From the IMG/VR virus record IMGVR_UViG_3300031087_000514: a stretch of DNA of 64,000 nucleotides, one strand, 5' to 3'. Position 1 is the first letter of the stretch. Each line of letters begins with the position of its first letter. The translations under genes were made by a program, and so were the position numbers. The DNA is from a virus. Lineage: Duplodnaviria > Heunggongvirae > Uroviricota > Caudoviricetes. The notes beneath the pieces were generated by a model. That model made no database searches. It was not told the DNA's origin and saw only the letters and a program-made list of their open reading frames with translations. Of this stretch, positions 1 to 64,000 are shown piece after piece.

Positions 1-510
1 ATGAACCAAATTATTACGATTCGTCGGAATCGTAATGAAATTCTTAGGTTTCTTTCTGGCTTGACATTAGCCATGCTGGGTTTCTATGTTGGACGTAACC
101 TTTTCAATCATGGGCATTGGTATGTTACGTTACTTATTTGTTTATGCATCCTTGTTGAATTGTTGGTTATTACGAAATTTCGCGTTTTCAATGTGGGAAC
201 AGGCGATAGCATTCGCATACTGACTAAGGACAGGATTCCAGTTGCTTTTGCATTGGATGATGACAATGTTTCGGAAATCCCAAGCGTTCCTCTTTCAGAA
301 GTAACAGGTATTCTCATGCATCGTAAAAGCGGCCATAATGTGCTCACTTTTCAGGCGGGTCAAAACACTTTCACTCTTCCTGCTTTCACAAAAATGAAAC
401 CAGATCGGTTGAAATATGATGAGCAAGATTTCTTTGCAGAGTTTATTGATGCTTGTCATGTGCCAAATGCTTTACCCGTAAAAAAACAGATGACGGATTT
501 ATTTATTTAG
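1..510 (+). CDS. hypothetical membrane protein (2 predicted TM helices followed by a possible bacterial PH-like region); may be 5'-truncated by the window edge
   Basis: ORF of 169 aa with a hydrophobic N-terminal third; no recognisable catalytic motif. Confidence 0.4.
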   Translation: MNQIITIRRNRNEILRFLSGLTLAMLGFYVGRNLFNHGHWYVTLLICLCILVELLVITKFRVFNVGTGDSIRILTKDRIPVAFALDDDNVSEIPSVPLSEVTGILMHRKSGHNVLTFQAGQNTFTLPAFTKMKPDRLKYDEQDFFAEFIDACHVPNALPVKKQMTDLFI

Positions 511-601
511 GTAAAAAAGAAGCGAAGCAGTACTTGAAAATCACTGCTTTGGATGTCATCCGCCCGAAGGACTGAAACTGCTGAGTTGTTAGATATAGAG
601 T

Positions 602-1630
602 ATGTCTACTGCTACTGTTACGAAATGCTCTAAGCCTAAGGGAGCTTATTGTCGTTTGCATAACCCTGAGCCAAAAGGATATCAGTCAGCTGAGCAGGCT
701 TTGCAGAAGGCGGAGCAAGATTTTCATAAAACACATCCTGGTATTTCCTTTCAGAAGACCGATGAAACTCGTCATTTACCTGAGGGTGTTCCTGAGAAGA
801 TCGCTGACCATATTGCGTTGAGCAACAAGCAGTTAGCTCATTTAAGCGATGAGCAGAAGAAAGCTTTGAATGGTTATACTGGTTTTGCCGCTGGTGTGTG
901 CAATAGTATTCTCATTTCAAACGAATTCTCTTATGAATACTATGATGAAGCTCCATTATGGAAAGAAGCTCCTGGTGGAGCGTGTGACTTTGTTTCTCGT
1001 GAAGACTTAGTTGACTATATGGAAACAATTGACACTATCCTTGCTCCTCGTCAAACAGAACAACGAGTCGTATACCGAGGCATCCCAATTTATTCATCTC
1101 TTCATGATGAGATTGGCGCAAAGATTGGTAAGAAGCTCGCTTTTTCTGATGAAGAAGGGTTGATGGAAGGACTGAAAGCCTATTACAAGCCTGGTACTGT
1201 TATCAAAAACGAGACCTATTTATCTACGACTCATTCTGCTTTCTACGCTGCTGATAGGGCAGGTAATGAAACTGATACTAAAAATGATTTTTACCAGAGA
1301 AAGAAAGTTCCTCTGGGTATTATGTTTGAGCTAAAAACGAACGCTGGGTTAGATGTTACAGGAGCTGCCCGACATAATGCTTATGAACGCGAAGTCGTGT
1401 TACCTCGTGAAACATACTTCAAGGTTGTGAGCGTAGAAGTAAAGCCTGCGAAGTATGATACAGTTTCAGGCTTCGATCACATCAATGACCCTAATGACCG
1501 TGAGGCGGAGACTTTTACAAACCTTGCTGCTGTTGTGCAGATGGTGGAAGTTGACAAGAACGGTAAAGAGATTCACTCGACCCGTCCTCATCATCCAGAA
1601 CGTCAGATTCGTGACATTATCCCTGAGTAA
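602..1630 (+). CDS. ADP-ribosyltransferase, R-S-E class (Alt/Mod-like), with N-terminal C-x7-C-x2-H motif
   Basis: Arg (VVYRGIP), STT (YLSTTHS) and ExE (YEREVVLPRE) ART triad; N-term MSTATVTKCSKPKGAYCRLHNP; GTTAG box at 588-601. Confidence 0.7.
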   Translation: MSTATVTKCSKPKGAYCRLHNPEPKGYQSAEQALQKAEQDFHKTHPGISFQKTDETRHLPEGVPEKIADHIALSNKQLAHLSDEQKKALNGYTGFAAGVCNSILISNEFSYEYYDEAPLWKEAPGGACDFVSREDLVDYMETIDTILAPRQTEQRVVYRGIPIYSSLHDEIGAKIGKKLAFSDEEGLMEGLKAYYKPGTVIKNETYLSTTHSAFYAADRAGNETDTKNDFYQRKKVPLGIMFELKTNAGLDVTGAARHNAYEREVVLPRETYFKVVSVEVKPAKYDTVSGFDHINDPNDREAETFTNLAAVVQMVEVDKNGKEIHSTRPHHPERQIRDIIPE

Positions 1631-1660
1631 TAGCTGAGTGCCATTTGTTAGGGATACAGT

Positions 1661-2692
1661 ATGACTTCCGCTGCTGATTCTCAATGCTCTAAAGCTCCTG
1701 GTGAACATTGTCGTTTACATAATCCTGCATTTCCAGGAGGTTTTCAGCCGTTTAATCAAACGAGAAAACTGGCAGGCAATGTTCCATATCGTTTGGTGGA
1801 GCACGCTAAGGAAAATAGAGAACGGGCCAAGCATTCGCTCAATGAAAATGAAAGAATTGCAGTAAGTCATTACCCGCATGGCTCTACGGGTAACTTCATA
1901 TCAAAGCTATTACGTAACCCTAATATGGACGTTACTTACCAAAATGAGCGTCCTTCATGGTTAGTCGAACATAGAAGCGTTGAAGCTTTCAATTCCAGAG
2001 AAGAGTTAGTAAGTTATATAGAAACAATGGACACAGCTTTATCTCAACGCACAGAGAATAATCGTATTGTATATAGAGGAATTGATTTTGAATCGGTACG
2101 AGAGCAAATCATAGCAGAGTATGGTAATCCTATTACTGATAACAAACAAGAATGGGATAAAGCTGTTAGCAACTTTTATCACAAAGATAGACTGTTCGCT
2201 TTTTCTAATTACACATCAACAACCTTAGCTCCTACTTATGCCGCTGGATGGATGCCTCCCGGAGAAGATAATAAATCTTATCGTGGAGTTGTTTTTGAAC
2301 TGAGTACTAATGCAGGTCTTGATATTACAGGGCTTGGAGAAAACAGTAGCTATGCACATGAGCGAGAAGTGTTACTTCCTCGTGACGTTTATTTCAAAGT
2401 AGCCAATGTGCAAATAGCTCCTCCGAAATACGATACCCGAGCAGGTATAGAAACTATGCATGAATTAGGGGCCGAATTACAAGAGCATAAGCCTTTTTGG
2501 GGAGATATCGCTGCTGTCATTCAAATGGTAGAAGTTGATAAGCATGGTAACCAGCTCACTCCTGAGGCAAGAGTTCAAAAACACGTTCCTGAAAGAACCT
2601 CTGAGCAGTCTGTTCCTGTTGAGAAACCAGCATCTTCAGAGATTTTCTTCAAAGAATGGCTAAAAGGCTTGAAAAAGCGAAAAAATAAATAA
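1661..2692 (+). CDS. ADP-ribosyltransferase paralog (tandem duplicate of 602..1630)
   Basis: IVYRGID, YTSTTLAP, HEREVLLPRDVYFKV motifs; N-term CSKAPGEHCRLHNP; GTTAG box 1647-1660. Confidence 0.7.
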   Translation: MTSAADSQCSKAPGEHCRLHNPAFPGGFQPFNQTRKLAGNVPYRLVEHAKENRERAKHSLNENERIAVSHYPHGSTGNFISKLLRNPNMDVTYQNERPSWLVEHRSVEAFNSREELVSYIETMDTALSQRTENNRIVYRGIDFESVREQIIAEYGNPITDNKQEWDKAVSNFYHKDRLFAFSNYTSTTLAPTYAAGWMPPGEDNKSYRGVVFELSTNAGLDITGLGENSSYAHEREVLLPRDVYFKVANVQIAPPKYDTRAGIETMHELGAELQEHKPFWGDIAAVIQMVEVDKHGNQLTPEARVQKHVPERTSEQSVPVEKPASSEIFFKEWLKGLKKRKNK

Positions 2693-2702
2693 TGAAAACA
2701 AA

Positions 2703-2748
2703 ATAAGGGGCGAGACTCGAATGAAGTCTCGCCCCTTATTTTGTTTTT
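2703..2748. terminator. bidirectional rho-independent terminator
   Basis: 13-bp GC-rich stem aaggggcgagact/agtctcgcccctt followed by ttattttgttttt. Confidence 0.8.
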
Positions 2749-2974
2749 AGCTTCGTATTTTCCGCTTGTTGGCTTTGTCTACAAGCTTGTTGTATTCAAC
2801 GACTTGTAATAACGCTGCGCGGAGAGCGTCTTCCAGGAATGCGCCGTCCTGGTTGCGGTAGTCTGTGGTGACTGTGATGTGCTCACCATTCACAGTGAAA
2901 CGAATGAAGTTCGCCTCTGGACGCTGTGAAGCGGGAGCGGTCTTGCCGAGATGGAGTGTTACGTTTTTTGACAT
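2747..2974 (-). CDS. hypothetical protein (75 aa)
   Basis: ORF between two terminators/intergenic regions; no motif. Confidence 0.45.
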   Translation of the reverse strand: MSKNVTLHLGKTAPASQRPEANFIRFTVNGEHITVTTDYRNQDGAFLEDALRAALLQVVEYNKLVDKANKRKIRS

Positions 2975-3179
2975 GGTTATCCTTTCAGTTGGTGGTAATT
3001 GACTGAAAAGATAAATTTGTTATCACATGTCGTTTATTGTAGCACTTTCTGTAAGGACTCGTCAAGAGTCATCCAAAAGTATCGGCAAGAATTCTTAAAC
3101 TTAGTACAGTGTAAGCTTTCTCTCCTGAAAAAGATTCTTGCGATACGATAGATAAAGTACACGTCAAAGGAGAACTGAC

Positions 3180-3449
3180 ATGACTTATCAAGGATTACAT
3201 AACGCCGAAGCATACGAACGTGCAAAAGAAGCTGAGGAGAATGCCGCTCGAGATGCTTTAATTGCAGCTGCTCGTAGTGAACTGACGTGGGAACCGATTT
3301 CGCTGGAACAGTTTTTGTTCAGAGTGGCAAAGCATGCGCAGGTTGATTTACTTGCTGCGAAACGAGCTTTATCGTACCTGAGAAGCTACAATGAGGCTGA
3401 CTACGTGTTCGGTGTTGGAGTGACCAAGAAAGTCCGTCAGAATGGCTGA
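3180..3449 (+). CDS. hypothetical protein
   Basis: ORF with AAAGGAG RBS 8 nt upstream. Confidence 0.5.
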   Translation: MTYQGLHNAEAYERAKEAEENAARDALIAAARSELTWEPISLEQFLFRVAKHAQVDLLAAKRALSYLRSYNEADYVFGVGVTKKVRQNG

Positions 3450-4035
3450 GAGCAAAAAGGTAAAAATTCCTACTGCTGGGTATTCATCTGAACTGATTCC
3501 TAAAATCTTCTTAGTTTTCTCTGCTGTGCTTCTTCTTATCGCAGCATCTATAGGGCACCCTTTTGACCTTGGCTGGACTATTGTTGCTGCTCTGAACTTC
3601 GCTTTGCAAGCAGGGATGCTCATTTGGACATTGTTTTTCAAGTCCACACTTACTGTTGAAGTCGTTGACGGTAAACCTGTTGCGGTGCGGGAGAAGAAAC
3701 AGCGGATTCTTTTGTCAGAGGTTACGAACATTCAATGGAAGAAGATTGGTCGTTCTTTCCAATTACATCTTACTAAACCTGGTTCAGATGATGAGATGAC
3801 AAGTAAAGCAGTTATCTATTTGAGTGGTGAATCAGGTGCACATTTGGTTCGCAAGAATAAGCTTTCGTTACTGAGTGAAACAATGCAAGCTACATCAGCT
3901 CCTCGTTCTGGCATTGAATATAAGCATGAGAAGCCAGCGTATTTCTTCCCTGACCAGGCTGATTATCAGTGGGGACAGACAGCTTCTCTTGGAGCAAATG
4001 AAGCGATAACCGAGCTGGGTCGGTACGTCAAATAG
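3442..4035 (+). CDS. membrane protein (2 TM + soluble PH-like C-terminal domain)
   Basis: Start overlaps the previous stop; two hydrophobic helices near the N-terminus. Confidence 0.5.
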   Translation: MAESKKVKIPTAGYSSELIPKIFLVFSAVLLLIAASIGHPFDLGWTIVAALNFALQAGMLIWTLFFKSTLTVEVVDGKPVAVREKKQRILLSEVTNIQWKKIGRSFQLHLTKPGSDDEMTSKAVIYLSGESGAHLVRKNKLSLLSETMQATSAPRSGIEYKHEKPAYFFPDQADYQWGQTASLGANEAITELGRYVK

Positions 4036-4065
4036 TCAGAACTTTTGGGTTCTCTGATAGAATAG

Positions 4066-4479
4066 ATGATTATGATAGATTTCAAAGACATCAATGTAGG
4101 CGATAAGATTGAACTGGTGTTCAATAATGGAGACCGTATTAGTGGCGAAGTCACAGTGCGAGTAATTTCAGATACTATGCGCTTACAGACATTATTCGGT
4201 GGTGACACGTTCATCTCTGTTCGTGAAGTTAAAGAAATCAATGTTCTGACTCCTCGGGTGAATAAGGAACCTTTTGAGCCAGAAGGCGAAGGCTACATTT
4301 GGGGATACGTAGACTTAGGAAATGTTCGCCATGCCGTCTACCGTTCTCCTGATAAATGGTGGAGCTACAAAGGCAAGATGGGTTCATGGGAGCGTCTGTA
4401 TGACAAGGTAACGGATGACAACTACGATAAGCCGTTTACTTTTGTTCGTCTGATTGAAGCTGAACCTGACACTGAATAA
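4066..4479 (+). CDS. hypothetical protein
   Basis: ORF, terminator immediately downstream. Confidence 0.5.
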   Translation: MIMIDFKDINVGDKIELVFNNGDRISGEVTVRVISDTMRLQTLFGGDTFISVREVKEINVLTPRVNKEPFEPEGEGYIWGYVDLGNVRHAVYRSPDKWWSYKGKMGSWERLYDKVTDDNYDKPFTFVRLIEAEPDTE

Positions 4480-4492
4480 GTTATGTCGATGA

Positions 4493-4538
4493 AGCGCTTA
4501 ATCCAGCAGCTTGTTGGATTAAGCGCTTTTCTCTTTTC
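4493..4538. terminator. rho-independent terminator
   Basis: 14-bp stem aagcgcttaatcca/tggattaagcgctt followed by ttctcttttct. Confidence 0.8.
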
Positions 4539-4601
4539 TGAGGTGTTTCACAGAACATTGCTATGGTTTATATACGTACAAAAACAAGTTAGGGGAAAAC
4601 C

Positions 4602-5543
4602 TTGGTAGGTTTTATCATCTTCGCTATCCTCGCAGTCGTTGCGGTGGTTGTGTGGCTTAGATCAGCAAAGAAAAGCAACAAGCTTCAAACACGTGTCTCA
4701 GGTGGTGTCGCAGCAGCCTTAGGATTAACAGCATTCGGTATCCTGTTTGCTCATAGCGCATACACACAGGACCCAGGTGAGGCTGTTGTTCAGCGTGACA
4801 CTATTACAGGTAAGATTGTTGGTCAGACCGTTACAGAAGGTTTGTACTTCAAAGCTCCTTGGGTTGACACAGTGATGTTCAACATCCGTAATCAGAAAGT
4901 TTCCTTCGCTGGTAACGCTCAGTCTGGTTATGCTGACAATACTGGTGGAGCTGCTGACGGTTCACAGATTACTGTTCAGGACGCTGATGGTGTTTCTTCT
5001 AACATTGATATCACTTTACGTTACTCTATCAAGGGTGACTCTGTAACTGAGATTTACCGTCAGTTCAAAGATGAGGAGAACTTCAAGAACTCTTTCATCA
5101 CGCAGGACATCCGTTCAGTGGTACGTAACGTCCCAACGAAGTTCAGCACTCTTGACTTGATTACTCAACGTGGCAAGATTGAGAAGCAGATTCTTGATTC
5201 CTTGGAAGACCGTTGGAAGAAAGAGGGAGTTGTCATTGACTCCATCAGCTTGCAGGAAATCCGTGTCCCTGACAGCGTTCGTGAAGCATATGCGAAAGCA
5301 CAGGAAGCTCAAATCAACGTTGAGAAAGAACGCTCTAACCTTGAAGCAGCGGAAGTCTCCGCCCAGCAGAAAGTTGCTAACGCAACAGCTGAAGCGAAAG
5401 CTAACAAGATTCTAGCCGCTTCCTTATCTGACCCTGTTTTGAAGCAGCGATACCTTGACGCTCTTTCCGAACTTGGTAAAGACGGTAATGTCGTGGTTGT
5501 TCCTGAAGGATTCAACGGAATGTTGAACCTTAACAAGAAGTAA
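4602..5543 (+). CDS. SPFH/band-7 (prohibitin/HflC-like) membrane protein
   Basis: N-terminal TM helix, SPFH-like core, C-terminal coiled-coil Ala/Glu/Lys-rich region; TTG start with AGGGG RBS and GTTAG box at 4588-4601. Confidence 0.6.
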   Translation: MVGFIIFAILAVVAVVVWLRSAKKSNKLQTRVSGGVAAALGLTAFGILFAHSAYTQDPGEAVVQRDTITGKIVGQTVTEGLYFKAPWVDTVMFNIRNQKVSFAGNAQSGYADNTGGAADGSQITVQDADGVSSNIDITLRYSIKGDSVTEIYRQFKDEENFKNSFITQDIRSVVRNVPTKFSTLDLITQRGKIEKQILDSLEDRWKKEGVVIDSISLQEIRVPDSVREAYAKAQEAQINVEKERSNLEAAEVSAQQKVANATAEAKANKILAASLSDPVLKQRYLDALSELGKDGNVVVVPEGFNGMLNLNKK

Positions 5544-5556
5544 GTAAAACGTTATA

Positions 5557-5600
5557 GAAAATGGCAGAACCTGTAAATTCAGGTTCTGCCATTTTCTATA
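5557..5600. terminator. bidirectional terminator
   Basis: 18-bp stem agaaaatggcagaacctg/caggttctgccattttct. Confidence 0.8.
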
Positions 5601-5613
5601 AACTGTATCGTTA

Positions 5614-6194
5614 TCAACGTCTACGTGGTGTACGCCGAGTTCTTCTCCGAGACTTCACTCTGGTTGACTCAGCGGCGAAGGCTCTCCATGCGAAGTATTT
5701 CATCATAGTAGGAGGGAACGGTTCAGGGTTTGGATTTGACCGGCATTTCTTCACAACAGTAATAACGCCATTATCGTACTCCCAAAGCCCACATCCCTCA
5801 GGTATTTCTTCAGGAGTGAGCAAACCTTTCGGAGTTAAGTACACAAATCTGTTCACAACAGATTTCCATGCTCGTCTTTTATCTTCGGTATCACGCCGAA
5901 AATCCGCTTTGGAAACTTTCATTTCAATAGCAGTGATAGCTTGACCTTCAAACATGAGGAAGTCAATTCGTCGTGTGAGTTTCGCATCCTGCCAGTTGTA
6001 TCCATCAGGAACCTCAGCATCGTAATCAAGCCCTGACTTGTCATAAATGCGCTTCATTCGTGGGTTACTCAACGCATGGGCAGCTCGGGAAAGTCTTTCA
6101 GCATGTAAATCAGGCATTGTTACTTCTGTAAGAATAGCTGCTTTGTTATGTTTCGCGCGAAGTGCTGCGTAGAAAATCTCTTCTTGTTCTCTCA
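5614..6194 (-). CDS. putative PD-(D/E)xK-family nuclease-like protein (MmcB-like)
   Basis: D...E-x-K pattern (IDFLMFEGQAITAIEMKVSKADF); Arg-rich C-terminal tail; start chosen at ATG (MREQEE) downstream of the terminator of the preceding gene. Confidence 0.4.
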
Positions 6195-6198
6195 TTAA

Positions 6199-6243
6199 CC
6201 TAAAAATCCCGATAGTTGCGTATACTCTCAACTATCGGGATTT
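6199..6243 (-). terminator. rho-independent terminator for minus-strand gene 6257..6883
   Basis: 15-bp stem aaatcccgatagttg/caactatcgggattt; U-run on minus strand (plus taaaaa). Confidence 0.7.
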
Positions 6244-6256
6244 AGGCTGCCTGTGA

Positions 6257-6883
6257 TTAGGCGTTGTAAATCTTGTCGTATTCTTTCTCAATGATGTTCT
6301 GGTGCTCAAACTCATCGTATCCGCGTTCTTCCCAAGCCTGCTTGACATCCTCAGCAGTGATGGTCTCTTTCTGTGGGAGAAGATGTCCGAAGCAGTAATC
6401 AAGTCCACCGTCTTCATCGTTTGAGGTGAGTTCGTCAAACTTCTCACCGTAATGCCATGCTCCATCCGTGTACCAAAGAACTAAGCTCGTCGCAAAGACG
6501 TTAGTCCCGTCAGGGAGTTCAACATTCAAGCCCCAGTAATTCTCTTCCTGGTTAGTAGCAAAACGAAGCAAATGCTCAGGGGTTCCTTCATACAGCGCTT
6601 CCTGCTGAGGAGCCTCCTCATCAGTGCCGTAGAAGTTTGTTGAGACTTCGTGGTCATAAACAAGAACCAAAGCGTCATCGTCAACAAAGAACATCTGCAA
6701 TGTCTGCCCGCCACCGTCATCCCAGTGAGCAACAGTAGCGCCTTCAACAGTAGTGAACAGCTCATCAAAGCTGTATGAGCTACCAACTTGGCTGTCAATA
6801 GCGGCTGTCAGTTCAGCTCGCTTTTTCAGTTCAGCTGGAGCTGGAAGGGTTTCAAGAAACTTTGCAATTTTTGTCTCAGTCAT
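6257..6883 (-). CDS. hypothetical acidic protein
   Basis: ORF with AGGAG RBS on minus strand. Confidence 0.55.
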   Translation of the reverse strand: MTETKIAKFLETLPAPAELKKRAELTAAIDSQVGSSYSFDELFTTVEGATVAHWDDGGGQTLQMFFVDDDALVLVYDHEVSTNFYGTDEEAPQQEALYEGTPEHLLRFATNQEENYWGLNVELPDGTNVFATSLVLWYTDGAWHYGEKFDELTSNDEDGGLDYCFGHLLPQKETITAEDVKQAWEERGYDEFEHQNIIEKEYDKIYNA

Positions 6884-6939
6884 GTTGCTCCTATCGGATG
6901 TTTTTCGGTATGTCTATAAAGCTATGGTATCATACTTAC

Positions 6940-7215
6940 ATGAGATTCTTACTCCCACTTATTTTCGTTATCGTTGTAGCATTCCTGGCTTGGGCTGCTT
7001 TCAATTTCATTCGTGGTTCTTCATCTGGTTCAGGTGGGAACAGAGGTGCAGGCGGTTCGGATGGAGGAACCTACACGAATAACTTTACCAGTGATTCCTC
7101 AGACAACCATCACAGCGGCCATTACGGAAGCTCTGGCGGTGGTGACTTCGGCGGAGGAGATTCAGGCGGTGGAGACTCTGGTGGGGGCGACGGTGGTGGC
7201 GGAGGAGGCGACTAA
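6940..7215 (+). CDS. small membrane protein with Gly/Asp-rich repetitive tail
   Basis: MRFLLPLIFVIVVAFLAWAAF TM helix then (GGGD/S) repeats; start uncertain (6862/6910/6940 in frame). Confidence 0.45.
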   Translation: MRFLLPLIFVIVVAFLAWAAFNFIRGSSSGSGGNRGAGGSDGGTYTNNFTSDSSDNHHSGHYGSSGGGDFGGGDSGGGDSGGGDGGGGGGD

Positions 7216-7229
7216 GCTTCTCACCATTA

Positions 7230-7282
7230 AATAGTTGAAGGCGGTAACAGCGTGATGTTGTTACCGCCTTCAACTATTTAAT
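7230..7282. terminator. bidirectional terminator
   Basis: 20-bp stem aatagttgaaggcggtaaca/tgttaccgccttcaactatt. Confidence 0.75.
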
Positions 7283-7742
7283 ACTCAGTGCGAGTTGTGC
7301 TTTCTTTCCACACATTGAAAGGACTTACAGCATTTTCAATTCTCAGATGCTCAGCAACATCTCCAGCTGCAAGCTTCTCGTAGAACGCTGCGTCATCAAA
7401 GCCAGCATCAGCTGCATCATGGCGGTCAGCAGCGAACACAATGCGGTCAACACGTGACCACAATGCAGCGCCTAAGCACATGGGACATGGCTCACAGGAA
7501 GAGTACAGAATGCATCCTTCCAGACTAAACGTTTCCAACTGACGGCATGCTTCACGAATAGTATTCACTTCTGCATGCGCAGTCGGGTCATTCGTTGTCG
7601 TAACCGAATTACCGCAAGCGATTACTTTGCCAGACGGAGTGACAATAACTGCTCCGAACGGCCCACCATTACCTGAATAGACGTTATCCATTGCGATACG
7701 AATAGCAAGCTGGATGTAGTAACCATCGTAGTCGTCATTCAT
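7278..7742 (-). CDS. CDA-fold nucleoside/nucleotide deaminase (TadA/guanine deaminase-like)
   Basis: HAE ... PCxMC zinc-binding motifs; start ATG overlaps the ligase stop as ATGAATGA (alternative in-frame ATG at 7766). Confidence 0.65.
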   Translation of the reverse strand: MNDDYDGYYIQLAIRIAMDNVYSGNGGPFGAVIVTPSGKVIACGNSVTTTNDPTAHAEVNTIREACRQLETFSLEGCILYSSCEPCPMCLGAALWSRVDRIVFAADRHDAADAGFDDAAFYEKLAAGDVAEHLRIENAVSPFNVWKESTTRTEY

Positions 7743-8865
7743 TGTCATCACTCTCCACTTTGCCATTCAGGTTCCAGAAAGGCTTTTCAAACTCGGGCTG
7801 GATAAGCTTCCAGATGCTGTCAGAAATCTTCTTCTCAGAAGACTCATTGTAGTGACCACCGCTATGACGGCTGAACAGCATACCTACAAGCTTCTTATCC
7901 TGCTGCTGCACTGCAAAAGCATAGTCCTTCTGAGTGAAGTCATCAGGAAGAGAAGTAATTACGCTGTTATACGTGTTCTCTACTTCCTCACGCAGAGCAG
8001 CGAACTCTGCCAGAAGGTTGTCACGGGTGCGCTCAACGAAGTCAATGAACTCCTCAGGAAGGTCCTTCAACCAGCTGTCAAAGTCGTTACCACTGACAAG
8101 CATCTCCCAGATACGACGTGAAGATGCGCCAGTGATGATGCGATGAAGCTGAACGTAGTCGGCCTGCTTAATCTTCACACGAGTGTCAGTGTTCAGGAAG
8201 TGCACAACCAGACCCTCAGCGTTCTCACGCGGAGTTGCAGCAAGCGCCTCAGCAAGGTTCGTGTACTGGAACTGCTCAACCTTGTTCCACTTCCACTCAT
8301 CAATCTGAGATGCAGGCTCGCTGATACCAGTCTCAATGTTTACACGGGCAATCAGGATAAGGTCATCCATCTCACCATAGTTCAGCACAATACGGTTGGT
8401 CGGGTAGATAATCTCCCAAATGTACGTGTAGCCCTCAGCAGGCTCCCACTGACCGTCATACAGCTCCAAGTAACGCGCTGTTGCATGCTGAGCCTGCTCA
8501 GAAGCAAAGGAACCACGAGTGGAGATGTTCAGCGTGCCATCAGGAGTGCGGTAAGAGATACCCATGCTACCGTCAGCCTTATCGGAGACAACAGCAGGGC
8601 CAGTCAGAAGAGCCTGGTCAACATCAGGCTCGTTGTGGTTGAAGAACTTACCCAGAGGACGGGAAACAATTTCCTTTGTCTCAGCGTCAACAATAAGACC
8701 ACGTGCTGCCAAAGTTGCAGGGTTCCAAGCGCGCTCAAACTGAGCGACCTGTGAGTAGTCGTAAATCTCCAACGGCAGAGTAGGGTGTACCTGCTTATTG
8801 ATGTGCTTTGCTGCGAATGCTGCATCCCACATTTCCTTTGGAGCAATGTCATAGATAGTTGACAT
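7735..8865 (-). CDS. RNA ligase (nucleotidyltransferase superfamily)
   Basis: Motif I KADGS, downstream EGhVhK-like motifs; paralog of 18503..19741. Confidence 0.7.
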   Translation of the reverse strand: MSTIYDIAPKEMWDAAFAAKHINKQVHPTLPLEIYDYSQVAQFERAWNPATLAARGLIVDAETKEIVSRPLGKFFNHNEPDVDQALLTGPAVVSDKADGSMGISYRTPDGTLNISTRGSFASEQAQHATARYLELYDGQWEPAEGYTYIWEIIYPTNRIVLNYGEMDDLILIARVNIETGISEPASQIDEWKWNKVEQFQYTNLAEALAATPRENAEGLVVHFLNTDTRVKIKQADYVQLHRIITGASSRRIWEMLVSGNDFDSWLKDLPEEFIDFVERTRDNLLAEFAALREEVENTYNSVITSLPDDFTQKDYAFAVQQQDKKLVGMLFSRHSGGHYNESSEKKISDSIWKLIQPEFEKPFWNLNGKVESDDNE

Positions 8866-8959
8866 GAAATAGTGTCTTTCTGTGTTTCTTCAATGGATCA
8901 ATTCGTACTGATAATAGCAGATATAAGCATCTTCGTCAACTGGTAGGAGGTCTTTCCTG

Positions 8960-9046
8960 CTTTGACAATGCCTGAACTGATATACTTTAGTAGCAGTAGT
9001 GATGTGACAATATTGTCACATTGGCCTCATGCAACAATATTGTCAC
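8960..9046. promoter_or_regulatory. divergent intergenic region with repeated palindromic operator-like sites
   Basis: Perfect 16-bp palindrome GTGACAATATTGTCAC at 9004-9019, second copy gcaACAATATTGTCAC at 9032-9046, half-site TTGACAATG at 8962-8970. Confidence 0.4.
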
Positions 9047-9070
9047 TTGCAACCTATTGGAAAGGCTATC

Positions 9071-9562
9071 ATGTCCTTAGCAGAAGATGAACGAACACAA
9101 CGATCCCGCGAAGCTGCCAGAGAGCGTTCTCGAGCGAAATCGATAAAGTTTGCAAAGATGAATGCAGAGGCTCGTCGTCTTTCGCAGGAAATGCCAGAAG
9201 AAGGATTGCCTCTCAGTATTTGGGCAGAAGAAATCAAACGGCGTTCAGGAGAACACGAGTACATTCTTCACATCCTTCATAATCTTGAAGGGGAAGTTCA
9301 TTACTCTTTGTCTAATGTTACAAGACTTCCAGGCTTGCAAAGCGCAGACCCTCAGTATCTTTCAGAATACACGCCTTACTCCATCCCTGAGAGTGTTGAA
9401 CTTGACGAAGAAGTACTACGCCAGTACAATAAGTGGTCAATACTGAATACTCAGCGTGCATATGCTACACAAGCTTACATCCAGTCACAGCTTGATTCAG
9501 GAAACGAGATTCTCGTACGTAAGCCTGACGGAACAGTCGAAGTAGTTCGGTTTTCCTCATGA
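9071..9562 (+). CDS. hypothetical protein
   Basis: GGAAAGG RBS; Arg/Glu-rich N-terminus. Confidence 0.5.
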   Translation: MSLAEDERTQRSREAARERSRAKSIKFAKMNAEARRLSQEMPEEGLPLSIWAEEIKRRSGEHEYILHILHNLEGEVHYSLSNVTRLPGLQSADPQYLSEYTPYSIPESVELDEEVLRQYNKWSILNTQRAYATQAYIQSQLDSGNEILVRKPDGTVEVVRFSS

Positions 9563-9915
9563 GCGGAGAAGAGACGACTACGTTATGGAGACCAGTGGGT
9601 CCAAAGGAGTTAGCTCTTATCGCTCAGTCAGGTTACCAAAGTTTTCCTCCTAGATTGCCAGACCAGCCGATCTTTTACCCCGTTCTCAATGAGGATTATG
9701 CGAGTAAGATAGCCTCAGGATGGAACGCCAAACATGATGGTGGCGGGTTCGTAACGCAATTCCAAGTAGAAAAACAATTCATTGACCGCTACAAGGTCCA
9801 GCAGGTTGGCGGAGCAACAATTTTGGAATACTGGATACCTGCTGAAGACTTAGATGACTTCAACGAACATATCGTCGGATTCATTGAAGTCATCGCTGAA
9901 TACCCTTCGGTTTAA
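9559..9915 (+). CDS. hypothetical protein
   Basis: ATGA start/stop overlap with upstream gene. Confidence 0.5.
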   Translation: MSGEETTTLWRPVGPKELALIAQSGYQSFPPRLPDQPIFYPVLNEDYASKIASGWNAKHDGGGFVTQFQVEKQFIDRYKVQQVGGATILEYWIPAEDLDDFNEHIVGFIEVIAEYPSV

Positions 9916-9946
9916 AGTTGAGCTGAGTCCACTCAACTATTTTTCG
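9916..9946 (+). terminator. weak rho-independent terminator
   Basis: 7-bp stem agttgag/ctcaact followed by atttttcg. Confidence 0.5.
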
Positions 9947-10014
9947 TCAAAATGACCTCTATTGAAAAAATGGTGTATGCTGTCATCATAAGTTCAACGA
10001 AAGGGTAACATAAA

Positions 10015-11868
10015 ATGGCTCGTACAATTGGTATCGACCTTGGAACCACAAACTCAGCTGCTGCAATCCTTGAAGGTGGAGAAGCGACAGTCATTGCAAA
10101 CGCGGAAGGTGTTCGCACCACCCCATCCATCGTCGCATTCACAAAAGATGGTGATACGCTCGTCGGTGAAACCGCAAAACGTCAGGCAGTCACCAACGTT
10201 GACCGCACCATCCGCTCTGTAAAGCGCCACATGGGTACCACTTGGTCAACCACCATTGAGGGCAAGAAGTACACTGCTCAGGAAATCTCTGCCCGTATCC
10301 TCATGAAGCTCAAAAAGGATGCAGAGACCTACCTTGGTGAAGATGTTGACTCCGCTGTCATCACCGTTCCTGCCTACTTCAATGACGCTGAGCGTCAGGC
10401 AACCAAAGAAGCTGGCGAGATTGCTGGACTGAAAGTTCTCCGTATTGTCAATGAGCCTACCGCCGCAGCAATTGCGTACGGTCTTGACAAGGTAAAAGAA
10501 TCCGAAACTGTTCTCATCTACGACCTCGGTGGTGGAACCTTCGACGTGTCCCTTCTTGACATTGACAAAGACTCTGATGATGGCTTCGCAACCATTGAGG
10601 TACGCGCAACCGCAGGTGATAACCGACTCGGCGGCGATGACTGGGACAAGGCCCTGGTTGATTACATCAACGAGCAGTTCAAGGCTGCTTCTAGTGTTGA
10701 CATCACAGGTGACAAGATTGCTCAGCAGCGTATCCGCGAGGGTGCAGAGCAGGCTAAGAAAGAGCTTTCCAGCGGTAGCAGCACAAGCGTTCAGCTCCCG
10801 TATATCTCTCTCACCTCTGAGGGTCCTCTGAACTTGGATGTTACTATTACCCGTGCGAAGTTTGAAGAGTTGACCAAACCTCTCCTTGACCGCACTAAGA
10901 AGCCATTTGAGCAGGTTCTTGCCGATGCTGGTATTACCACAAGTGACATTGCGAACGTTATTCTTGTTGGTGGTTCAACTCGTATGCCTGCTGTTGTTGA
11001 CCTGGTGAAGTCTTTGACAGGCAAGCAGCCCTCCCAGAATGTGAACCCTGATGAGGTTGTTGCTCTCGGTGCAGCTGTTCAGGCTGGTGTTGTGACTGGT
11101 GAGCGTAAGGATATCCTCCTGATTGACGTTACCCCGCTGTCTCTTGGTTTGGAGACTGCGGGTGGAGTTATGACGAAGCTCATTGAGCGGAACACTGCCA
11201 TTCCTACTAAGCGTAGTGAGACCTTCACTACTGCGGTTGATAACCAGCCGTCTGTTGCTGTTCAGGTCTTCCAGGGTGAGCGTGAGTTTACTCGTGATAA
11301 CAAGAAGCTCGGTCAGTTTGAGTTGACAGGTATCGCTCCTGCTCCTCGTGGCCTTCCTCAGATCGAGGTAACTTTCGACATTGACGCAAACGGTATCGTT
11401 CACGTCTCTGCGAAGGATAAGGGTACTGGCCGCGAGCAGAAGATTACCATCACAGGTGGTTCTTCCCTTTCCCAGGCTGACATCGACCGTATGGTCCGTG
11501 ACGCTGAGGAGCACGCTGCTGAGGACAAGGCTAAGCGTGAGTCCCAGGACCTTCGCAACCAGGCTGAGCAGTTGACCTACTCTGCTGAGAAGGTTCTTGT
11601 GGACTACGCTGACCAGGTTCCTGCTGATGTCAAAGAGGAAGTCACTAACGACATCAACGCTTTGAAGAAGGCTCTAAATGAGGGTTCTGATGATGACGTG
11701 AAAGCTGCTGTGGAGCGTTTGAACCAGTCTCAGCAGAAGGTTGGTCAAAGCGTCTACGGTAACCAGGCACAGGCTGACACAGCCCCTTCTGAGGAAGCTA
11801 ACCAGGCTCCTGCTGGTGGTAGCGAGGATGAAGATGTTGTTGACGCAGAAATTGTTGACGAGGACTAA
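10015..11868 (+). CDS. dnaK: molecular chaperone DnaK (Hsp70)
   Basis: [29 protein letters not shown] Hsp70 signatures; full length 617 aa. Confidence 0.95.
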
Positions 11869-11877
11869 AACTATATA

Positions 11878-11930
11878 AATGAGAAGCGGGACAAACTATT
11901 CGGTTTGTCCCGCTTCTCATTTGCATTTTA
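11878..11930. terminator. bidirectional terminator
   Basis: 19-bp stem aatgagaagcgggacaaac/tttgtcccgcttctcatt. Confidence 0.8.
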
Positions 11931-11955
11931 TCTATAAATCCGTTATCATGAAGCC

Positions 11956-12390
11956 ATGGCTGATCTAACCACGTCGAAATATTCTCGTTTTGTCCTCCCT
12001 GCTGTCGCTGAGAACATTGAGAAGCTTCTGAATCTTCGGTTTACTGATGAAGACGAGGATGAGTATTCTCTCGCTGATATGGCTGACCCGGTGAAAGCAT
12101 CAGGGCATTGCTACGATTCAGCATTGCTAGTCCAGCAATCAGGTCTTGTATTTAACGATGGTCCTACTGGCGAGATTCTGAGGGTCATTCCTGAGGGAGA
12201 AAATGACCCTGACGGTTGGTGGCATGCAGCGTTCTCTGTGCCAGACCATATCGGGGAGGACATTGTGTATGATTTCACTATGCGTCAGTTCCATCCTGAC
12301 CTCCCGTTCCCCTATGTAGGGTTCGCTGACCAGTGGGCTAGCACTATTGAAAAATACGCAGGTCATGGCCCTGTTGAGTTTCTTTGGTAG
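11956..12390 (+). CDS. hypothetical protein
   Basis: ORF 144 aa. Confidence 0.5.
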   Translation: MADLTTSKYSRFVLPAVAENIEKLLNLRFTDEDEDEYSLADMADPVKASGHCYDSALLVQQSGLVFNDGPTGEILRVIPEGENDPDGWWHAAFSVPDHIGEDIVYDFTMRQFHPDLPFPYVGFADQWASTIEKYAGHGPVEFLW

Positions 12391-12423
12391 TATTACGAAT
12401 GATTAAGAAAGAAGTGAATAATA

Positions 12424-12888
12424 ATGGTTGAAACGCCTGTCCTCAAACTTGGTAACGAATTTGATGTACGTGATTTACAGAAGAAGGTGGCTGAGCTGCG
12501 TACAATTATGGTTGAAAGCATTGAGACTCCTGATGATATTCGTTTACAGTTGCTGATTCTGAATGCTGGGTTGGAAAACTTCTTAGAAGGCGAATACGCC
12601 GCGGAAGAACCTTCCCGTGACCGTGATGAGGAAATTCGGTTTGCAGATGAAATCAGTGCAGGCTTTGCCGCTGTGGGAGACAACTATGATGTGAAGTTCA
12701 TTCACTCATCTATGGTAGAAGAGGTTCTCCAAGAGCAGGCTGCATCTATGGGTTTCCTGGATTCTCTTCCAGATGTTATTGCGGATGCCATTGACTGGGA
12801 TAAAGTTGCTGATGTTGCAGCCGCCTCCGAGGATGTTCAGGAAATGTTCATTGATACAGAAGTGTACATTTGTAACCTGTACCTGTGA
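12424..12888 (+). CDS. hypothetical acidic protein
   Basis: ORF with GAAGTGA RBS. Confidence 0.5.
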   Translation: MVETPVLKLGNEFDVRDLQKKVAELRTIMVESIETPDDIRLQLLILNAGLENFLEGEYAAEEPSRDRDEEIRFADEISAGFAAVGDNYDVKFIHSSMVEEVLQEQAASMGFLDSLPDVIADAIDWDKVADVAAASEDVQEMFIDTEVYICNLYL

Positions 12889-12908
12889 TAATCCGATAGA
12901 ATTCTCTC

Positions 12909-13433
12909 ATGAGCAACAAATTAGTTATCGCCTGTGATGGTTCGTGTTTGAAGAACCCCGGCGGTGAAATTGGATGGGCTTGGGCTGACAATAAAGGTCG
13001 TTGGCAATCTAACGGTGCAGCCACTGGTTCTAACCAGAAAGCTGAGCTGTTAGGTTTACTGTCAGTCTTCTATGCTTTCCCAAATACTAGCATGCATATC
13101 CAACTGGATTCTCAGTATGTGTTGAATATCGCAACCAAATGGATGTTCACATGGAAGAAAAACGGTTGGTATCGTGATGCTGAGAAAACGCAGGTTGTGA
13201 GTAATCTCAACTATGTCCAAGCTATCTATGAGGCGCTTCGTGTTCGGAAGCAGAAGAAGCTTGTCACTACGTTTGAATGGGTAAAAGGCCACGCCTCAAA
13301 CGGTTTGAATAACATAGCTGACAAGGAAGCCCAGGCTGCTGCTCGTCGCATAAAAGCCAGTAAACCAGGGTATGCGGACTCTGCAAAGAACACTTCCTCA
13401 GAACGCCAAAACAGAATGCTTGAATCCTTGTGA
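12909..13433 (+). CDS. rnhA: ribonuclease HI
   Basis: ACDGSC, AEL, KGH..N..AD RNase H catalytic motifs. Confidence 0.8.
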   Translation: MSNKLVIACDGSCLKNPGGEIGWAWADNKGRWQSNGAATGSNQKAELLGLLSVFYAFPNTSMHIQLDSQYVLNIATKWMFTWKKNGWYRDAEKTQVVSNLNYVQAIYEALRVRKQKKLVTTFEWVKGHASNGLNNIADKEAQAAARRIKASKPGYADSAKNTSSERQNRMLESL

Positions 13434-14227
13434 ATTCTACAATCGTATCCTACAACATTCAAATCCCAGCAGCAAAAGAGGAGCTACATCCTTGGGCTGG
13501 GAGAAAGCATGAAGTACTGGAATGCTTACCTCTTCTTGGCGACCTTATAGGTTTGCAAGAAGTGGATTACAATACTTCACAAGGACGTGAAGTATCTGAA
13601 CGTCTCGCGGAGGCTGGATTTAGTAGTTTTCAACCAGGGTACGGTGATTCAGAGTACACGGATGAGTACCATACTCGTATCCCTGTGTTCTGGAAGAAAG
13701 AGCATTTCAAACTGATTCGCCAGGAAGTGCGAATGCTCACAACAGGAACAGTTGAGCAGCAAAAGATGCTACCAAACATTGAAGCTCGGTACACTACATA
13801 TGTACAGCTTGAATGCAAAGGGAGACCGTTACATTTTTTCAACCTGCATCAACAGCATGTCCCTATGGAGCTGTCCGATCAGAAACTTATTACAGGGTAT
13901 CAAGCTGTCCAAAGTGCAGGGCTTCAATCCTTGCATGACTTCATTCGTGAACTCAATCCAAATGGGGATAGAACATTCGTTGTTGGTGACTTCAACGCCA
14001 CTGATCCTCATGTGAATGGTTATCAAGACGCTTACCGTGTTGCACAGCATACTGAGCATTCAGAATACAACAGCTACCATGGATATCAACCAAGCGGCGG
14101 CAGCGAAGGCGGGTACATCATTGACCATGTGCTTACAAACCTCACTCAGGCGAACGTGTTGAATGCTGAGACACTTATACAAGAAAGAGGCAGTGACCAC
14201 TACCCGATAAGAGTCACCGTTACCTGA
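13430..14227 (+). CDS. endonuclease/exonuclease/phosphatase (EEP) family protein
   Basis: VSYNIQ, VVGDFNAT, GSDHYPI motifs; GTG start overlapping rnhA stop (GTGA). Confidence 0.7.
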   Translation: MNSTIVSYNIQIPAAKEELHPWAGRKHEVLECLPLLGDLIGLQEVDYNTSQGREVSERLAEAGFSSFQPGYGDSEYTDEYHTRIPVFWKKEHFKLIRQEVRMLTTGTVEQQKMLPNIEARYTTYVQLECKGRPLHFFNLHQQHVPMELSDQKLITGYQAVQSAGLQSLHDFIRELNPNGDRTFVVGDFNATDPHVNGYQDAYRVAQHTEHSEYNSYHGYQPSGGSEGGYIIDHVLTNLTQANVLNAETLIQERGSDHYPIRVTVT

Positions 14228-14272
14228 AAATATGGTAGGCTTACTCGTTCAACTTACCTTTGTATTGGAATC

Positions 14273-14968
14273 ATGAGAATCGTCGTCGCATCCTGCTCTG
14301 TCATCTACACCGGCCGTGGAGATACTAAACTCCCGCAAGCCGTGCGAGCTATCATCCTCAAAGATGACGGATGTATCTCAATCCATAATGATAAGAGCAA
14401 CAAGCCGCTGAATTACATGGGTAAAGGCAACGTTCACACTGAAACAAAGAACGGCGAAATTACGATGTGGACATTTGACACCCGTAAAGAGAGTCTACAA
14501 ATTACCATGCATGAAGTTCTCTCAGACACCAGCTTTGAGATTGACTTGAATGACGCTGGTTTGATCCGTGACGGCACAGAAAAACATTTGCAGGCATGGT
14601 TGGCAGAACACCCTGAAAGCCTCGGAGAAGGCTTTACATTCGTTGCCCGTGAGCATCAGACAGGTGCAGGGCCTGTGGATTTACTGCTGGCTGACAAAGA
14701 TGACAACCTTATCGCTGTTGAAGTGAAACGAATTGCAATGACAGCTTCCGTAGACCAGATTCGTCGTTATGTTGAAGCGTTGCAGCAGGACGGTATGGAG
14801 AATGTCCGTGGAATGATTGCAGCTTTGGATGTTCGTCCAAATACAGTCAAAATGGCTGAAAGACGCGGCATTGACTGGGCTATTATCCCAACCTACTGGC
14901 GTGAAACTGCCTTCATTAATGAAGAAGCAGAATCCGACGAATCAGATTCTGCTTCTTCCGACGAGTAA
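14273..14968 (+). CDS. nucS: endonuclease NucS (EndoMS-like mismatch nuclease)
   Basis: N-terminus MRIVVASCSVIYTGRG...KPLNYM and C-terminal RecB-like GPVDLLLADKDDNLIAVEVKR closely match NucS. Confidence 0.8.
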   Translation: MRIVVASCSVIYTGRGDTKLPQAVRAIILKDDGCISIHNDKSNKPLNYMGKGNVHTETKNGEITMWTFDTRKESLQITMHEVLSDTSFEIDLNDAGLIRDGTEKHLQAWLAEHPESLGEGFTFVAREHQTGAGPVDLLLADKDDNLIAVEVKRIAMTASVDQIRRYVEALQQDGMENVRGMIAALDVRPNTVKMAERRGIDWAIIPTYWRETAFINEEAESDESDSASSDE

Positions 14969-14969
14969 A

Positions 14970-15461
14970 TTACATCGTATTGTCAGGATTCTTCAAATCT
15001 TGAGGAGCTACCTTGTATGCATACTCGCTGTTCGCTGATAGGTAGTAGACATACTCTACGTTTTTGTCTTTCGGATCAGTGACAAGAATGTAATGCCTGC
15101 GAGCATCCACATCAAGGTAGCCTGCGGTATCCATGATTTCTTTAGCCTCAGTGTCAGTAAGATTCAGGTATTCATAATGCTTGTGGAACCAGTTCAGATA
15201 GTTGTTCTGAACAGCTTCCACCCGCATCTGAGGCTGCACGAAAGCAATTTGCGTGAAGCTAACAACTGCACCAACAACTAAAAGGGCGGCTCCACCAAAA
15301 GAAATCAGTGCAGGGATACGACGAAACGCAGGTAGAGCTAACCCGAGAATGAGCAGAGCCAGTGGAATGGCGAAAAGCCAGTAGTTGAAATCCTCTAAAC
15401 CTGTCGGATTGGATGGTACATGCCAACCATTGAGGTCAGAGAGTTTGATTTCGTTGTTCAT
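14970..15461 (-). CDS. membrane protein
   Basis: Two TM helices; internal ATG (MNNEIK) chosen because the upstream start would overlap the divergent pnk start codon. Confidence 0.45.
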   Translation of the reverse strand: MNNEIKLSDLNGWHVPSNPTGLEDFNYWLFAIPLALLILGLALPAFRRIPALISFGGAALLVVGAVVSFTQIAFVQPQMRVEAVQNNYLNWFHKHYEYLNLTDTEAKEIMDTAGYLDVDARRHYILVTDPKDKNVEYVYYLSANSEYAYKVAPQDLKNPDNTM

Positions 15462-15552
15462 AACGTGTAGGATTCCTTTTGTGTTTCTGTTCGCAACTTG
15501 ACCATTGAACTTTCCTATGGTACCCTGTTTTAGTAAATGAGTAAGGAAAATC

Positions 15553-16455
15553 ATGTCTCAGCATATTAAAGTGTTACGCGGTGTTCAGGGTTCTGGTAAA
15601 TCAACCGAAGCCTTGAAGTGGGTTCGTCAGGACCCTCTGAATCGCGCCCGCGTAAACCGAGATGACATCCGTTTGACTAACTTCGGCTCATATGACCTTC
15701 CTCAGGAGTTGGAGTATGCTGTTACGAAGATTGAACATCAGCTGATTCGTACACTGTTGAAGGCGAAGAAGAGCGTTGTTGTTGACAACGTGAACTTGCG
15801 TGCAAAGTACGTGAAAGAGTACTTGCTGATTGCTGATGAGTTCAATGTTCCTGTTCTGTATCAGGATTTTCCTGTGGAGCTGGAAGTTGCATTAGCTCGT
15901 AATGCTGCTCGTGAGCGTAAGGTGCCTGAGGATGTTATTGTCAAGACTCATAAGCGATACATCCAGAGCGGTAAGTTCCCTGAGTTCCCTCAGCTGAGTT
16001 ACGACATGTCTGGGCTGTACGTTCCTGATGAGACCCTTCCGAAGGCTATCCTGTTGGATGTTGATGGCACGGCTATGAAGATTGGCAAGCACCGTGGCCC
16101 TTATGATTTCGATAAGGTCATTGATGATGAGCCGAACTTCCCTGTCATTACCACTGTGCAGTCCCTTGTCGCACATGAAGGCTATAAGGTGATTGTCATG
16201 TCAGGCCGTGATGAGATTTGCAAGCAGGATACTCTGTTTTCTTTGGAAGTTGCAGGGGTTCCTGTTGATGAAATCTACATGCGTCCTCAGGGGGACCGCC
16301 GCCCTGATACTGTTATCAAGCGTGAGTTGTTTGATGCGAATGTTCGTAACCGTTTTAACGTGTTGTTCGCACTTGATGACAGAGATGTTGTGATTGACAT
16401 GTATAGAAAAGACTTGGGCTTGACTGTTTTTCAGGTTGATTACGGGAACTTCTAA
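15553..16455 (+). CDS. pnk: polynucleotide 5'-kinase/3'-phosphatase (T4 Pnkp-like)
   Basis: P-loop GVQGSGKST kinase domain plus DVDGT HAD-phosphatase motif; AAGGA RBS. Confidence 0.8.
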   Translation: MSQHIKVLRGVQGSGKSTEALKWVRQDPLNRARVNRDDIRLTNFGSYDLPQELEYAVTKIEHQLIRTLLKAKKSVVVDNVNLRAKYVKEYLLIADEFNVPVLYQDFPVELEVALARNAARERKVPEDVIVKTHKRYIQSGKFPEFPQLSYDMSGLYVPDETLPKAILLDVDGTAMKIGKHRGPYDFDKVIDDEPNFPVITTVQSLVAHEGYKVIVMSGRDEICKQDTLFSLEVAGVPVDEIYMRPQGDRRPDTVIKRELFDANVRNRFNVLFALDDRDVVIDMYRKDLGLTVFQVDYGNF

Positions 16456-16464
16456 ATCAGTACA

Positions 16465-16530
16465 GATAATGCCAGCATAGGAGACGTTTGACTTTCGTTA
16501 GATTGTCTGTTATGCTGGCATTATCAATTA
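16465..16530. terminator. hairpin terminator
   Basis: 15-bp stem gataatgccagcata/tatgctggcattatc. Confidence 0.65.
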
Positions 16531-16560
16531 AACGTAACTATGTGAATGAATGAAGGTTTC

Positions 16561-16761
16561 ATGCCTGGAATGATGGCTTCCAACAAGAACCGTGCTGTTA
16601 ACCACGTTGATGGTGCTATGTTCGATGATGGTTTCTGGCAGCACCGCCGCTTCAAGGGTAAGCGCAAGGCTGGCGCTCCTACTGGTAGCCGTGGTTGGCG
16701 ACGTGTTCTCCGCGCCAAGGAGAAGGCCGCTACTCGTCGTGACATCGCTGACAACAGCTGA
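16561..16761 (+). CDS. small highly basic protein
   Basis: GAAGG RBS; Arg/Lys-rich 66 aa. Confidence 0.4.
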   Translation: MPGMMASNKNRAVNHVDGAMFDDGFWQHRRFKGKRKAGAPTGSRGWRRVLRAKEKAATRRDIADNS

Positions 16762-16889
16762 TTTCAAAATACCTTATTTTCCCTGGTCAGAATGGGTTTA
16801 AGTACTCCATTTTATTGTAAAATGTCAGTACTTCATGATACAATTATGTAGTAACAAACACACAAACAGACAACGTTGGAGATAGTATT

Positions 16890-17777
16890 ATGAGTTTAGG
16901 TTTTCGTTCAGAGGTTCACTATGATGCAAAGAAGGATACAACTTTCTTGACATCAGATTCACCCGACTTTAGCAATCAGTTACGTGTTGATTTTCCGCGT
17001 GGTTCAGAGCAGGACACAGCTGTCCGTTCGCTTCTTAAAGACCAGGGTGAAGTTTCTTTCGTGAGTGACACAGTGCGGCTCTCAACCATGGGTCGTGCAG
17101 GGCAGTTCGGCGTGTTGGGTGATGGCACTGAGTCTGAGTGCACGTACGATAACATCAAGAATCTTTTCCTTATTGGTAAGGAAGGTTCAGGCATTCTGAA
17201 TCTGGTTCGTAATTATCTTTTGCGCGCAGTCGTAAACCAGGCTAAGGTCTACGCTATCAACGCTCCTGCTGACTTCTACGGCGCAGAAGAGTACTTTGAC
17301 ATGGATGAAGATGTTGTCCTCGTCAACTCTGATACGTACACTGATTGGACTGGCCTCAAAGAGTGGATTGAAGTTGACCTGGATACTGATGAAGAGGTCT
17401 TACTCCTTGTCCATCAGAACAAGGCGTGGGATGAGCTTTCCTTTGAGGCTAAGAGATTCTTCAGCACCCTGGAAGGCCACCGAAACCTCCGCATGCTAAC
17501 ATTCTCAAATGAGGTTGATTACGGGAACATCTTCTCTGATGTGAACTCAGAGGAACAGTTTTGGTTTATTGGTTCAACTGCTGACCTGGATGAACGAGTA
17601 ACAGGATTCATCGGAAGCGTTGAGCATCACGTTGCTAAGTTCTTCATGAACGACCGCACAGACATTCCTCACCAGAACCCTCGGGGCGTGCTTTGGCTGA
17701 GCCGTGACGAGGACGATTACGAGCGTATTGTTACGTACCTTGTTCCTCGTACGATGTGGAATGTAGCTGTTCAGTAA
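16890..17777 (+). CDS. hypothetical protein
   Basis: GGAGA RBS; GTTGG-N10-ATG box variant. Confidence 0.5.
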   Translation: MSLGFRSEVHYDAKKDTTFLTSDSPDFSNQLRVDFPRGSEQDTAVRSLLKDQGEVSFVSDTVRLSTMGRAGQFGVLGDGTESECTYDNIKNLFLIGKEGSGILNLVRNYLLRAVVNQAKVYAINAPADFYGAEEYFDMDEDVVLVNSDTYTDWTGLKEWIEVDLDTDEEVLLLVHQNKAWDELSFEAKRFFSTLEGHRNLRMLTFSNEVDYGNIFSDVNSEEQFWFIGSTADLDERVTGFIGSVEHHVAKFFMNDRTDIPHQNPRGVLWLSRDEDDYERIVTYLVPRTMWNVAVQ

Positions 17778-18444
17778 TTGAAGCAAGGCGTTGAAGGAGT
17801 TCAGGTTTGTTCACATTTGTGAAACCTGAACTCCTTTGCTTTTCCCAGATAGAGTTCAATTGGTTCACCACAGTTTCAGTAGGGATGCGTGTTTTGTTGA
17901 GAAGAAGAAAGTTTGTGTTCACACTACGGTCAGTTCCACCAACACCAGCTTTACCTGCATTGCGCCCAGTTCTTTGTACGAAAAAATCAGAATGAGCTGT
18001 GCAGAAGTAGAATCCTTTCACCCTGTTGACAAGTTCAACAGAGCGAGTATCTTCTTGGTATGACCATAGTTGGAAAAGCTCTTCGCTGTACTTCCACGAT
18101 TTGGTTAAATGTAGATGCGGATGCACCTTGCTTAACAAGGAAGGGCGATCAAAAGTCTTAGGGAGAAGAAAAGCAACTGCGTCAGCGAATTCAGCTGCAT
18201 GTTTGAAGTACTTGATCGTGGTGTGATGATGTGCAAGCTTTGGTGGTTCACCTAAGACTAATGTTTTTGCATCATCTCTGACCCATGTATTTCTGAGAAA
18301 ATCAAGAGGTTCAGGTACCCAAATTTCAGCATCAGGGAAGAAAGGTTTGTCATAACTGACATCAATAATGCGATCATAGTCTGCAATGTGAATACGGCTG
18401 AGACCTTCTTCTGGGTCCCATTGCTCAATGGGTTGTAAGTTCAT
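17731..18444 (-). CDS. hypothetical protein
   Basis: Start set at MNLQPIEQ (AAGGA RBS) rather than the longer ORF. Confidence 0.5.
   Translation of the reverse strand: MNLQPIEQWDPEEGLSRIHIADYDRIIDVSYDKPFFPDAEIWVPEPLDFLRNTWVRDDAKTLVLGEPPKLAHHHTTIKYFKHAAEFADAVAFLLPKTFDRPSLLSKVHPHLHLTKSWKYSEELFQLWSYQEDTRSVELVNRVKGFYFCTAHSDFFVQRTGRNAGKAGVGGTDRSVNTNFLLLNKTRIPTETVVNQLNSIWEKQRSSGFTNVNKPELLQRLASITEQLHSTSYEEQGT
17794..17846. terminator. hairpin terminator
   Basis: 15-bp stem aaggagttcaggttt/aaacctgaactcctt followed by tgcttttcc. Confidence 0.7.
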
Positions 18445-18502
18445 CGTTTCGTATCCTTTTTCACATGCGTTTCGTAACTTCTTCTTCGTTAGATATATCA
18501 GC

Positions 18503-19741
18503 ATGACTACCACTCGTAAACCACCTTATTTGCATGCTGACGGTTCAAATTGTTGGACAAAGCATTGCTCCCGCCGCACCAAGGAAAGCAATGATCGTGC
18601 TTCCTTCTTCAAGCAGGTTGAAAAGACCCCAGCTGCGAAGCTTCCTACCAACCTTCCTCCACTGTCAGCGTTCCAGAAAGCTCACGCTGAGGGCCGTATT
18701 GAGAAGTCTGAACACCCAAATTACCCTTACGTGACCTACAAATACGCGCGTACTACGCAGTTCGCTTCTGACTGGGATGATGTCACACTTGCTTCTCGTG
18801 GAATCATCTTTAACAAGGAAACCGGAGAAGTTGTTGCACGTCCATTTGCAAAGTTCTTCAACTACAATGAACCTTCCGTGCCTACTGATAAACTTCATGG
18901 TCGTGTGAGCGTCACTGACAAACTTGATGGTTCATTAGGTATTGGTTACGTTGATGAGGACGGTAAGTTCAACATTGCTACTTCTGGTAGCTTTATCTCT
19001 GAACAGTCTAAACATGCTACTCGTATATACCAAGAGAAGTATGAAGGTAAGTGGAATCCAAATCCAAACATGACATACATGTGGGAAATCATTTACCCTG
19101 AGAACCGTGTTGTTGTCAACTATGGCGATGAGGACGACTTGCACCTTATCGGTGCTGTCAATAAGCGCACTGGTAAGAGCGTCCCATTAGGTGATATCAA
19201 AGAGTGGAAGTGGAAGCGTGCAGAAGAGTACAAGAATATTTCTTCTCTTGACTCTGTACTTGCCACTCCTGACCGTGAGAACCGTGAAGGTTTCATTGTC
19301 CACTACATTGATACTGACACTCGCGTAAAGTACAAGCATGAGCAGTACTTGAACATTCACCGTGTTGCTACTGGTGTTACTTCTAAGACTATCTGGCGCA
19401 AGATGTCTTTGGGTGAAGATATGGACAGCTGGAAGAGTGGAATTCCTGAGGAGTTCACTGACTTCATTTCTGAACGTCAGAACAAAATTCGCGCAAACTA
19501 CGATAATGAAGTCAGTAAAGTTGTTGCTGACCACGCGAAGTTCAAAGCTTCTATGCCTGCTTCATATGAACGTAAAGACTTCGCTGTTACATTGAAGAAT
19601 TCTTCTGTAGTTCCAGCTGAGAATAAACCATTCATTATGAATTATGAATTCAACGGTAAAGTAGCAACAAACGAGGTGCAAGCTCGTAAAATTTGGGAGC
19701 GCATCAAGCCTACCGATGAGGATACTTTCTGGAACATGTAA
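18503..19741 (+). CDS. RNA ligase paralog with about 60-aa N-terminal extension
   Basis: Motif I KLDGS; homologous to 7735..8865 from residue about 60; GTTAG box at 18488 (N10 spacing) supports the 18503 ATG. Confidence 0.7.
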   Translation: MTTTRKPPYLHADGSNCWTKHCSRRTKESNDRASFFKQVEKTPAAKLPTNLPPLSAFQKAHAEGRIEKSEHPNYPYVTYKYARTTQFASDWDDVTLASRGIIFNKETGEVVARPFAKFFNYNEPSVPTDKLHGRVSVTDKLDGSLGIGYVDEDGKFNIATSGSFISEQSKHATRIYQEKYEGKWNPNPNMTYMWEIIYPENRVVVNYGDEDDLHLIGAVNKRTGKSVPLGDIKEWKWKRAEEYKNISSLDSVLATPDRENREGFIVHYIDTDTRVKYKHEQYLNIHRVATGVTSKTIWRKMSLGEDMDSWKSGIPEEFTDFISERQNKIRANYDNEVSKVVADHAKFKASMPASYERKDFAVTLKNSSVVPAENKPFIMNYEFNGKVATNEVQARKIWERIKPTDEDTFWNM

Positions 19742-19742
19742 A

Positions 19743-20027
19743 TCATCGGTGGAATAGGTAGTACACTGCTAAAACGATAATTCCAATAGCATTCAAAGAC
19801 ATCAGCCCGTATCCAATGTATTTCGCTGGACGGGCTGATGTCTTTTGGTATGACCAGCTGGATAATGTTATGAGAAGAGCCATCAGGTAGCCCGCTCCGC
19901 TGATGATCCATTCCTGGGTAGAGAATCCTACAATGGTGAAGAAAAGAAGCGCATCAGCGTAGAGGAAGCTTACCCAATACAAGGTTCTGTCAGGATTGAC
20001 TGTTTCTACTTCCTTTACTGTATTCAT
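19743..20027 (-). CDS. small membrane protein (2-3 TM)
   Basis: Hydrophobic 94-aa ORF. Confidence 0.45.
   Translation of the reverse strand: MNTVKEVETVNPDRTLYWVSFLYADALLFFTIVGFSTQEWIISGAGYLMALLITLSSWSYQKTSARPAKYIGYGLMSLNAIGIIVLAVYYLFHR
19796..19850 (+). terminator. rho-independent terminator
   Basis: 15-bp stem aagacatcagcccgt/acgggctgatgtctt followed by ttggta. Confidence 0.65.
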
Positions 20028-20133
20028 GTAAGTATTAATCGGCTAATTTTGAAAAAGGGGTCAATTTATCGTCGTTATGACGATAAACATGTTAGAATAT
20101 CCTCAGAAGATAATAACAAAGGACACCTTCCTC

Positions 20134-21087
20134 ATGAAAGTATACAACGACACAGTTGTAATGACTGACTCCCTGATCCGCATGCTTGATAGATATCGCG
20201 CTGAACGAGGTTTTAACGCCTCAGAATGGGTTGAGCGTAAAGTTGCTCTCATCAACGCTTATTTCACGCAGAGTGGCCTGTCAGGGGCTGTTGTAGGGGT
20301 CTCAGGAGGTATTGACTCCGCTGTTGCTCTTTCTCTTGTCGTGAAAGCATCACAGGTGGAAGACAGTCCAATCAAGAAGATTGTTCCGATTCTTCTCCCC
20401 GCATTTTCTTACACAGGAGCTACCCGTCAGAACGAAGCTACAAACCGAGCAGAAAGCCTGTGCACAAAACTTGGACTCGAAGCAGTCATCTTCCATCAGC
20501 TCACACCAATGGCTGAAATGATGAATGCAGAATTAGAGAACGTTTTGGGAATTCGGGCAACCCCTTGGGCAAAAGGCCAGTTAGTTGCATACACCCGAAC
20601 CCCAATCCTGTACAGCACCTGCTCCATTCTCACGGACGCAGGATATCCAGCCTTAGTCATTGGAACTACAAATCTGTCAGAAGGTGGATACTTAGGTTAT
20701 GTCGGTAAAGCCGCTGATGGCATGGTTGACTTGCAGGTAGTGAGTGACTTGTACAAATCAGAAGTGTACCAAGTTGCGGAACTGCTAGAAGTACCAAACC
20801 TCATTATGAAAGCAACACCAACAGGAGACATGTTTGACGGTCGGGATGACGAAACAGTGTTCGGAGCTTCCTACGACTTCGTGGAACTCTACCACCTCTG
20901 GCTGCAAAATGGCTCCGACCCTGAACTTCTGAAGGATGAAACATTCGCAGCAGGAGCGGCGAACCTTGAAAAGATGCACGCTTACAACGGTCATAAATAT
21001 CTGTACGGTACACCATCAGTTCATTTGGATATACTTCGTGCAGACATCCCTGGTGGTTGGAATAACAAAGCTTGGAGCGCTGAATAA
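20134..21087 (+). CDS. NadE-like PP-loop amidotransferase/NAD+ synthetase family protein
   Basis: SGGIDS PP-loop motif; AAAGGA RBS for the 20134 ATG; first gene of a 3-gene overlapping operon. Confidence 0.7.
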   Translation: MKVYNDTVVMTDSLIRMLDRYRAERGFNASEWVERKVALINAYFTQSGLSGAVVGVSGGIDSAVALSLVVKASQVEDSPIKKIVPILLPAFSYTGATRQNEATNRAESLCTKLGLEAVIFHQLTPMAEMMNAELENVLGIRATPWAKGQLVAYTRTPILYSTCSILTDAGYPALVIGTTNLSEGGYLGYVGKAADGMVDLQVVSDLYKSEVYQVAELLEVPNLIMKATPTGDMFDGRDDETVFGASYDFVELYHLWLQNGSDPELLKDETFAAGAANLEKMHAYNGHKYLYGTPSVHLDILRADIPGGWNNKAWSAE

Positions 21088-21827
21088 TGGCGACCAAATT
21101 TGTCAACCAAATTGACTTCACTATTCCAGCTATCCAACATGAAGTTGAAGTGGAGCCACTTCCTGAGTTAGACCGTTCAGCAGTGGTTATCCCTAACCTT
21201 ATCCCAAGCAAAGAACGAGCTCATATTCTCCAAGAACTCAGTAAAGCGAACTGGCAGCCAGTATCCATCACCGGAATGTCAGGTAACTGGAAGCCAGGGG
21301 ATGAAATTGGGTCTTACCGAGCCTCAAACTACACACCAGAATATGCCACTGTATTATGGGACAGAATCAAACACGCTTTCCCAACAGTTCGAGTGTTCAA
21401 TCAGGAAGACAACACTGATTTTGATGACCACGAACTCTGGGAACCTGTTGGAGTTTCTCCACTGCTTCGTTTCATCAAATACGAAGATGGAGGCTGGCTT
21501 GTTGTTCACTATGACGCTCCATATGTTGAAGATGAGGACACCAGGACACTGCAAAGCTTTGTTATTTACTTAGAACAGAGTCCCACGATTACAGGTGGAG
21601 CAACTCGATACCTGCAAGACCCGCAAGCAGGGATTCCTATTGCTCAACGTATTTTAGATGACCAGAAACGTGCAGCAACCGAGGATGAAGTCCGTCTTCG
21701 TTTCATCCCTGAAAATGGAACAGGTGCCATCTTTGACCACAGACTTCTTCACGATGCTGAGCTCGTTCAGGGCGAAGGTCACAAAATTATTATCCGTACC
21801 GACATTATGTACAGGAAAGTCCGATGA
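21087..21827 (+). CDS. 2OG-Fe(II) oxygenase (prolyl-4-hydroxylase-like)
   Basis: HYD ... H facial triad (VVHYDAPY; IFDHRLLHDAE) and RTD Arg; TAATG/ATGA overlaps with neighbours. Confidence 0.6.
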   Translation: MATKFVNQIDFTIPAIQHEVEVEPLPELDRSAVVIPNLIPSKERAHILQELSKANWQPVSITGMSGNWKPGDEIGSYRASNYTPEYATVLWDRIKHAFPTVRVFNQEDNTDFDDHELWEPVGVSPLLRFIKYEDGGWLVVHYDAPYVEDEDTRTLQSFVIYLEQSPTITGGATRYLQDPQAGIPIAQRILDDQKRAATEDEVRLRFIPENGTGAIFDHRLLHDAELVQGEGHKIIIRTDIMYRKVR

Positions 21828-23335
21828 AAACAGACCGCTATTTTGATGCGTTATACGAACGCACTCACAGTGAACAGGATTTAACAACAGCTGGTTGGTT
21901 AGAAAAGCCAACGCAAGTGAACCAGCAGTTACGGTATTACACAACGCCAGTTGATGCTATCCGTGATGCAGGCAAGGAAGAAGTCTCTGTTCTGTTTTAC
22001 CCAGGATGTTTCGCCCCAGTGCATGAAGGTCATATCACTGCAATGCGCTTAGCCAAGGAAGCTGTCGAAGCGACAGGCGAAACAGTGGTCGCTGGTTTCT
22101 TCACACCAGACCATGATGACTACATTATGCGTAAAACGCATGATGAACGTTTCACAGCAGCGAACCGGGTAGAGCTGCTACATGCAGTAACTAAAACAGA
22201 AACATGGATGCAGGTAGACCCTTGGGCTGCTCAGTATGCTCCTACTGATTTGAACTTCACCACATTGTATGATCGTTTGAATCAATACCTCAAACGTTGG
22301 GTACCAAACGTCAAAGTAAAGCTCTACATGGTGTTTGGTGGAGACAACTACATGTTCGCTAATGCTTTCACTGAATATGGGTATGGGGTTTGCGTTCCTC
22401 GTGAAGGAGTTTCTATTGACTGGACCACAGTCCATCCTGATGCTCAAAAGCGTGTAGTTCTCAGTACGAAAAGCAGCACAAATCATTCATCCACAGCGGC
22501 CCGAGCAATGTACTCAAACCCTGCTGAAAAAGGTGGTCGGAGTACGATGGGTAAGCGCTACGTCCTTCGCAACGATTTAGATGCAGCATTTGAGAACACT
22601 ACGGAGTACCCGAATTATCTTATCGCTCAGACTCTGCAGATTCTCTTCCACTCACATCTTCCAGAGGATATCAGTGTCCAAACAGTTGATATTCATGACC
22701 AGTTCCAGCATCATCAGGAAAAAGCTGGGATCATTTCAATGGATTCATTTTGGAAAGCTGAATACAATCTTGACATTACCAGACTCTTCAATGCAGCAGG
22801 TGGCCAGAATCATCCGTTACGGTACATCAACCGCCCAGGTTCCGATGATTTGCAAACACAAATCAAACGAATCCCAGAAGGTGAATATGTACTTGCAGAT
22901 GACGACATCGCTACTGGTGAAACCATGAAATTTGTTTCCAATGTGTTAGGCACTCACGGCATCAGAATTGTGGACACTCTAAGTCTTATCAATGAACTCA
23001 ACACTGACCTGTACGATTTAGCTGACATGAGAGACTATGTGTTAGGGGCAAAGAATGGTGGGTTGACCGTTGTTGCTCCAAACGGTCAAGTGACACGAAT
23101 GCCGTACTTTGCTTCCTATGTGAACGTTTCAGCAAGAACACGTATTCAGCCTAATAAAGCTCGCAGTTTCTCTATTGAAATTTGGAAGCTCAATCGCTCT
23201 TTGTATAAGAACAGTAGCCTTACCGTAGGAGACATTAAAGAGCATCAAGATTTCACCCTCTTTGGGTTCTCAGAGCAGATGCGGCTTGTTGAATTATGTG
23301 AGAAGCATTTAGAGCTGTTAGGTGTGCAAAGCTGA
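21824..23335 (+). CDS. bifunctional nicotinamide/nicotinate mononucleotide adenylyltransferase fused to type I phosphoribosyltransferase-like domain
   Basis: N-terminal FYPGCFAPVHEGH (H/T)xGH nucleotidyltransferase motif; C-terminal YVLADDDIATGETM PRPP-binding loop. Confidence 0.65.
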   Translation: MKTDRYFDALYERTHSEQDLTTAGWLEKPTQVNQQLRYYTTPVDAIRDAGKEEVSVLFYPGCFAPVHEGHITAMRLAKEAVEATGETVVAGFFTPDHDDYIMRKTHDERFTAANRVELLHAVTKTETWMQVDPWAAQYAPTDLNFTTLYDRLNQYLKRWVPNVKVKLYMVFGGDNYMFANAFTEYGYGVCVPREGVSIDWTTVHPDAQKRVVLSTKSSTNHSSTAARAMYSNPAEKGGRSTMGKRYVLRNDLDAAFENTTEYPNYLIAQTLQILFHSHLPEDISVQTVDIHDQFQHHQEKAGIISMDSFWKAEYNLDITRLFNAAGGQNHPLRYINRPGSDDLQTQIKRIPEGEYVLADDDIATGETMKFVSNVLGTHGIRIVDTLSLINELNTDLYDLADMRDYVLGAKNGGLTVVAPNGQVTRMPYFASYVNVSARTRIQPNKARSFSIEIWKLNRSLYKNSSLTVGDIKEHQDFTLFGFSEQMRLVELCEKHLELLGVQS

Positions 23336-23352
23336 TACGATAGAACTTACTT

Positions 23353-23946
23353 ATGTTCGCTGTACTCACCGCCTTAGGCTTATCTGTTTCCGCAGGACTC
23401 AACGCGTACCTGCCGTTACTTGCTGTTGGTCTTCTCACCAAATACACTGATGTGTTTCAGCTTCCCAACGGATGGTCCTGGCTGAATCAAGATTGGGTGC
23501 TGATTCTATTCGGGTTACTTGCATTAGCTGAGTTTGTCGCAGATAAAGTTCCAGCGATTGACACATTCAACGACATTATTCAAACAGTAGTACGCCCTTC
23601 ATCAGGAGGTGTCGTATTTGCAGTAGGAATAGGTTCACATACTACTCCTATCACAAATTGGGATGCGTTCATTCATTCACAAGCGTTTCCTAGCATTGTT
23701 GTAGGTGTGGTGATTGCATTGATTCCACATTTGATGAAGATGCTCATCCGTCCAGTCTTAAATGCAACAACTGCTGGGTTAGCTACCCCGTTAGTGAGTT
23801 TCGGTGAAGATGTCATTTCGGTAGCATTGATTGCATTATCCATTTTCCTTCCTATCCTTGTCCCAGTAGCAGTAGTGCTACTCTTCATCATCGCTGTACG
23901 AGTTATCAAACGGTTGCGTAGTAGGACGCAGGTGCAAACAGCATAA
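23353..23946 (+). CDS. polytopic membrane protein
   Basis: 4-5 hydrophobic segments. Confidence 0.5.
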   Translation: MFAVLTALGLSVSAGLNAYLPLLAVGLLTKYTDVFQLPNGWSWLNQDWVLILFGLLALAEFVADKVPAIDTFNDIIQTVVRPSSGGVVFAVGIGSHTTPITNWDAFIHSQAFPSIVVGVVIALIPHLMKMLIRPVLNATTAGLATPLVSFGEDVISVALIALSIFLPILVPVAVVLLFIIAVRVIKRLRSRTQVQTA

Positions 23947-23996
23947 GAGCATGTCAAGCTAAAAATCCAGAGACCTGTAAATACCACGGCTATGCT

Positions 23997-24617
23997 GTGT
24001 ATGAGCAAAAACGGAATATGCAATCTCCTTCATGGACTACAGAAGAATCTTATGATTTCTTGACGATGCATGGAGTAAATCTTCTTCCTCTTGGAACAGT
24101 GAAGAAGTGGAACTCAGAGCAGGATTATAAAGCATCATTCTATGAAGTTGAAAATGAATTAACTGGATTATTCTCTGGTGGTGGGAGTGGTGAAGAGAAG
24201 ATAGCTCTTATCGACAAAGACCTTCCTTTTGTTGTGAAATTCGCTGGAGACCCAGATTACCAGAATGGTGCAGATGGATTATCCTCCACCTTCCAAGAGT
24301 ATGCCGCAAGCCGCGATGGTTTGAACGGTCAGGATGTAATGGCAAGAACTGAACTATTCTGGCATAAGAATGGTTTCCCTATTATTGTTCAAGAAAAGCT
24401 GACCCACTTGACCCGTAGAGTGATAACAGAGCTTGCTGAGCAATTGCCCTGGTTGCCGAAATCTTTCCACTCGTATGCTCAGATAGGACAAAATGGTTCT
24501 GGTAAATGGCGTATTTACGATTTGGATGCGGGAACGCTTATGGACTTCTACCCTGAAGAAACAGGTCAGAAAGTTCTTGACCAAGTATGGGATGAGTTTT
24601 TCCAATTGAAGAAATAG
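23997..24617 (+). CDS. hypothetical protein; family Cys motif (ACQAKNPETCKYHG) encoded in frame upstream at 23949-23990 without any start codon
   Basis: Only a GTG at 23997 is available; in-frame upstream codons encode the conserved motif but contain no ATG/GTG/TTG. Confidence 0.45.
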   Translation: MYEQKRNMQSPSWTTEESYDFLTMHGVNLLPLGTVKKWNSEQDYKASFYEVENELTGLFSGGGSGEEKIALIDKDLPFVVKFAGDPDYQNGADGLSSTFQEYAASRDGLNGQDVMARTELFWHKNGFPIIVQEKLTHLTRRVITELAEQLPWLPKSFHSYAQIGQNGSGKWRIYDLDAGTLMDFYPEETGQKVLDQVWDEFFQLKK

Positions 24618-24717
24618 CACTAAATTGGTCCATTGCCGATAGACTGGGTAAGCATGTACTCATGTCTGCCCTGGCAGTAAACCAGTTTATTCTATTTAGA
24701 CAGTAAGGAAAACCCTC

Positions 24718-25974
24718 ATGGTTTCAAAACCAGAACGGGGTCGATACTTGACCCTAGAAGATGTCCGTGTTTCATATAAGCACAAAGATGACACCATCCA
24801 TCTCACCTCAGCTGACCCAGATATTCCAAACGGGTCATTCTACATTACGTTGAATCGTGATACTCCAACCGAAGAAGCTCTCAGAGAACTACTGATTGAG
24901 CGCGGTTATATCAAAGAGAATGATGCTGTCTCTAAGCCAGAAGACACTCAACTGGATTCTATTTACTCATACCGCCCACGGAACCCATTACAGGATTTGC
25001 TTGTGGATAGTTTAGTAGGGAGAGGTAACGTCAACTTCCCTCGTTATGTCCATATTTCAGGACAGCCAGGATGTGGAAAAACATTTTTAGCGGCTCAAAC
25101 CGTGGAAGAAGCTTCTGCTATGGGAATCAATACATATATCATCTCTGCAGATGTACAAGCTTACCTTCCCAAAGTTCAAGGTACTTGTACAACTATAAAT
25201 TTACCAGATTTACCAGAAGGCTCTCTGAACCCTTTTGCTTTAGGTTTGAATGTAGATGAGATACTGAATTTTTTGATTAACTTTATTCTACCTTTGAATA
25301 TTGGGAATATTGATACGCCAGATGGTGCTTATTTTTACGCACAGTATCGTGATCTACTACGAAAAAGTATTGGTCTTGTAGCTACTTACGAGGAGCCTTC
25401 TTTAGATAAAATAGTAGAAAATTTAGAGTCAAAAGTTACATTTGATAGTAAAGTTCAGCTACAAACTTCATTAAAAAGGCTAAAAAAGACAGAATTCGGA
25501 CATCTTCTTTTTGGTACATCACTATACGTAAAAGATATGATTGTAGATAAACACATAATAATTGATACTGGGGCTTTGCCTTATGTTAGTGTGTCACTTT
25601 TGCCTGATACATACACCGTTGAACAATTGGCAGCTGTCCTTATCAAGAAAATAATTGTCAATATTCTCAATAAGAAAATAAACAATTCAAGTCGTCCCAG
25701 TTTGTTCATTATTGAAGAGTCGATAGATTTAGCTGAGGAGATGATTCCTATAATTCGTTCAAAAAATATTACGCTTATTACAATAAACCAAGAACCTATT
25801 ACCCAGTCTAATCTCCGTTTAAGTTCTTCTGCAAATCAGATGATTGGTCGTTCGTCCGACCGAAGCACCCAAGATGCAGTAGATTTGCCCTTAGACAAAC
25901 TGAGCACAGGAGAATTCTTTTGGTACGACATCAACACAGGGAACACTGAGTTTTATAAATCTGCTATTGATTAA
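24718..25974 (+). CDS. P-loop NTPase (Walker A GQPGCGKT, Walker B LFIIEES)
   Basis: AAGGAAAA RBS; C-terminal two thirds strikingly AT-rich. Confidence 0.6.
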   Translation: MVSKPERGRYLTLEDVRVSYKHKDDTIHLTSADPDIPNGSFYITLNRDTPTEEALRELLIERGYIKENDAVSKPEDTQLDSIYSYRPRNPLQDLLVDSLVGRGNVNFPRYVHISGQPGCGKTFLAAQTVEEASAMGINTYIISADVQAYLPKVQGTCTTINLPDLPEGSLNPFALGLNVDEILNFLINFILPLNIGNIDTPDGAYFYAQYRDLLRKSIGLVATYEEPSLDKIVENLESKVTFDSKVQLQTSLKRLKKTEFGHLLFGTSLYVKDMIVDKHIIIDTGALPYVSVSLLPDTYTVEQLAAVLIKKIIVNILNKKINNSSRPSLFIIEESIDLAEEMIPIIRSKNITLITINQEPITQSNLRLSSSANQMIGRSSDRSTQDAVDLPLDKLSTGEFFWYDINTGNTEFYKSAID

Positions 25975-25977
25975 TGA

Positions 25978-26030
25978 GTAAAGGCGGGTCAGAGTAAATA
26001 TATACTCTGACCCGCCTTTACTTTCATTTG
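25978..26030. terminator. bidirectional terminator
   Basis: 18-bp stem gtaaaggcgggtcagagt/actctgacccgcctttac. Confidence 0.8.
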
Positions 26031-26516
26031 TTACATCGTAGCAACAAACTCCTTATCAAACGCCTTTGCGTCAGCTTCGCTGATGCCATGAGCCTTCAAC
26101 CATTCCAGGCGAGCTTCCTTACCGTTCTCAACAGAAACCACGGCCTGCTTGGAAAGCGCGAACAGACCACCATCACGAAGGCGAATGACATGGTAACGGC
26201 TACGGTTGACCTGAGTGACCCGGTATCGCTCGCCACCACGGACTGTCACAATGTCCCCCTCACAAGCCCACGGGGCCATTACCACAGGGGTAGGAACAGG
26301 GGCAGAAACCTGAGCATTGGTACCAGCAGGCTCAACCTTCTCAATCATTTCATAAGGAACGTTGAACCGCTTGTTCGTTCCCCGCTCAATCACAATAACG
26401 TTCTTCGGGTTCGGCTTCTCAATGGTGCCAATGATACGCTTGCCACCTCGGCTCGGAGCGCTGGTAAGAACCTGGTGCTTTTTAACAGTCTTCTGAGTGT
26501 AAATAGTTGCAGACAT
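26031..26516 (-). CDS. hypothetical protein
   Basis: ORF 161 aa. Confidence 0.5.
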   Translation of the reverse strand: MSATIYTQKTVKKHQVLTSAPSRGGKRIIGTIEKPNPKNVIVIERGTNKRFNVPYEMIEKVEPAGTNAQVSAPVPTPVVMAPWACEGDIVTVRGGERYRVTQVNRSRYHVIRLRDGGLFALSKQAVVSVENGKEARLEWLKAHGISEADAKAFDKEFVATM

Positions 26517-26628
26517 AATTTTCTCTCTTATCTCTCAATGAAGTGTTCTGTAACACGAACAAACACCACTATACAAAACCCCACTGACATTTGTCAAGCT
26601 TGAGATAACAAGATGATATAGTGGGCCT

Positions 26629-27405
26629 ATGAGTTATATTAGTCTGAGTACACGAGAAAACGAAACCATCGCCTACGGCACAGGATCAGATAGGGCGAAT
26701 TTTAGCTTTCTTGCTGAGCGAATGTTCGTAGGATTGTTTGCTATGGACGACCCGTATATCTGGGAGAAGATTGCTCCTCACGTCAAAAATGACCCATATG
26801 TGGACAAACGAACTGCGCTCATGAATGATATCAAAGGGTACAGTTTTGAAAGTTCAGTTTTGCATGTGGATGGAGAGCCTATTGACCTGTTTACTGCAAA
26901 ATTGAATACAGCTCTTCGATACGGTTCTGATGCGATGAAGCTTGCTGCTCGCCTGCATGGGCAAAGCGAACTACATTGTTGGGTTGCGGGTAAAAACCGT
27001 GCATGTCTTGCTGACATCATGGAAAATGCTCCAACCACAGTATTCCGCGTCAATACTGAAACAGGTGAAAGCTACTGGAAACCCATCATTGATGCTCTCC
27101 GTGAAACAGATGAAGGGGATGCGGTTTTCTCCTATTCCGTTAGTTCTGGCTTCCCTCTTGTTCAATACGATAAGAAGTTCCTTGCTTCGTTGAAAGAAAT
27201 TGAAGATGAAGAAGATTACGACGAAGGAGAAGCGCGATATCTGTGGAATGAGAAACCTCTTGAAGAACGCTGGGAGAATACCATTGAAGTGTTCAAAGAG
27301 GAAACAGAGTCGCAAATGTTAGAGCTGACTCCTGATAATTGGGACTCGTACTACTTTGGTCAAGGCGCAGATGCTTTGAGCATCCTTGAAAAACTGGGTG
27401 TTTAA
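26629..27405 (+). CDS. hypothetical protein
   Basis: ORF 258 aa. Confidence 0.5.
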   Translation: MSYISLSTRENETIAYGTGSDRANFSFLAERMFVGLFAMDDPYIWEKIAPHVKNDPYVDKRTALMNDIKGYSFESSVLHVDGEPIDLFTAKLNTALRYGSDAMKLAARLHGQSELHCWVAGKNRACLADIMENAPTTVFRVNTETGESYWKPIIDALRETDEGDAVFSYSVSSGFPLVQYDKKFLASLKEIEDEEDYDEGEARYLWNEKPLEERWENTIEVFKEETESQMLELTPDNWDSYYFGQGADALSILEKLGV

Positions 27406-27498
27406 ACTGGTTGAAAAATAAAATCGCAAAATCTGACCTTTTTCGTCATTTTGACGATATAATAAGTTAGGAAAGGTTTTAGGAAGGAAACCAACATC

Positions 27499-28344
27499 AT
27501 GACCACTTTACAGAAGCACATCATTGAAACCCTCGGAGTGAAAGCGAAAGTCAACCCAGAGGAAGAGTTCCGCACTCGTGTAGACTTCCTCAAAGCTTTC
27601 ACTAAAAATGCAGGAACACGTGGATTCGTCCTCGGGATCAGTGGAGGGCAGGATAGTGCTCTGGCTGGATACGTTGCTCAGACAGCTGTTCGTGAGCTCC
27701 GTGATGAAACAGGCAAAGACTATGAATTCCTTGCCCTGCTCCTTCCATACGGTACACAGCGGGACGGGGATGAAGCAGTAACCATCGCAAAAGACTTCAT
27801 CAAAGCCGACCAGGTAATTGAATACAACATCAAAGACACTGTAGATGCTTTCGCAAACACCTTCAACACTATTGCAGATGCTGACCCTGCAAACGGTGAC
27901 AACCTTGCCGACTACCACAAAGGTAACGTCAAAGCACGTGTCCGCGCCATCACACAGTACGCATATGCTGGACAGCGCCAGCTTCTTGTTGTGGGGACCG
28001 ACCATGCAGCAGAAGCGGTCTCGGGATTTTTCACGAAGTTCGGGGACGGTGCTGCTGATGTTTTGCCTCTTAGTGGTTTAAATAAACGCCAGGGTAAAGA
28101 AGTTCTCCGTTTCTTGGGTGCTCCTGAATTTGTCATCACCAAAGCCCCTACTGCTGACCTTTTGGACACTAACGCAGGTCAGGCTGATGAGACTGAACTT
28201 GGCATCACCTACGATGTGCTGGATGACTACCTTGAAGGCAAGACTGTCGCAGAAGCTGCTCAGCAGAAGATTGAACTTCGTTACCTGGTGACTGAACACA
28301 AGCGTCAGCAGCCTGTTGACCCTTTTGCTGACTGGTGGAAGTAA
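27499..28344 (+). CDS. nadE: NH3-dependent NAD+ synthetase
   Basis: Canonical 281-aa NadE with SGGQDS PP-loop; AGGAAGGAA RBS. Confidence 0.85.
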
Positions 28345-28354
28345 AATTCAGTAA

Positions 28355-28395
28355 GTGAAGAAAAACTCTCATACTCGAGAGTTTTTCTTCACTTA
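28355..28395. terminator. hairpin terminator
   Basis: 16-bp stem gtgaagaaaaactctc/gagagtttttcttcac. Confidence 0.7.
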
Positions 28396-28433
28396 AGCGG
28401 ATTTATAAGGTCATCTGATAAAGGAGACCTCTC

Positions 28434-28757
28434 ATGACTACTTTCTACAAAGTGTTAGGGCCAGAAAATGAACTTACCTGGATTGCCGCTATCCGGGATG
28501 AACAACGGAATCAAATAGTTGTCTGGGTAACAGATACTGCTCAATGGCATCACCATGTCATGTTGGAAAGCGATTATTACTCTCTTGGACCGTTTGAACC
28601 ATTCATGCATTTCGTTGAAGTACATGCTGATGAAGTTGACCAGCTGTTGGAGAATGTTCCCAGCATTGTAGGAACCTTCTCGGAGCAGTACCTTCGGGAT
28701 GCAAAAACTTGTTCCAGTGAAGAGCTTGGGTTAGGCAAAACCCCTATCCTTGCTTGA
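28434..28757 (+). CDS. hypothetical protein
   Basis: AAAGGAG RBS. Confidence 0.5.
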   Translation: MTTFYKVLGPENELTWIAAIRDEQRNQIVVWVTDTAQWHHHVMLESDYYSLGPFEPFMHFVEVHADEVDQLLENVPSIVGTFSEQYLRDAKTCSSEELGLGKTPILA

Positions 28758-28793
28758 ATGAGAAGTTTTCCTTCTCTGTGATACACTTCCGAG

Positions 28794-29582
28794 ATGCTTC
28801 GGAAAGTCATTATTCGCACCCTGCTGTCCATCGGTGTAGTCTATTTACTCAACGCTGCCATTTTGTTCTTCTTCCAGCCTGTTGATGTTCAAACAGGAAC
28901 TGCCTCCGTTGTCAAAACGCAGGAGTTCGGTGGGTTTAAAATTCTCACTGTTCCTCATCTGCGTTCAGGCGGAATCGGGGGTTGGTCAGCGGAAGCAGGA
29001 GGTTATGTAGATATGCTTTCTCCTGACGAAACCGCATACGTGAATCCTCATATTGCTGGGGACAACCTCACGCAAACATCGTACTTATACCGGCATGAGT
29101 TTACTCACGTGTTACAGAAACAATTAGTTGCAAAAGTATCTGGCGGATATCCAAGTGCATGGAATCCTGTCCGATCCACTATTTACTATGTGAATCTTAT
29201 TCGTTTGAATAATGATTTGGAAAAGCTGATGCCAAAGATGAATGAAGATCAGCAAGTTGTTGCAAAAGGGTTGGAATCTGCTGCAGAATGTTACGCTCAA
29301 CCGTATTCAGAGAAGAGCGAAGAAGCTGTTTACTATAAAGCCCCTTATATCTTTCCTCGATACTGCAATGCTGAACAAGTCGCTATTGCAACGAAGCTAT
29401 TCTCAGGAAAATGGCCTAAACCTTTGACTGTTGAGGAGAAGAAAAACCTCACTCCAGTTAACATCACAACAGTAGACCCACAGAAGCTTGCAGAGAAAGA
29501 GCATCAGCAGTTCTTGAAAACTATGAAGCAGCTTATCAATTCAGCGCAAGACCTTGCGGACAAAGCGAAGCAGCAGAAATAG
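28794..29582 (+). CDS. membrane-anchored protein with HExxH motif (putative zinc metallopeptidase)
   Basis: N-terminal TM then YRHEFTHVLQ. Confidence 0.4.
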   Translation: MLRKVIIRTLLSIGVVYLLNAAILFFFQPVDVQTGTASVVKTQEFGGFKILTVPHLRSGGIGGWSAEAGGYVDMLSPDETAYVNPHIAGDNLTQTSYLYRHEFTHVLQKQLVAKVSGGYPSAWNPVRSTIYYVNLIRLNNDLEKLMPKMNEDQQVVAKGLESAAECYAQPYSEKSEEAVYYKAPYIFPRYCNAEQVAIATKLFSGKWPKPLTVEEKKNLTPVNITTVDPQKLAEKEHQQFLKTMKQLINSAQDLADKAKQQK

Positions 29583-29583
29583 C

Positions 29584-29889
29584 TTACGCGTTATCCCAGT
29601 TCTGAACAGCTTTTTTGTCAGTCACACGACGTTCGTGGCGCTTTTGTTCTTTCCCTGAACGGTCTGTGCACATCCAACATCCACACAAACCATGTCCTGT
29701 GTAGGCGAAGTGCCAACGGCAGGTCAAATCGCGCCATTCCTTGTTCGTCAACTTTAACTGGTCAGTAGGAGACTCAGGTAATGTGCATTCACCATTAGCG
29801 TGATCGTGGTCAGCTGTAGCTCCGACTCCTTTATCAGACTTGTCAGCCATTCTTACTTCAATAGGGCGTGTTTTTCTTGTACGACTCAT
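29584..29889 (-). CDS. Cys/His-rich small protein (putative zinc-binding)
   Basis: CRWHFAYTGHGLCGCWMC cluster; start uncertain (29889 or 29849). Confidence 0.4.
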   Translation of the reverse strand: MSRTRKTRPIEVRMADKSDKGVGATADHDHANGECTLPESPTDQLKLTNKEWRDLTCRWHFAYTGHGLCGCWMCTDRSGKEQKRHERRVTDKKAVQNWDNA

Positions 29890-30046
29890 AGTATTTATCT
29901 TATCGGAAAAAAGAAGCTCAGCGAAGAAACAAAACGTTGAGAACATTTGTTTACATAAATGACACACTCGGAAGCAACTGAGTTTGAGTTTCATCACAGA
30001 TGTGTGTTATGATAGGTCAGAACCACGTAGAAAGAAGTAAAGGTTT

Positions 30047-32545
30047 ATGAATAGCCGTTTTACGGATTTAGCTTTGCAAATCGTCCGCCGCGCTGTTGCC
30101 ATTGCAACTGATGCTGGAGCCTCACAGGCAGGAAGTGAGTATTTCCTCTTAGCGTTGGTTGAGAATGACAACACTAAGGCAAAATTTAACAACATTGGTG
30201 TTACAGCTGACAATCTTTCTCGTTTGATTGCCACCTCTTTTCCACCTTCCTCAGCTGATCGTTTCAGTAAAGAAGGGAAGAGTTTCACTGATGAAGCAAA
30301 AAACATCATTGAGAAAGCTTTCCACACTGCTTTGAATGTTGCCACCCAGAAGAAGGTCTCCACTGATGTGTTGATTCTTTCTATTCTTCGGGAAGCGAAC
30401 TCCCACGCTCACCGTTGCCTTGAAATGCTTGCAGTTGACATCCAGCAGTTGGAAACCATCGTCCTTGCCAGCATCAGCTCTTCCAATGGCGAAGAGCGCA
30501 CTTCCGGTGCAGTATCTGAACCTGACATGGCTATGTCTGGTGCGCGTGCGCAGAATGCTAACAGCAAGACTGCTATGTTGGAACAGTTCGCTACGAACCT
30601 TTCCGCTCTTGCTCGTGATGGGAAACTTGACCCTGTAATTGGTCGTTCAAAAGAAATTGAGCGCACCTTGCAGGTTCTTTCACGCCGCACCAAGAACAAT
30701 CCTATTCTGGTTGGTGAGCCAGGTGTTGGTAAGACTGCTATTATTGAAGGTCTTGCACAGACTCTGATTGACTCTGACGTTATCCCTGACTCCATCAAGG
30801 GCCGTGATGTTTGGTCCTTGGACCTGGCTGGCATCCTCGCTGGAACAAAATACCGTGGTGACTTTGAGCAGCGGTTGAAGAAGCTTGTCAAAGAGATTCA
30901 GACTGCAAATGTCATCGTCTTCATTGACGAGATTCACTCCCTCATCACTGCTGGTGGTGGGGAAGGTTCACTGAACGCTGCCAACATCCTCAAGCCTGTA
31001 CTGGCTCGTGGTGAAATGCAGACAATTGGTGCAACCACGTATGATGAGTTCCGCAAGCATTTTGAGAAAGATGCTGCAATGGCACGCCGTTTCCAGCAGG
31101 TTGATGTGGTTGAGCCTACTGTTCCTGATGCTATTCAGATTCTCAAAGGTCTACGTGGAGAGTATGAGAAGCACCACAAGATTACTCTGACAGACAAAGC
31201 TATTGAAGCTGCTGTCACGCTGTCTTCTCGTTACATCAATGACCGTTTCCTTCCTGACAAGGCTATTGACTTGATGGATGAAGCTGGGGCGAAAGCAAAG
31301 ATTTCACGTCTGACTACTCCTGCTCCGTTGAAAGCTCTGGAAGTTGACCTTCTTGACCTTATCGCTAAGAAGGAGAAAGCTATTGAAGCTGAGGATTTCC
31401 TTGCTGCTGCTGACCTTCGCAATGAAGAGTCGAAGCTGAAGAAGGTTCTTGCTGAGGAAACTGATAAGCACCGCTCCTCCGATGACACAACAGTTGTTAC
31501 TGATGTTGACATTGCTGCTGTTTTGACTGCTGCAACAGGCATTCCTGTCACTCTTGTGCAGGATGAAAGCAAGCGTCTTGTTTCCATGGAAACAGAAATT
31601 GCTGCTCGTGTTGTTGGTCAGAAAGCTGCCATTCAGACAGTTGCTCGTAGTGTTCGTCGTCAGCGTGCAGGTCTGAAAGACCCGAACCGTCCAGCAGGTT
31701 CATTCATCTTTGCTGGTCCGACAGGTGTTGGTAAGACTGAGCTTGCGAAAGCTCTTGCCCAGTTCCTGTTCCAGGATGAGTCAGCTCTTATCTCACTTGA
31801 TATGAGTGAGTATGGCGAGAAGCACACAGTTTCCCGTCTGTTCGGTGCCCCTCCTGGATATGTTGGACATGAAGAAGGTGGACAGCTGACTGAGCGTGTT
31901 CGTCGTAAGCCGTACAGTGTTATCCTGTTTGATGAGATTGAAAAAGCTCACCCTGATGTATTCAACCCACTTTTGCAGGTTCTGGAAGAGGGCCGTTTGA
32001 CTGATGGGCAAGGCCGTGTTATTGACTTCAAGAACACCATCATCATCATGACAACAAACTTGGGTGCCAGTAAACTGGCATCAGGCCCAATGGGCTTCCA
32101 GGTGTTTGGCAACGCTGACGCTTCCTACGAAGCTATGAAGAACAAAGTCATGACTGAGTTGAAGCAAGAGTTCAAGCCTGAGTTCCTGAACCGCCTTGAC
32201 GATATGGTTGTCTTCCCTCACCTGACCGAAGAAGACCTCATCGAAATCATCGATGTGTTCATCGCTCGCCTCAATGTTCGCCTTGTGGATAACAACTTCA
32301 CTGTTGACCTTACACCTGCTGCGAAGAAATATGTCGTCAGTGTCGGATACGACCAGACATTGGGTGCGCGACCATTGCGTAGAGCAATGCAGCAGTTGGT
32401 TGAAGATGGTATCAGTGAAATGATGCTCTTCGGAACTGTTGAAAGCGGAGAAAATATTGTTGTTGATTACGTCAACGAAACTCTCACATTCAATGGGCGA
32501 AACAGGGATGAAATTACATTCCCTGCGGAGCCACTGGAAGCGTAA
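30047..32545 (+). CDS. clpC: Clp ATPase, ClpC/ClpB family (two Clp_N repeats, two AAA+ modules)
   Basis: [10 protein letters not shown] and [15 protein letters not shown] Walker A motifs, short middle domain, 832 aa. Confidence 0.9.
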
Positions 32546-32550
32546 AAGAT

Positions 32551-33123
32551 ATGAGCTTAGAAGCCGCAGTGCGTTCTTTGTTGCAGCATCATGACATACC
32601 AGAACAGGTAATCATGAAGCTTACAGCAGGGAACCCTGCGGCTTCTTTGCCGTATCACAACAATGAGCATAACTTCATGCTTGCCGTGAATGCTCATAGC
32701 ATTGGTGAGCAATTAGGTATGGATGACGACCTGTTGAAACACTTACTGGTTGCAGGTATGTTTCATGACTACAATCACACGGGAACAGCATTACCTGATT
32801 CCGTGAACATCCAAAAAGCATTACACTTCTTACATCAGAATAGTCAGGTGTTCGTAGAAGCAGGCTTGTCCGTTCCATTGCTGCAAGTCTTGATTCAAGC
32901 AACAGAGAACCCTCCCGCAGAAAACTATACACTGCCTGAGCAGGTTATGCGTGACGCTGATTTACTTGGCTGGTGTGACCAGGATACAGAAGAACTGATG
33001 CAAGGACTTGCAGAAGAGTTCGGTTCTCCTGTTACAGAACAATCGACCAGAGATTTTTTACAAAACGCTCACATTTATACTGAACCTGCACGCAAAAAAT
33101 TGAGGCTTGCGGGTTGGCTGTGA
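32551..33123 (+). CDS. HD-domain phosphohydrolase (class-I cyclic-nucleotide phosphodiesterase-like H...HD motifs)
   Basis: YHNNEHNFMLAVNAH ... GMFHDYNHTG. Confidence 0.55.
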   Translation: MSLEAAVRSLLQHHDIPEQVIMKLTAGNPAASLPYHNNEHNFMLAVNAHSIGEQLGMDDDLLKHLLVAGMFHDYNHTGTALPDSVNIQKALHFLHQNSQVFVEAGLSVPLLQVLIQATENPPAENYTLPEQVMRDADLLGWCDQDTEELMQGLAEEFGSPVTEQSTRDFLQNAHIYTEPARKKLRLAGWL

Positions 33124-33145
33124 AACGTGATACCATTATCATAAT

Positions 33146-33799
33146 ATGATGAAAGAAATTTATATCTCAGTAGACATTGAAAGCGACGGTCCGATTCCAG
33201 GACCTTACTCCATGACAGCCCTAGGCGCTGTTGTCGCAGGCTACAGGACTGACACTGGTGAAGTGGTCAAGCTTGACGTTACAATCCCTGAGAACCGATT
33301 CTACGCCGAAATCAAGCCTATTTCAGATGACTGGCAACCAGAGGCAATGAAAGTTGGCCTGTTTGCAGGCTTTGGTGCGGCTCAGGCGGAATTGGACACT
33401 GACGGCTCGCTCCGTCGTGCGTACATTTTGGAGCATGGACAGGATCCGAAGGTAGCGATGACAGCATTCGCTGAGTGGGTGGAAGAGAAGAAGAGTCAGT
33501 ACGAGTCTCGTAGTGCAGTCTTTGCAGCATACCCGCTTGGGTTTGACTGGATGTTTACTTACTGGTACTTGGTTGCTTTTGCACAGGTTCAGTCTCCGTT
33601 TGGATTCTCTAAGCACATTGACATCAAGACTTTGTTTGCAGAGAAGGCCGGACGGCTCATTCAGGGAGCCACAAAGCGGAACATGCCGAAGTCTCTGCAT
33701 TCTAAACTTCCTCATACTCATCTCGCTATCGATGACTCGGCAGAACAAGGTGAGCTGTTGATGAACATCTTTGCTTGGGAAGGCTCTGCCCACAAGTAA
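33146..33799 (+). CDS. DEDDh 3'-5' exonuclease (DnaQ/oligoribonuclease-like)
   Basis: SVDIESDGP, FDWMF, H..AIDD motifs. Confidence 0.65.
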   Translation: MMKEIYISVDIESDGPIPGPYSMTALGAVVAGYRTDTGEVVKLDVTIPENRFYAEIKPISDDWQPEAMKVGLFAGFGAAQAELDTDGSLRRAYILEHGQDPKVAMTAFAEWVEEKKSQYESRSAVFAAYPLGFDWMFTYWYLVAFAQVQSPFGFSKHIDIKTLFAEKAGRLIQGATKRNMPKSLHSKLPHTHLAIDDSAEQGELLMNIFAWEGSAHK

Positions 33800-33836
33800 C
33801 CTTGACAAAGAAAGCATTGCTTGCTACTATAACCCT

Positions 33837-34424
33837 ATGATTATGACTATGCAGGATGCTTTCGGAGGCGCACTTCCCTACGGGAAGCACCTTGATGAGC
33901 CTTCTAAGACAATTGATAGCAACCTCTTTGCACAGAAACTGTATGAAGAGGTTGCTATCATTCTTGAATCGTATCGAATCGCACTTCCTGACCTTGACAT
34001 TACCTTCAATACTGAGGAAGGTAGCGAGGTTCTGGACGCTACTTTGCAGCGCACGTATGCGTACCGTGATGACATCACAAATCATCTCCGTCTCGCTCGT
34101 AAGGACTTGGAGAAGACCCAGCGCGAACTTGGCCAGGCTTTGGAGTCCAAGAATCCGAACTTCAAACGTATTGAGGCGCTTACAGCTACACTTGTGGAGC
34201 AGCAGGATTTCCAGCACCAGATTTACGTGAATGCGCATATCCCTCTGCTACTTGAGAAGCTGTTACAGGCTATCCAGTACGGCTATAACGAGAGTACAGT
34301 TGAGGGATGGGCATGGACTGCTCGAACCATTTTCAGGGCCTCTCTGAGCCTTACAGGGTCAAACGCACTGTACTCCCGTGTCCTTATCTGGACACATAAA
34401 GAGCTTCTGGAAGACGCAAAGTAG
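33837..34424 (+). CDS. hypothetical protein
   Basis: ATG chosen over the upstream TTG that lies inside the preceding gene. Confidence 0.45.
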   Translation: MIMTMQDAFGGALPYGKHLDEPSKTIDSNLFAQKLYEEVAIILESYRIALPDLDITFNTEEGSEVLDATLQRTYAYRDDITNHLRLARKDLEKTQRELGQALESKNPNFKRIEALTATLVEQQDFQHQIYVNAHIPLLLEKLLQAIQYGYNESTVEGWAWTARTIFRASLSLTGSNALYSRVLIWTHKELLEDAK

Positions 34425-34426
34425 CA

Positions 34427-34699
34427 ATGCGGATTCATGAAGGCAAGTCTCCTCTTGCGAATGGCATTGAAACGGCAGAAGACTTAGATGCTTATATGCA
34501 TTGGCGGTTGGAGATTGCAGCTCAGCGGTTAGCTGAAGTCTTACGTTGTCTCCCTAAGGAGTATATTACAGCTGACGAAGATGGTGTCAGTTCTAACCTG
34601 CATAACCTCATCGGTGATATGAGTAACTTAGCCAGTTGTGTTCGTTTGGGTCCTTCCATGCGAAAGTTGCCGCGGACGAATACTGATATAACCGAATAA
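34427..34699 (+). CDS. hypothetical protein
   Basis: ORF 90 aa. Confidence 0.4.
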   Translation: MRIHEGKSPLANGIETAEDLDAYMHWRLEIAAQRLAEVLRCLPKEYITADEDGVSSNLHNLIGDMSNLASCVRLGPSMRKLPRTNTDITE

Positions 34700-34709
34700 A
34701 TTTTACTCA

Positions 34710-34764
34710 CCTTTGCTCATGTTCTATATTTATCTACCAGTTAGATATAGAACATGAGCAAAGG
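34710..34764 (+). promoter_or_regulatory. 20-bp perfect inverted repeat sequestering the GTTAG box and start codon of the ART gene
   Basis: cctttgctcatgttctatat / atatagaacatgagcaaagg with 15-nt loop; ATG 34754 lies in the 3' arm; no U-run. Confidence 0.5.
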
Positions 34765-35662
34765 CATTAAACAAGCAGATGGAACACTCTGTTACGCAAA
34801 GAATCCAGATACCTGCAAAAACCATGGATCACCGTCACCTTTTGATCTTTTCGAAGCTGCGATGGCGAAAAAGGATATTGGTGGAAGACTCAATGCGCAA
34901 GTGATGTACAAAAAACACATGCATACCCAATTAGCTGCTCAGTTCCAAAATAACAAGCCTGCCGCAACACAGGTAATTTCGGGTTTTAGGGATTACAGTT
35001 CGCAGTCAGTAGAAGCATTGAAGGAATACAATGAAGAATATCAACAAGCTTCTACTAACTGGTCAGATGACCAAAGAACTGCAATCAAAGACTATACAGG
35101 TTTGAGCTACAAGAATGTAAATGAGTTCCTTCGTAATAAAGAGGAATGGTTAGAAAAAGCTACACCTCAATACAAAGATAAGATGGTAGCACATGTTAAT
35201 GAAGTAATTGAGCAGCTTGATTCTGTCATGGATCAGACATCTAATACGAAATCAAGAACTGTGTATAGAAATGTCTCACAAGACACTACGAAGGCTTTCA
35301 CGTCTTCTGAGGAGTTTGCTCATCGTAATGGCTGGGTTGAAGGTAAAGAGGTAGAATTTCCTTCTTATCTTTCAACATCCTACGACCCACACTACATGGC
35401 TCATCAGCTTGGACAGGATGAAAGCGAGCATACAGATGTTGTATTCGTAATGGAAACGAACAAGGGAGTTCCTGTTGATATGACTGCATTAGATGCCAAA
35501 GGTCACACGTATGTGCAAGACGCAGAGCGGGAGATTCTTCTTCCTCGCAGTATGCGTTTCAGGGTCAGTAAAGTAACTCGCAGTGTTGGTTTTGAACCCT
35601 ATGAAGAAAACAACAATAGTAGAGCTGTTTTCCCTCTGACTGTGTATCTTGAAGAGCTGTAG
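34754..35662 (+). CDS. ADP-ribosyltransferase (R-S-E class), third paralog
   Basis: VYRNVS, YLSTSY, QDAEREILLPR motifs; N-term CYAKNPDTCKNHG; GTTAG box 34740-34753. Confidence 0.7.
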   Translation: MSKGIKQADGTLCYAKNPDTCKNHGSPSPFDLFEAAMAKKDIGGRLNAQVMYKKHMHTQLAAQFQNNKPAATQVISGFRDYSSQSVEALKEYNEEYQQASTNWSDDQRTAIKDYTGLSYKNVNEFLRNKEEWLEKATPQYKDKMVAHVNEVIEQLDSVMDQTSNTKSRTVYRNVSQDTTKAFTSSEEFAHRNGWVEGKEVEFPSYLSTSYDPHYMAHQLGQDESEHTDVVFVMETNKGVPVDMTALDAKGHTYVQDAEREILLPRSMRFRVSKVTRSVGFEPYEENNNSRAVFPLTVYLEEL

Positions 35663-35676
35663 ACATCTCCTTTAAT

Positions 35677-35730
35677 CAAAAGCGGGTTGACTACTCACAT
35701 AAGTAGTCAACCCGCTTTTCTATATTATTT
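35677..35730. terminator. bidirectional terminator
   Basis: 18-bp stem aaaagcgggttgactact/agtagtcaacccgctttt. Confidence 0.8.
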
Positions 35731-36548
35731 TAGCAATCTCCGTATAAAGAGAATGGAGAAGTAATACTACTGACAGTACCGTTATCTCCGTGGACAAGAG
35801 TGCCAGCGATGTTTCCACTGGCTGGGTCAGTCTTTCCATAAGATGGGTCCGTTGTGACCTCTGCTACAAGTGACTGGTAGGTGTGGCCGTTATAACTTAC
35901 AGGGTCGCTTTGAACTGCATTTGGAGCTTTCTGCAAAGCTACTTTCCAGGTGTTACCCACCTGGATTTCGTTTGGTGTTTCAACAACACGTTCATAGTTC
36001 TGGTTAGGTTTCGCCGTGGACACGTAGAAGCTTTTTGCTGTTGCAGGGTCTTTGGTTCCTGAGGTGAATGTGATACTCATGTTATCCCATGCCCAGGTGT
36101 TGAACTGATATGAGCACATTTCCTCAGTTGAGTAATGTTTTGTATCAGGTTGTTTGCCGTACAGCTCGTTGAGTGCTGTGACTGCCGGTGCTGGGCTTTG
36201 ATTGTATGGGAAGGACTTCAACACTGTTCCGTTGAGATTTTCAAAGCGAAGAGTATCAGCCCCAATGACAACCACTGTGGTCTTCACTGTTGGTTTTGGA
36301 GTGACAGTTGGCGTTGCTGGCTTTGTTGTGGCAGGAGTACTAGGCGATGTCGTTGGTTTAGGAGTAGAGCTCGGCGTAAAAGTTTCAGTCGGGGTGGGTT
36401 TAGGCTGCGTAGTCTGTGAGGGAGCAGGTTTAGATGTGCTCGGAGCCTTCGTCGCAGAAGGAGTAGGATTAGGGCTGGAAGAACATCCAGCAAGGAGGAT
36501 TGAACTCAAGGCAACTACTGTGATTGCTATGAAAGGTACGCGTTTCAC
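35730..36548 (-). CDS. lipoprotein with Pro/Thr-rich linker and C-terminal globular domain
   Basis: GTG start giving MKRVPFIAITVVALSSILLAGCSS (lipobox LAGC) with GAGAAAGAAG RBS; long PT-rich tract. Confidence 0.55.
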   Translation of the reverse strand: MKRVPFIAITVVALSSILLAGCSSSPNPTPSATKAPSTSKPAPSQTTQPKPTPTETFTPSSTPKPTTSPSTPATTKPATPTVTPKPTVKTTVVVIGADTLRFENLNGTVLKSFPYNQSPAPAVTALNELYGKQPDTKHYSTEEMCSYQFNTWAWDNMSITFTSGTKDPATAKSFYVSTAKPNQNYERVVETPNEIQVGNTWKVALQKAPNAVQSDPVSYNGHTYQSLVAEVTTDPSYGKTDPASGNIAGTLVHGDNGTVSSITSPFSLYGDC

Positions 36549-36807
36549 CGTTGATACTTCTTTCTCATGTTTGGGCTTAAACGGGGTTATCGGTGGTACA
36601 AACACAGGAGAAACACGTCGTTATCGTTTCGTTGCGGAACATAATACTCTTGGATGATTCCATATTTTTCTTGTAAGAATTGCGCTTTTCGAGACATTTC
36701 TTAAGGTCGTTTTATAGAAATGTCTTACTGCGGGGTGAGACAGTACAATATTTTAAAATACGGGAATGACTGGTATCGTTGTATTGTGTAAACGTTAGAG
36801 ATGGTAC

Positions 36808-37851
36808 ATGCCAAAATTAATCATCCTCAGAGGAATCCCTGCGTCAGGGAAATCAACATACGCTCAAAAATGGGTTATGGAAGACCCTGCAAACCGTGTC
36901 CGCATTAACCGCGATGATATTCGTGAAGCGCTCACAGGTGATGCAACAAACCATAGTCGTGAGAAAGAAGTAACACAGTACCAGGAAGCGCTCATTGAGC
37001 GTGCTTTGAAAGAAGGTAAAGATGTCGCTTCTGACAACACAAATTTGAACACCAAATTCTTACCTGATACGATCAAGAAAGCGCAAGCTGTCGGCGCTAC
37101 AGTTGAGCACAAAGACTTCCCTATTACAGTGGATGAAGCTCTTCGTCGTAATGCTGGACGTGAACGCAAAGTACCAGAAGATGTCATTCGCAGAATGTAC
37201 AAGAGTTTAGGCCCTAAGGGTGAGTTCCCAGTGTTCCCTGGCTCATACCCTACGAAACCTTTTACTGCGCCAAACAGCCGTAAGCCAGCTGTCTGCTTCG
37301 ACATGGACGGCACATTGAACGATGTGTCAGGTGTTCGTCACTTCATTGACCCTCAGCCAGGCGCTAAGAAGCGTTTCAAAGACTTTGACTCATTCCACCG
37401 CATGTCTGAGTTTGAACCAGCTCATGAAGCTGTTTTGCAGTTAGCTAAAGATGCTCATGAATCAGGCTATGCTGTCCTCATCACCACTGCTCGTAGCGAA
37501 CCATATCGTGAGACAACACAGAAGTGGTTGGATGACCATAACGTGCCATACGAGAACATTTTCATGCGCGGTGAGAAAGACTATCGTAAAGACTACGATG
37601 TCAAGAAGGACATGTTCACTGAAATTGACAAACACTATGATGTTGTTCGTTGTGTTGATGACAACCCACAGGCTATTCAAGCGTGGAAGGAAAACAACAT
37701 TGCGGTGACAACAGTGCCGTTCAACTATGACGGACGTGAAACTCCTGTCGTCATCAACAACCCATTCCGTTCGGGTGTATGCATCCGTTGCGGCAAACCA
37801 TTCAAAGGTGAAGGCACATTAGGTCCAACCTGCCGAACAAAAGCTGCGTAG
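36808..37851 (+). CDS. polynucleotide kinase/3'-phosphatase paralog with C-terminal Cys-rich tail
   Basis: GIPASGKST P-loop, CFDMDGT HAD motif, C-terminal CIRCGKPF...GPTC; GTTAG box 36794-36807. Confidence 0.8.
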   Translation: MPKLIILRGIPASGKSTYAQKWVMEDPANRVRINRDDIREALTGDATNHSREKEVTQYQEALIERALKEGKDVASDNTNLNTKFLPDTIKKAQAVGATVEHKDFPITVDEALRRNAGRERKVPEDVIRRMYKSLGPKGEFPVFPGSYPTKPFTAPNSRKPAVCFDMDGTLNDVSGVRHFIDPQPGAKKRFKDFDSFHRMSEFEPAHEAVLQLAKDAHESGYAVLITTARSEPYRETTQKWLDDHNVPYENIFMRGEKDYRKDYDVKKDMFTEIDKHYDVVRCVDDNPQAIQAWKENNIAVTTVPFNYDGRETPVVINNPFRSGVCIRCGKPFKGEGTLGPTCRTKAA

Positions 37852-37860
37852 TAAAAAGTT

Positions 37861-37905
37861 AGGGCTGGAACCACATATCAACTGTGGTTCCAGCCCTATT
37901 TCATT
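37861..37905. terminator. bidirectional terminator
   Basis: 14-bp stem agggctggaaccac/gtggttccagccct followed by atttcatt. Confidence 0.8.
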
Positions 37906-38200
37906 AAAGACTCTTAACCCATTCCCATTCTTGGGGGAGAGTTAGATTACGTTCTGTCGCTCGTTTCTCAGCAACCACAACAGCTGTCTTAACCTGCTTC
38001 TTTCCTGCTTCGCTCAACTCAACCTTTTTCAGATCGTTCACAGCCATTGTAATAAAGGAAGCGCTGACGCTATTGATAACAGGGGACATGTTGACAAAGT
38101 TGACAACAGCTTTTTTCTCAGCTGCTGCATTGCGTTTCTTTTTCTCTGTAGCAGCCTTTTTCTCTGCTGCTACTTTCTTCTTCTCATCTGCATCACTCAT
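37904..38200 (-). CDS. Lys/Ala-rich basic protein (histone-like / HupB-tail-like AKKA repeats)
   Basis: MSDADEKKKVAAEKKAATEKKKRNAAAEKKA N-terminus. Confidence 0.5.
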   Translation of the reverse strand: MSDADEKKKVAAEKKAATEKKKRNAAAEKKAVVNFVNMSPVINSVSASFITMAVNDLKKVELSEAGKKQVKTAVVVAEKRATERNLTLPQEWEWVKSL

Positions 38201-38361
38201 CTTCTCAGTATACCATCGATGAACCAACAAATCCATACTGAGAAGTTCCGATTACGACCGATACCGTTTGCATGGAAAATAAACGCGAATCATATTTTGA
38301 ACACGACTCTTCCTTGCTGCCTGATCGTAAACAGTCGGATAGGGTTGTGTTTTCCACTGTT

Positions 38362-38433
38362 ATGATTCAAGGGTTGATTGTAATAGCGATCATTGTCATC
38401 GTTGCTGGTGCTGCATACATGACAATGGATTGA
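38362..38433 (+). CDS. 23-aa hydrophobic peptide (MIQGLIVIAIIVIVAGAAYMTMD)
   Basis: Single TM-length ORF in an otherwise noncoding 500-bp region; no convincing RBS. Confidence 0.25.
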   Translation: MIQGLIVIAIIVIVAGAAYMTMD

Positions 38434-38477
38434 TTTCCTACTTGCATGCTTAGAATTCTTATGCTATGCTATCTCTT

Positions 38478-38605
38478 GTCGCCAAAGTTCAATCAGGCCG
38501 AACACTCAGTTAGAAAATGCAGGTTGCAAACTGTTCTTTTCTAATCGTCGGAAAGCGCGCTGACGAAAAAATGAGAGGTTGTAGGTTCAAATCCTGCTGG
38601 CGGAA
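38478..38605 (+). ncRNA. tRNA-like small RNA candidate (non-canonical); promoter TTGCAT-17-TATGCT at 38442-38470
   Basis: T-arm GTAGG-TTCAAAT-CCTGC at 38581-38597; acceptor-like pairing gtcgcca (38478-84) / tggcgga (38598-604); D-arm-like gttc..gaac; middle region too long for a standard anticodon arm; terminator follows. Confidence 0.3.
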
Positions 38606-38615
38606 CGAATAAAAG

Positions 38616-38667
38616 AATAGCCTCAGAACCCAGTAAAGTAAAGGGTTCTGAGGCTATTCTTTGTTGC
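38616..38667 (+). terminator. rho-independent terminator
   Basis: 16-bp perfect stem aatagcctcagaaccc/gggttctgaggctatt followed by ctttgttg. Confidence 0.8.
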
Positions 38668-38719
38668 TAAATCAGTGCAGATATGCTATAATTGGTAGTA
38701 ACACAACACACATAACAAA

Positions 38720-38758
38720 AATAAATCAGGCTGAATATCGCAGCCTGATTTATTTTTA
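38720..38758. terminator. bidirectional terminator
   Basis: 11-bp stem aaatcaggctg/cagcctgattt flanked by A/T runs on both sides. Confidence 0.7.
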
Positions 38759-38766
38759 AATCATCC

Positions 38767-39480
38767 TCAATCTTCGCGGATAACACGATTAGGTGAAGTA
38801 ATCGTGTTCGCAGAAGTTGTGACAGTACTAATGGATTCTGTGACTTGACGAATAACAGGGATGGCCTTTGTGCGGATTTTCTCTTGAACCACTGGGATAG
38901 AAGAAGTAATGGTTTCAATCAAGTGAGTATCAACGTTATCAACAGCTGTCTCAGGGATACCATTACGGGCAGCGACTAACAATGTGACTAATGCAATAGA
39001 GTTTGCTACCAGAGTGAAAGACTCTCCTACCATCTGACCATAGAGTCCTGTGTGTAATTCATAACTTAGCCAGATACCACCGCAAACAATCATCAATGCT
39101 TTTGTGATGCTCATACGTTTGAAGAACACAGCCACAGTTCCGACGTAAGCTCCGAATAATGGCAGCATGTTGATGATATGGAAATCATCCCATTTGGCTG
39201 TGAATAAGAAAGCAGCAGTGTGGGCCACTAAGAATCCGACAAGGAAGAACCATTTGTCCAGAATAGGGTATCTTTCAGCTGCAATAGCAACAATGTTGCG
39301 GACAATACCAATGAAGCAAATGATGAGAGCTAATGTAGAATTTGTCATCATGTATTGGGCAGCAACAAGTACGCTGGTGCCTGTCGCAAACAGCAGCATA
39401 CGTCTACGCTGGGTAGATAATCCTGAAATCACTAAAAGAAGTGAAGAAAGAATACCAATAAGAATGACAAGTGAATTCAT
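38767..39480 (-). CDS. polytopic membrane protein (7-8 TM, about 238 aa; size and topology compatible with PnuC-type nicotinamide riboside transporter)
   Basis: Hydropathy only; family assignment not verifiable by eye. Confidence 0.45.
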   Translation of the reverse strand: MNSLVILIGILSSLLLVISGLSTQRRRMLLFATGTSVLVAAQYMMTNSTLALIICFIGIVRNIVAIAAERYPILDKWFFLVGFLVAHTAAFLFTAKWDDFHIINMLPLFGAYVGTVAVFFKRMSITKALMIVCGGIWLSYELHTGLYGQMVGESFTLVANSIALVTLLVAARNGIPETAVDNVDTHLIETITSSIPVVQEKIRTKAIPVIRQVTESISTVTTSANTITSPNRVIRED

Positions 39481-39651
39481 AAGCAAAAAGAAAAGGGTAG
39501 AGGTGAACAGGTTATAGAAACAAAACCACTACAAACGTTTTCGAAAAGAAAAAGCCGCCCGTAGGCAGCCTTGCTTTGGTATGAATAAAATTATCGGTAC
39601 CTAACGTGAAGAAAAGTGCTGTTATCTTGATTTTTCTCCTACTATTATCTT

Positions 39652-39858
39652 ATGAAGTATTCAGCAAATCAGAACGCCATCACTATTGACCTTGATGAAG
39701 CTCGTTATCTTGCAAGGCAGACTCCCAGTTGGAACAACAATACTCTACTGGATGCAAAAATTGCTGCCGCAAAAGCTGTGTTGAAGCTCTATGATGCAGC
39801 GAAAAGTGATTCCAGCATTGGGCGTAAAGTAGCTTATGGTGAGAGCGCTGAACTGTAA
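39652..39858 (+). CDS. hypothetical small protein
   Basis: ORF 68 aa. Confidence 0.4.
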   Translation: MKYSANQNAITIDLDEARYLARQTPSWNNNTLLDAKIAAAKAVLKLYDAAKSDSSIGRKVAYGESAEL

Positions 39859-41340
39859 TTAGGCAGTTGCAATGCGAGCACGAGTGATAACAGTCTGCTC
39901 ATCGCCATTGAATGTGTCCAAGTCTTTGATAGTTGCACTGGATACAGTAAGCATGTCGCCGGCTTTGAACTCTTTCTCTCCGCTTGCCCACCATTTAAGT
40001 TCTTTTCCTTCATCAGTGGTCATAATAAGGAGAGTCTTGTAGCTGTCTCCGACATTAGGGATGTATGTTGGGATGAGCTGAGCTCGCTTTACTGTTACTG
40101 GCACGTTTCTGAGCTTATCGCCAATTTGACCAACATAACCTTGGGCTCTTGGTCGACTTTCACGTTCCTGGCGAGCTTGCTGCTTTTTCGCAGCAGCAAT
40201 AACGGAAACAACGTAGCCAACATGTTTGTAAGAAACATACTCTTGTGAGAGAAGCGTCTTCATGTTACGACCGTAATCATTATCCGTGTCAAAATGAGTG
40301 GTCTCTATTACGGAAGTCGCCGCGGCCTCATGGTCTTCAAGGTTGATATCGTTGTAACGGTTGTTATTGTTGGATGAGAAGAAGAAACTTTTCACTTCGG
40401 AGGCAGTAGAGTCTTGGCCTGTTTCTCTTTCAAGCATACGGGAACGATACTTCTCACCATTGTCTGAAATGGCCAGAGCTGCGGCTACAACGGATTTTGT
40501 TGGCAGCATGCTGTCCTGGCCACCCCAACGACGTTCACCGCGGTCTAAGTAATCGTCACCTTCTTCTGGGTCATAGTTGAGCGCCCACAAAGCTTTCGGA
40601 CGAACTCCTGAAAATGACTCTAAGCAGTTAGAACCGACCTGCTTGTATTCACCTGTGTCTTTGTTGCGAAGCAGGTAAGTTGATGAACGTCTACGATTAC
40701 TTCCACAGTGGTCACATTCAAAATGTTCAGGGGCATAACCGTTGAGTTCCTGACCAGGAACAACACGGGTGAGCATGGCTCCATCTTCTGTTTTGTCTAC
40801 AGCAGCAACAAAATCCCATCCTCCAACATGAAGCTCGGGATAAGTAAGGCTCATACGAACCATGTTAAAACGGTGACCTTCGTTGTCTTCTTCAACGAAG
40901 TGTTCAACTTCATAGTCGAACCGCTCTTCAACTCCTGCGCGGGTCAGTTTTCTGTTCGCAATATCAATACGGTGAACTGCTTCATCTAGCCTGGAAGCAG
41001 GGAAAACTGAAACGCCTTCTACCTTCTCTTCCACTGAGGCACGTAAACGTTCGCCATCTTCTAACAGCTGCTGGTATTTCTCTTTCTCAGTCCAGTCGTT
41101 GGTCTCAGCAACTTTGTTAGTGAAGAACTCTTGACCACTGTCTGTGGCTGCGTACTCTACGGAGGCTTCTTTGAGTTTTTCTGATAGAGTGTAACGATCT
41201 TGGATGTCAGTGGTCTCTTCTAACTGGGAAGATAAAGCACGGAACTTCTCTTCAACGCGATCTAAGTAAGAAGCGTGTGTTGCACCATGGTAGCGGCAGG
41301 CAGCTTTATTGATTGCTCTGCATTCACGTGTAGTAGTCAT
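39859..41340 (-). CDS. large hypothetical protein with N-terminal C-x7-C-x2-H motif and internal CDHCGS zinc-finger-like cluster
   Basis: N-term MTTTRECRAINKAACRYHGATH; GTTAG box immediately 5' of the ATG (plus 41341-41354, minus strand). Confidence 0.55.
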   Translation of the reverse strand: MTTTRECRAINKAACRYHGATHASYLDRVEEKFRALSSQLEETTDIQDRYTLSEKLKEASVEYAATDSGQEFFTNKVAETNDWTEKEKYQQLLEDGERLRASVEEKVEGVSVFPASRLDEAVHRIDIANRKLTRAGVEERFDYEVEHFVEEDNEGHRFNMVRMSLTYPELHVGGWDFVAAVDKTEDGAMLTRVVPGQELNGYAPEHFECDHCGSNRRRSSTYLLRNKDTGEYKQVGSNCLESFSGVRPKALWALNYDPEEGDDYLDRGERRWGGQDSMLPTKSVVAAALAISDNGEKYRSRMLERETGQDSTASEVKSFFFSSNNNNRYNDINLEDHEAAATSVIETTHFDTDNDYGRNMKTLLSQEYVSYKHVGYVVSVIAAAKKQQARQERESRPRAQGYVGQIGDKLRNVPVTVKRAQLIPTYIPNVGDSYKTLLIMTTDEGKELKWWASGEKEFKAGDMLTVSSATIKDLDTFNGDEQTVITRARIATA

Positions 41341-41409
41341 GTTCTATTTCTAACCAGCGAATCTCACAAAAAACCTTGATTAAGGTGTTTCGGTACGATA
41401 TTATAAAGG

Positions 41410-41440
41410 TTGCCGTTATACATTTGTTATAATTATTTCC
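41410..41440 (+). promoter_or_regulatory. extended -10 promoter (TGtTATAAT) upstream of the NlpC/P60 gene
   Basis: ttgttataat at 41425-41434. Confidence 0.35.
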
Positions 41441-41463
41441 AATTATCCCTACAGAAACAATTT

Positions 41464-42177
41464 ATGAGTACCACTTTACTGTCACCTATTTTTGCCATTT
41501 CGACTATTATTTCCACTGCCACTGTTCCGATCAACACTGTTCCAGCCCAGCAAGAAGTACCGACTGTTGATACCAGTGTTATTTACCAGACAACCGAAGA
41601 AGACGCTCAAACATACAACGTCGCTTCAAACGTTACAGAAGAAGACACCTCCCGTGATTCTTATACAGTGAAAGAAGCCCCTAAGCCTGTCACAGCTACT
41701 CCGACAGCCGTTTCTTCCAAAACTACTTCTATTCCTATTCAACACTCAGCGTTGACACAATCTACTGCTGCTCAGCAGACAACCACTGCCGCCTCAGCAT
41801 CTGGTACTACAAAAGAACGCATTGTTCAGTTAGCCCTTCAATATAAGGGAGTTCCATATGTGTTTGGTGGAGAGAACCCATCAGGTTGGGACTGCTCTGG
41901 TTACGTCAAGTGGGTTACCGCTAATGTAACTGGTATCAACTTCTCCCATGGTGTTAGTGCAGAAGCTCACTCTCAGTACACTCACGAGGTAACTCGTGCA
42001 GCTGCACAGCCAGGTGACTTTGTTGTCTTCTCTGGCACCGGTGGTTCTGAATACCACATTGGAATTTACTTAGGTAATGGACGTATGGTACATGCATCCA
42101 AGCCTGGTGATTTCACCAAAGAATCCATCATTGACTGGCCTGGAAGCAGTGTGCGTTTCTACTCATTGAACGGCTAA
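41464..42177 (+). CDS. NlpC/P60 (CHAP-like) cell-wall peptidase with N-terminal signal/TM and Ser/Thr-rich linker
   Basis: WDCSGYVKWV Cys and HIGIYLGNGRMVHAS His motifs. Confidence 0.7.
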   Translation: MSTTLLSPIFAISTIISTATVPINTVPAQQEVPTVDTSVIYQTTEEDAQTYNVASNVTEEDTSRDSYTVKEAPKPVTATPTAVSSKTTSIPIQHSALTQSTAAQQTTTAASASGTTKERIVQLALQYKGVPYVFGGENPSGWDCSGYVKWVTANVTGINFSHGVSAEAHSQYTHEVTRAAAQPGDFVVFSGTGGSEYHIGIYLGNGRMVHASKPGDFTKESIIDWPGSSVRFYSLNG

Positions 42178-42197
42178 CAACTCGTTAGTAATAGTGT

Positions 42198-43100
42198 ATG
42201 AGTACACAAACAAATCGCTGCCGAGCAAAGCACCCAGAAACATGTTGGAAGCACGGAACCGGGTTAGGCTTTGATGCCAACCGTGAAATCCGTCTTGTTA
42301 TGAAACAAGATCAAGCTTTACACAGCAAGCATGACATCTTCATGAAAGCCATGAAAACATATGACAGTACCCATCTGGCATCTGTTCTCATGGCTTTTGC
42401 TGAAAACTCCTCCACCGTCAATACCGAACGTTTCAAGAAAGCATTGCTTCTTGCTACTGATCTTCACAAGACTGACACTCGAGCTAACCGTGCGCATCAC
42501 GACCGCACACCATACATCGAACACCCTCTTCGTAACACTCTTCGTATCGTACGATACGGCTGTAAAGAAGAAAGTGTCCTTGTTGGATCACTCCTCCATG
42601 ACACCGTAGAGGACCATCCTTGGGAAATTGCACGTAACTACGCAAAAGAAGAACCACGTGATGAACACCATGCTCGTGAAATTGCTTACGACTACATTCG
42701 TAAAACATACGGTAAACGAGCTGCAAAAATTGTTGAAGGCATGTCTAACCCAATTATTGAGAACAAGTATATGCCAGCTGGTGAAAAGAACGTCATCTAC
42801 CGTGACCATGTTCTTGAAGCAATTGAAGACCCAGATGTCGCTATCCCAAAGATTTCTGACTTCACTGACAACGCTCTTTCCTTACACCACACCGAAGCTG
42901 GCATGTCAGCTACATCATTGTACAAGAAATCCACTAAGTATTTGATGGTTATTGACGGCATGATTTCACGAGTCAAGCGAGGATATGTAACAAAAGACCT
43001 TCCTATCTCAGAAGAAGGTTATAAGAACATTCTCTTCCAGCTTGAAGAAGGCAAGCTACGTTTGCTGTTCCTTAATAGAAAATATACTCCTGTCAAATGA
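42198..43100 (+). CDS. RelA/SpoT-type HD-domain (p)ppGpp hydrolase (small alarmone hydrolase) with N-terminal C-x7-C-x2-H motif
   Basis: RTPYIEHPL and SLLHDTVEDH HD motifs; N-term CRAKHPETCWKHG; GTTAG box 42184-42197. Confidence 0.7.
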   Translation: MSTQTNRCRAKHPETCWKHGTGLGFDANREIRLVMKQDQALHSKHDIFMKAMKTYDSTHLASVLMAFAENSSTVNTERFKKALLLATDLHKTDTRANRAHHDRTPYIEHPLRNTLRIVRYGCKEESVLVGSLLHDTVEDHPWEIARNYAKEEPRDEHHAREIAYDYIRKTYGKRAAKIVEGMSNPIIENKYMPAGEKNVIYRDHVLEAIEDPDVAIPKISDFTDNALSLHHTEAGMSATSLYKKSTKYLMVIDGMISRVKRGYVTKDLPISEEGYKNILFQLEEGKLRLLFLNRKYTPVK

Positions 43101-43330
43101 TGAGTATACTCCTTCATACAGATGGGCACGGTTCGTTCTGGCAAGAGTTTATCTCAATTGCTACGGACCCTGCCCATCTGTTATTCGAGCTGATCTTCTC
43201 AGTATTATTTGATGTAGTATTAGTCTCAGTCATTTGGGGTGTCATCATCAAGAAAATCATTATCCCCAAATTAAAACGCGATGTTCATCGTGAAATTGAT
43301 GCTGAACATGGGTTGAAGCCTCACGATTGA
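43097..43330 (+). CDS. small membrane protein
   Basis: ATGA overlap; 2 TM. Confidence 0.4.
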   Translation: MMSILLHTDGHGSFWQEFISIATDPAHLLFELIFSVLFDVVLVSVIWGVIIKKIIIPKLKRDVHREIDAEHGLKPHD

Positions 43331-44769
43331 TGAGCAGCTTTACTTCGTATAATTCCCCAGATGAATAAACCTGTGGCAGTAACAGTGAGCAACAATCCAG
43401 TTACTGTAATAGCGGAATGGAATTGCAAATGGATGAGGGTACTTTCCATGGCTTTTCCAGTGAATACGTTAGCTGGGATGAAAGCAGATAAGATAGCTCC
43501 GGCTACTGTAATGCTTACAGCTGCACATATCTGTGAAATGGTATCAACCAGCGCCGAGCCTGTTGATGTGTGAGTATGGGGTAGTCCTCGGAAAACACTC
43601 ATACCAGCAACTAAACCATTCACACGCACTCCTGCTGCGATGAGGATAAGGGATACCGCGATCCAGCCATAGCTGATAGGGCTACCGAACGTGTAAACCA
43701 GCATGCCTACGATAATGGATAGCCCACTGTATAAAGAAGCTTTTTGATTACCGAAACGTTCTACTATTTTGTTGACCAGTGGACCAACAGCCAGCAACGT
43801 AATCACTTGTGGGAGTAGCCCTAATGCAGCGAGTACTGGACTCCAATGATAATCCAGTTGCAGTTGTAACATCACAACATAGCCCAGTCCAGCTGTAATG
43901 ATGCTGGTGCTTGCTTTGTACAGCAATCCACTAGAAACTAATGGTAGTCTCAAAAGACTAAATGGGATTAGAGGGTTTTGAGATTTTTTCTCTTGCTTTA
44001 CGAAAAAGGCTCCAAATAACACTGCGCTTGCTGTGAGACTCCAGAATTCCCATGAGATAGCACCATACTGTGCAGCAGCGTCAAGGAGTAGCAAAACTGA
44101 TACGATTGCTAATGTGCCAAAGGTACCTCCAGCTACATCTAAGGGCTTCCGAATACTTTTTTGATTTCGCCATTCAGGAAGGCTGAGATATAAACTGAGG
44201 AATGCTACAGCTGCAATAGGAATGTTGACCAGTATCAGAAACTCCCATGATGCAACTGCTAACACAGCCCCGCCAATAGTTGGTCCGATGCTCAGTCCGA
44301 CCAACCCGACTGTTGAGATGAAAGTCATCGCACGCATTTGCAGCGATTCACTATTGAACAGCTTGAAGGTTAGCGACAAAGTAAGAGGAGTTGTCATTGC
44401 TGCGGCTAAGCCCATCAGCGCCCTCACCGCTATCAGTTCGTAGATGTTCGTGACATCTACGACGAATAAGCTTGACACTCCGAGAAGTGCTAACCCACTC
44501 AGCATGAGCTTTTTGGGACTGAATTGGTCAGCGATAGACCCGAATAACAGCATAAGACTTCCGAAGATGACAGAGTAGGCACTGGTAGCGAGACTTAATG
44601 AGGAGGTAGAAGCGTTGAGAGTTTTCCCAATAGTCGGTAACGCTACTGTCAATACTGAATTATCAAGCATTTCAAACAGGAACACGATGGATAACCCTGT
44701 AAGAGCAAGCCAGTTCTGTTTGAGAGATTGGGGTTGTTCCACAATAAAATGTTTTTGGAGACGGTTCAT
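43321..44769 (-). CDS. MFS transporter, DHA2 (EmrB/QacA) 14-TM drug:H+ antiporter family
   Basis: MLDNSVLTVALPTIGKTL signature and about 14 hydrophobic segments. Confidence 0.8.
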   Translation of the reverse strand: MNRLQKHFIVEQPQSLKQNWLALTGLSIVFLFEMLDNSVLTVALPTIGKTLNASTSSLSLATSAYSVIFGSLMLLFGSIADQFSPKKLMLSGLALLGVSSLFVVDVTNIYELIAVRALMGLAAAMTTPLTLSLTFKLFNSESLQMRAMTFISTVGLVGLSIGPTIGGAVLAVASWEFLILVNIPIAAVAFLSLYLSLPEWRNQKSIRKPLDVAGGTFGTLAIVSVLLLLDAAAQYGAISWEFWSLTASAVLFGAFFVKQEKKSQNPLIPFSLLRLPLVSSGLLYKASTSIITAGLGYVVMLQLQLDYHWSPVLAALGLLPQVITLLAVGPLVNKIVERFGNQKASLYSGLSIIVGMLVYTFGSPISYGWIAVSLILIAAGVRVNGLVAGMSVFRGLPHTHTSTGSALVDTISQICAAVSITVAGAILSAFIPANVFTGKAMESTLIHLQFHSAITVTGLLLTVTATGLFIWGIIRSKAAHQS

Positions 44770-44897
44770 TAGTATGCACCTTAGAAATTTTGTAAGGTGA
44801 CAGAAATACTTTGACCGTGTACGTGGATGTGCTTTTTCTTCACATCTTTTTACCTTGTAGTTATTATTCTAACATGAATAGTGAAGAGAAATGTAAT

Positions 44898-44921
44898 ACG
44901 CGTGAAAAACGCGTGAAAAAC
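44898..44921. repeat. tandem 11-bp direct repeat (cgcgtgaaaaa x2) in divergent promoter region
   Basis: acgcgtgaaaaacgcgtgaaaaac. Confidence 0.5.
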
Positions 44922-44987
44922 ACAACCTTTGGTTTATATTTTTACCGATAATATTAGCACTTTTAGCAGTGTCGTAAGGGGAAGCGT

Positions 44988-46394
44988 ATGATTGCTAAGC
45001 TTATTAAATCGTCACGAGGTGCTATTGACCTGGCCTCTATACTCGTAGCGGTCATTATTGTTGGCCTTATTTCTGGTGTTGTTTCTGTTAGCGTCTTTGC
45101 TGTCATTCCATGGACTCATGATAACGCCGCTAAGACTCATCTTGGCTCTATCGCTGTAGCGCAAGCTTCTTACAAAGGAGCCTATGAAAAATACGGGGAC
45201 TATAAAGGATTAGTCAAAGAAGAGCTTCTTCCTGTACGAGAAAAAACTTGCTCAGTTACTTCAAACCAAGGTAGAACCTATACCTCAGCCACACAATCAC
45301 CTACAGGCAAAGTCTTCATCAATACGAATACTGTTTCTCAGCCATGGCAAGCAGCGGTCGGTGAAACTACCTGTTTAGGGACAGTGAAAGAAAACAACGA
45401 ATTAGAGCCACTGCCACCAGCTACTGAACCAACTCCTACGGTTCCAACGGTAACTCCGAAACCAGGTACGGAAAGCAGTTTTACACTGCGTTGCGATAAA
45501 ACAACTTCAATGCTTTTACCAACAGCATCAGTAAATGCATCAGCGCAATGGAGTGATGGTGTGGAACAGTCCGCGACAACGGGTTCGTTCAATCAACGAA
45601 CACTTGCCGCAGGCGTGACCTATAAAGTTACGATTACTGGGACGTTTGGGGTGCTGAGTATGCTTCCCCTGAATATTGACCAAAAGAATTGTGTTCGGTC
45701 GATGGATTTATGGGGTTCTGCCAGTGCTACTGTTGTAGCTGATTATGCTTTTGCCGGGGCTAATAATTTGACTTCTATCCCTCAGAACATTCCAGCAACA
45801 GTCACCTCAGTAGCGGGTATGTTCCAATCTAATAAGACATTCAATCAGGATTTGAGTACATGGGATACTGCAAACATCAAAAATATGAGCAATATGTTCA
45901 ATGACTCAATATACACGAAGTCATTGAATAGTTGGAACGTTTCTAATGCTACAAATCTCAGTTTTATGTTTGCAAGTTCCTCCTACAACCAACCATTAGA
46001 TAATTGGAAAACGGCTAATGTTCTTAGCATGGAGGGGATGTTCCAGAACAATCTTGTGTTCAATCAAAATATTTCCAGCTGGAATACCACAAATTTGACT
46101 TCCACTGCATCTATGTTTGCAGGAGCTAAACTGTTCAATCAGCCATTGAACACTTGGACCGTGAATAATGTTGTCAATATGAATAGCATGTTCAAAAATG
46201 CTACAAGCTTCAATCAGCCATTGAACAACTGGAATACATCTAAGGTGACAAACGTCAGTGGTATGTTCTTGAATGCCTCATCATTTAGTCAAAATCTTAG
46301 TGGATGGAAACTCCCTAATATTCTTGTATTCCTTGATTTTGCTCTGGGAAGTAAACTCAACATACTTCAATTACCAAAACTGCCAATCTTATAG
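44988..46394 (+). CDS. membrane-anchored surface protein with about 7 DUF285 (BspA-type) repeats
   Basis: N-terminal signal-anchor, Pro/Thr linker, repeated F-NQ-L--W-T-N---M--MF units. Confidence 0.65.
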   Translation: MIAKLIKSSRGAIDLASILVAVIIVGLISGVVSVSVFAVIPWTHDNAAKTHLGSIAVAQASYKGAYEKYGDYKGLVKEELLPVREKTCSVTSNQGRTYTSATQSPTGKVFINTNTVSQPWQAAVGETTCLGTVKENNELEPLPPATEPTPTVPTVTPKPGTESSFTLRCDKTTSMLLPTASVNASAQWSDGVEQSATTGSFNQRTLAAGVTYKVTITGTFGVLSMLPLNIDQKNCVRSMDLWGSASATVVADYAFAGANNLTSIPQNIPATVTSVAGMFQSNKTFNQDLSTWDTANIKNMSNMFNDSIYTKSLNSWNVSNATNLSFMFASSSYNQPLDNWKTANVLSMEGMFQNNLVFNQNISSWNTTNLTSTASMFAGAKLFNQPLNTWTVNNVVNMNSMFKNATSFNQPLNNWNTSKVTNVSGMFLNASSFSQNLSGWKLPNILVFLDFALGSKLNILQLPKLPIL

Positions 46395-46403
46395 AAATTT
46401 AAT

Positions 46404-46445
46404 TCTCTGCCCCCAGTAGGAGGGGGCAGAGTGTCATTATCTTAT
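46404..46445 (+). terminator. hairpin terminator
   Basis: 10-bp GC stem ctctgccccc/gggggcagag. Confidence 0.55.
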
Positions 46446-46515
46446 GTCGTGCCCGATACTCCAAATATGTGAGCTTCCCTCTATTTTCACTTATCCTTGA
46501 AAGGACCCGAGCACC

Positions 46516-47637
46516 ATGGATAGTGTACCATCCCCAGTTAAAACAATTTCATTAGTATTTCAAAGTTCCCGCGCTGCCATAGACTTAGCCTCCATCATGG
46601 TTGGTGTCATCATCATTGGCCTTATTGGTAGTGTCATTGGCGCAACGGTTTTTGCAGTCATTCCCTGGGCGCAGGACAATGCAGCCCGAGCCTCCCTTTC
46701 CCAAGTCCGAACAGCAGAAGATGCTCAAAGAGGACTCAAAGAAAAATATGCTGGGCATGAAGCACTCAGCGATAATGGATTTTTACAAAGCCAACCAGGT
46801 CTAGCTGTTCGCACTAACGACGCTGGTACCTGCTATGTTGGCGTTATTGTTTCAGCAACAGGAAACATGTTCTGGACTTCGGACAAAACAGGCATAGCTG
46901 CTTATAAGAGCACAGCGCTACCAACCAGTCCTTGCTTAGATGTCACAGGACCAGGTAACTTAGCTGCTGTAACTTCACCTACTACTGGTGGAACAGCTGC
47001 TTCTGTTGCTTCGAAAGTTACAGAAGACGGTGCTGGAAGTTATGAAACAAACGGTTCAGGGGGTTCTTCAACCTCATTATCTGGTCGTGCATGGTATGCC
47101 TACTATCGTGGCTCTTTCAACGAAAAGCAAAATGCTTCTCTTCCCTTACTCAAACAGCTTACTGGAGAACAAGTAACACCAACAACATCAGCTCAGCATA
47201 CAAACTTATGGCTCAACGTCTACCACGTTCATGCTTATGCTGATGGCAAAGAACTGAAAGTATCTGGAGATAATGATGCAGTAGACCATCCATACACAGG
47301 GTTTGACATCAATATTTCTTACGATAAAATCAATAACACCATTTTGTATTACTTCCATAACAACGCAGGGACTTCTGTGATTGGTGATAATAGCGATGCA
47401 ACTATGACCAGGTTATGGAAAAATGGCTATGTTACATTTGAAGTGCCAGGATACACAGGAACAAACGTATTGCACTTCAATGCTCAAAACCCTCGTTCAT
47501 CTGACCCAAGTAACACTAACCGTCTTTCCGATTGGACAGGAACACTCAAATGTGGTGAGGGATACGGTAATGATAATAACTGTGCAAGTTTGAGCAGTTA
47601 CGGATACAACTGGCAGAGCATTATTCCTAAATCCTAA
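46516..47637 (+). CDS. membrane-anchored surface protein, paralogous N-terminus to 44988..46394, different C-terminal domain
   Basis: Shared RAAIDLASIMVGVIIIGLIGSV...AVIPWAQDNAA anchor. Confidence 0.55.
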   Translation: MDSVPSPVKTISLVFQSSRAAIDLASIMVGVIIIGLIGSVIGATVFAVIPWAQDNAARASLSQVRTAEDAQRGLKEKYAGHEALSDNGFLQSQPGLAVRTNDAGTCYVGVIVSATGNMFWTSDKTGIAAYKSTALPTSPCLDVTGPGNLAAVTSPTTGGTAASVASKVTEDGAGSYETNGSGGSSTSLSGRAWYAYYRGSFNEKQNASLPLLKQLTGEQVTPTTSAQHTNLWLNVYHVHAYADGKELKVSGDNDAVDHPYTGFDINISYDKINNTILYYFHNNAGTSVIGDNSDATMTRLWKNGYVTFEVPGYTGTNVLHFNAQNPRSSDPSNTNRLSDWTGTLKCGEGYGNDNNCASLSSYGYNWQSIIPKS

Positions 47638-47644
47638 GCATCTC

Positions 47645-47715
47645 AGCATGTCTTCACTATACTTGACAACTCCAATAACTCTGTGGTATAGTGAAGACAT
47701 GCTGAATGTTTGACA
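47645..47715. terminator. 18-bp inverted repeat (terminator-like, long loop)
   Basis: cagcatgtcttcactata / tatagtgaagacatgctg. Confidence 0.5.
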
Positions 47716-47732
47716 TATTTCTTGATTAGATA

Positions 47733-48265
47733 ACCTCTCCATATAAGAGATGGTTCACTCGCAAACCCTGCGTTGAGGTACCCTCCGCCAGCTCATTGAC
47801 GAAAGTCACAGTTTGCTGGGTGAAGCTATCCCGTTGTTTAACGACAAGTATGCAGATGTCTTAGATGGAATTTTCAGAAAGCAGAAATATCAGAAAGCAA
47901 CAGCATTCTTTGAGTTCTATGGGGAGAACAGCTTCGCAGGATTCCATGAAGATGAGCCTCACGATGTGACACTTTTCGATGTACATATTTATAAGCACGG
48001 TCTGATGTCACCTCAGGAGTTCAACAAGGTCTTCAAGCATGTTGACACCGCGCCCTTACTTTTTCAAGGGAAGCCAACTGCTGAGTTTGTTGAATCTGTT
48101 CAGGAAGGCACCTTAGAAGGCATGACCTTTGAGGGTGTTGTCTGCAAAGCAGGTTATGATAATCGGAACAAGTTAGCTTCATTCAAAATCAAGAATAAAG
48201 CTTGGTTAACTCGCTTGAAAGATAAGTGTGGGAATGATGAGAAAATGTTCACCGCGTTAGCATAA
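47733..48265 (+). pseudogene. decayed nucleotidyltransferase ligase: out-of-frame motif I remnant (IRDGSL, 47733-47753) plus ORF carrying motifs IIIa/IV/V (TLFDVHI, EGVVCK, KIKNKAW)
   Basis: No in-frame start or lysine nucleophile; TTG-only ORF 47813-48265. Confidence 0.4.
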
Positions 48266-48278
48266 AGTTGCTGTGTGA

Positions 48279-48322
48279 AAAGAACCTCTTAGCTCTGGCT
48301 AAGAGGTTCTTTTCTTCTTTTA
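48279..48322 (+). terminator. rho-independent terminator
   Basis: Stem aaagaacctcttagc/ctaagaggttcttt followed by tcttctttt. Confidence 0.8.
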
Positions 48323-48364
48323 CTACTGATAGTATATAGATGGGACATAGAAGAAGGAAACCCA

Positions 48365-49804
48365 ATGTGTAGAAATAAAGAAGAAGGCGGTCGCCGCTGT
48401 ACCGATCACAATGCATTCGGACAGCAGATCAGAAACCTTCAAGCGAAAAAGCAGTATCATGCAAAATATGGTCACACTGACAAAGTAACTTCAGTTGTTG
48501 AAGAAATGGATGCTCTTCGTGACAAGAAGCAGCATCTTTTAGAAGATGGAGGAACTGTTCTTCCATACACGATGCCATTGACCCCGAATGCGGAAAGAGT
48601 CCTCAACCAGCTCCGTGAAGACGGGTATGAGCCTTATGTTGTTGGAGGAAGTGTTCGTGACGCTCTTCTCGGATTAGACTCCAAGGATGTTGACATTGAA
48701 GTCTACAAAGCTACACCAGAAGAAGTCATTGCTTCCCTTCGTAAAATTGGTCAAGTGGATGAAGTGGGTAAATCATTTGGTGTCTTGAAAATCCAAATTG
48801 GGGGAGAAGACTTTGATGTCTCTCTTCCTCGTAAAGACTCTAAAATTGGTGACGGACACAGAGGGTTCACTGTTGAAGTAACTCCTGAACTCTCACTCCA
48901 TGAAGCAACTGCTCGTCGCGATTTCACCATCAATGCTCTCATGTATGACAACGAAATGGGATTCATCGTTGACAAGCACGGTGGTTTGAAAGATTTGGAG
49001 AAAGGTCATCTCCGTCATGTTTCAGAAGCTTTTGATGAGGACCCGCTCCGTGTTCTTCGTGGAGTACAGATGGCTTCACGTTTTGATATGGAACTCCACC
49101 CAGACACAGTAGTCAAAGCTCAAACACTGAAAGACCAGTTCGGTGATTTGGCTCGAGAGCGCGTCCAAACTGAATTCCAGAAGCTGTACCAGAAAGGTAA
49201 AGCTCCTCACAAAGCGTTCAAGCTTTTGCAGGATACAGGTTGGGACGCAAACTTCTCTGGTGTTGCAGAAGTGAATGGAAAATCTCTGCGTCGTAATCTG
49301 CAAAGAACTCAGGAGTTGACTGACCAAGGAGTCATTCCTAAGGAGAAAGGTGCATACATCCTTTCAGCGAACATTGCATCTCATCTGAATGATAAAGATG
49401 CAAGAAACTTCTTGACATACACTACTGTTGGTGATGATTTGAAGAACAAGTCATACAACCTTTCTCGTGTTGAGCTACCAGTGAAGCAAGGAAAAGCTTC
49501 TTTGCGAGCATGGGCAAGAGGCATGCCTCGCCACGTCACCATTCAAGACTGGGTTCTACTCAGTAAAGCCAAAGGTGACAAGGAAGTAGCAGAGCGTATT
49601 GAACGCAAAGCAGAAAAACTTGGCATTTTGCACAGTCCTGAATCTGACATGGTATCAGGAGATGATGTACTTGCTGCTTTCCCTGAACGTAAACCAGGTC
49701 GTTGGATGAAAGAAGCCTTAGATGCAACGCGTAACGCTCAGTACTCTGACGTGTTCCGTGACCGCGAAAAAGGTATTGCCTGGGTCAAAGCAAACATTAG
49801 CTGA
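48365..49804 (+). CDS. cca: tRNA nucleotidyltransferase (CCA-adding enzyme) with about 60-aa N-terminal C-x9-C-x2-H extension
   Basis: VVGGSVRDALLGLDSKDVDIEV head motif; N-term MCRNKEEGGRRCTDHN; AGAAGGAAA RBS. Confidence 0.8.
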   Translation: MCRNKEEGGRRCTDHNAFGQQIRNLQAKKQYHAKYGHTDKVTSVVEEMDALRDKKQHLLEDGGTVLPYTMPLTPNAERVLNQLREDGYEPYVVGGSVRDALLGLDSKDVDIEVYKATPEEVIASLRKIGQVDEVGKSFGVLKIQIGGEDFDVSLPRKDSKIGDGHRGFTVEVTPELSLHEATARRDFTINALMYDNEMGFIVDKHGGLKDLEKGHLRHVSEAFDEDPLRVLRGVQMASRFDMELHPDTVVKAQTLKDQFGDLARERVQTEFQKLYQKGKAPHKAFKLLQDTGWDANFSGVAEVNGKSLRRNLQRTQELTDQGVIPKEKGAYILSANIASHLNDKDARNFLTYTTVGDDLKNKSYNLSRVELPVKQGKASLRAWARGMPRHVTIQDWVLLSKAKGDKEVAERIERKAEKLGILHSPESDMVSGDDVLAAFPERKPGRWMKEALDATRNAQYSDVFRDREKGIAWVKANIS

Positions 49805-49814
49805 CCTAAAAGAA

Positions 49815-49870
49815 TGAACACATGTGGGAGCAACTAAAGCTATACAGTTGCTCCCACATGTGTTATAGTA
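49815..49870. terminator. hairpin terminator
   Basis: 19-bp stem gaacacatgtgggagcaact/agttgctcccacatgtgtt. Confidence 0.65.
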
Positions 49871-49889
49871 GAGTTTTCTATAAGAAAGA

Positions 49890-50378
49890 TTGATCCATAT
49901 GCTTACAGAGTATCTCCGAGGTGAAAACAACGAGGCCGCTCTTGCTGCCCTTGCTATGCAGGAAGCGTTCAAGCTTCCCCGTGATGACGAAGCAATGGAA
50001 GCATTATATACAACAGTAGACCATGATTCACTCATCAAAGGATTAGTGTTCATTAGCTCCTGTATTGCTGTTGCTGTCACTAAAGATGAAACCCCGCATC
50101 GTTTCTACTCATTCTTCCGAGCAGCTCTTAACGGTGGTCCTCCTCTGGAAACTTATGAAGATGATGCTATTACGCTGATGGAAGCTTCCTTAGAGGATGA
50201 CGAAGCAATCTTTGAGTTAGTGCTCTGCTCAGTAACAAGCAAAGTGGAAGTCATTGCTGCATTATGCGCAACGAACGTTCACTTTGTTCAGAACTCTCCG
50301 TATGGTGATTTTAGTCAGAAGGTTTTCGACGCTATTCGCTCAACCCTGATTCAGGATTACCTGAAGGAAGACCTCTAA
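49890..50378 (+). CDS. hypothetical protein
   Basis: ORF 162 aa. Confidence 0.45.
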   Translation: MIHMLTEYLRGENNEAALAALAMQEAFKLPRDDEAMEALYTTVDHDSLIKGLVFISSCIAVAVTKDETPHRFYSFFRAALNGGPPLETYEDDAITLMEASLEDDEAIFELVLCSVTSKVEVIAALCATNVHFVQNSPYGDFSQKVFDAIRSTLIQDYLKEDL

Positions 50379-50395
50379 TCCGTTAGATATAATGC

Positions 50396-51211
50396 ATGGC
50401 GTTGTTCTCTCGGAAACATAAATGCAAAGCAGCTAACCCTGCTGCTTGCACTGATCCTCGTTGCCCAGATAAGAAAGTTCTTTTGCAAGCCTTTGAATCA
50501 GCTTTATCAGAAGGCGATTACCAGAAGATGTTCAACGCAAGGGACGAGATGGAAAAATTCAAGCCTATCTCCATTACTCCTGCGAGAACTCCTGAGGACT
50601 GGGACACGCTTCTTGTCAAGTCAGATGAGAACGAGTATAAAACTGTCAGCATTATGCCAAAGAAGCAAGCTGCTTCCTATGATACCAGTGTCATTCCTCA
50701 GTTCGATTCTTTCTCCGCCATTCAGGAGTACTTTTCCAAGGATAAGAATGTCTTGTTGAAATTGAAAAATTTGGATGAGCAGATGCCAGAAGCACAATGT
50801 ATCTCTCTGAGAGAGTTCTATGTTTCGCCTGCATTGAGAGGGCAAGGAGTCGGCAAATGGATTCTCAATATCATCACAAAGCATGCTGATGACCATGGAG
50901 CTATTCTCTTTTTGACTCCTACCTCGTCAGGTGACAATAAGCTTTCACCTGACCACGTGGATTATGTAAAACGTGCAGTTCAGCATCGTTCTCGTATCAC
51001 AGACTTCTACTCCAAGCATGGTTTCCAACAAAATCCTTTCTGGTTTCCTTGGGGTGGCAAAGATGAACTCACAAACGAACCATGGAATCCTGACAAGCAG
51101 GCTCAAACCCAATTCTCAGAGACCGCAAAAAACTATTTGAGCAACTACACTGTCGCCCAAATGATGAGAAAGCCAGCAGCGGGTTGGCCAAAGCCCTGGG
51201 TAACCCGCTAA
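50396..51211 (+). CDS. GNAT-family acetyltransferase with N-terminal C-x7-C-x-DPRCP motif
   Basis: RGQGVGKWIL motif A; N-term CKAANPAACTDPRCP; GTTAG box 50382-50395. Confidence 0.55.
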   Translation: MALFSRKHKCKAANPAACTDPRCPDKKVLLQAFESALSEGDYQKMFNARDEMEKFKPISITPARTPEDWDTLLVKSDENEYKTVSIMPKKQAASYDTSVIPQFDSFSAIQEYFSKDKNVLLKLKNLDEQMPEAQCISLREFYVSPALRGQGVGKWILNIITKHADDHGAILFLTPTSSGDNKLSPDHVDYVKRAVQHRSRITDFYSKHGFQQNPFWFPWGGKDELTNEPWNPDKQAQTQFSETAKNYLSNYTVAQMMRKPAAGWPKPWVTR

Positions 51212-51250
51212 AAGCTCTTACCATAGCTTATTCCGATAGAATGAGCTGAC

Positions 51251-52711
51251 ATGAGTATCCAGAATTCAGCAGCCGTTAAAACCAGAGTGCTTTCCTTATG
51301 GGAGCAGCCTCGTTTCTTTGTTGGTCTCATCCTTATTCTCATTACTTCATTTAGTTTGATCCGAGCCAGTTATTTCCCTGAAACAGATGTGTTATGGGGA
51401 GCCCGTAATGGGGAAGAACTTGTCAAAAATGGGTTTCATGTTTACATTGCAGATACCTGGAATCTTACAACATTAGGACGAGTCTGGTCACCAAATTCCT
51501 GGCTATGGAATGTTATTCTATTCCTCTTTTACCATGCGTTCGGAACTGTAGGGTTTGTGATCCTCACTGCCATCACAAATTTCTTAACATACCTGTTTAT
51601 TTTTCTGACTGCCAGAAAGCTCAAAGTTCCAGCTACCTGGCAGTTCCTCATTCTCATAGCTTCATGGGTTGTGTTGACTGCGTATATGAACGGTAGATCA
51701 AACGCCGCAGACGTGTTGATCCTGACAGGGTTTGTCTATCTGTCTTCTTTCTTACGCTTCAAAAACCCATTCATTACAGCATCCAGCATTATCGTAGGTT
51801 CTTTCGTCATCCAAGTACTGTGGCTGAACATCCATCTGACTGCAATATTAGGGTTAGTACTTCTTCCTGCTATCACATTTATTCTACAAAAGGGCAAGCC
51901 TTTCTGGAATAAGGCAGGCTTGGCAGTAGCTTCGCTTATTGGAACCGCGTCAGCTATGCTAGTTTCTCCTTTTGGGTTAGAAGGATTAGCGAAGACTCTG
52001 CAGACTCGAAACGAGTCAGTGAACTTCTTTGTAGAATGGTCCAACATTTTCTATACAGGAGAGCCGAACTGGCCAGTTATTATCATGCTGCTCATCGGAG
52101 TTGGGTTGAGTGTATACCTCATTACTCAGAAACAGTATCTTGTTGTAGCACTGTTTGCTGTGTTTATTTATGAATCGTACACCGCTATTCGGTTTGCTCC
52201 GTACCTGCTGGTTCTCTCATTAGCTTGTCTTGTCTACATCAAACGATGGAGTGAACCGAAATGGTTTAGTTTGTTGAAGTTTGTAGGCATTGTTATCTCA
52301 GTGATTATTATGGTGGTTGCGTTGGGTGTTGGGGCAAAAGCTGTTATTAACCCGAATAGTACTGTACCTGTGAATCCTATCCTTTTCAAGGAAATCCCAC
52401 AGAATGCTCATGTTGCAACAACGTGGCGTTCCAGTGCTGAACTTATTTTGTACCGCCCTGATACGAAAATCATTATTGACGGTAGGAATGATTTCATTGG
52501 GAAGAAGCAGTATAAAGAAGCAAATGATGTTTTCGCAAAGACAAGCACATTATACATCAAGAATTGGTTCGCCAAGTATGACATTGATACTGTTTTCGTA
52601 CCTGACTCTTCTTTGCCTGAGTACGAGAATATCATCAAACAGATGAAGAAACTTGGTTGGTCTGAACACCAGTATCAGCAATCAGTTACTTTTGTCGAAG
52701 TAAGCAAGTAA
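51251..52711 (+). CDS. polytopic membrane protein (about 11-12 TM + C-terminal soluble domain; glycosyltransferase/O-antigen-ligase-like topology)
   Basis: Hydropathy only. Confidence 0.5.
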   Translation: MSIQNSAAVKTRVLSLWEQPRFFVGLILILITSFSLIRASYFPETDVLWGARNGEELVKNGFHVYIADTWNLTTLGRVWSPNSWLWNVILFLFYHAFGTVGFVILTAITNFLTYLFIFLTARKLKVPATWQFLILIASWVVLTAYMNGRSNAADVLILTGFVYLSSFLRFKNPFITASSIIVGSFVIQVLWLNIHLTAILGLVLLPAITFILQKGKPFWNKAGLAVASLIGTASAMLVSPFGLEGLAKTLQTRNESVNFFVEWSNIFYTGEPNWPVIIMLLIGVGLSVYLITQKQYLVVALFAVFIYESYTAIRFAPYLLVLSLACLVYIKRWSEPKWFSLLKFVGIVISVIIMVVALGVGAKAVINPNSTVPVNPILFKEIPQNAHVATTWRSSAELILYRPDTKIIIDGRNDFIGKKQYKEANDVFAKTSTLYIKNWFAKYDIDTVFVPDSSLPEYENIIKQMKKLGWSEHQYQQSVTFVEVSK

Positions 52712-52788
52712 ACCCTCTAAAAATCAATGGTTGTGGGTCCGATAGGGATAAGTATAGCTTGTCGAAAAGAAAGATTTTTAGATCATCC

Positions 52789-53985
52789 ATGGTTACTCAC
52801 ACACTAATACAGCAGGACAACTTAGCATTTCTCAATGAAGAGGTTGAGAAGAACGTTTACAAGTTGCAACGCAATGTTGACACCATCTACATTGATCCTC
52901 CTTATAACACAGGGAACCATGAGGCAACAGGCTTCACATACAATGACGATTTTGGTAAAAATGCTGACCGTCATACTGCCTGGTTACAATTCATGAAGGA
53001 ACGCCTCGTTCCAGCTCGCACCTTACTGAAAAACACAGGAGTTGTTGTTATCTCCATTGATGATTCAGAGGTCCATCGTCTTCGCGTTCTCATGGATGAA
53101 ATTTTCGGTGAACAGAACTTTATCGCCCAGATCGTTGTTGATGGTGGAAATCCAAAGAACAACGCTCGTTTCCTATCTACTACTCATGAATACATGCTGG
53201 TATATGCCCGTTCAGCTCATGCGTTATATAAGTCAGGCGTGAAATGGCGTAAACGACGCGAAGGTATTGACAAGCTTCTCAAAGAGTATGAGCGCTCTAA
53301 GAAGCGCTACAAAGAAGACTACGAGCAGGTCACAGCTCATTTGAAGCAGTGGGTCAAAGGTCAGAAGCTTACCAAACGTCTGAAAGTGTTTTATAACGCT
53401 GATGCGAAAGGTTTGTACACCTATGCTGACTTGTCTGCGCCAGGAGCTGGGTTGCGGTACGAAGTTTTGCATCCAGTAACTGGTAAGCCTTCCCAGGTTC
53501 CTTCTCGAGGCTGGGGTTTGAGTGAAACCAAGTTCAAAGCGTTAGACGCTGCTGGTTTAGTACTGTACGGGAAAGATGAGACGGCACAGCCTTTGAAGAA
53601 GTTGTATTTGCAAGATAAGAAAGACCAAGTACAGAAAAGCATTCTTGAATACCCTTCACGCTCCTCAACTCATTTGTTAGAGAAGTTATTAGGTCGTCGT
53701 AGTTCATTCAACAACCCGAAGAATTTGCAGATGATGACAGATTTGATTGACCTCATCACACCTGAAGACGGAACCGTTCTGGACTTCTTCGCGGGTAGTG
53801 GAACAACAGGACATGCTGTTCTTGCATTGAACAATAAAGGTTCAAAGCGTAAGTTTGTTCTGGTTACAAACAATGAGAACAACATTTTCTACGATGTCAC
53901 AAAGCCTCGGTTAGAGAAAGCTGTTGAAGCTCTGAAATCAGAAGATGTTGTTAAAACTGTTGAACACGTCAATCATTTATCCTAA
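52789..53985 (+). CDS. DNA N6-adenine/N4-cytosine methyltransferase, beta class
   Basis: Motif IV DPPY precedes motif I FFAGSGTTG; start could also be TTG 52759. Confidence 0.8.
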   Translation: MVTHTLIQQDNLAFLNEEVEKNVYKLQRNVDTIYIDPPYNTGNHEATGFTYNDDFGKNADRHTAWLQFMKERLVPARTLLKNTGVVVISIDDSEVHRLRVLMDEIFGEQNFIAQIVVDGGNPKNNARFLSTTHEYMLVYARSAHALYKSGVKWRKRREGIDKLLKEYERSKKRYKEDYEQVTAHLKQWVKGQKLTKRLKVFYNADAKGLYTYADLSAPGAGLRYEVLHPVTGKPSQVPSRGWGLSETKFKALDAAGLVLYGKDETAQPLKKLYLQDKKDQVQKSILEYPSRSSTHLLEKLLGRRSSFNNPKNLQMMTDLIDLITPEDGTVLDFFAGSGTTGHAVLALNNKGSKRKFVLVTNNENNIFYDVTKPRLEKAVEALKSEDVVKTVEHVNHLS

Positions 53986-54021
53986 ACCGATTGTAGACAG
54001 GTATATAGAAAGAGAATTATT

Positions 54022-54624
54022 ATGAGTATTATCATCACTCCTAACCAGGTAGCTTCACGAGACAATCGTGCTCCTGCTCCTGCTACAAAGCCAGACGGTT
54101 CAGGTTTCCAATGGCGCATGTTCTACCAAAGCAACAGCATGATTGCTGATGTTGACTCAACCGCTGATGCTCTTGAAGTTCTTAGTTCAGGCTATGCTTC
54201 ATTGAGTACAGAAGAGAAGCTGGAAGACCGTATCCGTTTAGCTCAGACTGTCCAAATCAATGCCCGTAGCATCATCGCTTCACGCATTTCTCAGAAGACT
54301 GCTTCCGAACTCAAAGACTGGGAATGGGAGGTTCTCCTATATCAGGGTGACCCATATGGTTGGGGCAATGGTACAGGTAAACTGGGTGAGCAGGATGATG
54401 AGAGCTTAGATATTTGGTCTTCTGACATTCCATTAGTCCTCGTGTCAACCTCTTATGCGCCTCATACGGATATCATCAAACCCATTTCCATTGAAGGTGA
54501 TTATAAGGAAGTAAAGAACCTTATCTGGCTCCGTCCAGAGTATGAGTTAGAGTTTCTGCAAACACTTTCTCGCATTGGTTATATTACATTTGGCCGTCCA
54601 GCTGTAGAAGACGTTTACGCTTGA
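54022..54624 (+). CDS. hypothetical protein
   Basis: ORF 200 aa. Confidence 0.5.
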   Translation: MSIIITPNQVASRDNRAPAPATKPDGSGFQWRMFYQSNSMIADVDSTADALEVLSSGYASLSTEEKLEDRIRLAQTVQINARSIIASRISQKTASELKDWEWEVLLYQGDPYGWGNGTGKLGEQDDESLDIWSSDIPLVLVSTSYAPHTDIIKPISIEGDYKEVKNLIWLRPEYELEFLQTLSRIGYITFGRPAVEDVYA

Positions 54625-54701
54625 AGCATTTTCTGTAAAAGGACCAAAGTACACGCTTTACTTGATAGCTATAAAGCAAGCTAAACCCAGAAGGAAAATA
54701 C

Positions 54702-57700
54702 ATGTGTAATGCGATCCGTGATGGCGGTCAACGTTGTGCCGTCCACCAACACACAAGCACAGCTGCTATTCGTACAGTAGCAGCTCATACCGGATTAGAA
54801 GTCCGACAGGTTGAAAGTGTCTTCCGTGAACTCCGCCGTGAAGGTGGACGTAACGCTGCACCAGTGCCGCAATCAACCTTAGATGCCATTCAGACAGAGT
54901 TTCGCACCATTGCTGAGGCTTTACCTGTTCACGCTTTATATGAGCGTCAGATGGCTTCTGCTGCAGAAACCAATGAAGAACAGACTCCTCAGACTCACTA
55001 CGCTTTACAGCGTTTACTGACGCGTTCTACTGAACGTGCTGCGAGCTTACAGGATGCTTTCAACGACTTAGCAAACCGGACAGGATATGCCGCTGAGGAA
55101 CTTCGTTACCGGTATCAGACAGAGTATGCTGCTGTTCCAACAGGTAACGGTGTTGACATCCCAGAGGAAATGACCCCCGCAAACCGAGCACGAGCTCGCC
55201 GGTCAGGTCTTCCTTATGACCGTCCATCAGTTGTTGCTTTCGAACGCACTCGTGAGCTTGCAGAGAGAAATCATGTTTACGAGGAAGCTAACCGTCGTAT
55301 AACATCATGGGAATCTCCTAACGCTGAAAACTCAAGCATTGCAGTCATGGGTTATGATGAAGGGCGTTTGGAACTGTATTTCACAAACGCCCCTGAACAG
55401 CTATACTCTTACCAGAATGTTCCAGAAGACTTGTGGAACCGTCTACGTGAATCTCCTCGTCCAGGAATGATTTATTCACGTAGCATTAGTGGTAATGAAG
55501 AGTTCCAGTATGCCTCAGCAGCAGAAGCTGGACGCGATGCTTACCGTGTTCGCTGTGCAGCTTGTGGACAGTTCCGTGCCGCAGTTCATTCCTGCCCAGA
55601 ACGCGCTCATCGTGAGCGCTTAGTCCGCGCTGGATACACAACTGAGGAAATCGTTGAAGCTTTGGCCAACGGCACTGATGTTGTAGAAGAATCAGTTGCT
55701 TCTGAAACTTCTCATGAATTATTTGCTCGTATTCCTCAGGCCGATTCTGCCGATGAGTCGTCTGTCAGAGAGTTTATTGCTTCTGAACACTTCCAGGAGA
55801 GAATGCCATTCGGTCAAGCTGTCCAAACTGAAAATGGCCGTTGGGTCGTTGATTTAGTTGACTACTCAAACGAAGAGCAATCTGAGAACCCCTTCGGCGA
55901 CAATCGTTTCTTTGACTCTCGTTACAGCTCTATCAATAACCGTGGAACGTCTCGCTGGACTCATGACTTTGCAGACCGTGATAATCCTACCTCAGATGAA
56001 CTCATGGAAATTAGCCAGTACCATACTGCGTACAGAAGTTTATCTGGTGTTAGAACACTGCATTATGTTAACGTTGTGCGCGATAATTTACAAAGCATGG
56101 ATTTCCGCATGCCAGTTCAGGCAAGTTTCACAGGACTTAACTCTCCTGATGATTCAGGCCGCTACCTTCCCTCAGGTACAGTAACTGGGTCTTTGACTCT
56201 TGGACGTTTAGAAGAAGGAGAACGTCTTGAAGATGCTGTTGCCCGTGAGCGGAACTTGCGTTGTGATTGTGTCGACTACCAGGAAAATTACGACTGTATT
56301 CATGTTCGTACAGTAACTCGTAACCCTTATGTCTTCTTAGCAAACCGCAGTAACCAGTTTATTGAAGGTGAACACCTGCGCGATTACCGTTCAGGTTTCA
56401 TCACTGCGATTTCTGAAGAAGAAAGTATGCGCAGTTACATGCGTGATAACGGCATGACTCGTGAAGAAGCATCGGCAGCGATTGAAGCCGAACGCGCTGA
56501 GCGTCGCCGTATTGAAGAAGAGCAGCAAGCATATTACCAGGCTTCTCTTGCTGACCGTCGCCGTATTGACATGGAACGTGGTACTCGTAATGCACAACGT
56601 TTAGCTACAACTAATGCTGCGGTTATTGCTGAGAATGATGCTCATCGTGCTCGTATGGCTGCTCGTTGGGAAGAAGTTGAACCAGGTTACTCTGATAACG
56701 TGGATGCTTTGTACGAAGACTATGTGACCACTATGCGTCGTCGTCGTGCAGGTGAAGAAGTTCTTGATTACCGTACTGAGAATGTCACTGATGGTATTTG
56801 CTCTCCAGAACCTGGTGGACGTGCGTTTGGTGTTGAGTTAGAGTTCGATATTGACCCAAACACTAACCGTTATCAAGCTCTGCAAACAATTGCTCGTGAA
56901 CTCCACGAAGCAGGTCTTACTGAAAATGACTACCAGACCAGCTACCATTCTGCTCGCAGAAGTGGATGGGGTTCTTGGTCATTTGAAGAAGACTCCACTG
57001 TTTCAGGTGAACTCGTTTCTCCTATCATGCGAGATACTCCTGAACATTGGCAACAGTTGCAGACAGCTCTTGAAATCATCAAGCGTAATGGTGGAATCTC
57101 AACAACACGTACTGGTTCCCACGTTCACATTTCAACAGCATCATACGAATCCTCACCAGCAAAGCACATGGAACTTATTCGTCAGGTAAATGCTAACGAA
57201 GAAATGATGTATCGTTTAGCTTCTAGTCCCGAGCGTGGAAATCACCGTGGTATGCAATGGTGTGGTCCTAACGTAAATACAGGTGTAGATGATATCTCAG
57301 CTGATGTTTCCAGTGCGCATAACGTTATGCATGACCATGTTGGACATGGCTATGCTATGAACTTCGAGTCCACATATCAGCAGGATTACCGTCGTTCAAA
57401 CGTTGAATTCCGTATGTGGGACGGTACCCTTGATGCAGCTGTTATCCAGCGTCAAGTTATGGTTTCTGCTGCTATGACAGACTACGCTGAGCGTAATGTC
57501 ATTGAAAACGGTAGAACTTCTGCTGTTCCTCGTCAAACTGTCGGTGGAGAAAGAGAAGTTCAGCGACAGATTCATACTGGACGTGGACGGTTAAGTCGTG
57601 AACACTTTGAACAAACAATGGGAAACGCTCCTCAATTTATGGACAACCTATTCCGTCGTCAAGAGGACCGTCGTCGTGTTGCTGAGCTGTTCTCCATTAC

Positions 57701-57749
57701 CAATTGGGCTGATTACAGTGACAATTACGAGGAAGACTACGATTACTGA
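54702..57749 (+). CDS. 1015-aa multidomain protein: N-terminal C-x9-C-x2-H motif, internal C-x2-C...H-x-C cluster, C-terminal amidoligase-like (GS-like, GVELEF start) domain
   Basis: MCNAIRDGGQRCAVHQH; FGVELEFDID...RTGSHVHIS; AGAAGGAAAA RBS. Confidence 0.55.
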   Translation: MCNAIRDGGQRCAVHQHTSTAAIRTVAAHTGLEVRQVESVFRELRREGGRNAAPVPQSTLDAIQTEFRTIAEALPVHALYERQMASAAETNEEQTPQTHYALQRLLTRSTERAASLQDAFNDLANRTGYAAEELRYRYQTEYAAVPTGNGVDIPEEMTPANRARARRSGLPYDRPSVVAFERTRELAERNHVYEEANRRITSWESPNAENSSIAVMGYDEGRLELYFTNAPEQLYSYQNVPEDLWNRLRESPRPGMIYSRSISGNEEFQYASAAEAGRDAYRVRCAACGQFRAAVHSCPERAHRERLVRAGYTTEEIVEALANGTDVVEESVASETSHELFARIPQADSADESSVREFIASEHFQERMPFGQAVQTENGRWVVDLVDYSNEEQSENPFGDNRFFDSRYSSINNRGTSRWTHDFADRDNPTSDELMEISQYHTAYRSLSGVRTLHYVNVVRDNLQSMDFRMPVQASFTGLNSPDDSGRYLPSGTVTGSLTLGRLEEGERLEDAVARERNLRCDCVDYQENYDCIHVRTVTRNPYVFLANRSNQFIEGEHLRDYRSGFITAISEEESMRSYMRDNGMTREEASAAIEAERAERRRIEEEQQAYYQASLADRRRIDMERGTRNAQRLATTNAAVIAENDAHRARMAARWEEVEPGYSDNVDALYEDYVTTMRRRRAGEEVLDYRTENVTDGICSPEPGGRAFGVELEFDIDPNTNRYQALQTIARELHEAGLTENDYQTSYHSARRSGWGSWSFEEDSTVSGELVSPIMRDTPEHWQQLQTALEIIKRNGGISTTRTGSHVHISTASYESSPAKHMELIRQVNANEEMMYRLASSPERGNHRGMQWCGPNVNTGVDDISADVSSAHNVMHDHVGHGYAMNFESTYQQDYRRSNVEFRMWDGTLDAAVIQRQVMVSAAMTDYAERNVIENGRTSAVPRQTVGGEREVQRQIHTGRGRLSREHFEQTMGNAPQFMDNLFRRQEDRRRVAELFSITNWADYSDNYEEDYDY

Positions 57750-58379
57750 TTAGCGTAGGGTGGTTTCCAACGCTGACACAGAGTTCAGGTATTCTTCAAC
57801 ATCGGAGAACAAACCATCTGTGAACGCTGCGGAAACCATCCTTGCTTGTAATTGCAGCCCCATCTCGTCACCTGAAAGCTTTTTTGCTAACCCTGTCAGA
57901 GTGTAATCCTCTTTTGAAGGCACGCCCAAGTTGTGGATCAATTCTACTGCTGCTTGAATCTGTTTTTCATTGAGAGCTTTATCCTCTGACAGGGTTTTGT
58001 GCATCCATGAGGTGACATCAGCTTTCAATACGGCGTTTTGCTCGATGTAGTCTTCTTCTGTGGTAAGAAGCCAAGAGAAGCTACCTTCATTCTTCCACTC
58101 ATTGAGATTATGCTGGACTCCGATTGTATCAAGTCGCTCAATGAGTTCCGCTCCTGCAATGATGACAACATCGTTGATTGTTCCTGCTGGCTCAACCTCA
58201 GGCTGCCAAACGTACAGGTCTTCGCCTGGTTGCAATTCAGCTACTTCCCCGTTGTCGCCTTTGTAGATTGTTGTTCCATCTTCTTCTTTGTAGAAGGGTA
58301 CTGCGGTAACGAACGTGCCTACATTTGCAACTTGATTTGGAACGAACCCGTAAAGTGGGCGAGTGGTTGTATCTGTCAT
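57750..58379 (-). CDS. hypothetical protein
   Basis: ORF 209 aa convergent with and abutting the 1015-aa gene. Confidence 0.5.
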   Translation of the reverse strand: MTDTTTRPLYGFVPNQVANVGTFVTAVPFYKEEDGTTIYKGDNGEVAELQPGEDLYVWQPEVEPAGTINDVVIIAGAELIERLDTIGVQHNLNEWKNEGSFSWLLTTEEDYIEQNAVLKADVTSWMHKTLSEDKALNEKQIQAAVELIHNLGVPSKEDYTLTGLAKKLSGDEMGLQLQARMVSAAFTDGLFSDVEEYLNSVSALETTLR

Positions 58380-58546
58380 GAGAGAAGACTACCAAACTGT
58401 TGATGTTTAGAGGATTTTGAGAACTTTAATTATTTTTCGTCAATTTGACTGAAAAACTTGCCGATACTCTTTAAGAGTGATACACTAAGAACATAACGAA
58501 CGGGGTTACTTGAACGCCCGAGAAAAACAACAAGGAGCAAAAATTA

Positions 58547-59169
58547 TGTGGTACATCATCCACACCAATTATGACCTCACCGAAGGTCGCGGCTGGGAAA
58601 TTCCCACCACTATTACTCAGGACCGTAACGTCGCCCTCTGGTACGCTCACACCTATCGCCCATTCTACGGCCAGGTGCAGGGCATCCACACTGTACATGG
58701 TGCCGACAAGCTGACTTATGACCGTGAGCATGAATTCTTGAAGACCTACCCTCGTGGTGAAATTGTTGACCCTGAGTTGAACGCTCAGTGGAAGCAGTAC
58801 GAAAAGACTTTCACTGACCAGGGCAGGAAGTTGCCTGAACCTCCCATGAACCCTCAGACAGTGTATGTCGTCGGTTACGTAACGGACCCAGGTATTGGTG
58901 GGACAGTCATTCGGAACCAGTTCATGCCTGCCCAGTTCTTCACGGATTATAACGAAGCACAGCAGGCAGCTATTGCAGGCGCTGACGCAGGTAATAAAAT
59001 CTGGAACATCATTGCGTTGGAAACAGACACCTACTGTGGGACTCGTGCTATGGCGAAGGAACGTATCTTCACCTACCCTGTTCCGAAGCCTGCTATTGTT
59101 GAAACTGAACAGATTCAGCAGTATGATATTGATGAATTGACAGACCTGTTCACAGTAGGGGCGAAGTGA
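58547..59169 (+). CDS. hypothetical protein
   Basis: AAGGAG RBS before MWYIIHTNYD. Confidence 0.5.
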
Positions 59170-59170
59170 C

Positions 59171-59374
59171 ATGGCAAACAATAACGAATTCACAGTTGAG
59201 AATCTGCAACGGATTATCAACTTGATGAATCACGGAAAAACTGACTTGACAGGTGTGTCGGAAATGAACATCAAGTTCGCTCCGAATGTTTCAGGGCGAA
59301 TTGTCGCTAAGAATGATGACACATTTGTTTTCGTTCCCAACAGTCACCAAGACATTGACCAATTCGGTCGCTAA
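59171..59374 (+). CDS. hypothetical small protein
   Basis: ORF 67 aa. Confidence 0.4.
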   Translation: MANNNEFTVENLQRIINLMNHGKTDLTGVSEMNIKFAPNVSGRIVAKNDDTFVFVPNSHQDIDQFGR

Positions 59375-59390
59375 GATTTAGGAGAATATC

Positions 59391-59978
59391 ATGACAAAGG
59401 GTTTGCTTATCGTTGACGTGCAGAACGATTTTATTGAAGGGGGTAGCCTGGCAGTCGCAGGAGGCGAGAAAGTCGCTCTAACGCTCGCAGAGCACCTCCT
59501 GGATGCTGATTACCATGCGCTCATCACCACTCAGGACTGGCACATTGAGCCTGGAAACCATTGGGCAGAAACTCCCGACTATGTGGACACCTGGCCTGTG
59601 CATTGCGCTGCAAACACTGCTGGTGCATCGGTACGCCCTGAGCTGGCGGCTGCCATTGTTTCCAAGGTCAGCGAACAGCGAAGCCTTCGGTATTTGCGCA
59701 TTGTCAAGGGTGAGTATGAAGCAGCTTACTCAGGTTTTGAAGGCCGCGACTTCCTTGGAGGGAATGAGAAGGTTCCTACCCTTATCCGTGAGCTTGGTGT
59801 AGATGAGCTGGACATTGTAGGACTGGCAACAGACCATTGTGTTCGCGCTACTGTTCTGGACGCTCTGAAAGCGGGATTCAAGGTAAACGTCCTCACCGAC
59901 TACGTTGCAGGTGTCGACCCTGAGCGCTCCAAAGCAGCTCTTGCTGAAATGGAAACAGCAGGCGCAACTCTCGTCTAA
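59391..59978 (+). CDS. pncA: nicotinamidase PncA (isochorismatase family)
   Basis: LLIVDVQNDF, K, ATDHCV catalytic D-K-C triad context; TAGGAG RBS. Confidence 0.75.
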   Translation: MTKGLLIVDVQNDFIEGGSLAVAGGEKVALTLAEHLLDADYHALITTQDWHIEPGNHWAETPDYVDTWPVHCAANTAGASVRPELAAAIVSKVSEQRSLRYLRIVKGEYEAAYSGFEGRDFLGGNEKVPTLIRELGVDELDIVGLATDHCVRATVLDALKAGFKVNVLTDYVAGVDPERSKAALAEMETAGATLV

Positions 59979-59989
59979 ATCAAGATAAC

Positions 59990-60035
59990 GAAGAAGCTGA
60001 CTGGTATGAAATACGCCAGTCAGCTTCTTCGCGTT
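59990..60035 (+). terminator. hairpin terminator
   Basis: 15-bp stem gaagaagctgactgg/ccagtcagcttcttc. Confidence 0.55.
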
Positions 60036-60046
60036 AGGAATGAATT

Positions 60047-60886
60047 ATGGTCCAAATACAAAAATGCCGTTCAAAAAAGCACTCATTCGGTGGTTGCGGT
60101 GATCCTCGTTGCCCAGAAGGTCTTTCTATTCAAGCCAACATGGATGCCGCTCTCGCAGACAAAGATGTCATGGCATACATTGCAGCAAAACAGCTGAAAG
60201 ATATTGAACCAAACATGGTCTTCGCCAATAAAGGTTTTACTGAACTCCACATTACACATAACAAAGGTACCCATGTTGATGTGTTGAAGTTCATCAACCC
60301 CAGAAAAGAAGCACTTGAATACGTTGAATCCTTAGATCGTACCCATATTCCTTCTTTTGGAACCGTGAAAGACCTTCAAAACTACATCAACGACACGTAC
60401 AATCCATATGCTTCTATGTTTGTTCGTGAATACAAAGGCTACGGTCCGAAGAAAACTATTACACGGTTGAGCGTAGCAAACATGGATGTTGATGCGGATT
60501 TACGTGGAGCAGGAATCGGTTCCTATTTTAGAAAAGTTCTTCTGAAACACTGTGACGAAAAAGGATACATTGTTTCAGGGACTCCAACAAACTCAGGTGA
60601 TGGAAGTATTGAACACCATGACCACAATCATGAAGAGTTCAAACAACATGCGTTGCATCATCGTGCGCGGTTAGAGCATTTTTATGAGCGAAACGGTTAT
60701 GAGCGTAACTACGGCTCTGAACCTGTTATTCATGGCGACCAAGACTTTTGGACAAAACAACAGTTAGAGCAGAACCAATCTTGGGTTGATAAGTTCAACA
60801 AACATGGCCAGGATTTGCTGTACGATGCTGGTGCTTTCGTCCGCTGGCCAAATAATACAGTACCCAAAGAATTGCTTGCTAAATAG
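60047..60886 (+). CDS. GNAT-like paralog of 50396..51211 with N-terminal C-x9-C-x-DPRCP motif
   Basis: LRGAGIGSYF motif A; N-term CRSKKHSFGGCGDPRCPEG; GTTAG box 60033-60046. Confidence 0.5.
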   Translation: MVQIQKCRSKKHSFGGCGDPRCPEGLSIQANMDAALADKDVMAYIAAKQLKDIEPNMVFANKGFTELHITHNKGTHVDVLKFINPRKEALEYVESLDRTHIPSFGTVKDLQNYINDTYNPYASMFVREYKGYGPKKTITRLSVANMDVDADLRGAGIGSYFRKVLLKHCDEKGYIVSGTPTNSGDGSIEHHDHNHEEFKQHALHHRARLEHFYERNGYERNYGSEPVIHGDQDFWTKQQLEQNQSWVDKFNKHGQDLLYDAGAFVRWPNNTVPKELLAK

Positions 60887-61225
60887 CGTTCATCCGATAG
60901 GAATAGGGCAAGCAGTAAACTCTACAAAAGAGAAGAACCTGCTATACTTATTATACGAAACGCACGAATTTATACGGAACTGATGATGATTAACGAACGA
61001 CTCTTTACTGACCCATTTTACCAATACCAGTTGAGCTTTTCTGCTCCTTATTGGTTTTCTTAGACCAAGTGTTAGAGATACTTCTGATTTCGCACTCCTA
61101 TCCAAAGTTCGTGTTTTCAACTACTCATAGCGTGTTGTGAGTATACTCAACGATAACCGATAGCTGATTTCAGAAGTGAACATCAAATCACAAACGCAGA
61201 CATTTCAGGACGATAAAGAAAACTT

Positions 61226-63331
61226 ATGGTAACTAAGAAACAACCCCAAGCCCCAGTAGAGTATGATGAGAACTCTCTTATCTCTCTAACTCCTATTGAA
61301 CACATTAGGAAGCGACCTTCTCTTACATTAGGCCCGTATGACCACATGCAGTTAGTTGCATTGCGAGAGCCTATTGACAACTCTATTGACGAGTTCAAAA
61401 CAGGACACGGTAAGGTTATCAAGATCACCTTACACGCAGACGGAGCAGCTTCCGTAGAAGACTCTGGACGTGGTGTACCAACAGGTATCAACAAGCAGAC
61501 CGGTGAAAACGGTATCTTCATGGCCTTCGGTAAAGTTGGTTCAGGAGGTAAGTTCGGTGCTGCCGGTAGCGGATATGCTGCAACTGCATCCTTAGGTTTG
61601 AACGGTGTGGGAACAACCGCAACAAACGCCACTTCCACTCGCTTCGACACAATCGTATACAAGAAAGATGGAACCGTCCACCGTCTTTCTTTCCAACGAG
61701 GCTTACCAGGCCACTTCGCTGATGACAGTGGACCTGAGGCTAGATTCACTCCTTCCATGGAAGTGAAAATTGAAAAAGATACACGTAGCGCCAAAGAGAA
61801 GAAAGAGCGTCCAACAGGAACTACTATCAAGTTCTGGCCAGACACTGCAATCTTTGGCTCTGAATCATCTTTCCGTGTAGAAGAGCTTCGTGAGACTCTT
61901 CGCTCAACAGCCTTCCTTGTCCCAGGTATTCGTATCATTGTTGATGACAAGATTCCTGGCGAAGAACAGTACGATGATTACGAGTTTGATGGTGGACTAC
62001 CTGAAATGGTTGAAACCTTCGCTAAAGACAAAGCAATCACAAAGACTGTTCACATCCAGACTTCTGGTGAGTTCACTGAACGGGTACCTGTTCCACAAGA
62101 AGACGGAACAATGAAAGACCAGGACGTTGTTCGTAACGTAGAGATTGACTTTGCGTTCCGTTGGGGTGACGGCTATGATAATGAAATTCGTTCTTACGCT
62201 AACACACTGTACACCCCTCTGGGTGGAACGCATCAGGCTGGTTTTCAGCGTGCTATGTCCAAAGTATTCCTTGACTACATCAAGTCAAGCAGAGGAATGC
62301 TGAAAGCGAAAGAAGAGCCTCCTAACCTTGATGACATTCAAGAAGGAATCACCGCTATTATCAGTATTTCACAATCTGAACTTTCCTTCGTTGGACAGGA
62401 CAAACAGCGCCTTGGTGGAACTGAAACAGGTAAAGTTGTTGTCTCTGCTCTGACCAAAGAGTTAAACCTTTGGATTAACGATAAGAAAAACGCCACCGCT
62501 GTGAAAGCTATGGCTGCAAAAATCGTTGAGTCTATGCGTGTTCGTGTTGCATCCCGAGAGCAGAAAGAAACTGCACGTAAAAAATCAAAGCTTGAATCCT
62601 CAGCAAGTCTTCCATCCAAGTTGGTAGAATGTCGTGAGGCAGGAGTTGGTTCACAACACACTGAACTCCTTATTGTTGAGGGTGACTCTGCGTTGGGAAC
62701 GATGAGAGCTTCACGTGACGCTCGCTATCAGGCCCTTCTACCTATCCGAGGAAAGATTCTCAATGTGCAGAAGGCTTCTACTTCTGACATGCTTGCAAAC
62801 CAAGAATGTTCTTCTATCATTCAGACACTTGGAGCAGGGTCAGGGAAGACTTTTAGTTTGGATGAAATCCGTTACAGCAAAGTCGTTATCGCAGCTGACG
62901 CTGACGTTGACGGAAACCACATCCGAAGCTTGCTCATCACTTTCTTCTGGAAGTACATGCGCGATTACATTTTAGATGGTCGTTTGTATTCAATTATTCC
63001 TCCACTGTTCCAGATTGCATTGTCTGCAAAAGATGAAGTTATTTACGCTTCTGACCAAACTGACTTGGACCGAATTGTAAAAGAGCTGGAAAAGAAGAAA
63101 CAAAAAATCAAGCTTATTTCCCGTAACAAAGGTTTGGGAGAAATGGACCCAGACCCAACTTGGGAAACTATGTTAAACCCTGAGAATCGTCGGTTGAAAC
63201 AAATTACCGTACATGAAGCTCAAGCAGCAAGTGACATGATTGAACTTGCTATGGGGGATAAGGTTCAGCCCCGTAAAGAGTGGATTACAGCTCAAAGAGA
63301 CAAAATCGACGCAGGAGTATTGGAAAACTAA
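61226..63331 (+). CDS. gyrB: type IIA topoisomerase subunit B (GyrB/ParE-like)
   Basis: GHKL EPIDNSIDE, TOPRIM LIVEGDSALG. Confidence 0.9.
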   Translation: MVTKKQPQAPVEYDENSLISLTPIEHIRKRPSLTLGPYDHMQLVALREPIDNSIDEFKTGHGKVIKITLHADGAASVEDSGRGVPTGINKQTGENGIFMAFGKVGSGGKFGAAGSGYAATASLGLNGVGTTATNATSTRFDTIVYKKDGTVHRLSFQRGLPGHFADDSGPEARFTPSMEVKIEKDTRSAKEKKERPTGTTIKFWPDTAIFGSESSFRVEELRETLRSTAFLVPGIRIIVDDKIPGEEQYDDYEFDGGLPEMVETFAKDKAITKTVHIQTSGEFTERVPVPQEDGTMKDQDVVRNVEIDFAFRWGDGYDNEIRSYANTLYTPLGGTHQAGFQRAMSKVFLDYIKSSRGMLKAKEEPPNLDDIQEGITAIISISQSELSFVGQDKQRLGGTETGKVVVSALTKELNLWINDKKNATAVKAMAAKIVESMRVRVASREQKETARKKSKLESSASLPSKLVECREAGVGSQHTELLIVEGDSALGTMRASRDARYQALLPIRGKILNVQKASTSDMLANQECSSIIQTLGAGSGKTFSLDEIRYSKVVIAADADVDGNHIRSLLITFFWKYMRDYILDGRLYSIIPPLFQIALSAKDEVIYASDQTDLDRIVKELEKKKQKIKLISRNKGLGEMDPDPTWETMLNPENRRLKQITVHEAQAASDMIELAMGDKVQPRKEWITAQRDKIDAGVLEN

Positions 63332-63344
63332 CCATGGTAGCAAA

Positions 63345-64000
63345 GAAAAAAATCAAAGAATTAGAAAATGCTGCTGACTTTTCGGTAATTGCAAGAGAAG
63401 TCGTCAAAGTTAACCTGGCAGAAGAAATGGAAGAGTCGTTCCTTTCTTACACGTATTACGTTATTGGTGAACGTGCAATTCCAGATGCTCGTGATGGCCT
63501 CAAACCAGTACAGCGTCGTATCATGTACACCATGTACCGTGATGGTAACTCTCCTGATAAAGGTCACACAAAATCTGCTCGTATTGTTGGTCAAGTCATG
63601 GGTATTCTTCACCCTCATGGTGATAGTTCTATCTACGACGCAATGGTCCGCCTGGCCCAGCCTTACACTATGAACCTTCCTCTTGTTGACGGTAAAGGTA
63701 ACTTTGGTGACCGTCCAGGTGCAGGAGCCGCTGCGCCTCGTTATACAGAAGCCCGTATGTCTAAAGAAGCATTGGCGTTAGTCAGTGAGTTACGTGAACG
63801 TCCAGTTGACTTCATCCCAAACTATGACCAAACAACTGACCAGCCAGTAGTACTTCCTGTGCAGTTCCCTAATCTTGTAGTGAACGGAACCTCTGGTATC
63901 GCAGTTGGGTTCGCAACAAACATGGCTCCGCATAACCCAGGTGAAGTTATTGATGCAACTCGCTGGTTACTGACACATCCAAATGCTGACACTGAAAAGC
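63345..64000 (+). CDS. gyrA: type IIA topoisomerase subunit A (GyrA/ParC-like), 3'-partial at window end
   Basis: AIPDARDGLKPVQRRIMY and HPHGDSSIYDAMVR motifs. Confidence 0.9.

Follow-up and report, generated by a model that had tools for sequence, protein, structure and literature searches.

Chaperone genes are documented in huge phages, including the Lak phages, the huge phages of Al-Shayeb and the moraphages, and the DnaK of moraphages clusters with the predicted host lineage (PMC12619734). [quoted passage not shown] T4 gp31, which replaces GroES, and the J-domain protein Rki of RB43 (PMC3486835) represent a further arrangement in which the phage provides one part of a host chaperone system and the rest comes from the host. 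The statement of a preliminary description of the DNA studied here, that phage-encoded Hsp70 is rare, was borne out for phages at large, with a DnaK match in 52 of 50,697 GenBank phage records, and did not extend to phages >500 kb, in which DnaK recurs. Judging by names and annotations, many of the 52 matching records look like host-DNA contigs carried under phage names. Clp-family ATPases were found on at least 448 IMG/VR contigs, and ClpP was located within 10 kb of the Clp gene at 1 of 80 IMG/VR loci.

The DNA analyzed in this work is a 64-kb stretch (the window) that forms part of a phage-like DNA element of ~880 kb. The exact DnaK of the window was found in three assemblies, on contigs of 880,409 bp, 880,603 bp (ENA ERZ27247428 k141_538707) and 880,970 bp (JGI 3300031112 Ga0308156_1000013), and DnaKs 98-100% identical to it were found on further contigs of up to 828-883 kb; since the ~880-kb contigs carry the identical DnaK at differing offsets and in differing orientations, they point to a large, complete replicon. 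Sequence covered from this element amounted to ~77 kb of contiguous DNA (the window and 13 kb of flanks), or <10% of the replicon, and called genes were scanned with Pfam from about -9.4 kb to +67.7 kb. Chaperone and Clp genes in huge phages are of a kind already known; what is new here is the HAIR-like repeat upstream of dnaK and the rewritten N-domain of ClpC.

The dnaK gene (10015..11868, + strand) encodes a complete, canonical Hsp70 of 617 aa, and its ORF is exactly as given in the preliminary description. The protein consists of a nucleotide-binding domain (aa 1-355), the linker ILLID (aa 367-371), a substrate-binding beta domain to ~aa 480, a helical lid to ~aa 581 and an acidic tail. 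It matched Pfam HSP70 with E=2.5e-231 over profile positions 2-598 of 599, the match running through residue 581, and passed the NCBIfam equivalog cut-offs for DnaK (NF001413, 897.8 bits against 648; TIGR02350, 857.2 against 822.55). Equivalents of E. coli D8, T11, K70, E171, D194, T199 and D201 were kept in 21 of 21 element DnaKs, and those of R167, N170, T215, V218 and linker residue D393, which we take from E. coli DnaK-DnaJ work to be the contacts with the J-domain, were conserved in the element DnaK. As judged from these residues and profile matches, DnaK is a full protein with an intact ATPase site, linker, substrate-binding beta domain and lid. The element DnaKs are further marked by 44 clade-specific substitutions, and the substrate-arch residue equivalent to E. 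coli M404 (residue 382 of the element protein) is A in 21 of 21 of them, where the 100 cellular DnaKs nearest to them have K. Like the DnaKs of the Lak phages, of the moraphages and of the >600 kb phages of Al-Shayeb et al. 2020, the element DnaK is full-length, host-derived and found on a very large genome. Identity to these proteins was 43-51% by tblastn, and unlike them the element clade stems from a Micrococcales-type DnaK, by an independent capture, and its gene keeps a HAIR-like candidate operator. Moraphages often carry DnaJ and show evidence of recent transfer (PMC12619734), whereas the stretch of the element covered is without DnaJ, and its dnaK is old and ameliorated.

The nearest cellular relatives of both dnaK and clpC belong to the Micrococcales, mostly to the Microbacteriaceae. 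They were equidistant from the element proteins (70.7-73.4% identity for DnaK and 52.5-54.1% for ClpC), the cellular sets being mutually ~89-90% identical, and no cellular protein closer than 74% (DnaK) or 55% (ClpC) was found. Among GTDB species representatives, none had a DnaK >74% identical and none carried the element's DnaK. Against the 100 nearest cellular DnaKs, the 21 element DnaKs were monophyletic in 100 of 100 neighbor-joining bootstraps; the 24 element ClpCs were also monophyletic (40/40), and divergence inside the element clades reached down to 76% identity for DnaK and 58% for ClpC. Gene order was kept as well among relatives: dCMP deaminase, T4 Rnl1, DnaK, RNase H, Exo_endo_phos, NucS and PNKP where DnaK identity was 76-80%, and ClpC, HD, PNKP, YgjV and polyA polymerase where ClpC identity was 59-69%, the contigs of these latter relatives measuring 412-820 kb and 638 kb. 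Between the dnaK genes of relatives L010 and L013, 111 synonymous and 7 nonsynonymous differences were counted (omega 0.016), and comparisons of the window with distant relatives gave omega of 0.10-0.18. GC3 was 0.51 for dnaK and 0.45 for clpC, compared with 0.42 +/- 0.06 for window genes. Total GC is 45% for the element versus a median of 69% at cellular dnaK loci, a difference that is large for a virus and its host. On the strength of these comparisons, both genes are old single captures that have been kept under purifying selection across a family of replicons of 0.64-0.88 Mb, and they are part of the element and not of a host fragment. An 884-kb JGI contig encoding a 53%-identical ClpC was considered as a second, paralogous copy and rejected, its bacterial context being ordinary.

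In actinobacterial dnaK operons, such as those of Streptomyces and Mycobacterium, the HAIR inverted repeat serves as the operator for HspR. A HAIR-like inverted repeat, GTTGAGC-N7-ACTCAAC (9917..9937, not assigned to a strand), is located 98 nt 5' of the start of the element dnaK and is a candidate HspR operator. It is the sole site in the 64-kb window with <=3 mismatches to CTTGAGT-N7-ACTCAAG, the repeat itself having 3. Corresponding repeats were found at -100 in L010 and L013 (CCTGAGT-N7-ACTCAGG, 2 mismatches) and at -102 in L182 (GTTGAGT-N7-GCTCAAC), and the repeat was degenerate in L181, such that a HAIR-like repeat with 2-3 mismatches to the consensus lies 98-102 nt 5' of dnaK in 4 of 5 sampled lineages. 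Across 64 cellular relatives, the 350-nt regions 5' of dnaK contained 76 HAIR sites and the other 1.37 Mb contained 12; the window repeat differs from the site of one of these relatives (L103) at 3 of 21 positions, and its distance from dnaK (-98 to -102 in the element) falls within the cellular range (about -185 to -57, median -118). The element thus resembles the actinobacterial HspR/HAIR dnaK operon in the family of inverted repeat and in its distance 5' of dnaK, and differs from it in that grpE, dnaJ and hspR are not found 3' of dnaK, in that there is one site where cells frequently have a pair, and in that this site is 2-3 mismatches off consensus. No match to CIRCE, the HrcA operator, was obtained.

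In the window, L010 and L013 the repeat is followed by a T-run and lies directly 3' of the stop codon of the upstream gene, and in these three it could be a plain terminator. As sole explanation this was rejected, because in L182 the repeat keeps its distance from dnaK without a T-run and next to a divergent upstream gene, and because the terminator scan did not call the repeat at 9917..9937. The repeat sits upstream of the predicted -35 and, as noted, has decayed in L181. A promoter-like sequence, TTGAAA-16-CATCAT with an upstream TG (9962..9989, + strand), was identified by consensus scan and overlaps the conserved block AAAATGGTGTA; this block and a downstream Shine-Dalgarno-like GAAAGGGT were invariant between the window and relatives with 80% identity, and the rest of the spacer had diverged. 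Directly after dnaK lies a bidirectional terminator with a 20-bp stem (11877..11922), from which it follows that dnaK is monocistronic. Taken at the level of nucleotide motifs, dnaK keeps a HAIR-like repeat that looks like a host heat-shock switch.

The clpC gene (30047..32545, + strand) encodes a ClpC1-type class I Hsp100 two-ring AAA+ unfoldase of 832 aa; the preliminary description had delimited this ORF exactly and called it a two-ring Clp ATPase, and alignment with solved structures supports the ClpC1 type. The protein is divided into an N-domain (aa 1-145), D1 (aa 176-420), a short M-domain (aa 421-480), D2 (aa 481-722) and D2-small (aa 723-810), and Pfam reported Clp_N, AAA, AAA_lid_9, UVR, AAA_2 and ClpB_D2-small. 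In D1, Walker A lies at aa 223-230, Walker B at aa 292-297 and the pore loop KYRG at aa 268-271; in D2 they lie at aa 557-564, 627-634 and 604-607 (pore loop GYVG), and D2 also contains GARPLRR. Walker, pore-loop, arginine-finger and sensor motifs are intact in both AAA+ modules, and the motor residues were invariant across 12 element-type homologues. The M-domain is of ClpC length, with a UVR match at residues 437-466 (E=1.1e-4), and is 30-35% identical to that of actinobacterial ClpC1. The best solved relatives were ClpC1 of Streptomyces (8xon) and M. tuberculosis (8a8u), which aligned over one continuous stretch, whereas ClpB structures matched less well and over the C-terminal half only in their best single stretch (residues about 440-815). 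Among the NCBIfam matches listed (25 of 39), there was no ClpC-named equivalog, and the ClpB model had the highest raw score among them while remaining below its own cut-off (874 bits against 1232), as did ClpA (778 against 993). A ClpP-docking loop, P-M-G-F-Q (aa 681-685; 32087..32101, + strand), was located by alignment to ClpC1, where it pairs with LGF of Streptomyces ClpC1 and GPVGFQ of Microbacteriaceae ClpC1, and all ClpCs of the element clade have G683 and F684. By these sequence features the Clp protein is ClpC-type and not ClpB-type, ClpB being the type that cooperates with DnaK and has a long, DnaK-binding M-domain.

The N-domain of ClpC selects substrates and adaptors. In the element protein this domain (30047..30481, + strand) is remodelled: identity to cellular (Microbacteriaceae) ClpC1 is 23% in the N-domain compared with 65% in D1 and 74% in D2, and N-domains of cellular ClpC1 are 88-98% alike between genera. 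Pfam Clp_N matched the first repeat only (E=8.8e-6), and in place of the GTEH repeat signatures of actinobacterial ClpC1 the element protein has GSEY and STDV. An AlphaFold2 model of the domain (pLDDT 84.5) was used for a Foldseek search, in which the top matches were N-domains of ClpC/ClpC1 with target-normalized TM of 0.75-0.88 at 20-24% identity; according to the model, the double-repeat Clp N-domain fold is present. Domain order, motor motifs and the ClpP-docking loop are thus shared with the ClpC1-ClpP1P2 systems of Actinobacteria (8a8u, 8xon), whereas the element clpC is without a nearby partner ClpP and is linked to an HD phosphohydrolase gene. Jumbo- and huge-phage Clp ATPases are also two-ring Hsp100 proteins without an adjacent ClpP. 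The element protein stands apart from them as a full ClpC1-type protein, with N-domain, short M-domain and ClpP loop, whose clade is separate and occurs on replicons measuring from 0.64 Mb to at least 0.82 Mb; most of its best relatives in IMG/VR (<=51% identical) are without the N-domain, their matches beginning near residue 166.

A promoter-like sequence, TTGAGT-18-TATGAT with an upstream TG (29984..30013, + strand), lies 34 nt before clpC. The HD-domain phosphohydrolase (190 aa; 32551..33123, + strand; phrog_16069, E=7e-20) begins 6 nt downstream of the stop codon of clpC and gave a sub-threshold match to PDEase_I, which hints weakly at a cyclic-nucleotide phosphodiesterase. Between clpC, the HD gene and the next gene (33146-33799) no convincing intrinsic terminator was called, the one consensus match (32626-32639, a weak 5-bp stem inside the HD ORF) being at chance frequency. 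The HD gene is probably co-transcribed with clpC, and L099, a relative whose ClpC is 59% identical, has the two genes paired as well.

At 40 cellular dnaK loci, grpE was located downstream in 36, dnaJ in 30 and hspR in 28. No dnaJ, grpE, hspR or clpP was found in the window, in its 13-kb flanks or in the fetched stretches of related elements, which agrees with the preliminary description for the window and extends it to ~77 kb of the element. DnaJ, GrpE and ClpP Pfam families were absent among the called genes; tblastn with 94 host-type GrpE/DnaJ/HspR queries gave no match (best E 0.007, inside dnaK), with a positive control that worked; and an E. coli ClpP query gave none either (best E 1.1). 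The ~77 kb covered therefore holds the core machines only, and the four genes may sit elsewhere on the ~880-kb replicon. The idea that the phage brings its own folding and unfolding machinery, in the sense of a self-sufficient system, was not upheld by this, and on the same grounds use of host DnaJ/GrpE and ClpP would be expected. Nor did the two proteins prove to be a pair: dnaK and clpC are 18 kb apart, in separate transcription units with their own promoters, and are not a coupled pair of the DnaK-ClpB type.

The explanation that we consider somewhat more probable than all others combined is that two Micrococcales/Microbacteriaceae-type genes were captured separately, have long been kept by giant phage-like replicons and work with the cofactors, HspR and ClpP of the host. 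In this explanation dnaK would be a single-gene unit expressing a catalytically intact Hsp70 from its own promoter, and loss of the host order grpE-dnaJ-hspR around it suggests partnership with host DnaJ and GrpE. Host HspR would keep dnaK repressed until the DnaK pool is titrated away by unfolded protein, and the supply of DnaK would rise when ~1000 element proteins overload the folding capacity of the infected cell. ClpC would dock on host ClpP1P2, or compete with host ClpC1 for it, and its rewritten N-domain may steer unfolding or degradation toward new clients. We infer in this way the use of host DnaJ, GrpE, ClpP and HspR, the timing of expression, the clients and the status of the element as a virus. 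This would be the reverse of the division of labor of T4 gp31 and RB43 Rki, with the element supplying the central ATPase and borrowing cofactors. In a more specific version, which is possible but doubtful, the element would be a complete, circular Micrococcales virus of ~880 kb with dnaK on the host HspR/HAIR loop and with a ClpC that commandeers ClpP1P2, possibly to act on enzymes tagged with Cys-x6-11-Cys-x1-3-His. This N-terminal tag is real and is present on many of the element's enzymes.

The element is probably a phage, and the same gene content bears on two other readings of the replicon. It might instead be extrachromosomal DNA of an actinobacterium, akin to a giant plasmid or a Borg, with DnaK and ClpC serving its own maintenance or host stress tolerance, which we regard as unlikely. 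Genes for an HK97-fold capsid, portal, large terminase and tail were not found in the window, flanks or loci of relatives (<10% of the replicon), PHROG and Pfam scans of ~30 unannotated proteins yielded no virion genes, a scan of IMG/VR for close relatives with the DnaK query was empty, the 64-kb window is without tRNA genes, and cell-like genes are present (gyrase, primase, signal peptidase, MFS transporter, Wzy); the size also lies above that of every published phage, the largest being BF3 at 841.7 kb, with 841 kbp still cited as maximum in April 2026. Against a plasmid-like nature, the repertoire is that of large lytic phages, with two T4-type RNA ligases 1, two PNKPs, three Alt/Mod-like ADP-ribosyltransferases, a PARP, NAD-salvage genes and dCMP deaminase; there is an HNH homing endonuclease, one ClpC homologue contains an intein, and the best matches of phrog_2319, a family confined to phages, are from actinophages. 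In addition, ~60% of element genes are without a Pfam family, genes are arranged in long co-directional arrays, and no relaxase, type IV secretion or partition genes were seen in the element DNA covered. Extremely unlikely is a very reduced actinobacterial cell with DnaK and ClpC as housekeeping chaperones, for which 0.88 Mb would fit the range of reduced bacteria and gyrase, primase, signal peptidase and transporters would be expected beside DnaK and ClpC. Its dnaK would be without the grpE-dnaJ-hspR operon typical of the cellular relatives inspected, it would lack tRNA genes over 64 kb and carry T4-type RNA repair, ADP-ribosyltransferases and homing endonucleases, its DnaK would be no more than 74% identical to that of the best GTDB representative, and most of its genes would be without Pfam families, unlike a real bacterial contig of the same sample series, which was annotated almost completely. 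Other searches gave little: near-identity comparison of 24 kb with GenBank phages returned a sole match of 350 bp at 74%; no repeated promoter or dispersed repeat was found; a search with ADP-ribosyltransferase paralogues for other parts of the 880-kb contig recovered only the same region in other samples and a 725-kb relative; and a literature search on an 880-kb phage yielded only unrelated papers, and one on the sample identifiers none. One paper naming both huge phages and Microbacteriaceae was set aside as unrelated to the element.

As to what the two genes do, counter-defence or host takeover may be their main role in place of folding capacity, which is a decidedly unlikely alternative to use as host-assisted chaperones and one that overlaps with it without excluding it. 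DnaK would then act as an HspR co-repressor that keeps the host heat-shock regulon shut, or blunt DnaJ/DnaK-dependent immune sensors, and ClpC would be re-targeted to destroy defence proteins, or would stabilize antitoxins by competing for ClpP. Counter-defence roles have been proposed for phage heat-shock proteins (PMC12619734), the neighborhood is rich in genes of counter-defence type (for RNA repair and NAD salvage as well as ADP-ribosyltransferases and PARP), ClpC combines a rewritten N-domain with conserved motors, and clpC probably shares a transcript with the HD phosphohydrolase and its weak phosphodiesterase signal; the chaperone features of DnaK, against this, are all retained. Very unlikely is a joint disaggregase of the DnaK-ClpB type. 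Both genes are on one element and co-occur in published records of >600 kb phages (LR756501/LR756503, LR756502 and LR745206), and ClpB gave the top raw NCBIfam score among the matches listed, though by a wide shortfall from its cut-off; the ClpC-length M-domain, the continuous alignment to ClpC1 and the invariant ClpP-docking loop, which ClpB does not have, speak for another function, as do the 18 kb and the separate promoters and terminators between the genes. Finally, recent acquisition from the host, or carriage as passenger DNA that does nothing for the element, is next to negligible. Both genes are clearly cellular in origin and of Micrococcales type, but their monophyletic and internally divergent clades, synteny across lineages, omega of 0.016-0.18, composition like the element and unlike the 69%-GC relatives, and distance from any cellular protein argue against it. 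The preliminary description had named recent acquisition, with no expression during infection, as the finding that would tell against its interpretation, and as regards acquisition the genes proved old, monophyletic, syntenic and ameliorated; of that interpretation, real, intact genes that belong to the element and are under purifying selection stand, and self-sufficiency and pairing do not.

Host-derived chaperone and Clp genes are recurrent and functionally unexplained in the largest phages. Since both genes are old and conserved across replicons of 0.64-0.88 Mb, they would be core equipment of very large genomes and not accidents. The conserved operator-like repeat predicts a viral dnaK that answers to the host heat-shock repressor, which, if true, would be a concrete case in which a virus uses a stress circuit of its host for timing the supply of a chaperone, and the combination of conserved motors, ClpP loop and rewritten recognition domain predicts a protease built from viral and host parts that acts on new targets. 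If the element is a phage, its replicon would exceed the largest published phage genome (841 kb) and set a new size record.

The open reading frame at 10015-11868 (+) encodes exactly the canonical 617-aa Hsp70 that the preliminary description had placed there: the protein matches the Pfam HSP70 model end to end (E=2.5e-231) and exceeds the curated cut-offs of two NCBI DnaK equivalog models (897.8, cut-off 648; 857.2, cut-off 822.55). All catalytic residues, like the hydrophobic linker, are kept in 21/21 DnaKs of the element family, and 44 positions that are at least 90% conserved in cellular relatives are fixed to a different residue in the element clade. Among them is the substrate-arch position that corresponds to E. 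coli M404, with K in 100/100 cellular relatives and A in 21/21 element DnaKs. Mutagenesis of the arch of E. coli DnaK changes its peptide-binding specificity, and on this ground, with the K-to-A replacement, altered client kinetics are plausible for the element protein. Cellular dnaK is followed by grpE in 36/40 loci, dnaJ in 30/40 and hspR, the gene of the heat-shock repressor, in 28/40. As had been reported for DnaJ, GrpE and ClpP, such partners are not visible here: 94 cellular GrpE, DnaJ and HspR queries gave no tblastn match in any element DNA read (the positive control worked), small ORFs near element dnaK carry no co-chaperone domain, and ClpP is absent from all element DNA read.

By its sequence signals dnaK is predicted to be monocistronic, lying between a promoter-like site (9962-9989) and a terminator with a 20-bp stem (11877-11922). 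An inverted repeat, GTTGAGC-N7-ACTCAAC (9917-9937), lies 98 nt upstream of the start codon; it resembles HAIR, the HspR operator of actinobacterial dnaK operons, with three mismatches to the consensus CTTGAGT-N7-ACTCAAG, and is the only site in the window within three mismatches of it. In cellular relatives, HAIR sites with at most two mismatches are found upstream of dnaK in 52/64 loci (median position -118), and the 350-nt stretches upstream of dnaK hold 76 HAIR sites versus 12 in the other 1.37 Mb. A natural variant at one cellular locus (L103), CTTGAGC-CGAGTCG-ACTCAAC, differs from the window repeat at 3/21 positions. The element family keeps such a repeat at a similar distance: CCTGAGT-N7-ACTCAGG at -100 in two related loci, L010 and L013, with different spacers, and GTTGAGT-N7-GCTCAAC at -102 in a third, L182; in a fourth, L181, it has decayed. 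In 216 kb of element DNA only two sites have two or fewer HAIR mismatches, and both are upstream of dnaK. Since a T-run follows the repeat in the window, L010 and L013, the hairpin could also serve to terminate the upstream gene; the L182 repeat has no T-run and its upstream gene is divergent, which argues that the repeat is kept for a reason other than termination. No match to CIRCE was found, and no hspR was seen in the element DNA read. On these sequence comparisons, the repeat stands roughly an even chance of being a retained HspR operator and is treated as a putative one.

The second protein, previously described as a two-ring ClpC-type ATPase of 832 aa, is encoded exactly at 30047-32545 (+). 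Its best solved relatives are ClpC1 of Streptomyces (8xon) and M. tuberculosis (8a8u), aligned in one continuous stretch; ClpB is a poorer match, its best single aligned stretch being limited to the C-terminal half (residues ~440-815). Pfam gives the domain order Clp_N, AAA, AAA_lid_9, UVR-like coil, AAA_2 and D2-small. Both rings have intact Walker A/B, arginine and sensor motifs and intact pore loops, and the ring motifs are invariant among 12 element homologues; in alignment, PMGFQ (681-685) occupies the place of the ClpP-docking LGF/VGF loop of ClpC1, and its G683 and F684 are invariant in element homologues. Identity to Microbacteriaceae ClpC1 is 65% in the first ATPase ring (D1), 74% in the second (D2), 30-35% in the M-domain coil and 23% in the N-domain, a domain that is 88-98% alike across genera in cellular ClpC1. 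An AlphaFold2 model of the element N-domain (pLDDT 84.5) retrieved ClpC/ClpC1 N-domain chains as top Foldseek matches (target-normalised TM 0.75-0.88, 20-24% identity); as modelled, the domain retains the ClpC N-domain fold. The gene is preceded by its own promoter-like site, and 6 nt beyond its end an HD phosphohydrolase gene begins (32551-33123; phrog_16069, with a sub-threshold match to 3',5'-cyclic-nucleotide phosphodiesterase); next comes 33146-33799 (217 aa, with a DEDD-exonuclease-like DIESDG motif seen by eye), and no convincing terminator lies among them; the ClpC-HD pair is kept in a distant relative with 59% ClpC identity. Separately, a 38.6-kb Logan contig encodes an element-type ClpC homologue of 1191 aa (P0129) whose D1 Walker A motif is split between GEPGVGK and T by a LAGLIDADG intein of 362 aa.

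Recent acquisition from a host, which the preliminary description had named, together with lack of expression during infection, as the outcome that would count against its reading, is contradicted for both genes by monophyly, synteny, equidistance, element-like GC3 and purifying selection. Related contigs carry DnaK at 76-80% identity with the surrounding genes in unchanged order (dCMP deaminase, Rnl1, DnaK, RNase H, Exo_endo_phos, NucS, PNKP), and a tree with the 100 nearest cellular DnaKs places all 21 element sequences in a single clade (100/100 NJ bootstraps). The ClpC clade is deeper, its members showing 95, 75, 70, 68, 65 and 58-59% identity; their contigs include ones of 788,683, 637,770 and 820,703 bp. 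The local order ClpC, HD, PNKP, YgjV, polyA polymerase is kept, and 24 element ClpCs are monophyletic in 40/40 replicates. Because element DnaK (70.7-73.4%) and ClpC (52.5-54.1%) are each equidistant from all cellular relatives, sets that are ~89-90% alike within themselves, these sequences point to a donor nameable only as Micrococcales, mostly Microbacteriaceae. GC3 is 0.51 in dnaK, 0.45 in clpC and 0.42 +/- 0.06 in window genes, and the median GC of dnaK loci in cells is 69%. Between L010 and L013, dnaK differs at 111 synonymous and 7 nonsynonymous positions (omega 0.016), and distant pairs give omega 0.10-0.18 with dS saturated, a pattern indicating purifying selection.

The kind of finding is already known, as DnaK occurs in several large-phage groups and Clp ATPases are common there. 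DnaK is also found in Lak megaphages and in published uncultured-phage records of 484-735 kb, and in 8/25 moraphages, often with DnaJ (PMC12619734); it occurs together with a two-ring Clp ATPase in three distinct published genomes (four records) of >600 kb. Clp ATPases are reported to outnumber every other annotated protein in huge phages from a glacier foreland (PMC11748809), are noted in jumbo-phage surveys, and are present on at least 448 IMG/VR contigs, with ClpP within 10 kb in only 1/80 IMG/VR Clp loci fetched. The genes of the element are of the same kind and constitute a new, independently captured member; the HAIR-like operator, and a remodelled ClpC N-domain together with a retained ClpP loop, are unreported.

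The suggestion that the element brings its own folding or unfolding machinery thus holds for the intact, conserved and selected core ATPases, both of host type, and fails for a full machinery, the usual partners not being encoded nearby. A DnaK-Clp bichaperone pair was ruled out, since the Clp protein is of ClpC and not ClpB type and the genes lie 18 kb apart in separate units. With a host-type operator-like repeat at dnaK, and a ClpP-docking loop and rewritten recognition domain in ClpC, we favour a working in which element DnaK would act with host DnaJ and GrpE; as unfolded protein builds up, dnaK would be freed from HspR repression and supply extra folding capacity while a very large proteome and particle are made. 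ClpC would dock on, or compete for, host ClpP1P2 and steer unfolding or degradation toward new clients. Counter-defence roles for either protein are a viable alternative and overlap with this picture of folding capacity and ClpP redirection.

Other features of the element were recorded alongside. An N-terminal Cys-x6-11-Cys-x1-3-His tag (e.g. MSTATVTKCSKPKGAYCRLHNPE) occurs in 8/74 genes versus 1/575 interior 32-aa windows (p ~1e-12), at window 602, 1661, 34754, 39859-41340 (-), 42198, 48365 and 54702 and in the flank at ~-7271 (2128-2937 of L016, a stretch reaching into the flank), with looser forms at 18503 and 60047. The proteins that bear it are enzymes, namely three ADP-ribosyltransferases, a 5'-nucleotidase, an HD hydrolase, a CCA/polyA polymerase, an amidoligase of 1015 aa and a phrog_2319 protein. 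The tag is modular, as in another metagenome (L190) the query matched in the tag region only, and may be a targeting signal, a packaging signal or a zinc knuckle. Paralogy is extensive and diverged: T4-type RNA ligase 1 (7735-8865 (-) and 18503-19741, 41% identity), PNKP (15553-16455 and 36808-37851, 33%), NAD synthase (20134-21087 and 27499-28344, 27%), N6/N4 methyltransferase (52789-53985 and ~66476-67672, the latter in flanking stretch L015, 48%) and the three ADP-ribosyltransferases (25-33%). The neighbours 44988-46394 and 46516-47637 share a pilin-like N-terminus (…SSRGAIDLASI, then a hydrophobic helix), the former with DUF285 repeats and matches to very large PHROG proteins of no assigned function. 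The gene at 24718-25974, for a P-loop NTPase of 418 aa (sub-threshold AAA_10 match), is lower in GC than any other in the window (0.378; GC3 0.30), which suggests a more recent insertion. At L016 5711-7816 (~1.6-3.7 kb upstream of the window), a 701-aa protein joins many WHPTKNG…CPxC repeats (DUF4379) to an HNH/homing-endonuclease region (phrog_559, E=4e-76); a relative with 42% identity to it (L099 4813-6495) lies near ClpC in a distant family member.

The exact DnaK protein is present on contigs from three independent assemblies (ENA ERZ27247428 k141_538707, 880,603 bp; JGI 3300031112 Ga0308156_1000013, 880,970 bp; ENA ERZ27247389 k141_483817, 880,409 bp), at a different offset and orientation in each, as a complete circular or permuted replicon would give; both window ends match k141_538707 identically, and further contigs, up to 828-883 kb, also hold DnaK at 98-100% identity. 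Across the family, replicon sizes run from 0.64 to 0.88 Mb. No close match to the window was found among GenBank phages and no close relative in IMG/VR, and no GTDB species representative has a DnaK >74% identical. The window and 13 kb of flanks encode three ADP-ribosyltransferases and one PARP, two T4-type RNA ligase 1, two PNKP, dCMP deaminase, RNase H, NucS, two NAD synthases and an NMNAT-like protein, NlpC/P60 peptidase, CCA/polyA polymerase, two N6/N4 methyltransferases, GyrB/GyrA, DnaG and an HNH homing endonuclease; ~60% of genes have no Pfam family, unlike a genuine bacterial contig of the same JGI sample series, whose annotation is near-complete. For phrog_2319, a phage-only family present on the element, the best matches are in actinobacteriophages. 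The ~77 kb read (<10% of the replicon) yielded no capsid, portal, terminase or tail gene, so phage is a probable assignment only. A Microbacteriaceae-type bacterial contig of that sample series (JGI 3300031088 Ga0308157_10000015, 884,373 bp, GC 69%) represents a candidate host population, but its GC lies far above the 45% of the element. A giant contig of much lower GC (JAAIGE0101188732.1, 725,246 bp, GC 38%) encodes a tagged ADP-ribosyltransferase with 46% identity to that of window 602-1630, which points to a broad giant-element family. The replicon itself and its tagged enzymes are a larger surprise than the chaperone genes: the largest published phage genome is BF3 (841,704 bp, a figure still cited in April 2026), and if the element is a phage, its size would lie above it.

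Follow-up and report, generated by a model that had tools for sequence, protein, structure and literature searches.

A NadE-like/oxygenase/NMNAT-phosphoribosyltransferase operon of very large phage-like genomes as a likely and so far undescribed source of NAD+ or an NAD-like molecule

Which molecule is made by an operon that joins a NadE-like protein, an Fe(II)/2-oxoglutarate (2OG) oxygenase and a fusion of an NMN/NaMN adenylyltransferase (NMNAT) with a phosphoribosyltransferase (PRTase)? The question arises from a 64-kb stretch of DNA (the window), part of a genome of roughly 880 kb, for which a first-pass annotation proposed phage-borne NAD+ salvage running from nicotinamide through nicotinate, NaMN and NaAD to NAD+. 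Depleting NAD+ is one of the main ways in which bacteria resist phages, and three phage NAD+ reconstitution pathways, NARP1 to NARP3, have been characterised within the last few years. The module analysed here looks like an undescribed route to NAD+ or to an NAD-like molecule.

The three ORFs of the operon lie where they had been annotated (Table 1). Their junctions are TAATG and ATGA overlaps, and the genes are therefore translationally coupled. The ATG start of the NadE-like gene is preceded by an AAGGA ribosome-binding site and agrees with public gene calls, although a longer ORF begins at position 20077. The DUF4126 protein and the ORFs downstream of it were considered as parts of the module and rejected, as they are kept only in near-identical contigs and are absent beside the module in more distant loci.

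Table 1. Features of the window that bear on NAD metabolism or on the operon
Feature	Position	Strand	Size and supporting matches
ART-like gene, first of a tandem pair	602-1630	+	Pfam ADPrib_exo_Tox (weak)
ART-like gene, second of the pair	1661-2692	+	Pfam ADPrib_exo_Tox
NadE-like PP-loop ATPase	20134-21087	+	317 aa; Pfam and TIGR00552
Fe(II)/2OG oxygenase	21087-21827	+	246 aa; 2OG-FeII_Oxy_3
NMNAT-PRTase fusion gene	21824-23335	+	503 aa
Fusion, N-terminal domain	21824-22549	+	NMN/NaMN adenylyltransferase, eukaryote-type NMNAT
Fusion, C-terminal domain	22550-23335	+	divergent type I PRTase fold with a family-specific helical extension
Three downstream genes	23353-25974	+	probably in the same transcription unit
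DUF4126 membrane protein	23353-23946		Pfam DUF4126 8.8e-49
ORF without known function	ends 24617		206/224 aa
P-loop ATPase-like ORF	24718-25974		418 aa; weak AAA_10 match
Terminator-like hairpin	25976-26023	+	strong, 20-bp stem; likely end of the transcription unit
Canonical NH3-dependent NadE	27499-28344	+	281 aa; NF001979 342.6 bits (cutoff 250); Pfam 2.8e-63
Third ART-like gene	34754-35662	+	Pfam ADPrib_exo_Tox
Imp-YgjV family inner-membrane protein	38767-39486	-	239 aa; PF10688 9.4e-15
DHA2-type MFS efflux-like transporter	43321-44769	-	482 aa; MFS_1 1.7e-34
PncA nicotinamidase/pyrazinamidase	59391-59978	+	195 aa; Pfam Isochorismatase 6e-21

A phage origin is plausible from the gene content of the window and from its IMG/VR relatives. 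The content is T4-like, with ARTs, Rnl1, PNKP, RNase H and many ORFs without a family, and the module is also carried by IMG/VR relatives of 180-465 kb. The proof that a capsid or terminase gene would bring is absent from the 64-kb window, in which we found no capsid, portal, terminase or tail genes. Searches of INPHARED gave no match to the operon by megablast or to the fusion by tblastn, and looking for exact 38-mers in IMG/VR likewise gave none. Thus, the element is not a deposited phage and, at tblastn sensitivity, the module is in no deposited phage record.

The N-terminal domain of the fusion matches Pfam CTP_transf_like (6e-10), and a single-sequence search found NMNAT1/3. With a family profile, the best solved structure was 9rpk (3.5e-26), while human and yeast NMNATs matched at about 1e-16. 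The motifs GCFAPVHEGH and SSTAARA are conserved, in keeping with the (H/T)xGH and ISSTxxR-type motifs of NMN/NaMN adenylyltransferases, and G61, P65, H67, H70, S223 and R227 are invariant. The domain scores under the NCBIfam equivalog cutoff (39 vs 112 bits).

Based on fold and motif, the C-terminal half is predicted to be a divergent type I PRTase. It has the core five-stranded alpha/beta fold, and its PRPP-binding loop is intact (DDDIATGET at residue 359; YVLADDDIATGET): D360, D361 and G365 are invariant among 38 homologues and T367 nearly so. The profile aligns this loop with those of APRT, HPRT and ComF, and the fold also resembles OPRT, APRT and HGXPRT. The match spans only about 100 of 261 residues with Z values of at most 7, and Pfam Pribosyltran was found only at E 0.15. 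Fold, PRPP loop and NMNAT profile together agree with the annotated fusion of a type I PRTase to an NMNAT. An alternative identity as an Adps/Prs-like pyrophosphokinase, as in NARP1, was rejected: the domain is single, Prs is no top match and there is no Namat. NAPRT, NAMPT and QPRT are type II enzymes, and we know of no type I PRTase that uses nicotinate or nicotinamide.

The NadE-like protein has an SGGIDS P-loop at residue 57 and matches Pfam NAD_synthase (2.7e-30) and TIGR00552 (100 bits, above the cutoff of 63.65), with all equivalog models far below their cutoffs. Its closest solved structures are P. horikoshii NadE (5.7e-18) and then chain 3fiu (5e-15), deposited as an NH3-dependent NAD+ synthetase, which we take to be the Francisella NMN synthetase. 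It has 728 database relatives, and it matches the canonical NadE of the same window at only about 1e-12. Judged by its sequence, the protein belongs to a divergent subfamily of NH3-type NAD synthetases, one that partners the fusion gene. Because the equivalog cutoffs are far from reached, its substrate may differ from NaAD or NaMN. The annotated canonical NadE is itself secure, with an NF001979 score over the cutoff. Canonical-type NadE genes lie near the module not only in the window but also in three other loci (L012, L014 and L056), which argues that the two proteins are not simply redundant. Their coexistence, together with the constant pairing of the NadE-like protein with a redox enzyme, suggests that they differ in substrate.

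This redox partner is, in the window, an oxygenase of the DSBH fold (2OG-FeII_Oxy_3, 1.1e-6) with the HxD...H metal triad and the 2OG-binding Arg intact. It belongs to the P4H/PKHD clade (OGFOD1/PiuC/PolD-like).

We surveyed 28 lineages of the fusion, from huge-phage contigs and some bacterial MAGs. The family comprises 1174 representative clusters at 50% identity, and the module is found above all in very large genomes of uncultivated phages. In 22 lineages a NadE-like gene lies no more than 8 kb from the fusion; the other six have none within that distance. All 22 NadE-like-bearing lineages have exactly one class of redox enzyme, namely the 2OG oxygenase (13 lineages) or one of two radical SAM types, rSAM-A (6) and rSAM-C (3), and in 20 of them the redox gene lies no more than 350 nt from the NadE-like gene. 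Six of the nine radical SAM lineages are from gut-anaerobe MAGs or related viral contigs. Versions with rSAM-A were found in MAGs of Clostridiales, Christensenella and Elusimicrobia and in viral contigs related to them, and the 2OG versions in MAGs of Bdellovibrionales, Alpha- and Gammaproteobacteria and Obscuribacterales; we read the former taxa as anaerobes and the latter as aerobes. The radical SAM partners gave only generic matches (TrsS, Tes, MoaA, viperin) and nothing useful in the PDB.

The same genes also occur as natural fusions. Some genomes encode NadE-like plus 2OG proteins of 590-606 residues, and others encode four-domain proteins of about 1048-1210 residues in which the domain order is that of the operon. 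All three Pfam families were matched in four of these proteins, followed by a C-terminal PRT-like domain (P0308, P0329, P0363 and P0365); in another, P0351, the 2OG match was not significant. Since the operon is kept in 22 independent lineages, it is not a chance arrangement. The presence of a redox enzyme in every one of them, together with the in-frame fusions, shows that the oxidative step belongs to the pathway and that the oxygenase is no passenger.

These data bear on the Preiss-Handler salvage first proposed. PncA would supply nicotinate, the type I PRTase would serve as a non-orthologous nicotinate PRTase, the NMNAT domain would form NaAD, and the NadE-like protein, the canonical NadE or both would complete NAD+, with the oxygenase as a passenger. 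The annotated pncA is genuine: its product aligns with M. tuberculosis PncA (3pl1) at E 2.3e-49, and the catalytic Asp-Lys-Cys triad (equivalent to D8, K96 and C138) and the metal-ligand residues (equivalent to D49, H51, H57 and H71) are aligned and conserved. Every enzyme class required is thus in the window, and the PRTase, NMNAT and NadE-like proteins represent the three activities of the route in tight linkage. Furthermore, a sequence-based study of gut jumbo phages has reported canonical pncB-nadD-nadE clusters (PMC11662467), and these share with our locus the clustering of such activities in a very large phage-like genome.

Nevertheless, a type I PRTase fold fused to NMNAT stands here where the type II NAPRTase PncB is expected, and among the genes called in the 64-kb window of the roughly 880-kb genome there is no NAPRTase/NAMPT Pfam match. 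The route has nicotinamidase, NMN/NaMN adenylyltransferase and NAD synthetase-type amidation in common with the module, whereas the latter adds a divergent NadE subfamily and an obligate Fe/2OG oxygenase or radical SAM enzyme, constant across lineages and fused in frame with the other domains. PncA sits 36 kb from the operon and is unlinked to the module elsewhere, canonical NadE recurs beside the NadE-like gene, and some islands also have NAMPT together with NadM, or a gene of the NAPRTase family. We regard plain Preiss-Handler salvage as quite unlikely. Of the scheme first drawn, the gene identities and the NAD theme hold, and the 2OG/redox step is what it leaves unexplained.

The annotation had also set the locus apart from NARP1 and NARP2, and the component genes agree. 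NARP2 (NAMPT and NMNAT, as in NadV/NatV of Vibrio phage KVP40) is likewise phage-encoded and uses a PRTase and then NMNAT to reach a dinucleotide. However, its type II NAMPT acts on nicotinamide and needs no amidation, whereas the module has a type I PRTase with obligatory amidating and redox enzymes; an NMNAT domain is present in the window and NAMPT is absent from it. NARP1 (Adps and Namat) resembles the module in reconstituting phage NAD+ with an enzyme of the PRPP-synthetase/PRTase fold class, and the window has no Pfam architecture of Adps (a Prs-like ADPR pyrophosphokinase) or Namat (NAMPT-like).

The module is also unlike NARP3, a PnuC-like transporter with a NadR-like enzyme (PMC13464706), with which it shares an NMNAT-class adenylyltransferase and a small multi-pass membrane protein in the window. 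The fusion has no ribosylnicotinamide kinase domain, and the membrane protein, annotated as PnuC-sized, turned out to be of the YgjV family, 15 kb away and on the opposite strand, with no NMN_transporter (PnuC) Pfam match even at E<=10 and no PDB match. We found no functional work in the literature that relates YgjV to NAD. The MFS pump is DHA2-type as annotated, with a Tet(43)-like protein as its best NCBIfam match (245 bits, under the cutoff), and nothing was found to tie it to NAD. A role as a niacin transporter found no support: the protein resembles DHA2 efflux pumps, and MFS genes show no linkage to the module. Neither PncA nor the YgjV-like protein nor the pump showed linkage to the module in any other locus examined.

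The Francisella route, in which NadE* amidates NaMN and NadM then yields NAD+, offers a precedent for amidation of a mononucleotide followed by an NMN-preferring adenylyltransferase, and 3fiu is the second-best solved relative of the NadE-like protein. In contrast with the module, it lacks both an oxygenase and a type I PRTase, and the sequence similarity is modest. Literature searches on NARP4, NMNAT-PRTase fusions and phage Preiss-Handler salvage found no description of the module, which is also absent from the phage NAD surveys PMC9503650, PMC7824862 and PMC11662467 and from the NARP papers checked.

From the assigned domains, the observed fold, the preserved catalytic motifs, the linkage and the fusions, we infer the substrates, the order of the steps, the product and the biological role as follows. 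The operon would be a split four-domain system that makes a nicotinamide-type dinucleotide, most probably NAD+, from a carboxylated base, PRPP, ATP and a nitrogen donor; we give this reading slightly better than an even chance. The PRTase domain would join the free base to PRPP, and the fused NMNAT domain would adenylylate the resulting mononucleotide. The NadE-like protein would activate the carboxylate with ATP and convert it to a carboxamide or, alternatively, could act on the mononucleotide as reported for the Francisella NMN synthetase. The oxygenase would carry out a required redox step coupled to the NadE-like reaction, and a radical SAM enzyme would replace it in the gut-anaerobe MAG relatives. 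This step might prepare the base, act on the nitrogen donor or on an intermediate amide, or modify the product. The module would supply the phage with an NAD-type cofactor of its own, and the canonical NadE and PncA, as loosely associated extras, could feed nicotinamide-derived nicotinate into it.

The formation of NAD+ from nicotinate needs no redox step. Either the input or the output of the module is therefore not the textbook one. More tentatively, we propose that the module may be a fourth phage pathway to NAD-type cofactors, distinct in its chemistry and giving either NAD+ by new chemistry or a modified NAD analogue. The new chemistry could consist of a type I pyridine PRTase and an oxidative, ammonia-independent formation of the carboxamide. 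By analogy with the peptidylglycine amidating monooxygenase, the NadE-like protein would couple an amino acid to the carboxylate, from which the oxygenase would then cleave it off. The phage's own ARTs could draw on a modified analogue, or the analogue could weaken the NADase immunity of the host. If true, this would make the module the first route to pyridine nucleotides that relies on a type I PRTase, and a constant O2-dependent or radical enzyme implies chemistry that is absent from textbook NAD+ synthesis. Defining the product would bring to light either a new anti-defence mechanism or a new NAD-like metabolite, and the natural four-domain polypeptides are ready-made constructs for biochemistry.

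Some islands have further NAD-themed neighbours, namely NAMPT, NadM-Nudix, ADP-ribosylglycohydrolase and canonical NadE. NAMPT is a separate neighbouring gene in three loci (L012, L017 and L033), several islands hold both NAMPT and NadM and hence a complete NARP2, and one locus (L057) has a protein with a NAPRTase_N match. Beside such genes, an extra plain route to NAD+ would look redundant, which counts against it.

The same coexistence of complete conventional routes is consistent with a module devoted to a modified NAD, hydroxylated or otherwise oxidised on the base or ribose, that would be an orthogonal ART cofactor or a decoy or inhibitor of NADase defences. An obligatory oxygenase or radical SAM partner fits such a product, and so do the nucleoside-antibiotic enzyme PolD among the structural neighbours of the oxygenase, the nucleotide-acting MoaA and viperin among the best family matches of rSAM-A, and the three ART-like genes, all of which were borne out by ADPrib_exo_Tox matches. 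The proposed link of the module to these ARTs and to NADase defences is an inference. On the other hand, the 2OG and rSAM enzymes need not share one job, the nearest relatives of the oxygenase are mostly protein hydroxylases, and we know of no natural precedent for a modified-NAD cofactor of this sort. An NAD analogue as the product appears unlikely.

The only cultured-phage relative, Acinetobacter phage vB_AbaM_ME3, has a distant version of the module. ME3_305 is orthologous to the 2OG oxygenase (hhalign 99.9%), and ME3_299 is homologous to the PRT-like domain but stands alone (Foldseek 4.8e-10, hhalign 95.8%). The comparison also took in ME3_298; a neighbouring NadE shares 29% identity with the NadE-like protein. 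Unlike in the operon, no NMNAT domain was found alongside, the PRPP loop is degenerate (YDHDIVNG), and the genes, all uncharacterised, are split by small ORFs. This version lies next to a Ter cluster that includes PRTases and a HAD enzyme (PMC7824862), and Ter-cluster PRTase/HAD genes have been predicted to make a nucleotide-like metabolite. The module might likewise make a non-NAD signal or toxin, its NMNAT-like and NadE-like enzymes having been recruited for another carboxylated heterocycle. The Asp/Glu racemase or Orn/DAP decarboxylase genes of some loci would be in line with this, as would the likeness of the PRTase fold to OPRT, APRT and HGXPRT, whose bases differ. Nevertheless, the adenylyltransferase and the amidating enzyme are both squarely in NAD-specific families, and the neighbouring genes encode NAD/ADP-ribose enzymes rather than those of other nucleotide pathways, and we consider a non-NAD product highly unlikely. 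In phage ME3 itself, a macro-domain gene adjoins the distant version.

The three genes of the NAD-related operon were recovered as described in the first-pass annotation, co-directional and overlapping at both junctions (TAATG and ATGA). The first one opens at an ATG preceded by an AAGGA ribosome-binding site, a start also adopted by the public annotation of identical contigs. The next strong terminator-like hairpin after the operon, with a 20-bp stem, is located at a gene end. Another hairpin with a 20-bp stem was called by the scan directly 3' of the canonical NadE gene. The coordinates of these and other features are listed in the table.

The product of gene 1 belongs to the NAD synthetase family (Pfam, 2.7e-30; TIGR00552, 100 bits, over the cutoff), and it scores far under all equivalog cutoffs. 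Its best solved relatives are the NadE protein of P. horikoshii and chain 3fiu, deposited as an NH3-dependent NAD+ synthetase, which we take to be the Francisella NMN synthetase. Gene 2 codes for an Fe/2OG oxygenase in which the HxD...H triad and the Arg that binds 2OG show no variation across 39 homologues, and its predicted structure (pLDDT 95.8) is nearest to those of OGFOD1, PiuC, PolD and a viral prolyl hydroxylase. The gene 3 protein is composed of two domains. Its N-terminal half is an NMNAT with GxFxPxHxGH and SSTxxR motifs, the family profile of which matches solved NMNATs at 3.5e-26, followed by a divergent type I PRTase-fold domain (PRT-like).

A word-indexed search identified 51 relatives of the NMNAT-PRTase fusion, which is present on 25 contigs in IMG/VR, of which many measure 180-465 kb, and in full length on 11 bacterial MAG contigs. 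Clustering of the fusions at 70% identity yielded 28 lineages. A NadE-like gene is found at most 8 kb from the fusion in 22 of them, and all 22 harbour exactly one class of redox enzyme, namely an orthologous 2OG oxygenase (13 lineages) or one of two radical SAM proteins that we named rSAM-A (291 aa; six lineages) and rSAM-C (366-373 aa; three lineages). The redox gene lies no more than 350 nt from the NadE-like gene in 20 of these 22 lineages. The sources of the rSAM-A version are MAGs of Clostridiales, Christensenella and Elusimicrobia together with related viral contigs; those of the 2OG version are Bdellovibrionales, proteobacterial and Obscuribacterales MAGs. Such a distribution would be expected of O2-independent and O2-dependent enzymes serving one pathway. 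Six lineages (L034, L035, L037, L040, L041 and L043, all IMG/VR contigs of 182-465 kb) have neither a NadE-like nor a redox gene within 8 kb of the fusion; they share a conserved trio of downstream genes for proteins of ~90-125, 220-310 and 350-635 aa.

Natural fusions connect the same domains. In several loci, the NadE-like and oxygenase domains are joined in a single protein of 590-606 aa. Searching 1.84 billion representative sequences with the PRT-like profile returned 1174 clusters, mostly of proteins 490-640 aa long that carry it C-terminally. Among the best 150 of these 1174 matches, eight are 1048-1208 aa long, and five of the eight were scanned with Pfam. Four (P0308, P0329, P0363 and P0365) contain NAD_synthase, 2OG-FeII_Oxy_3, CTP_transf_like and then the PRT-like domain, which is the order of the window operon; the remaining one, P0351, has an oxygenase match that falls short of significance. 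Since the NadE-like, oxygenase, NMNAT and PRT-like domains are linked across lineages and fused in operon order, we conclude from the sequences that they probably represent one functional unit. The object of interest is this conserved NadE-like/oxygenase-or-radical SAM/NMNAT/type I PRTase module, not a loose 'toolkit' spread over the window. A fusion variant that bears an added C-terminal GNAT acetyltransferase domain (705-714 aa) was also found, in a Christensenella MAG (L013, 7872-10016) and in P0283.

The genetic environments of the module in other loci are varied. A gene of the Asp/Glu racemase family immediately precedes it in L007, L056 and L057, and an Orn/DAP decarboxylase-like gene is found upstream in L009 and L013. 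A canonical-type NadE is encoded close to the module in the window, L012, L014 and L056, and a gene matching NAPRTase_N is located 9.5 kb away from it in L057. Some islands contain NAMPT, NadM-Nudix and ADP-ribosylglycohydrolase genes. No linkage of PncA, YgjV or DUF4126 to the module was detected in the other loci compared. The Elusimicrobia MAG contigs L011, L012 and L014 carry NAD-themed islands of about ten genes (locus coordinates ~100-9600), with NadM-Nudix, NAMPT (L012 only), canonical-type NadE (L012 and L014), and two or three paralogous radical SAM genes together with a second family of radical SAM proteins, followed by the NadE-like and fusion genes. A distant version of the module is present in a cultured Acinetobacter phage, vB_AbaM_ME3. 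Its oxygenase, ME3_305, is orthologous to that of the window (hhalign, 99.9%). Its PRT-like protein, ME3_299, stands alone and has a degenerate motif. These two genes, the adjacent NadE gene and a macro-domain gene all adjoin a Ter cluster.

Because the PRTase domain is fused to NMNAT, its product would be the NMNAT substrate, i.e. a pyridine-type mononucleotide. As the NadE-like partner is constant, the base would bear a carboxylate, finally converted to a carboxamide. This scheme follows the logic of the Preiss-Handler pathway, but with PncB replaced by a type I PRTase, and it agrees with the NAD/ADP-ribose theme of the neighbours. The first-pass interpretation is partly supported, but plain nicotinate salvage does not fit, given the obligatory redox partner; the coexistence of the module with canonical NadE, NAMPT plus NadM or a NAPRTase-family gene is likewise at odds with it. 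The redox enzyme might prepare the carboxylated base, supply or process the nitrogen donor, e.g. by oxidative release of an amide from an amino-acid conjugate or by oxidative deamination, or modify the dinucleotide itself. We lean towards a function tied to amidation, because the redox gene always adjoins, or is fused to, the NadE-like domain.

The window module misses a defining feature of each of the NARP1, NARP2 and NARP3 pathways, and PncB, which defines the canonical Preiss-Handler pathway, is not found in the window. The general idea of a phage Preiss-Handler pathway is not new, since clusters of the canonical genes have been reported in jumbo phages on the basis of sequence analysis (PMC11662467). 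The four-domain module does not appear in the sections consulted of two phage surveys (PMC9503650, PMC7824862), and nothing relevant to it came up in term searches of the NARP1/2 preprint and of PMC13464706.

Of the other NAD-related genes proposed in the window, canonical nadE is borne out as NH3-dependent NadE (343 bits for a cutoff of 250). The putative pncA codes for a genuine nicotinamidase, with the catalytic triad and metal ligands aligned; its match to M. tuberculosis PncA is unusually close (2.3e-49, full length), which may hint at the origin of the gene or at the host. Three genes match ADPrib_exo_Tox, one of them weakly, in line with the three ARTs initially counted. The 'PnuC-sized' membrane protein, encoded on the minus strand, belongs instead to the Imp-YgjV family, with no PnuC signal at E<=10; the YgjV and PnuC families presumably share a Pfam clan. 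The MFS protein does resemble a DHA2 efflux pump, but no link to NAD was found.

Features of the window
Feature	Position	Strand
T4 Rnl1-like RNA ligase	7735-8865	-
DnaK (HSP70)	10015-11868	+
PNKP-like kinase/phosphatase	15553-16455	+
T4 Rnl1-like RNA ligase	18428-19741	+
NadE-like (gene 1)	20134-21087	+
Fe/2OG oxygenase (gene 2)	21087-21827	+
NMNAT-PRTase fusion (gene 3)	21824-23335	+
Terminator-like hairpin	25976-26023	
Canonical NadE	27499-28344	
Hairpin	28352-28395	-
ClpB-type chaperone	30047-32545	+
PNKP-like kinase/phosphatase	36808-37851	+
Small RNA_ligase-domain ORF	47813-48265	+
CCA-adding/poly(A) polymerase family enzyme	48365-49804	+
Amidoligase_2 protein	54702-57749	+
PncA	59391-59978	+
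Gyrase B	61226-63331	

Genes identical to those of the window are found on three ENA contigs of 878,479, 880,409 and 880,603 bp, one per sample (ena:ERZ27247405:k141_830180, ERZ27247428:k141_538707 and ERZ27247389:k141_483817). The cluster listing gives 883,042 bp for the longest contig, and contigs bearing relatives range from about 437 kb to 980 kb. No match to the window was found in the INPHARED phage records, nor in IMG/VR by an exact 38-mer search. The gene content is phage-like: it includes ART-like genes similar to Alt/Mod of T4, several ligases of the T4 Rnl1 type, two PNKPs and a CCA-adding enzyme, together with RNase H, NucS, DnaK, ClpB, gyrase and primase, and many ORFs of the window have no family assignment. 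'Phage-borne' is only a likely status for the module's contig, because this phage-like content comes without structural genes (capsid, terminase), none being seen within the 64-kb window plus flanks. If the ~880-kb contig is a complete phage genome, it is larger than the largest ones cited, of 735 kb and 716 kb (PMC11662467).

RNA-repair genes are dense in the window, and both chaperones are full-length. The gyrase A gene, then that of the DnaG primase, lie just past its end. The Amidoligase_2 domain is part of a 1015-aa protein that also shows a faint KTSC match.

Follow-up and report, generated by a model that had tools for sequence, protein, structure and literature searches.

In bacteriophage T4, the translation starts of the genes e (lysozyme), soc, 49, and I-TevI are hidden by a hairpin on early RNA that reads through from upstream (McPheeters et al., 1986; PMC3014915). 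The late promoter of these genes lies inside the hairpin-coding DNA, so that only the read-through transcripts are silenced (PMC3014915). Another related group of elements is the PeSLs, which are composite terminator/promoter cassettes of T4-type phages (PMC2839356, PMC4122927). Here, we describe a long hairpin at the start of ART3, an ADP-ribosyltransferase (ART) gene, in a 64,000-nucleotide stretch of phage-like DNA (hereafter, the window). The silencing of read-through transcripts by hiding the AUG is a known phage strategy, and the ART3 hairpin most likely adds a case to it.

Genomic Setting of the ART3 Gene

The window comes from a metagenomic contig of 880,603 bp (ENA ERZ27247428 k141_538707), and relatives were found on contigs of 828, 789, and 782 kb. 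The gene content is like that of huge phages and includes Hsp70, ClpC, two RNA ligases, two polynucleotide kinases, a CCA/poly(A) polymerase, NAD synthase, GyrB, a DNA methylase, and three ARTs. No tRNA genes were found in the window, and no structural genes were found among the open reading frames tested. From the sequence, we infer that this ∼0.88-Mb element is a phage. The ClpC-like matches were also considered as a sign of relatives among the GenBank phages, and were set aside because they are generic, with ∼48% identity to Firmicutes-type ClpC.

ART3 (34754–35662, plus strand) encodes a 302-aa ADP-ribosyltransferase of the Alt-like or exoenzyme type (PF03496, E = 3e-19; PHROG 802 “Alt-like,” E = 5.7e-9). 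Because in-frame TAG codons occur two and four codons 5′ of the ATG at 34754, and because the N-terminus MSKGIKQxDGTxCYAKNP is kept in homologues down to 39% identity, we take this ATG to be the true start of the gene. Homologues of 95%, 89%, 88%, 55%, and 39% identity were found on metagenomic contigs of 0.78–0.88 Mb. Searches of the GenBank phages by megablast and by tblastn with ART3 found no close relative at the DNA or protein level, and no relative of ART3 was found in IMG/VR. The other two ART genes of the window (602–1630 and 1661–2692; both PF03496) have no comparable hairpin, as the first-pass annotation of this DNA had stated.

Structure and Predicted Folding of the Hairpin

The hairpin has a noncoding 5′ arm, CCTTTGCTCATGTTCTATAT (34710–34729, plus strand), which is the exact reverse complement of the 3′ arm, ATATAGAACATGAGCAAAGG (34745–34764, plus strand). 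With 15 nt between them, the arms form a perfect 20-bp inverted repeat. The 3′ arm contains the second half of a short sequence element described below (the box), the ART3 ATG (34754–34756), and codons 2–4 of ART3, and the 5′ arm is in effect an “anti-start” sequence. It starts 11 nt past the stop codon (TAA, 34697–34699) of an upstream gene of 90 aa. The first-pass annotation had described a 20-bp hairpin with a 15-nt loop; the arms are exactly as given there, but the pairing reaches into the supposed loop (34730–34744), where 34730–34735 pairs imperfectly with 34739–34744 and only ACC (34736–34738) is left as a 3-nt apical loop. Counted in this way, the arms are 26 nt long (34710–34735 and 34739–34764) and 92% complementary, with 24 pairs, 20 of which are perfect in a row. 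This length lies within the range of an RNase III substrate, i.e., about two turns (at least 20 bp) of almost perfect double-stranded RNA.

Folding, which had been proposed as a check, bore out the structure: as RNA, the hairpin had a minimum free energy of −34.9 kcal/mol (z = −8.54), and none of 200 shuffled sequences was equal or better. As DNA, the value was −21 kcal/mol (z = −10.8). The partner bases of the ATG are 34718–34720. The annotation had claimed that both the GTTAG box and the AUG are buried. This is the case for the AUG, and the ATATAG half of the box is also in the perfect stem, but GTTAG itself (34740–34744) is only partly paired (G-C, U.U, U-A, A-U, and G.U). When RNAs with varied 5′ ends were folded, the pairing probability of the AUG was 1.0 if the 5′ end was at or before 34710, and the AUG was largely unpaired (0.02–0.5 per base) if the 5′ end was at or after 34730.

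We also compared the predicted cost of opening 55 gene starts. Opening the start region of ART3 (−18 to +10) required 29.3 kcal/mol, whereas the other credible starts required ≤ 15.8 kcal/mol; the cost was 14.4 kcal/mol for ART2 and lower for ART1. The only start above ART3 was a doubtful TTG at 6231 (29.7 kcal/mol), which is inside a terminator and was therefore rejected as a second case. The ART3 hairpin has the form of a start-sequestering element, in which an RNA helix covers the Shine-Dalgarno sequence and/or the AUG, and these folding models indicate that it hides the ART3 AUG in RNAs that carry both arms.

Conservation of the Hairpin Across Lineages

ART3 homologues of 39–100% identity were compared together with their flanking DNA (lineages L001–L021). 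The hairpin was kept in all lineages at 88–100% identity. It was the same as that of the window in L016 (−34.9 kcal/mol), had one C.A mismatch at stem position 13 in L019 (−30.6 kcal/mol), and had a C.A mismatch at the same position in L001-8 and L004 (−27 to −28.7 kcal/mol), with a U.G closing pair as well in L001-8. In L011, there was one C.A mismatch close to the loop (−31 kcal/mol). The strongest predicted stem was that of L012/L013 (−41.7 kcal/mol), in which two compensatory pair swaps and extra pairs were found. Here, adjacent pairs were swapped on both sides (CT to TC in the 5′ arm with AG to GA in the 3′ arm), three outer pairs were gained, one of them through the synonymous change GGC to GGT, and a U.U mismatch became G.U. 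The loop-side segment is fully paired in these lineages, including two G.U pairs, and the stem of L012 has 29 pairs, having grown both ways over the whole box and one further codon. By a formal pair count, the number of two-sided pair changes was two, which was reached by 12 of 500 shuffles.

The 5′ arm was identical to that of the window at 18 of 20 positions in L012 and 19 of 20 in L011, compared with an identity of 0.61 at the 4-fold sites of ART3; our own binomial estimates for this conservation were P ∼0.005 and ∼7e-4, respectively. The 3′ arm was invariant in five of the six lineages compared, the exception being the AG to GA change of L012/L013. Because the noncoding 5′ arm is far better conserved than the 4-fold sites, the alignment indicates that it is under purifying selection, and the one property evident in it is that it can pair with the ART3 start. 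A compensatory change can also result from template switching in a near-palindrome at replication. The hairpin could then be a functionless near-palindrome that arose by inverted duplication of the ART3 start region and whose symmetry is kept by template-switch repair. The 5′ arm and the loop side together repeat 26 nt of the start region in inverted orientation with two mismatches, and the arm-to-arm “compensation” is a single adjacent-dinucleotide event. However, the 5′ arm has been kept across a divergence of ∼39% at 4-fold sites, the stem was independently extended in L012, and a purposeless structure that blocks the AUG of a conserved gene would be expected to be purged by selection. We consider this origin highly improbable.

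The same alignments bear on whether the palindrome acts as RNA or as DNA. The variation of the wobble pairs, which allows the sense RNA to be compared with the antisense RNA or the DNA, gave no consistent advantage to the sense strand. A device at the DNA level could be a cruciform, a symmetric protein site at the ART3 promoter, or a divergent promoter pair, in which case the 5′ arm read on the minus strand (GATAAATATAGAACATG) would be a counterpart of the box, which it resembles. This minus-strand copy matches the 14-mer GTTAGATATAGAAC with two mismatches, the DNA hairpin is stable, as given above, its A+T-rich center favors cruciform extrusion, RNA folding has no consistent strand preference, and the genome uses palindromic operator-like sites elsewhere (e.g., 9004–9046). 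Nevertheless, conservation and compensation extend over the whole 20–29 bp, with no short half-site, the sense-strand G.U pairs of L001 and L012 are mismatches in DNA, and a C.A mismatch is tolerated. The dependence on a co-directional upstream gene, described next, would also be needless for a device acting purely at the promoter. A role at the DNA level is given a low probability.

All lineages in which the upstream gene is co-directional had the hairpin (L001-8, L011-13, L016, and L019). In the clade of 55% identity (L009, L010, L017, L018, L020, and L021) and in the homologue of 39% identity (L014), the upstream neighbor is encoded on the opposite strand, and these sequences have retained the box and the MSKG start but have no hairpin. 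Because it is absent from the homologues with a divergent neighbor, the presence of the hairpin appears to correlate with co-directional transcription from upstream and not with the ART as such, a correlation that amounts to one or two independent evolutionary contrasts. The hairpin had been linked in the first-pass annotation to a potentially toxic ART, and this link finds no support in the homologues that keep the box and the MSKG start without a hairpin.

The 90-aa gene upstream of the hairpin is present in the window, L004, L011, L016, and L019, and absent from L001-3, L005-8, L012, and L013. In the relatives without this gene, similarity picks up again precisely at 34710, where the 5′ arm starts; in the sequences compared, the hairpin travels with ART3.

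Comparison With Other Hairpins of the Window

The window contains at least 20 long, mostly perfect hairpins of 15–24 bp, nearly all of which start 5–20 nt past a stop codon. Perfect hairpins of 16–24 bp are common in the window, so the length alone is not distinctive for the ART3 hairpin. Among the 20 long hairpins, it is the sole one whose stem covers a credible gene start. About half of the 20 are canonical intrinsic terminators, often bidirectional, with an A-tract and a T-tract. The ART3 hairpin was not called by a terminator scan of the window, its 12-nt tail contains two T, the fewest among the 20, and its polarity, with a G+C-richer base and an A+T-rich top, is the reverse of that of the canonical terminators in the window. 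It does not have the G+C-rich stem followed by a U-tract of a canonical intrinsic terminator, and the earlier view that it is no simple terminator is upheld. A bidirectional intrinsic terminator with an 18-bp stem, an A-tract, and a T-tract is found 3′ of ART3 (35678–35719). In the relatives, a different hairpin is in its place, itself with a compensatory change. A hairpin containing an “ATG” at 5552–5601 was examined as a second case of a covered start and rejected, since this hairpin is a bidirectional terminator that separates convergent genes, and the open reading frame at 5561–5944 is probably spurious.

No second copy of the arm sequence was found in the window, i.e., it is not a repeat family, and a scan of IMG/VR with the 5′ arm gave only single-strand chance matches. 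In a search with the Rfam covariance models, no family, including riboswitches and thermometers, reached the gathering score; the best results were generic matches to miRNA precursors of 20–30 bits, compared with cut-offs of 56–117 bits.

The position of the hairpin after a stop codon, at a distance of 11 nt that falls within the range of the other long hairpins, suggests another explanation. It could be a gene-end hairpin, serving as a terminator for a phage RNA polymerase, a protector of the mRNA 3′-end, or an RNase III-type processing site, which is fused with the next promoter in the manner of a PeSL, the burial of the AUG being a by-product of a leaderless layout. This explanation overlaps the model that we prefer and differs in taking the burial of the AUG as incidental. 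Gene-end hairpins are combined with promoter-like sequences elsewhere in the window: the loop of the hairpin at 47643–47705 contains TTGACA and its 3′ arm TGgTATAGT, the hairpin at 49817–49864 has TGtTATAGT lying across its 3′ edge, and the hairpin at 59989–60031 ends 1 nt before a GTTAG box. Furthermore, gene-end hairpins of this lineage also evolve by compensation, the ART3 hairpin is missing where the upstream gene is divergent, and it borders a gene that some relatives have and others lack (the 90-aa gene), as PeSLs do (PMC4122927). Against this, the ART3 hairpin is the least terminator-like of the set (2 of 12 tail positions T, reversed G+C polarity), every other gene-end hairpin is wholly intergenic, and the growth of the L012/L013 stem over the whole box and a codon suggests that the start region itself is what the stem targets. 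The hairpin is also unique in sequence and not a repeated cassette, and no partner element was found on the other (left) side of the 90-aa gene. We regard a gene-end hairpin with incidental burial of the AUG as the main alternative, possible but rather unlikely.

The Upstream Operon and the Box at the ART3 Start

Upstream of ART3 is a two-gene operon, for which a sigma-70/sigma-A-type promoter (TTGACA-17-TGcTACTAT) was predicted at 33802–33830 on the plus strand. The first gene called in this operon (33837–34424, plus strand) encodes 195 aa, and its ATG is 6 nt past the −10 (TTGACA-17-TGnTACTAT-6 nt-ATG). The gene is restricted to the clade, since all relatives found had ≥ 81% identity and there were no others. 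The protein was considered as a clue to the function of the locus and set aside, being clade-only and without a match in Pfam or PHROG. The 90-aa gene (34427–34699, plus strand) follows the stop codon of the 195-aa gene and precedes the 5′ arm. In five lineages, the predicted promoter has the same hexamers, TG, and spacings, and the spacer and the 6-nt segment are variable. This conservation pattern has the layout of a sigma-70/sigma-A promoter with its start on the ATG, which would yield a leaderless mRNA. The terminator scan found no terminator-like site between the promoter at 33802 and the hairpin.

The upstream stop codon is 10–20 nt 5′ of the stem. Given the size of the ribosome footprint, a stop codon at this distance leaves the stem beyond the reach of a terminating ribosome, which should therefore not open it. 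This would suit a standing translational repressor in the own mRNA of ART3, as the first-pass annotation had proposed, whether that mRNA comes from the operon or from a start 5′ of 34710, with the hairpin opened or cut by a trans factor such as a helicase, an RNase, temperature, or a phage protein. Translation of the upstream gene should not relieve such a repressor; the start is fully occluded and the hairpin is under selection, both of which are consistent with it. On the other hand, the absence of any Rfam family, riboswitch, or thermometer match, together with a stem whose top is A+T-rich and whose energy is −35 to −42 kcal/mol, which is unlike a thermometer, argues against it. ART3 homologues with no gene reading in from upstream do without the hairpin, and the position of the box and the leaderless layout favor a transcription start inside the stem. 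A standing repressor is for these reasons an improbable explanation.

The box is GTTAGATAT (34740–34748, plus strand; consensus G-W-T-A-G-R-W-A-T), and is probably a −10-like promoter element for leaderless mRNA. GWTAG was found exactly at −14 of 11 gene starts, where ∼0.1 was expected from the 197 GWTAG in 128 kb (both strands), and at −10 to −18 of about six more genes. Most of the genes with the box have no Shine-Dalgarno sequence, and a few have a weak GGGA or AGGA inside the box. Most of the genes without the box have a Firmicutes-style Shine-Dalgarno sequence of the AGAAAGGAG type at −15 to −9. There was also a peak of TAnnnT at −12 (six genes), and G-14, T-12, and A-11 of the box coincide with the TGnTA of the extended −10 at 33802–33830. 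Because of the fixed position at −14, the frequent lack of a Shine-Dalgarno sequence, and the alignment with the extended −10, we consider, with somewhat better than even confidence, that the box is a −10-like promoter element rather than a ribosome-binding signal. The first-pass annotation had read GTTAG as a translational “leader box,” a role that now seems less likely. The polymerase that recognizes the box is possibly a phage-modified one. If the box is a promoter of the leaderless type, the own mRNA of ART3 would lack the 5′ arm.

The variants TAGGAG and TAGGGGA of the box could act as Shine-Dalgarno sequences, and the box occupies the same position as the Shine-Dalgarno sequence does elsewhere. 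In phage SPO1, the late promoters contain the words CGTTAGA(N17-19)GATATT (PMC3601020). These words resemble cGTTAGATAT of the box, but those of SPO1 are a separated −35 and −10, so that the architecture differs and the resemblance serves as a lead only. Leaderless transcripts were not reported in a dRNA-seq study of phiKZ (PMC8244752), and the leaderless reading is therefore without jumbo-phage precedent. A sigma-70-like sequence, TTTACT-17-TATATT at 34702–34730, which would place a transcription start in the loop, was rejected: its score of 9/12 is at chance frequency in the window (12 found, 11.6 expected), and neither L001 nor L012 has retained its −35.

Proposed Insulation of ART3 Against Read-Through

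We tentatively propose, with confidence that falls a little short of even, that the hairpin insulates ART3 against read-through, as in the T4 genes e, soc, 49, and I-TevI. In this proposal, the start sites, the identity of the box as a promoter, the timing of both promoters, and any RNase cleavage were deduced from the sequence. The read-through RNA would begin at the host-type promoter at 33802–33830 and pass through the 195-aa and 90-aa genes into ART3. On this RNA, the 5′ arm would pair with roughly positions −15 to +11 around the start of ART3, the AUG would be locked in a duplex of about −35 kcal/mol, and ART3 would remain untranslated. The duplex of 23–29 bp is, moreover, a plausible substrate of a double-strand-specific RNase, and the read-through RNA may be cut by an RNase III-like enzyme. 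ART3 would instead be made from its own promoter-like box, where the loop meets the 3′ arm. RNA made from the box would start at or just 5′ of the AUG, leaderless or nearly so, and ART3 would be translatable from it because the 5′ arm is missing and the AUG is free. Translational silencing, as first suggested, is thus supported in that the AUG is occluded and the hairpin is under selection, but it most likely applies only to read-through transcripts. A transcription start inside or downstream of the 5′ arm had been named as an observation that would refute a role of the hairpin; such a layout is the arrangement of e, soc, 49, and I-TevI in T4 (PMC3014915).

Several observations do not sit easily with insulation. 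If ART3 is leaderless, an internal AUG without a Shine-Dalgarno sequence would be poorly used anyway, so the occlusion would be partly redundant, and −35 kcal/mol is far above what is needed to block initiation. The subclade of L001-8, L004, and L019 tolerates a C.A mismatch, and the compensatory change happened once, in one lineage. The folding of the sense-strand RNA is not consistently better than that of the antisense strand, which makes a DNA-level or antisense role possible. Other junctions between a Shine-Dalgarno gene and a box gene in the window are without such a hairpin.

A broader and more doubtful extension of the insulation model is that many of the genes of this genome are expressed as leaderless mRNAs from an undescribed −35-less promoter, G-W-T-A-G-R-W-A-T, which ends 5–6 nt before the ATG, and that long perfect hairpins containing promoters act as insulators that silence read-through from host-polymerase operons and perhaps trigger its cleavage. 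The ART3 hairpin would be the clearest case, and the palindrome may also be a switch at the DNA level, i.e., a cruciform or divergent promoters. If insulation is correct, one of the largest phage-like genomes on record shares a device of T4, in which a hairpin conceals a gene whose product is unwanted from early read-through RNA, and only the firing of the gene's own promoter releases it. The probable leaderless expression from a promoter at the ATG and the new −10-like motif are the more interesting by-product of the analysis. Both would improve the calling of gene starts and the assignment of expression classes in huge phages that cannot be cultured, and provide a testable handle on the timing of an Alt-like ART.

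Comparison With Known Systems

Among the general classes of hairpins, intrinsic (Rho-independent) terminators share with the ART3 hairpin a position shortly past a stop codon; unlike them, it has no U-tract, and its top is A+T-rich and its base G+C-richer. RNase III processing hairpins occur in phage polycistronic mRNAs, such as those of the T7 early region, the lambda N leader and sib, and Bacillus phage SP82. Like these, the ART3 hairpin is between co-directional operon genes and has a stem of at least 20 bp without a U-tract, and it is a putative substrate. The RNase III sites of T7 have internal loops and are outside start codons, whereas the ART3 stem covers the start codon. Like the PeSLs, the ART3 hairpin unites a stem-loop and a putative promoter in a short intergenic module, and this composite marks exactly where a small gene (the 90-aa gene) is gained or lost among relatives. 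The PeSLs are, however, repeated, conserved in sequence, and flank mobile genes on both sides. The ART3 hairpin is unique and found on one side only, and its stem overlaps the coding start.

The T4 genes e, soc, 49, and I-TevI differ from ART3 in several respects. The ART3 stem is much longer and perfect (20–29 bp, −27 to −42 kcal/mol), its putative promoter is GWTAGRWAT rather than TATAAATA, and its layout implies a leaderless mRNA without a Shine-Dalgarno sequence. Its host genome is a phage-like element of ∼0.88 Mb that is unrelated to T4. The product of ART3 is an ART, as is Alt of T4. In T4, Alt is made late and packaged into the virion, and late-only expression of ART3 would be plausible. 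As in the four T4 genes, the ART3 stem pairs the start region of a gene preceded by another transcription unit, and a short promoter-like element without a −35, which is putative in ART3, is within the hairpin-coding DNA. Transcripts from this internal start would, as in T4, lack the 5′ strand of the stem and be translatable.

Genomic context and gene content

The window is contained in a metagenomic contig of 880,603 bp (ENA ERZ27247428 k141_538707), and two of the sequences collected for their ART3 homologues, L015 and L022, are this same contig. Contigs of 828, 789, and 782 kb carry relatives. In its gene content the contig is similar to a huge phage, with genes for Hsp70, ClpC, RNA ligases, two PNKs, a CCA/poly(A) polymerase, NAD synthase, GyrB, and three ARTs. 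Because no structural genes were seen among the ORFs tested, phage identity is unproven. The contig exceeds the phage record size of 735 kb (PMC7162821).

Gene-end hairpins and the surroundings of the ART3 hairpin

Some relatives have the 90-aa gene upstream of the ART3 hairpin and others lack it (34427-34709 in the window vs. 2937-2956 in L001, a sequence with an ART3 homologue). The site of insertion or deletion is exact, with the stop codon of the 195-aa gene (TAGCA) on one side and the first base of the 5' arm of the hairpin on the other. On the 3' side of ART3, the terminator at 35678-35719 is replaced in the relatives compared (L001, L004, and L011) by an unrelated 21-bp hairpin, in which a C-G pair has undergone a compensatory change to U-A in L011, with a G.U intermediate in L004. 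The gene-end hairpins of this lineage are subject to turnover, with pairing retained.

Two other perfect gene-end hairpins of 19-20 bp carry promoter elements: that at 47643-47705 has TTGACA as part of its loop, and its 3' arm includes TGgTATAGT, and that at 49817-49869 has TGtTATAGT across its 3' edge. Both look like composite terminator/promoter modules. At the start of ART2, the GTTAG-type box can form a 9-bp stem with the last codons of ART1 (UUAUCCCUG with UUAGGGAUA; 1630-1661), the opening cost of which is 14.4 kcal/mol. This stem is a far weaker echo of the arrangement at the ART3 hairpin.

Predicted host-type promoter and operator-like sites

The 195-aa gene is preceded by TTGACA-17-TGcTACTAT-6 nt-ATG (33802-33839), which is kept across five lineages with the hexamers and spacings fixed and the spacer variable. 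The element is a predicted host-type promoter, from which transcription would start on the ATG and yield a leaderless mRNA. A second site with the same layout (TGaTATAGT-6 nt-ATG) occurs at 26629.

Two copies of the 16-bp palindrome GTGACAATATTGTCAC, 27 bp apart (9004-9019 and 9031-9046), are located in the intergenic stretch from which 7735..8865(-) and 9029..9562(+) diverge. The second copy is imperfect and overlaps the ATG. Both look like repressor operators.

The GTTAG-type box, probable leaderless starts, and the N-terminal Cys/His motif

The box G-W-T-A-G-R-W-A-T lies exactly at -14 from the start codon in 11 genes of the window (588, 1647, 4588, 12895, 23339, 34740, 36794, 41354(-), 42184, 50382, and 60033), most of which have no Shine-Dalgarno sequence, and it supplies an in-frame TAG at codon -4. 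Further copies are found at 18488, 51235, 52741, 6895(-), and 4056.

Several proteins share a short N-terminal Cys/His motif (34754, 42198, ~23952, 602, and 1661), possibly a zinc knuckle or else a targeting tag; four of the five carriers are box-led genes. ART3, an HD-domain protein, and the stretch at ~23952 have the form C-x-AK-(N/H)-P-(D/E)-T-C-x-x-H-G, and ART1 and ART2 have CSKxxxxxCRLHNP. The stretch encoding the motif at 23947-23999 (...IRACQAKNPETCKYHGYA) is upstream of the first canonical start of ORF 23997..24617, the GTG at 23997, and is not in the frame of 23353..23946, which together suggest that an unusual start codon is used, that a frameshift occurs, or that the gene has decayed.

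Gene starts are uncertain in two regions, 18428-18503 and 50396-50528. The probable start of the RNA ligase ORF is the box-led ATG at 18503 rather than 18428, and a box-led ATG is available at 50396 where the pipeline called the start at 50528. Box-led, leaderless starts may be systematically overlooked by gene finders. The box itself is probably a -10-like promoter element serving leaderless mRNAs, and it is similar to the SPO1 late-promoter words CGTTAGA/GATATT.
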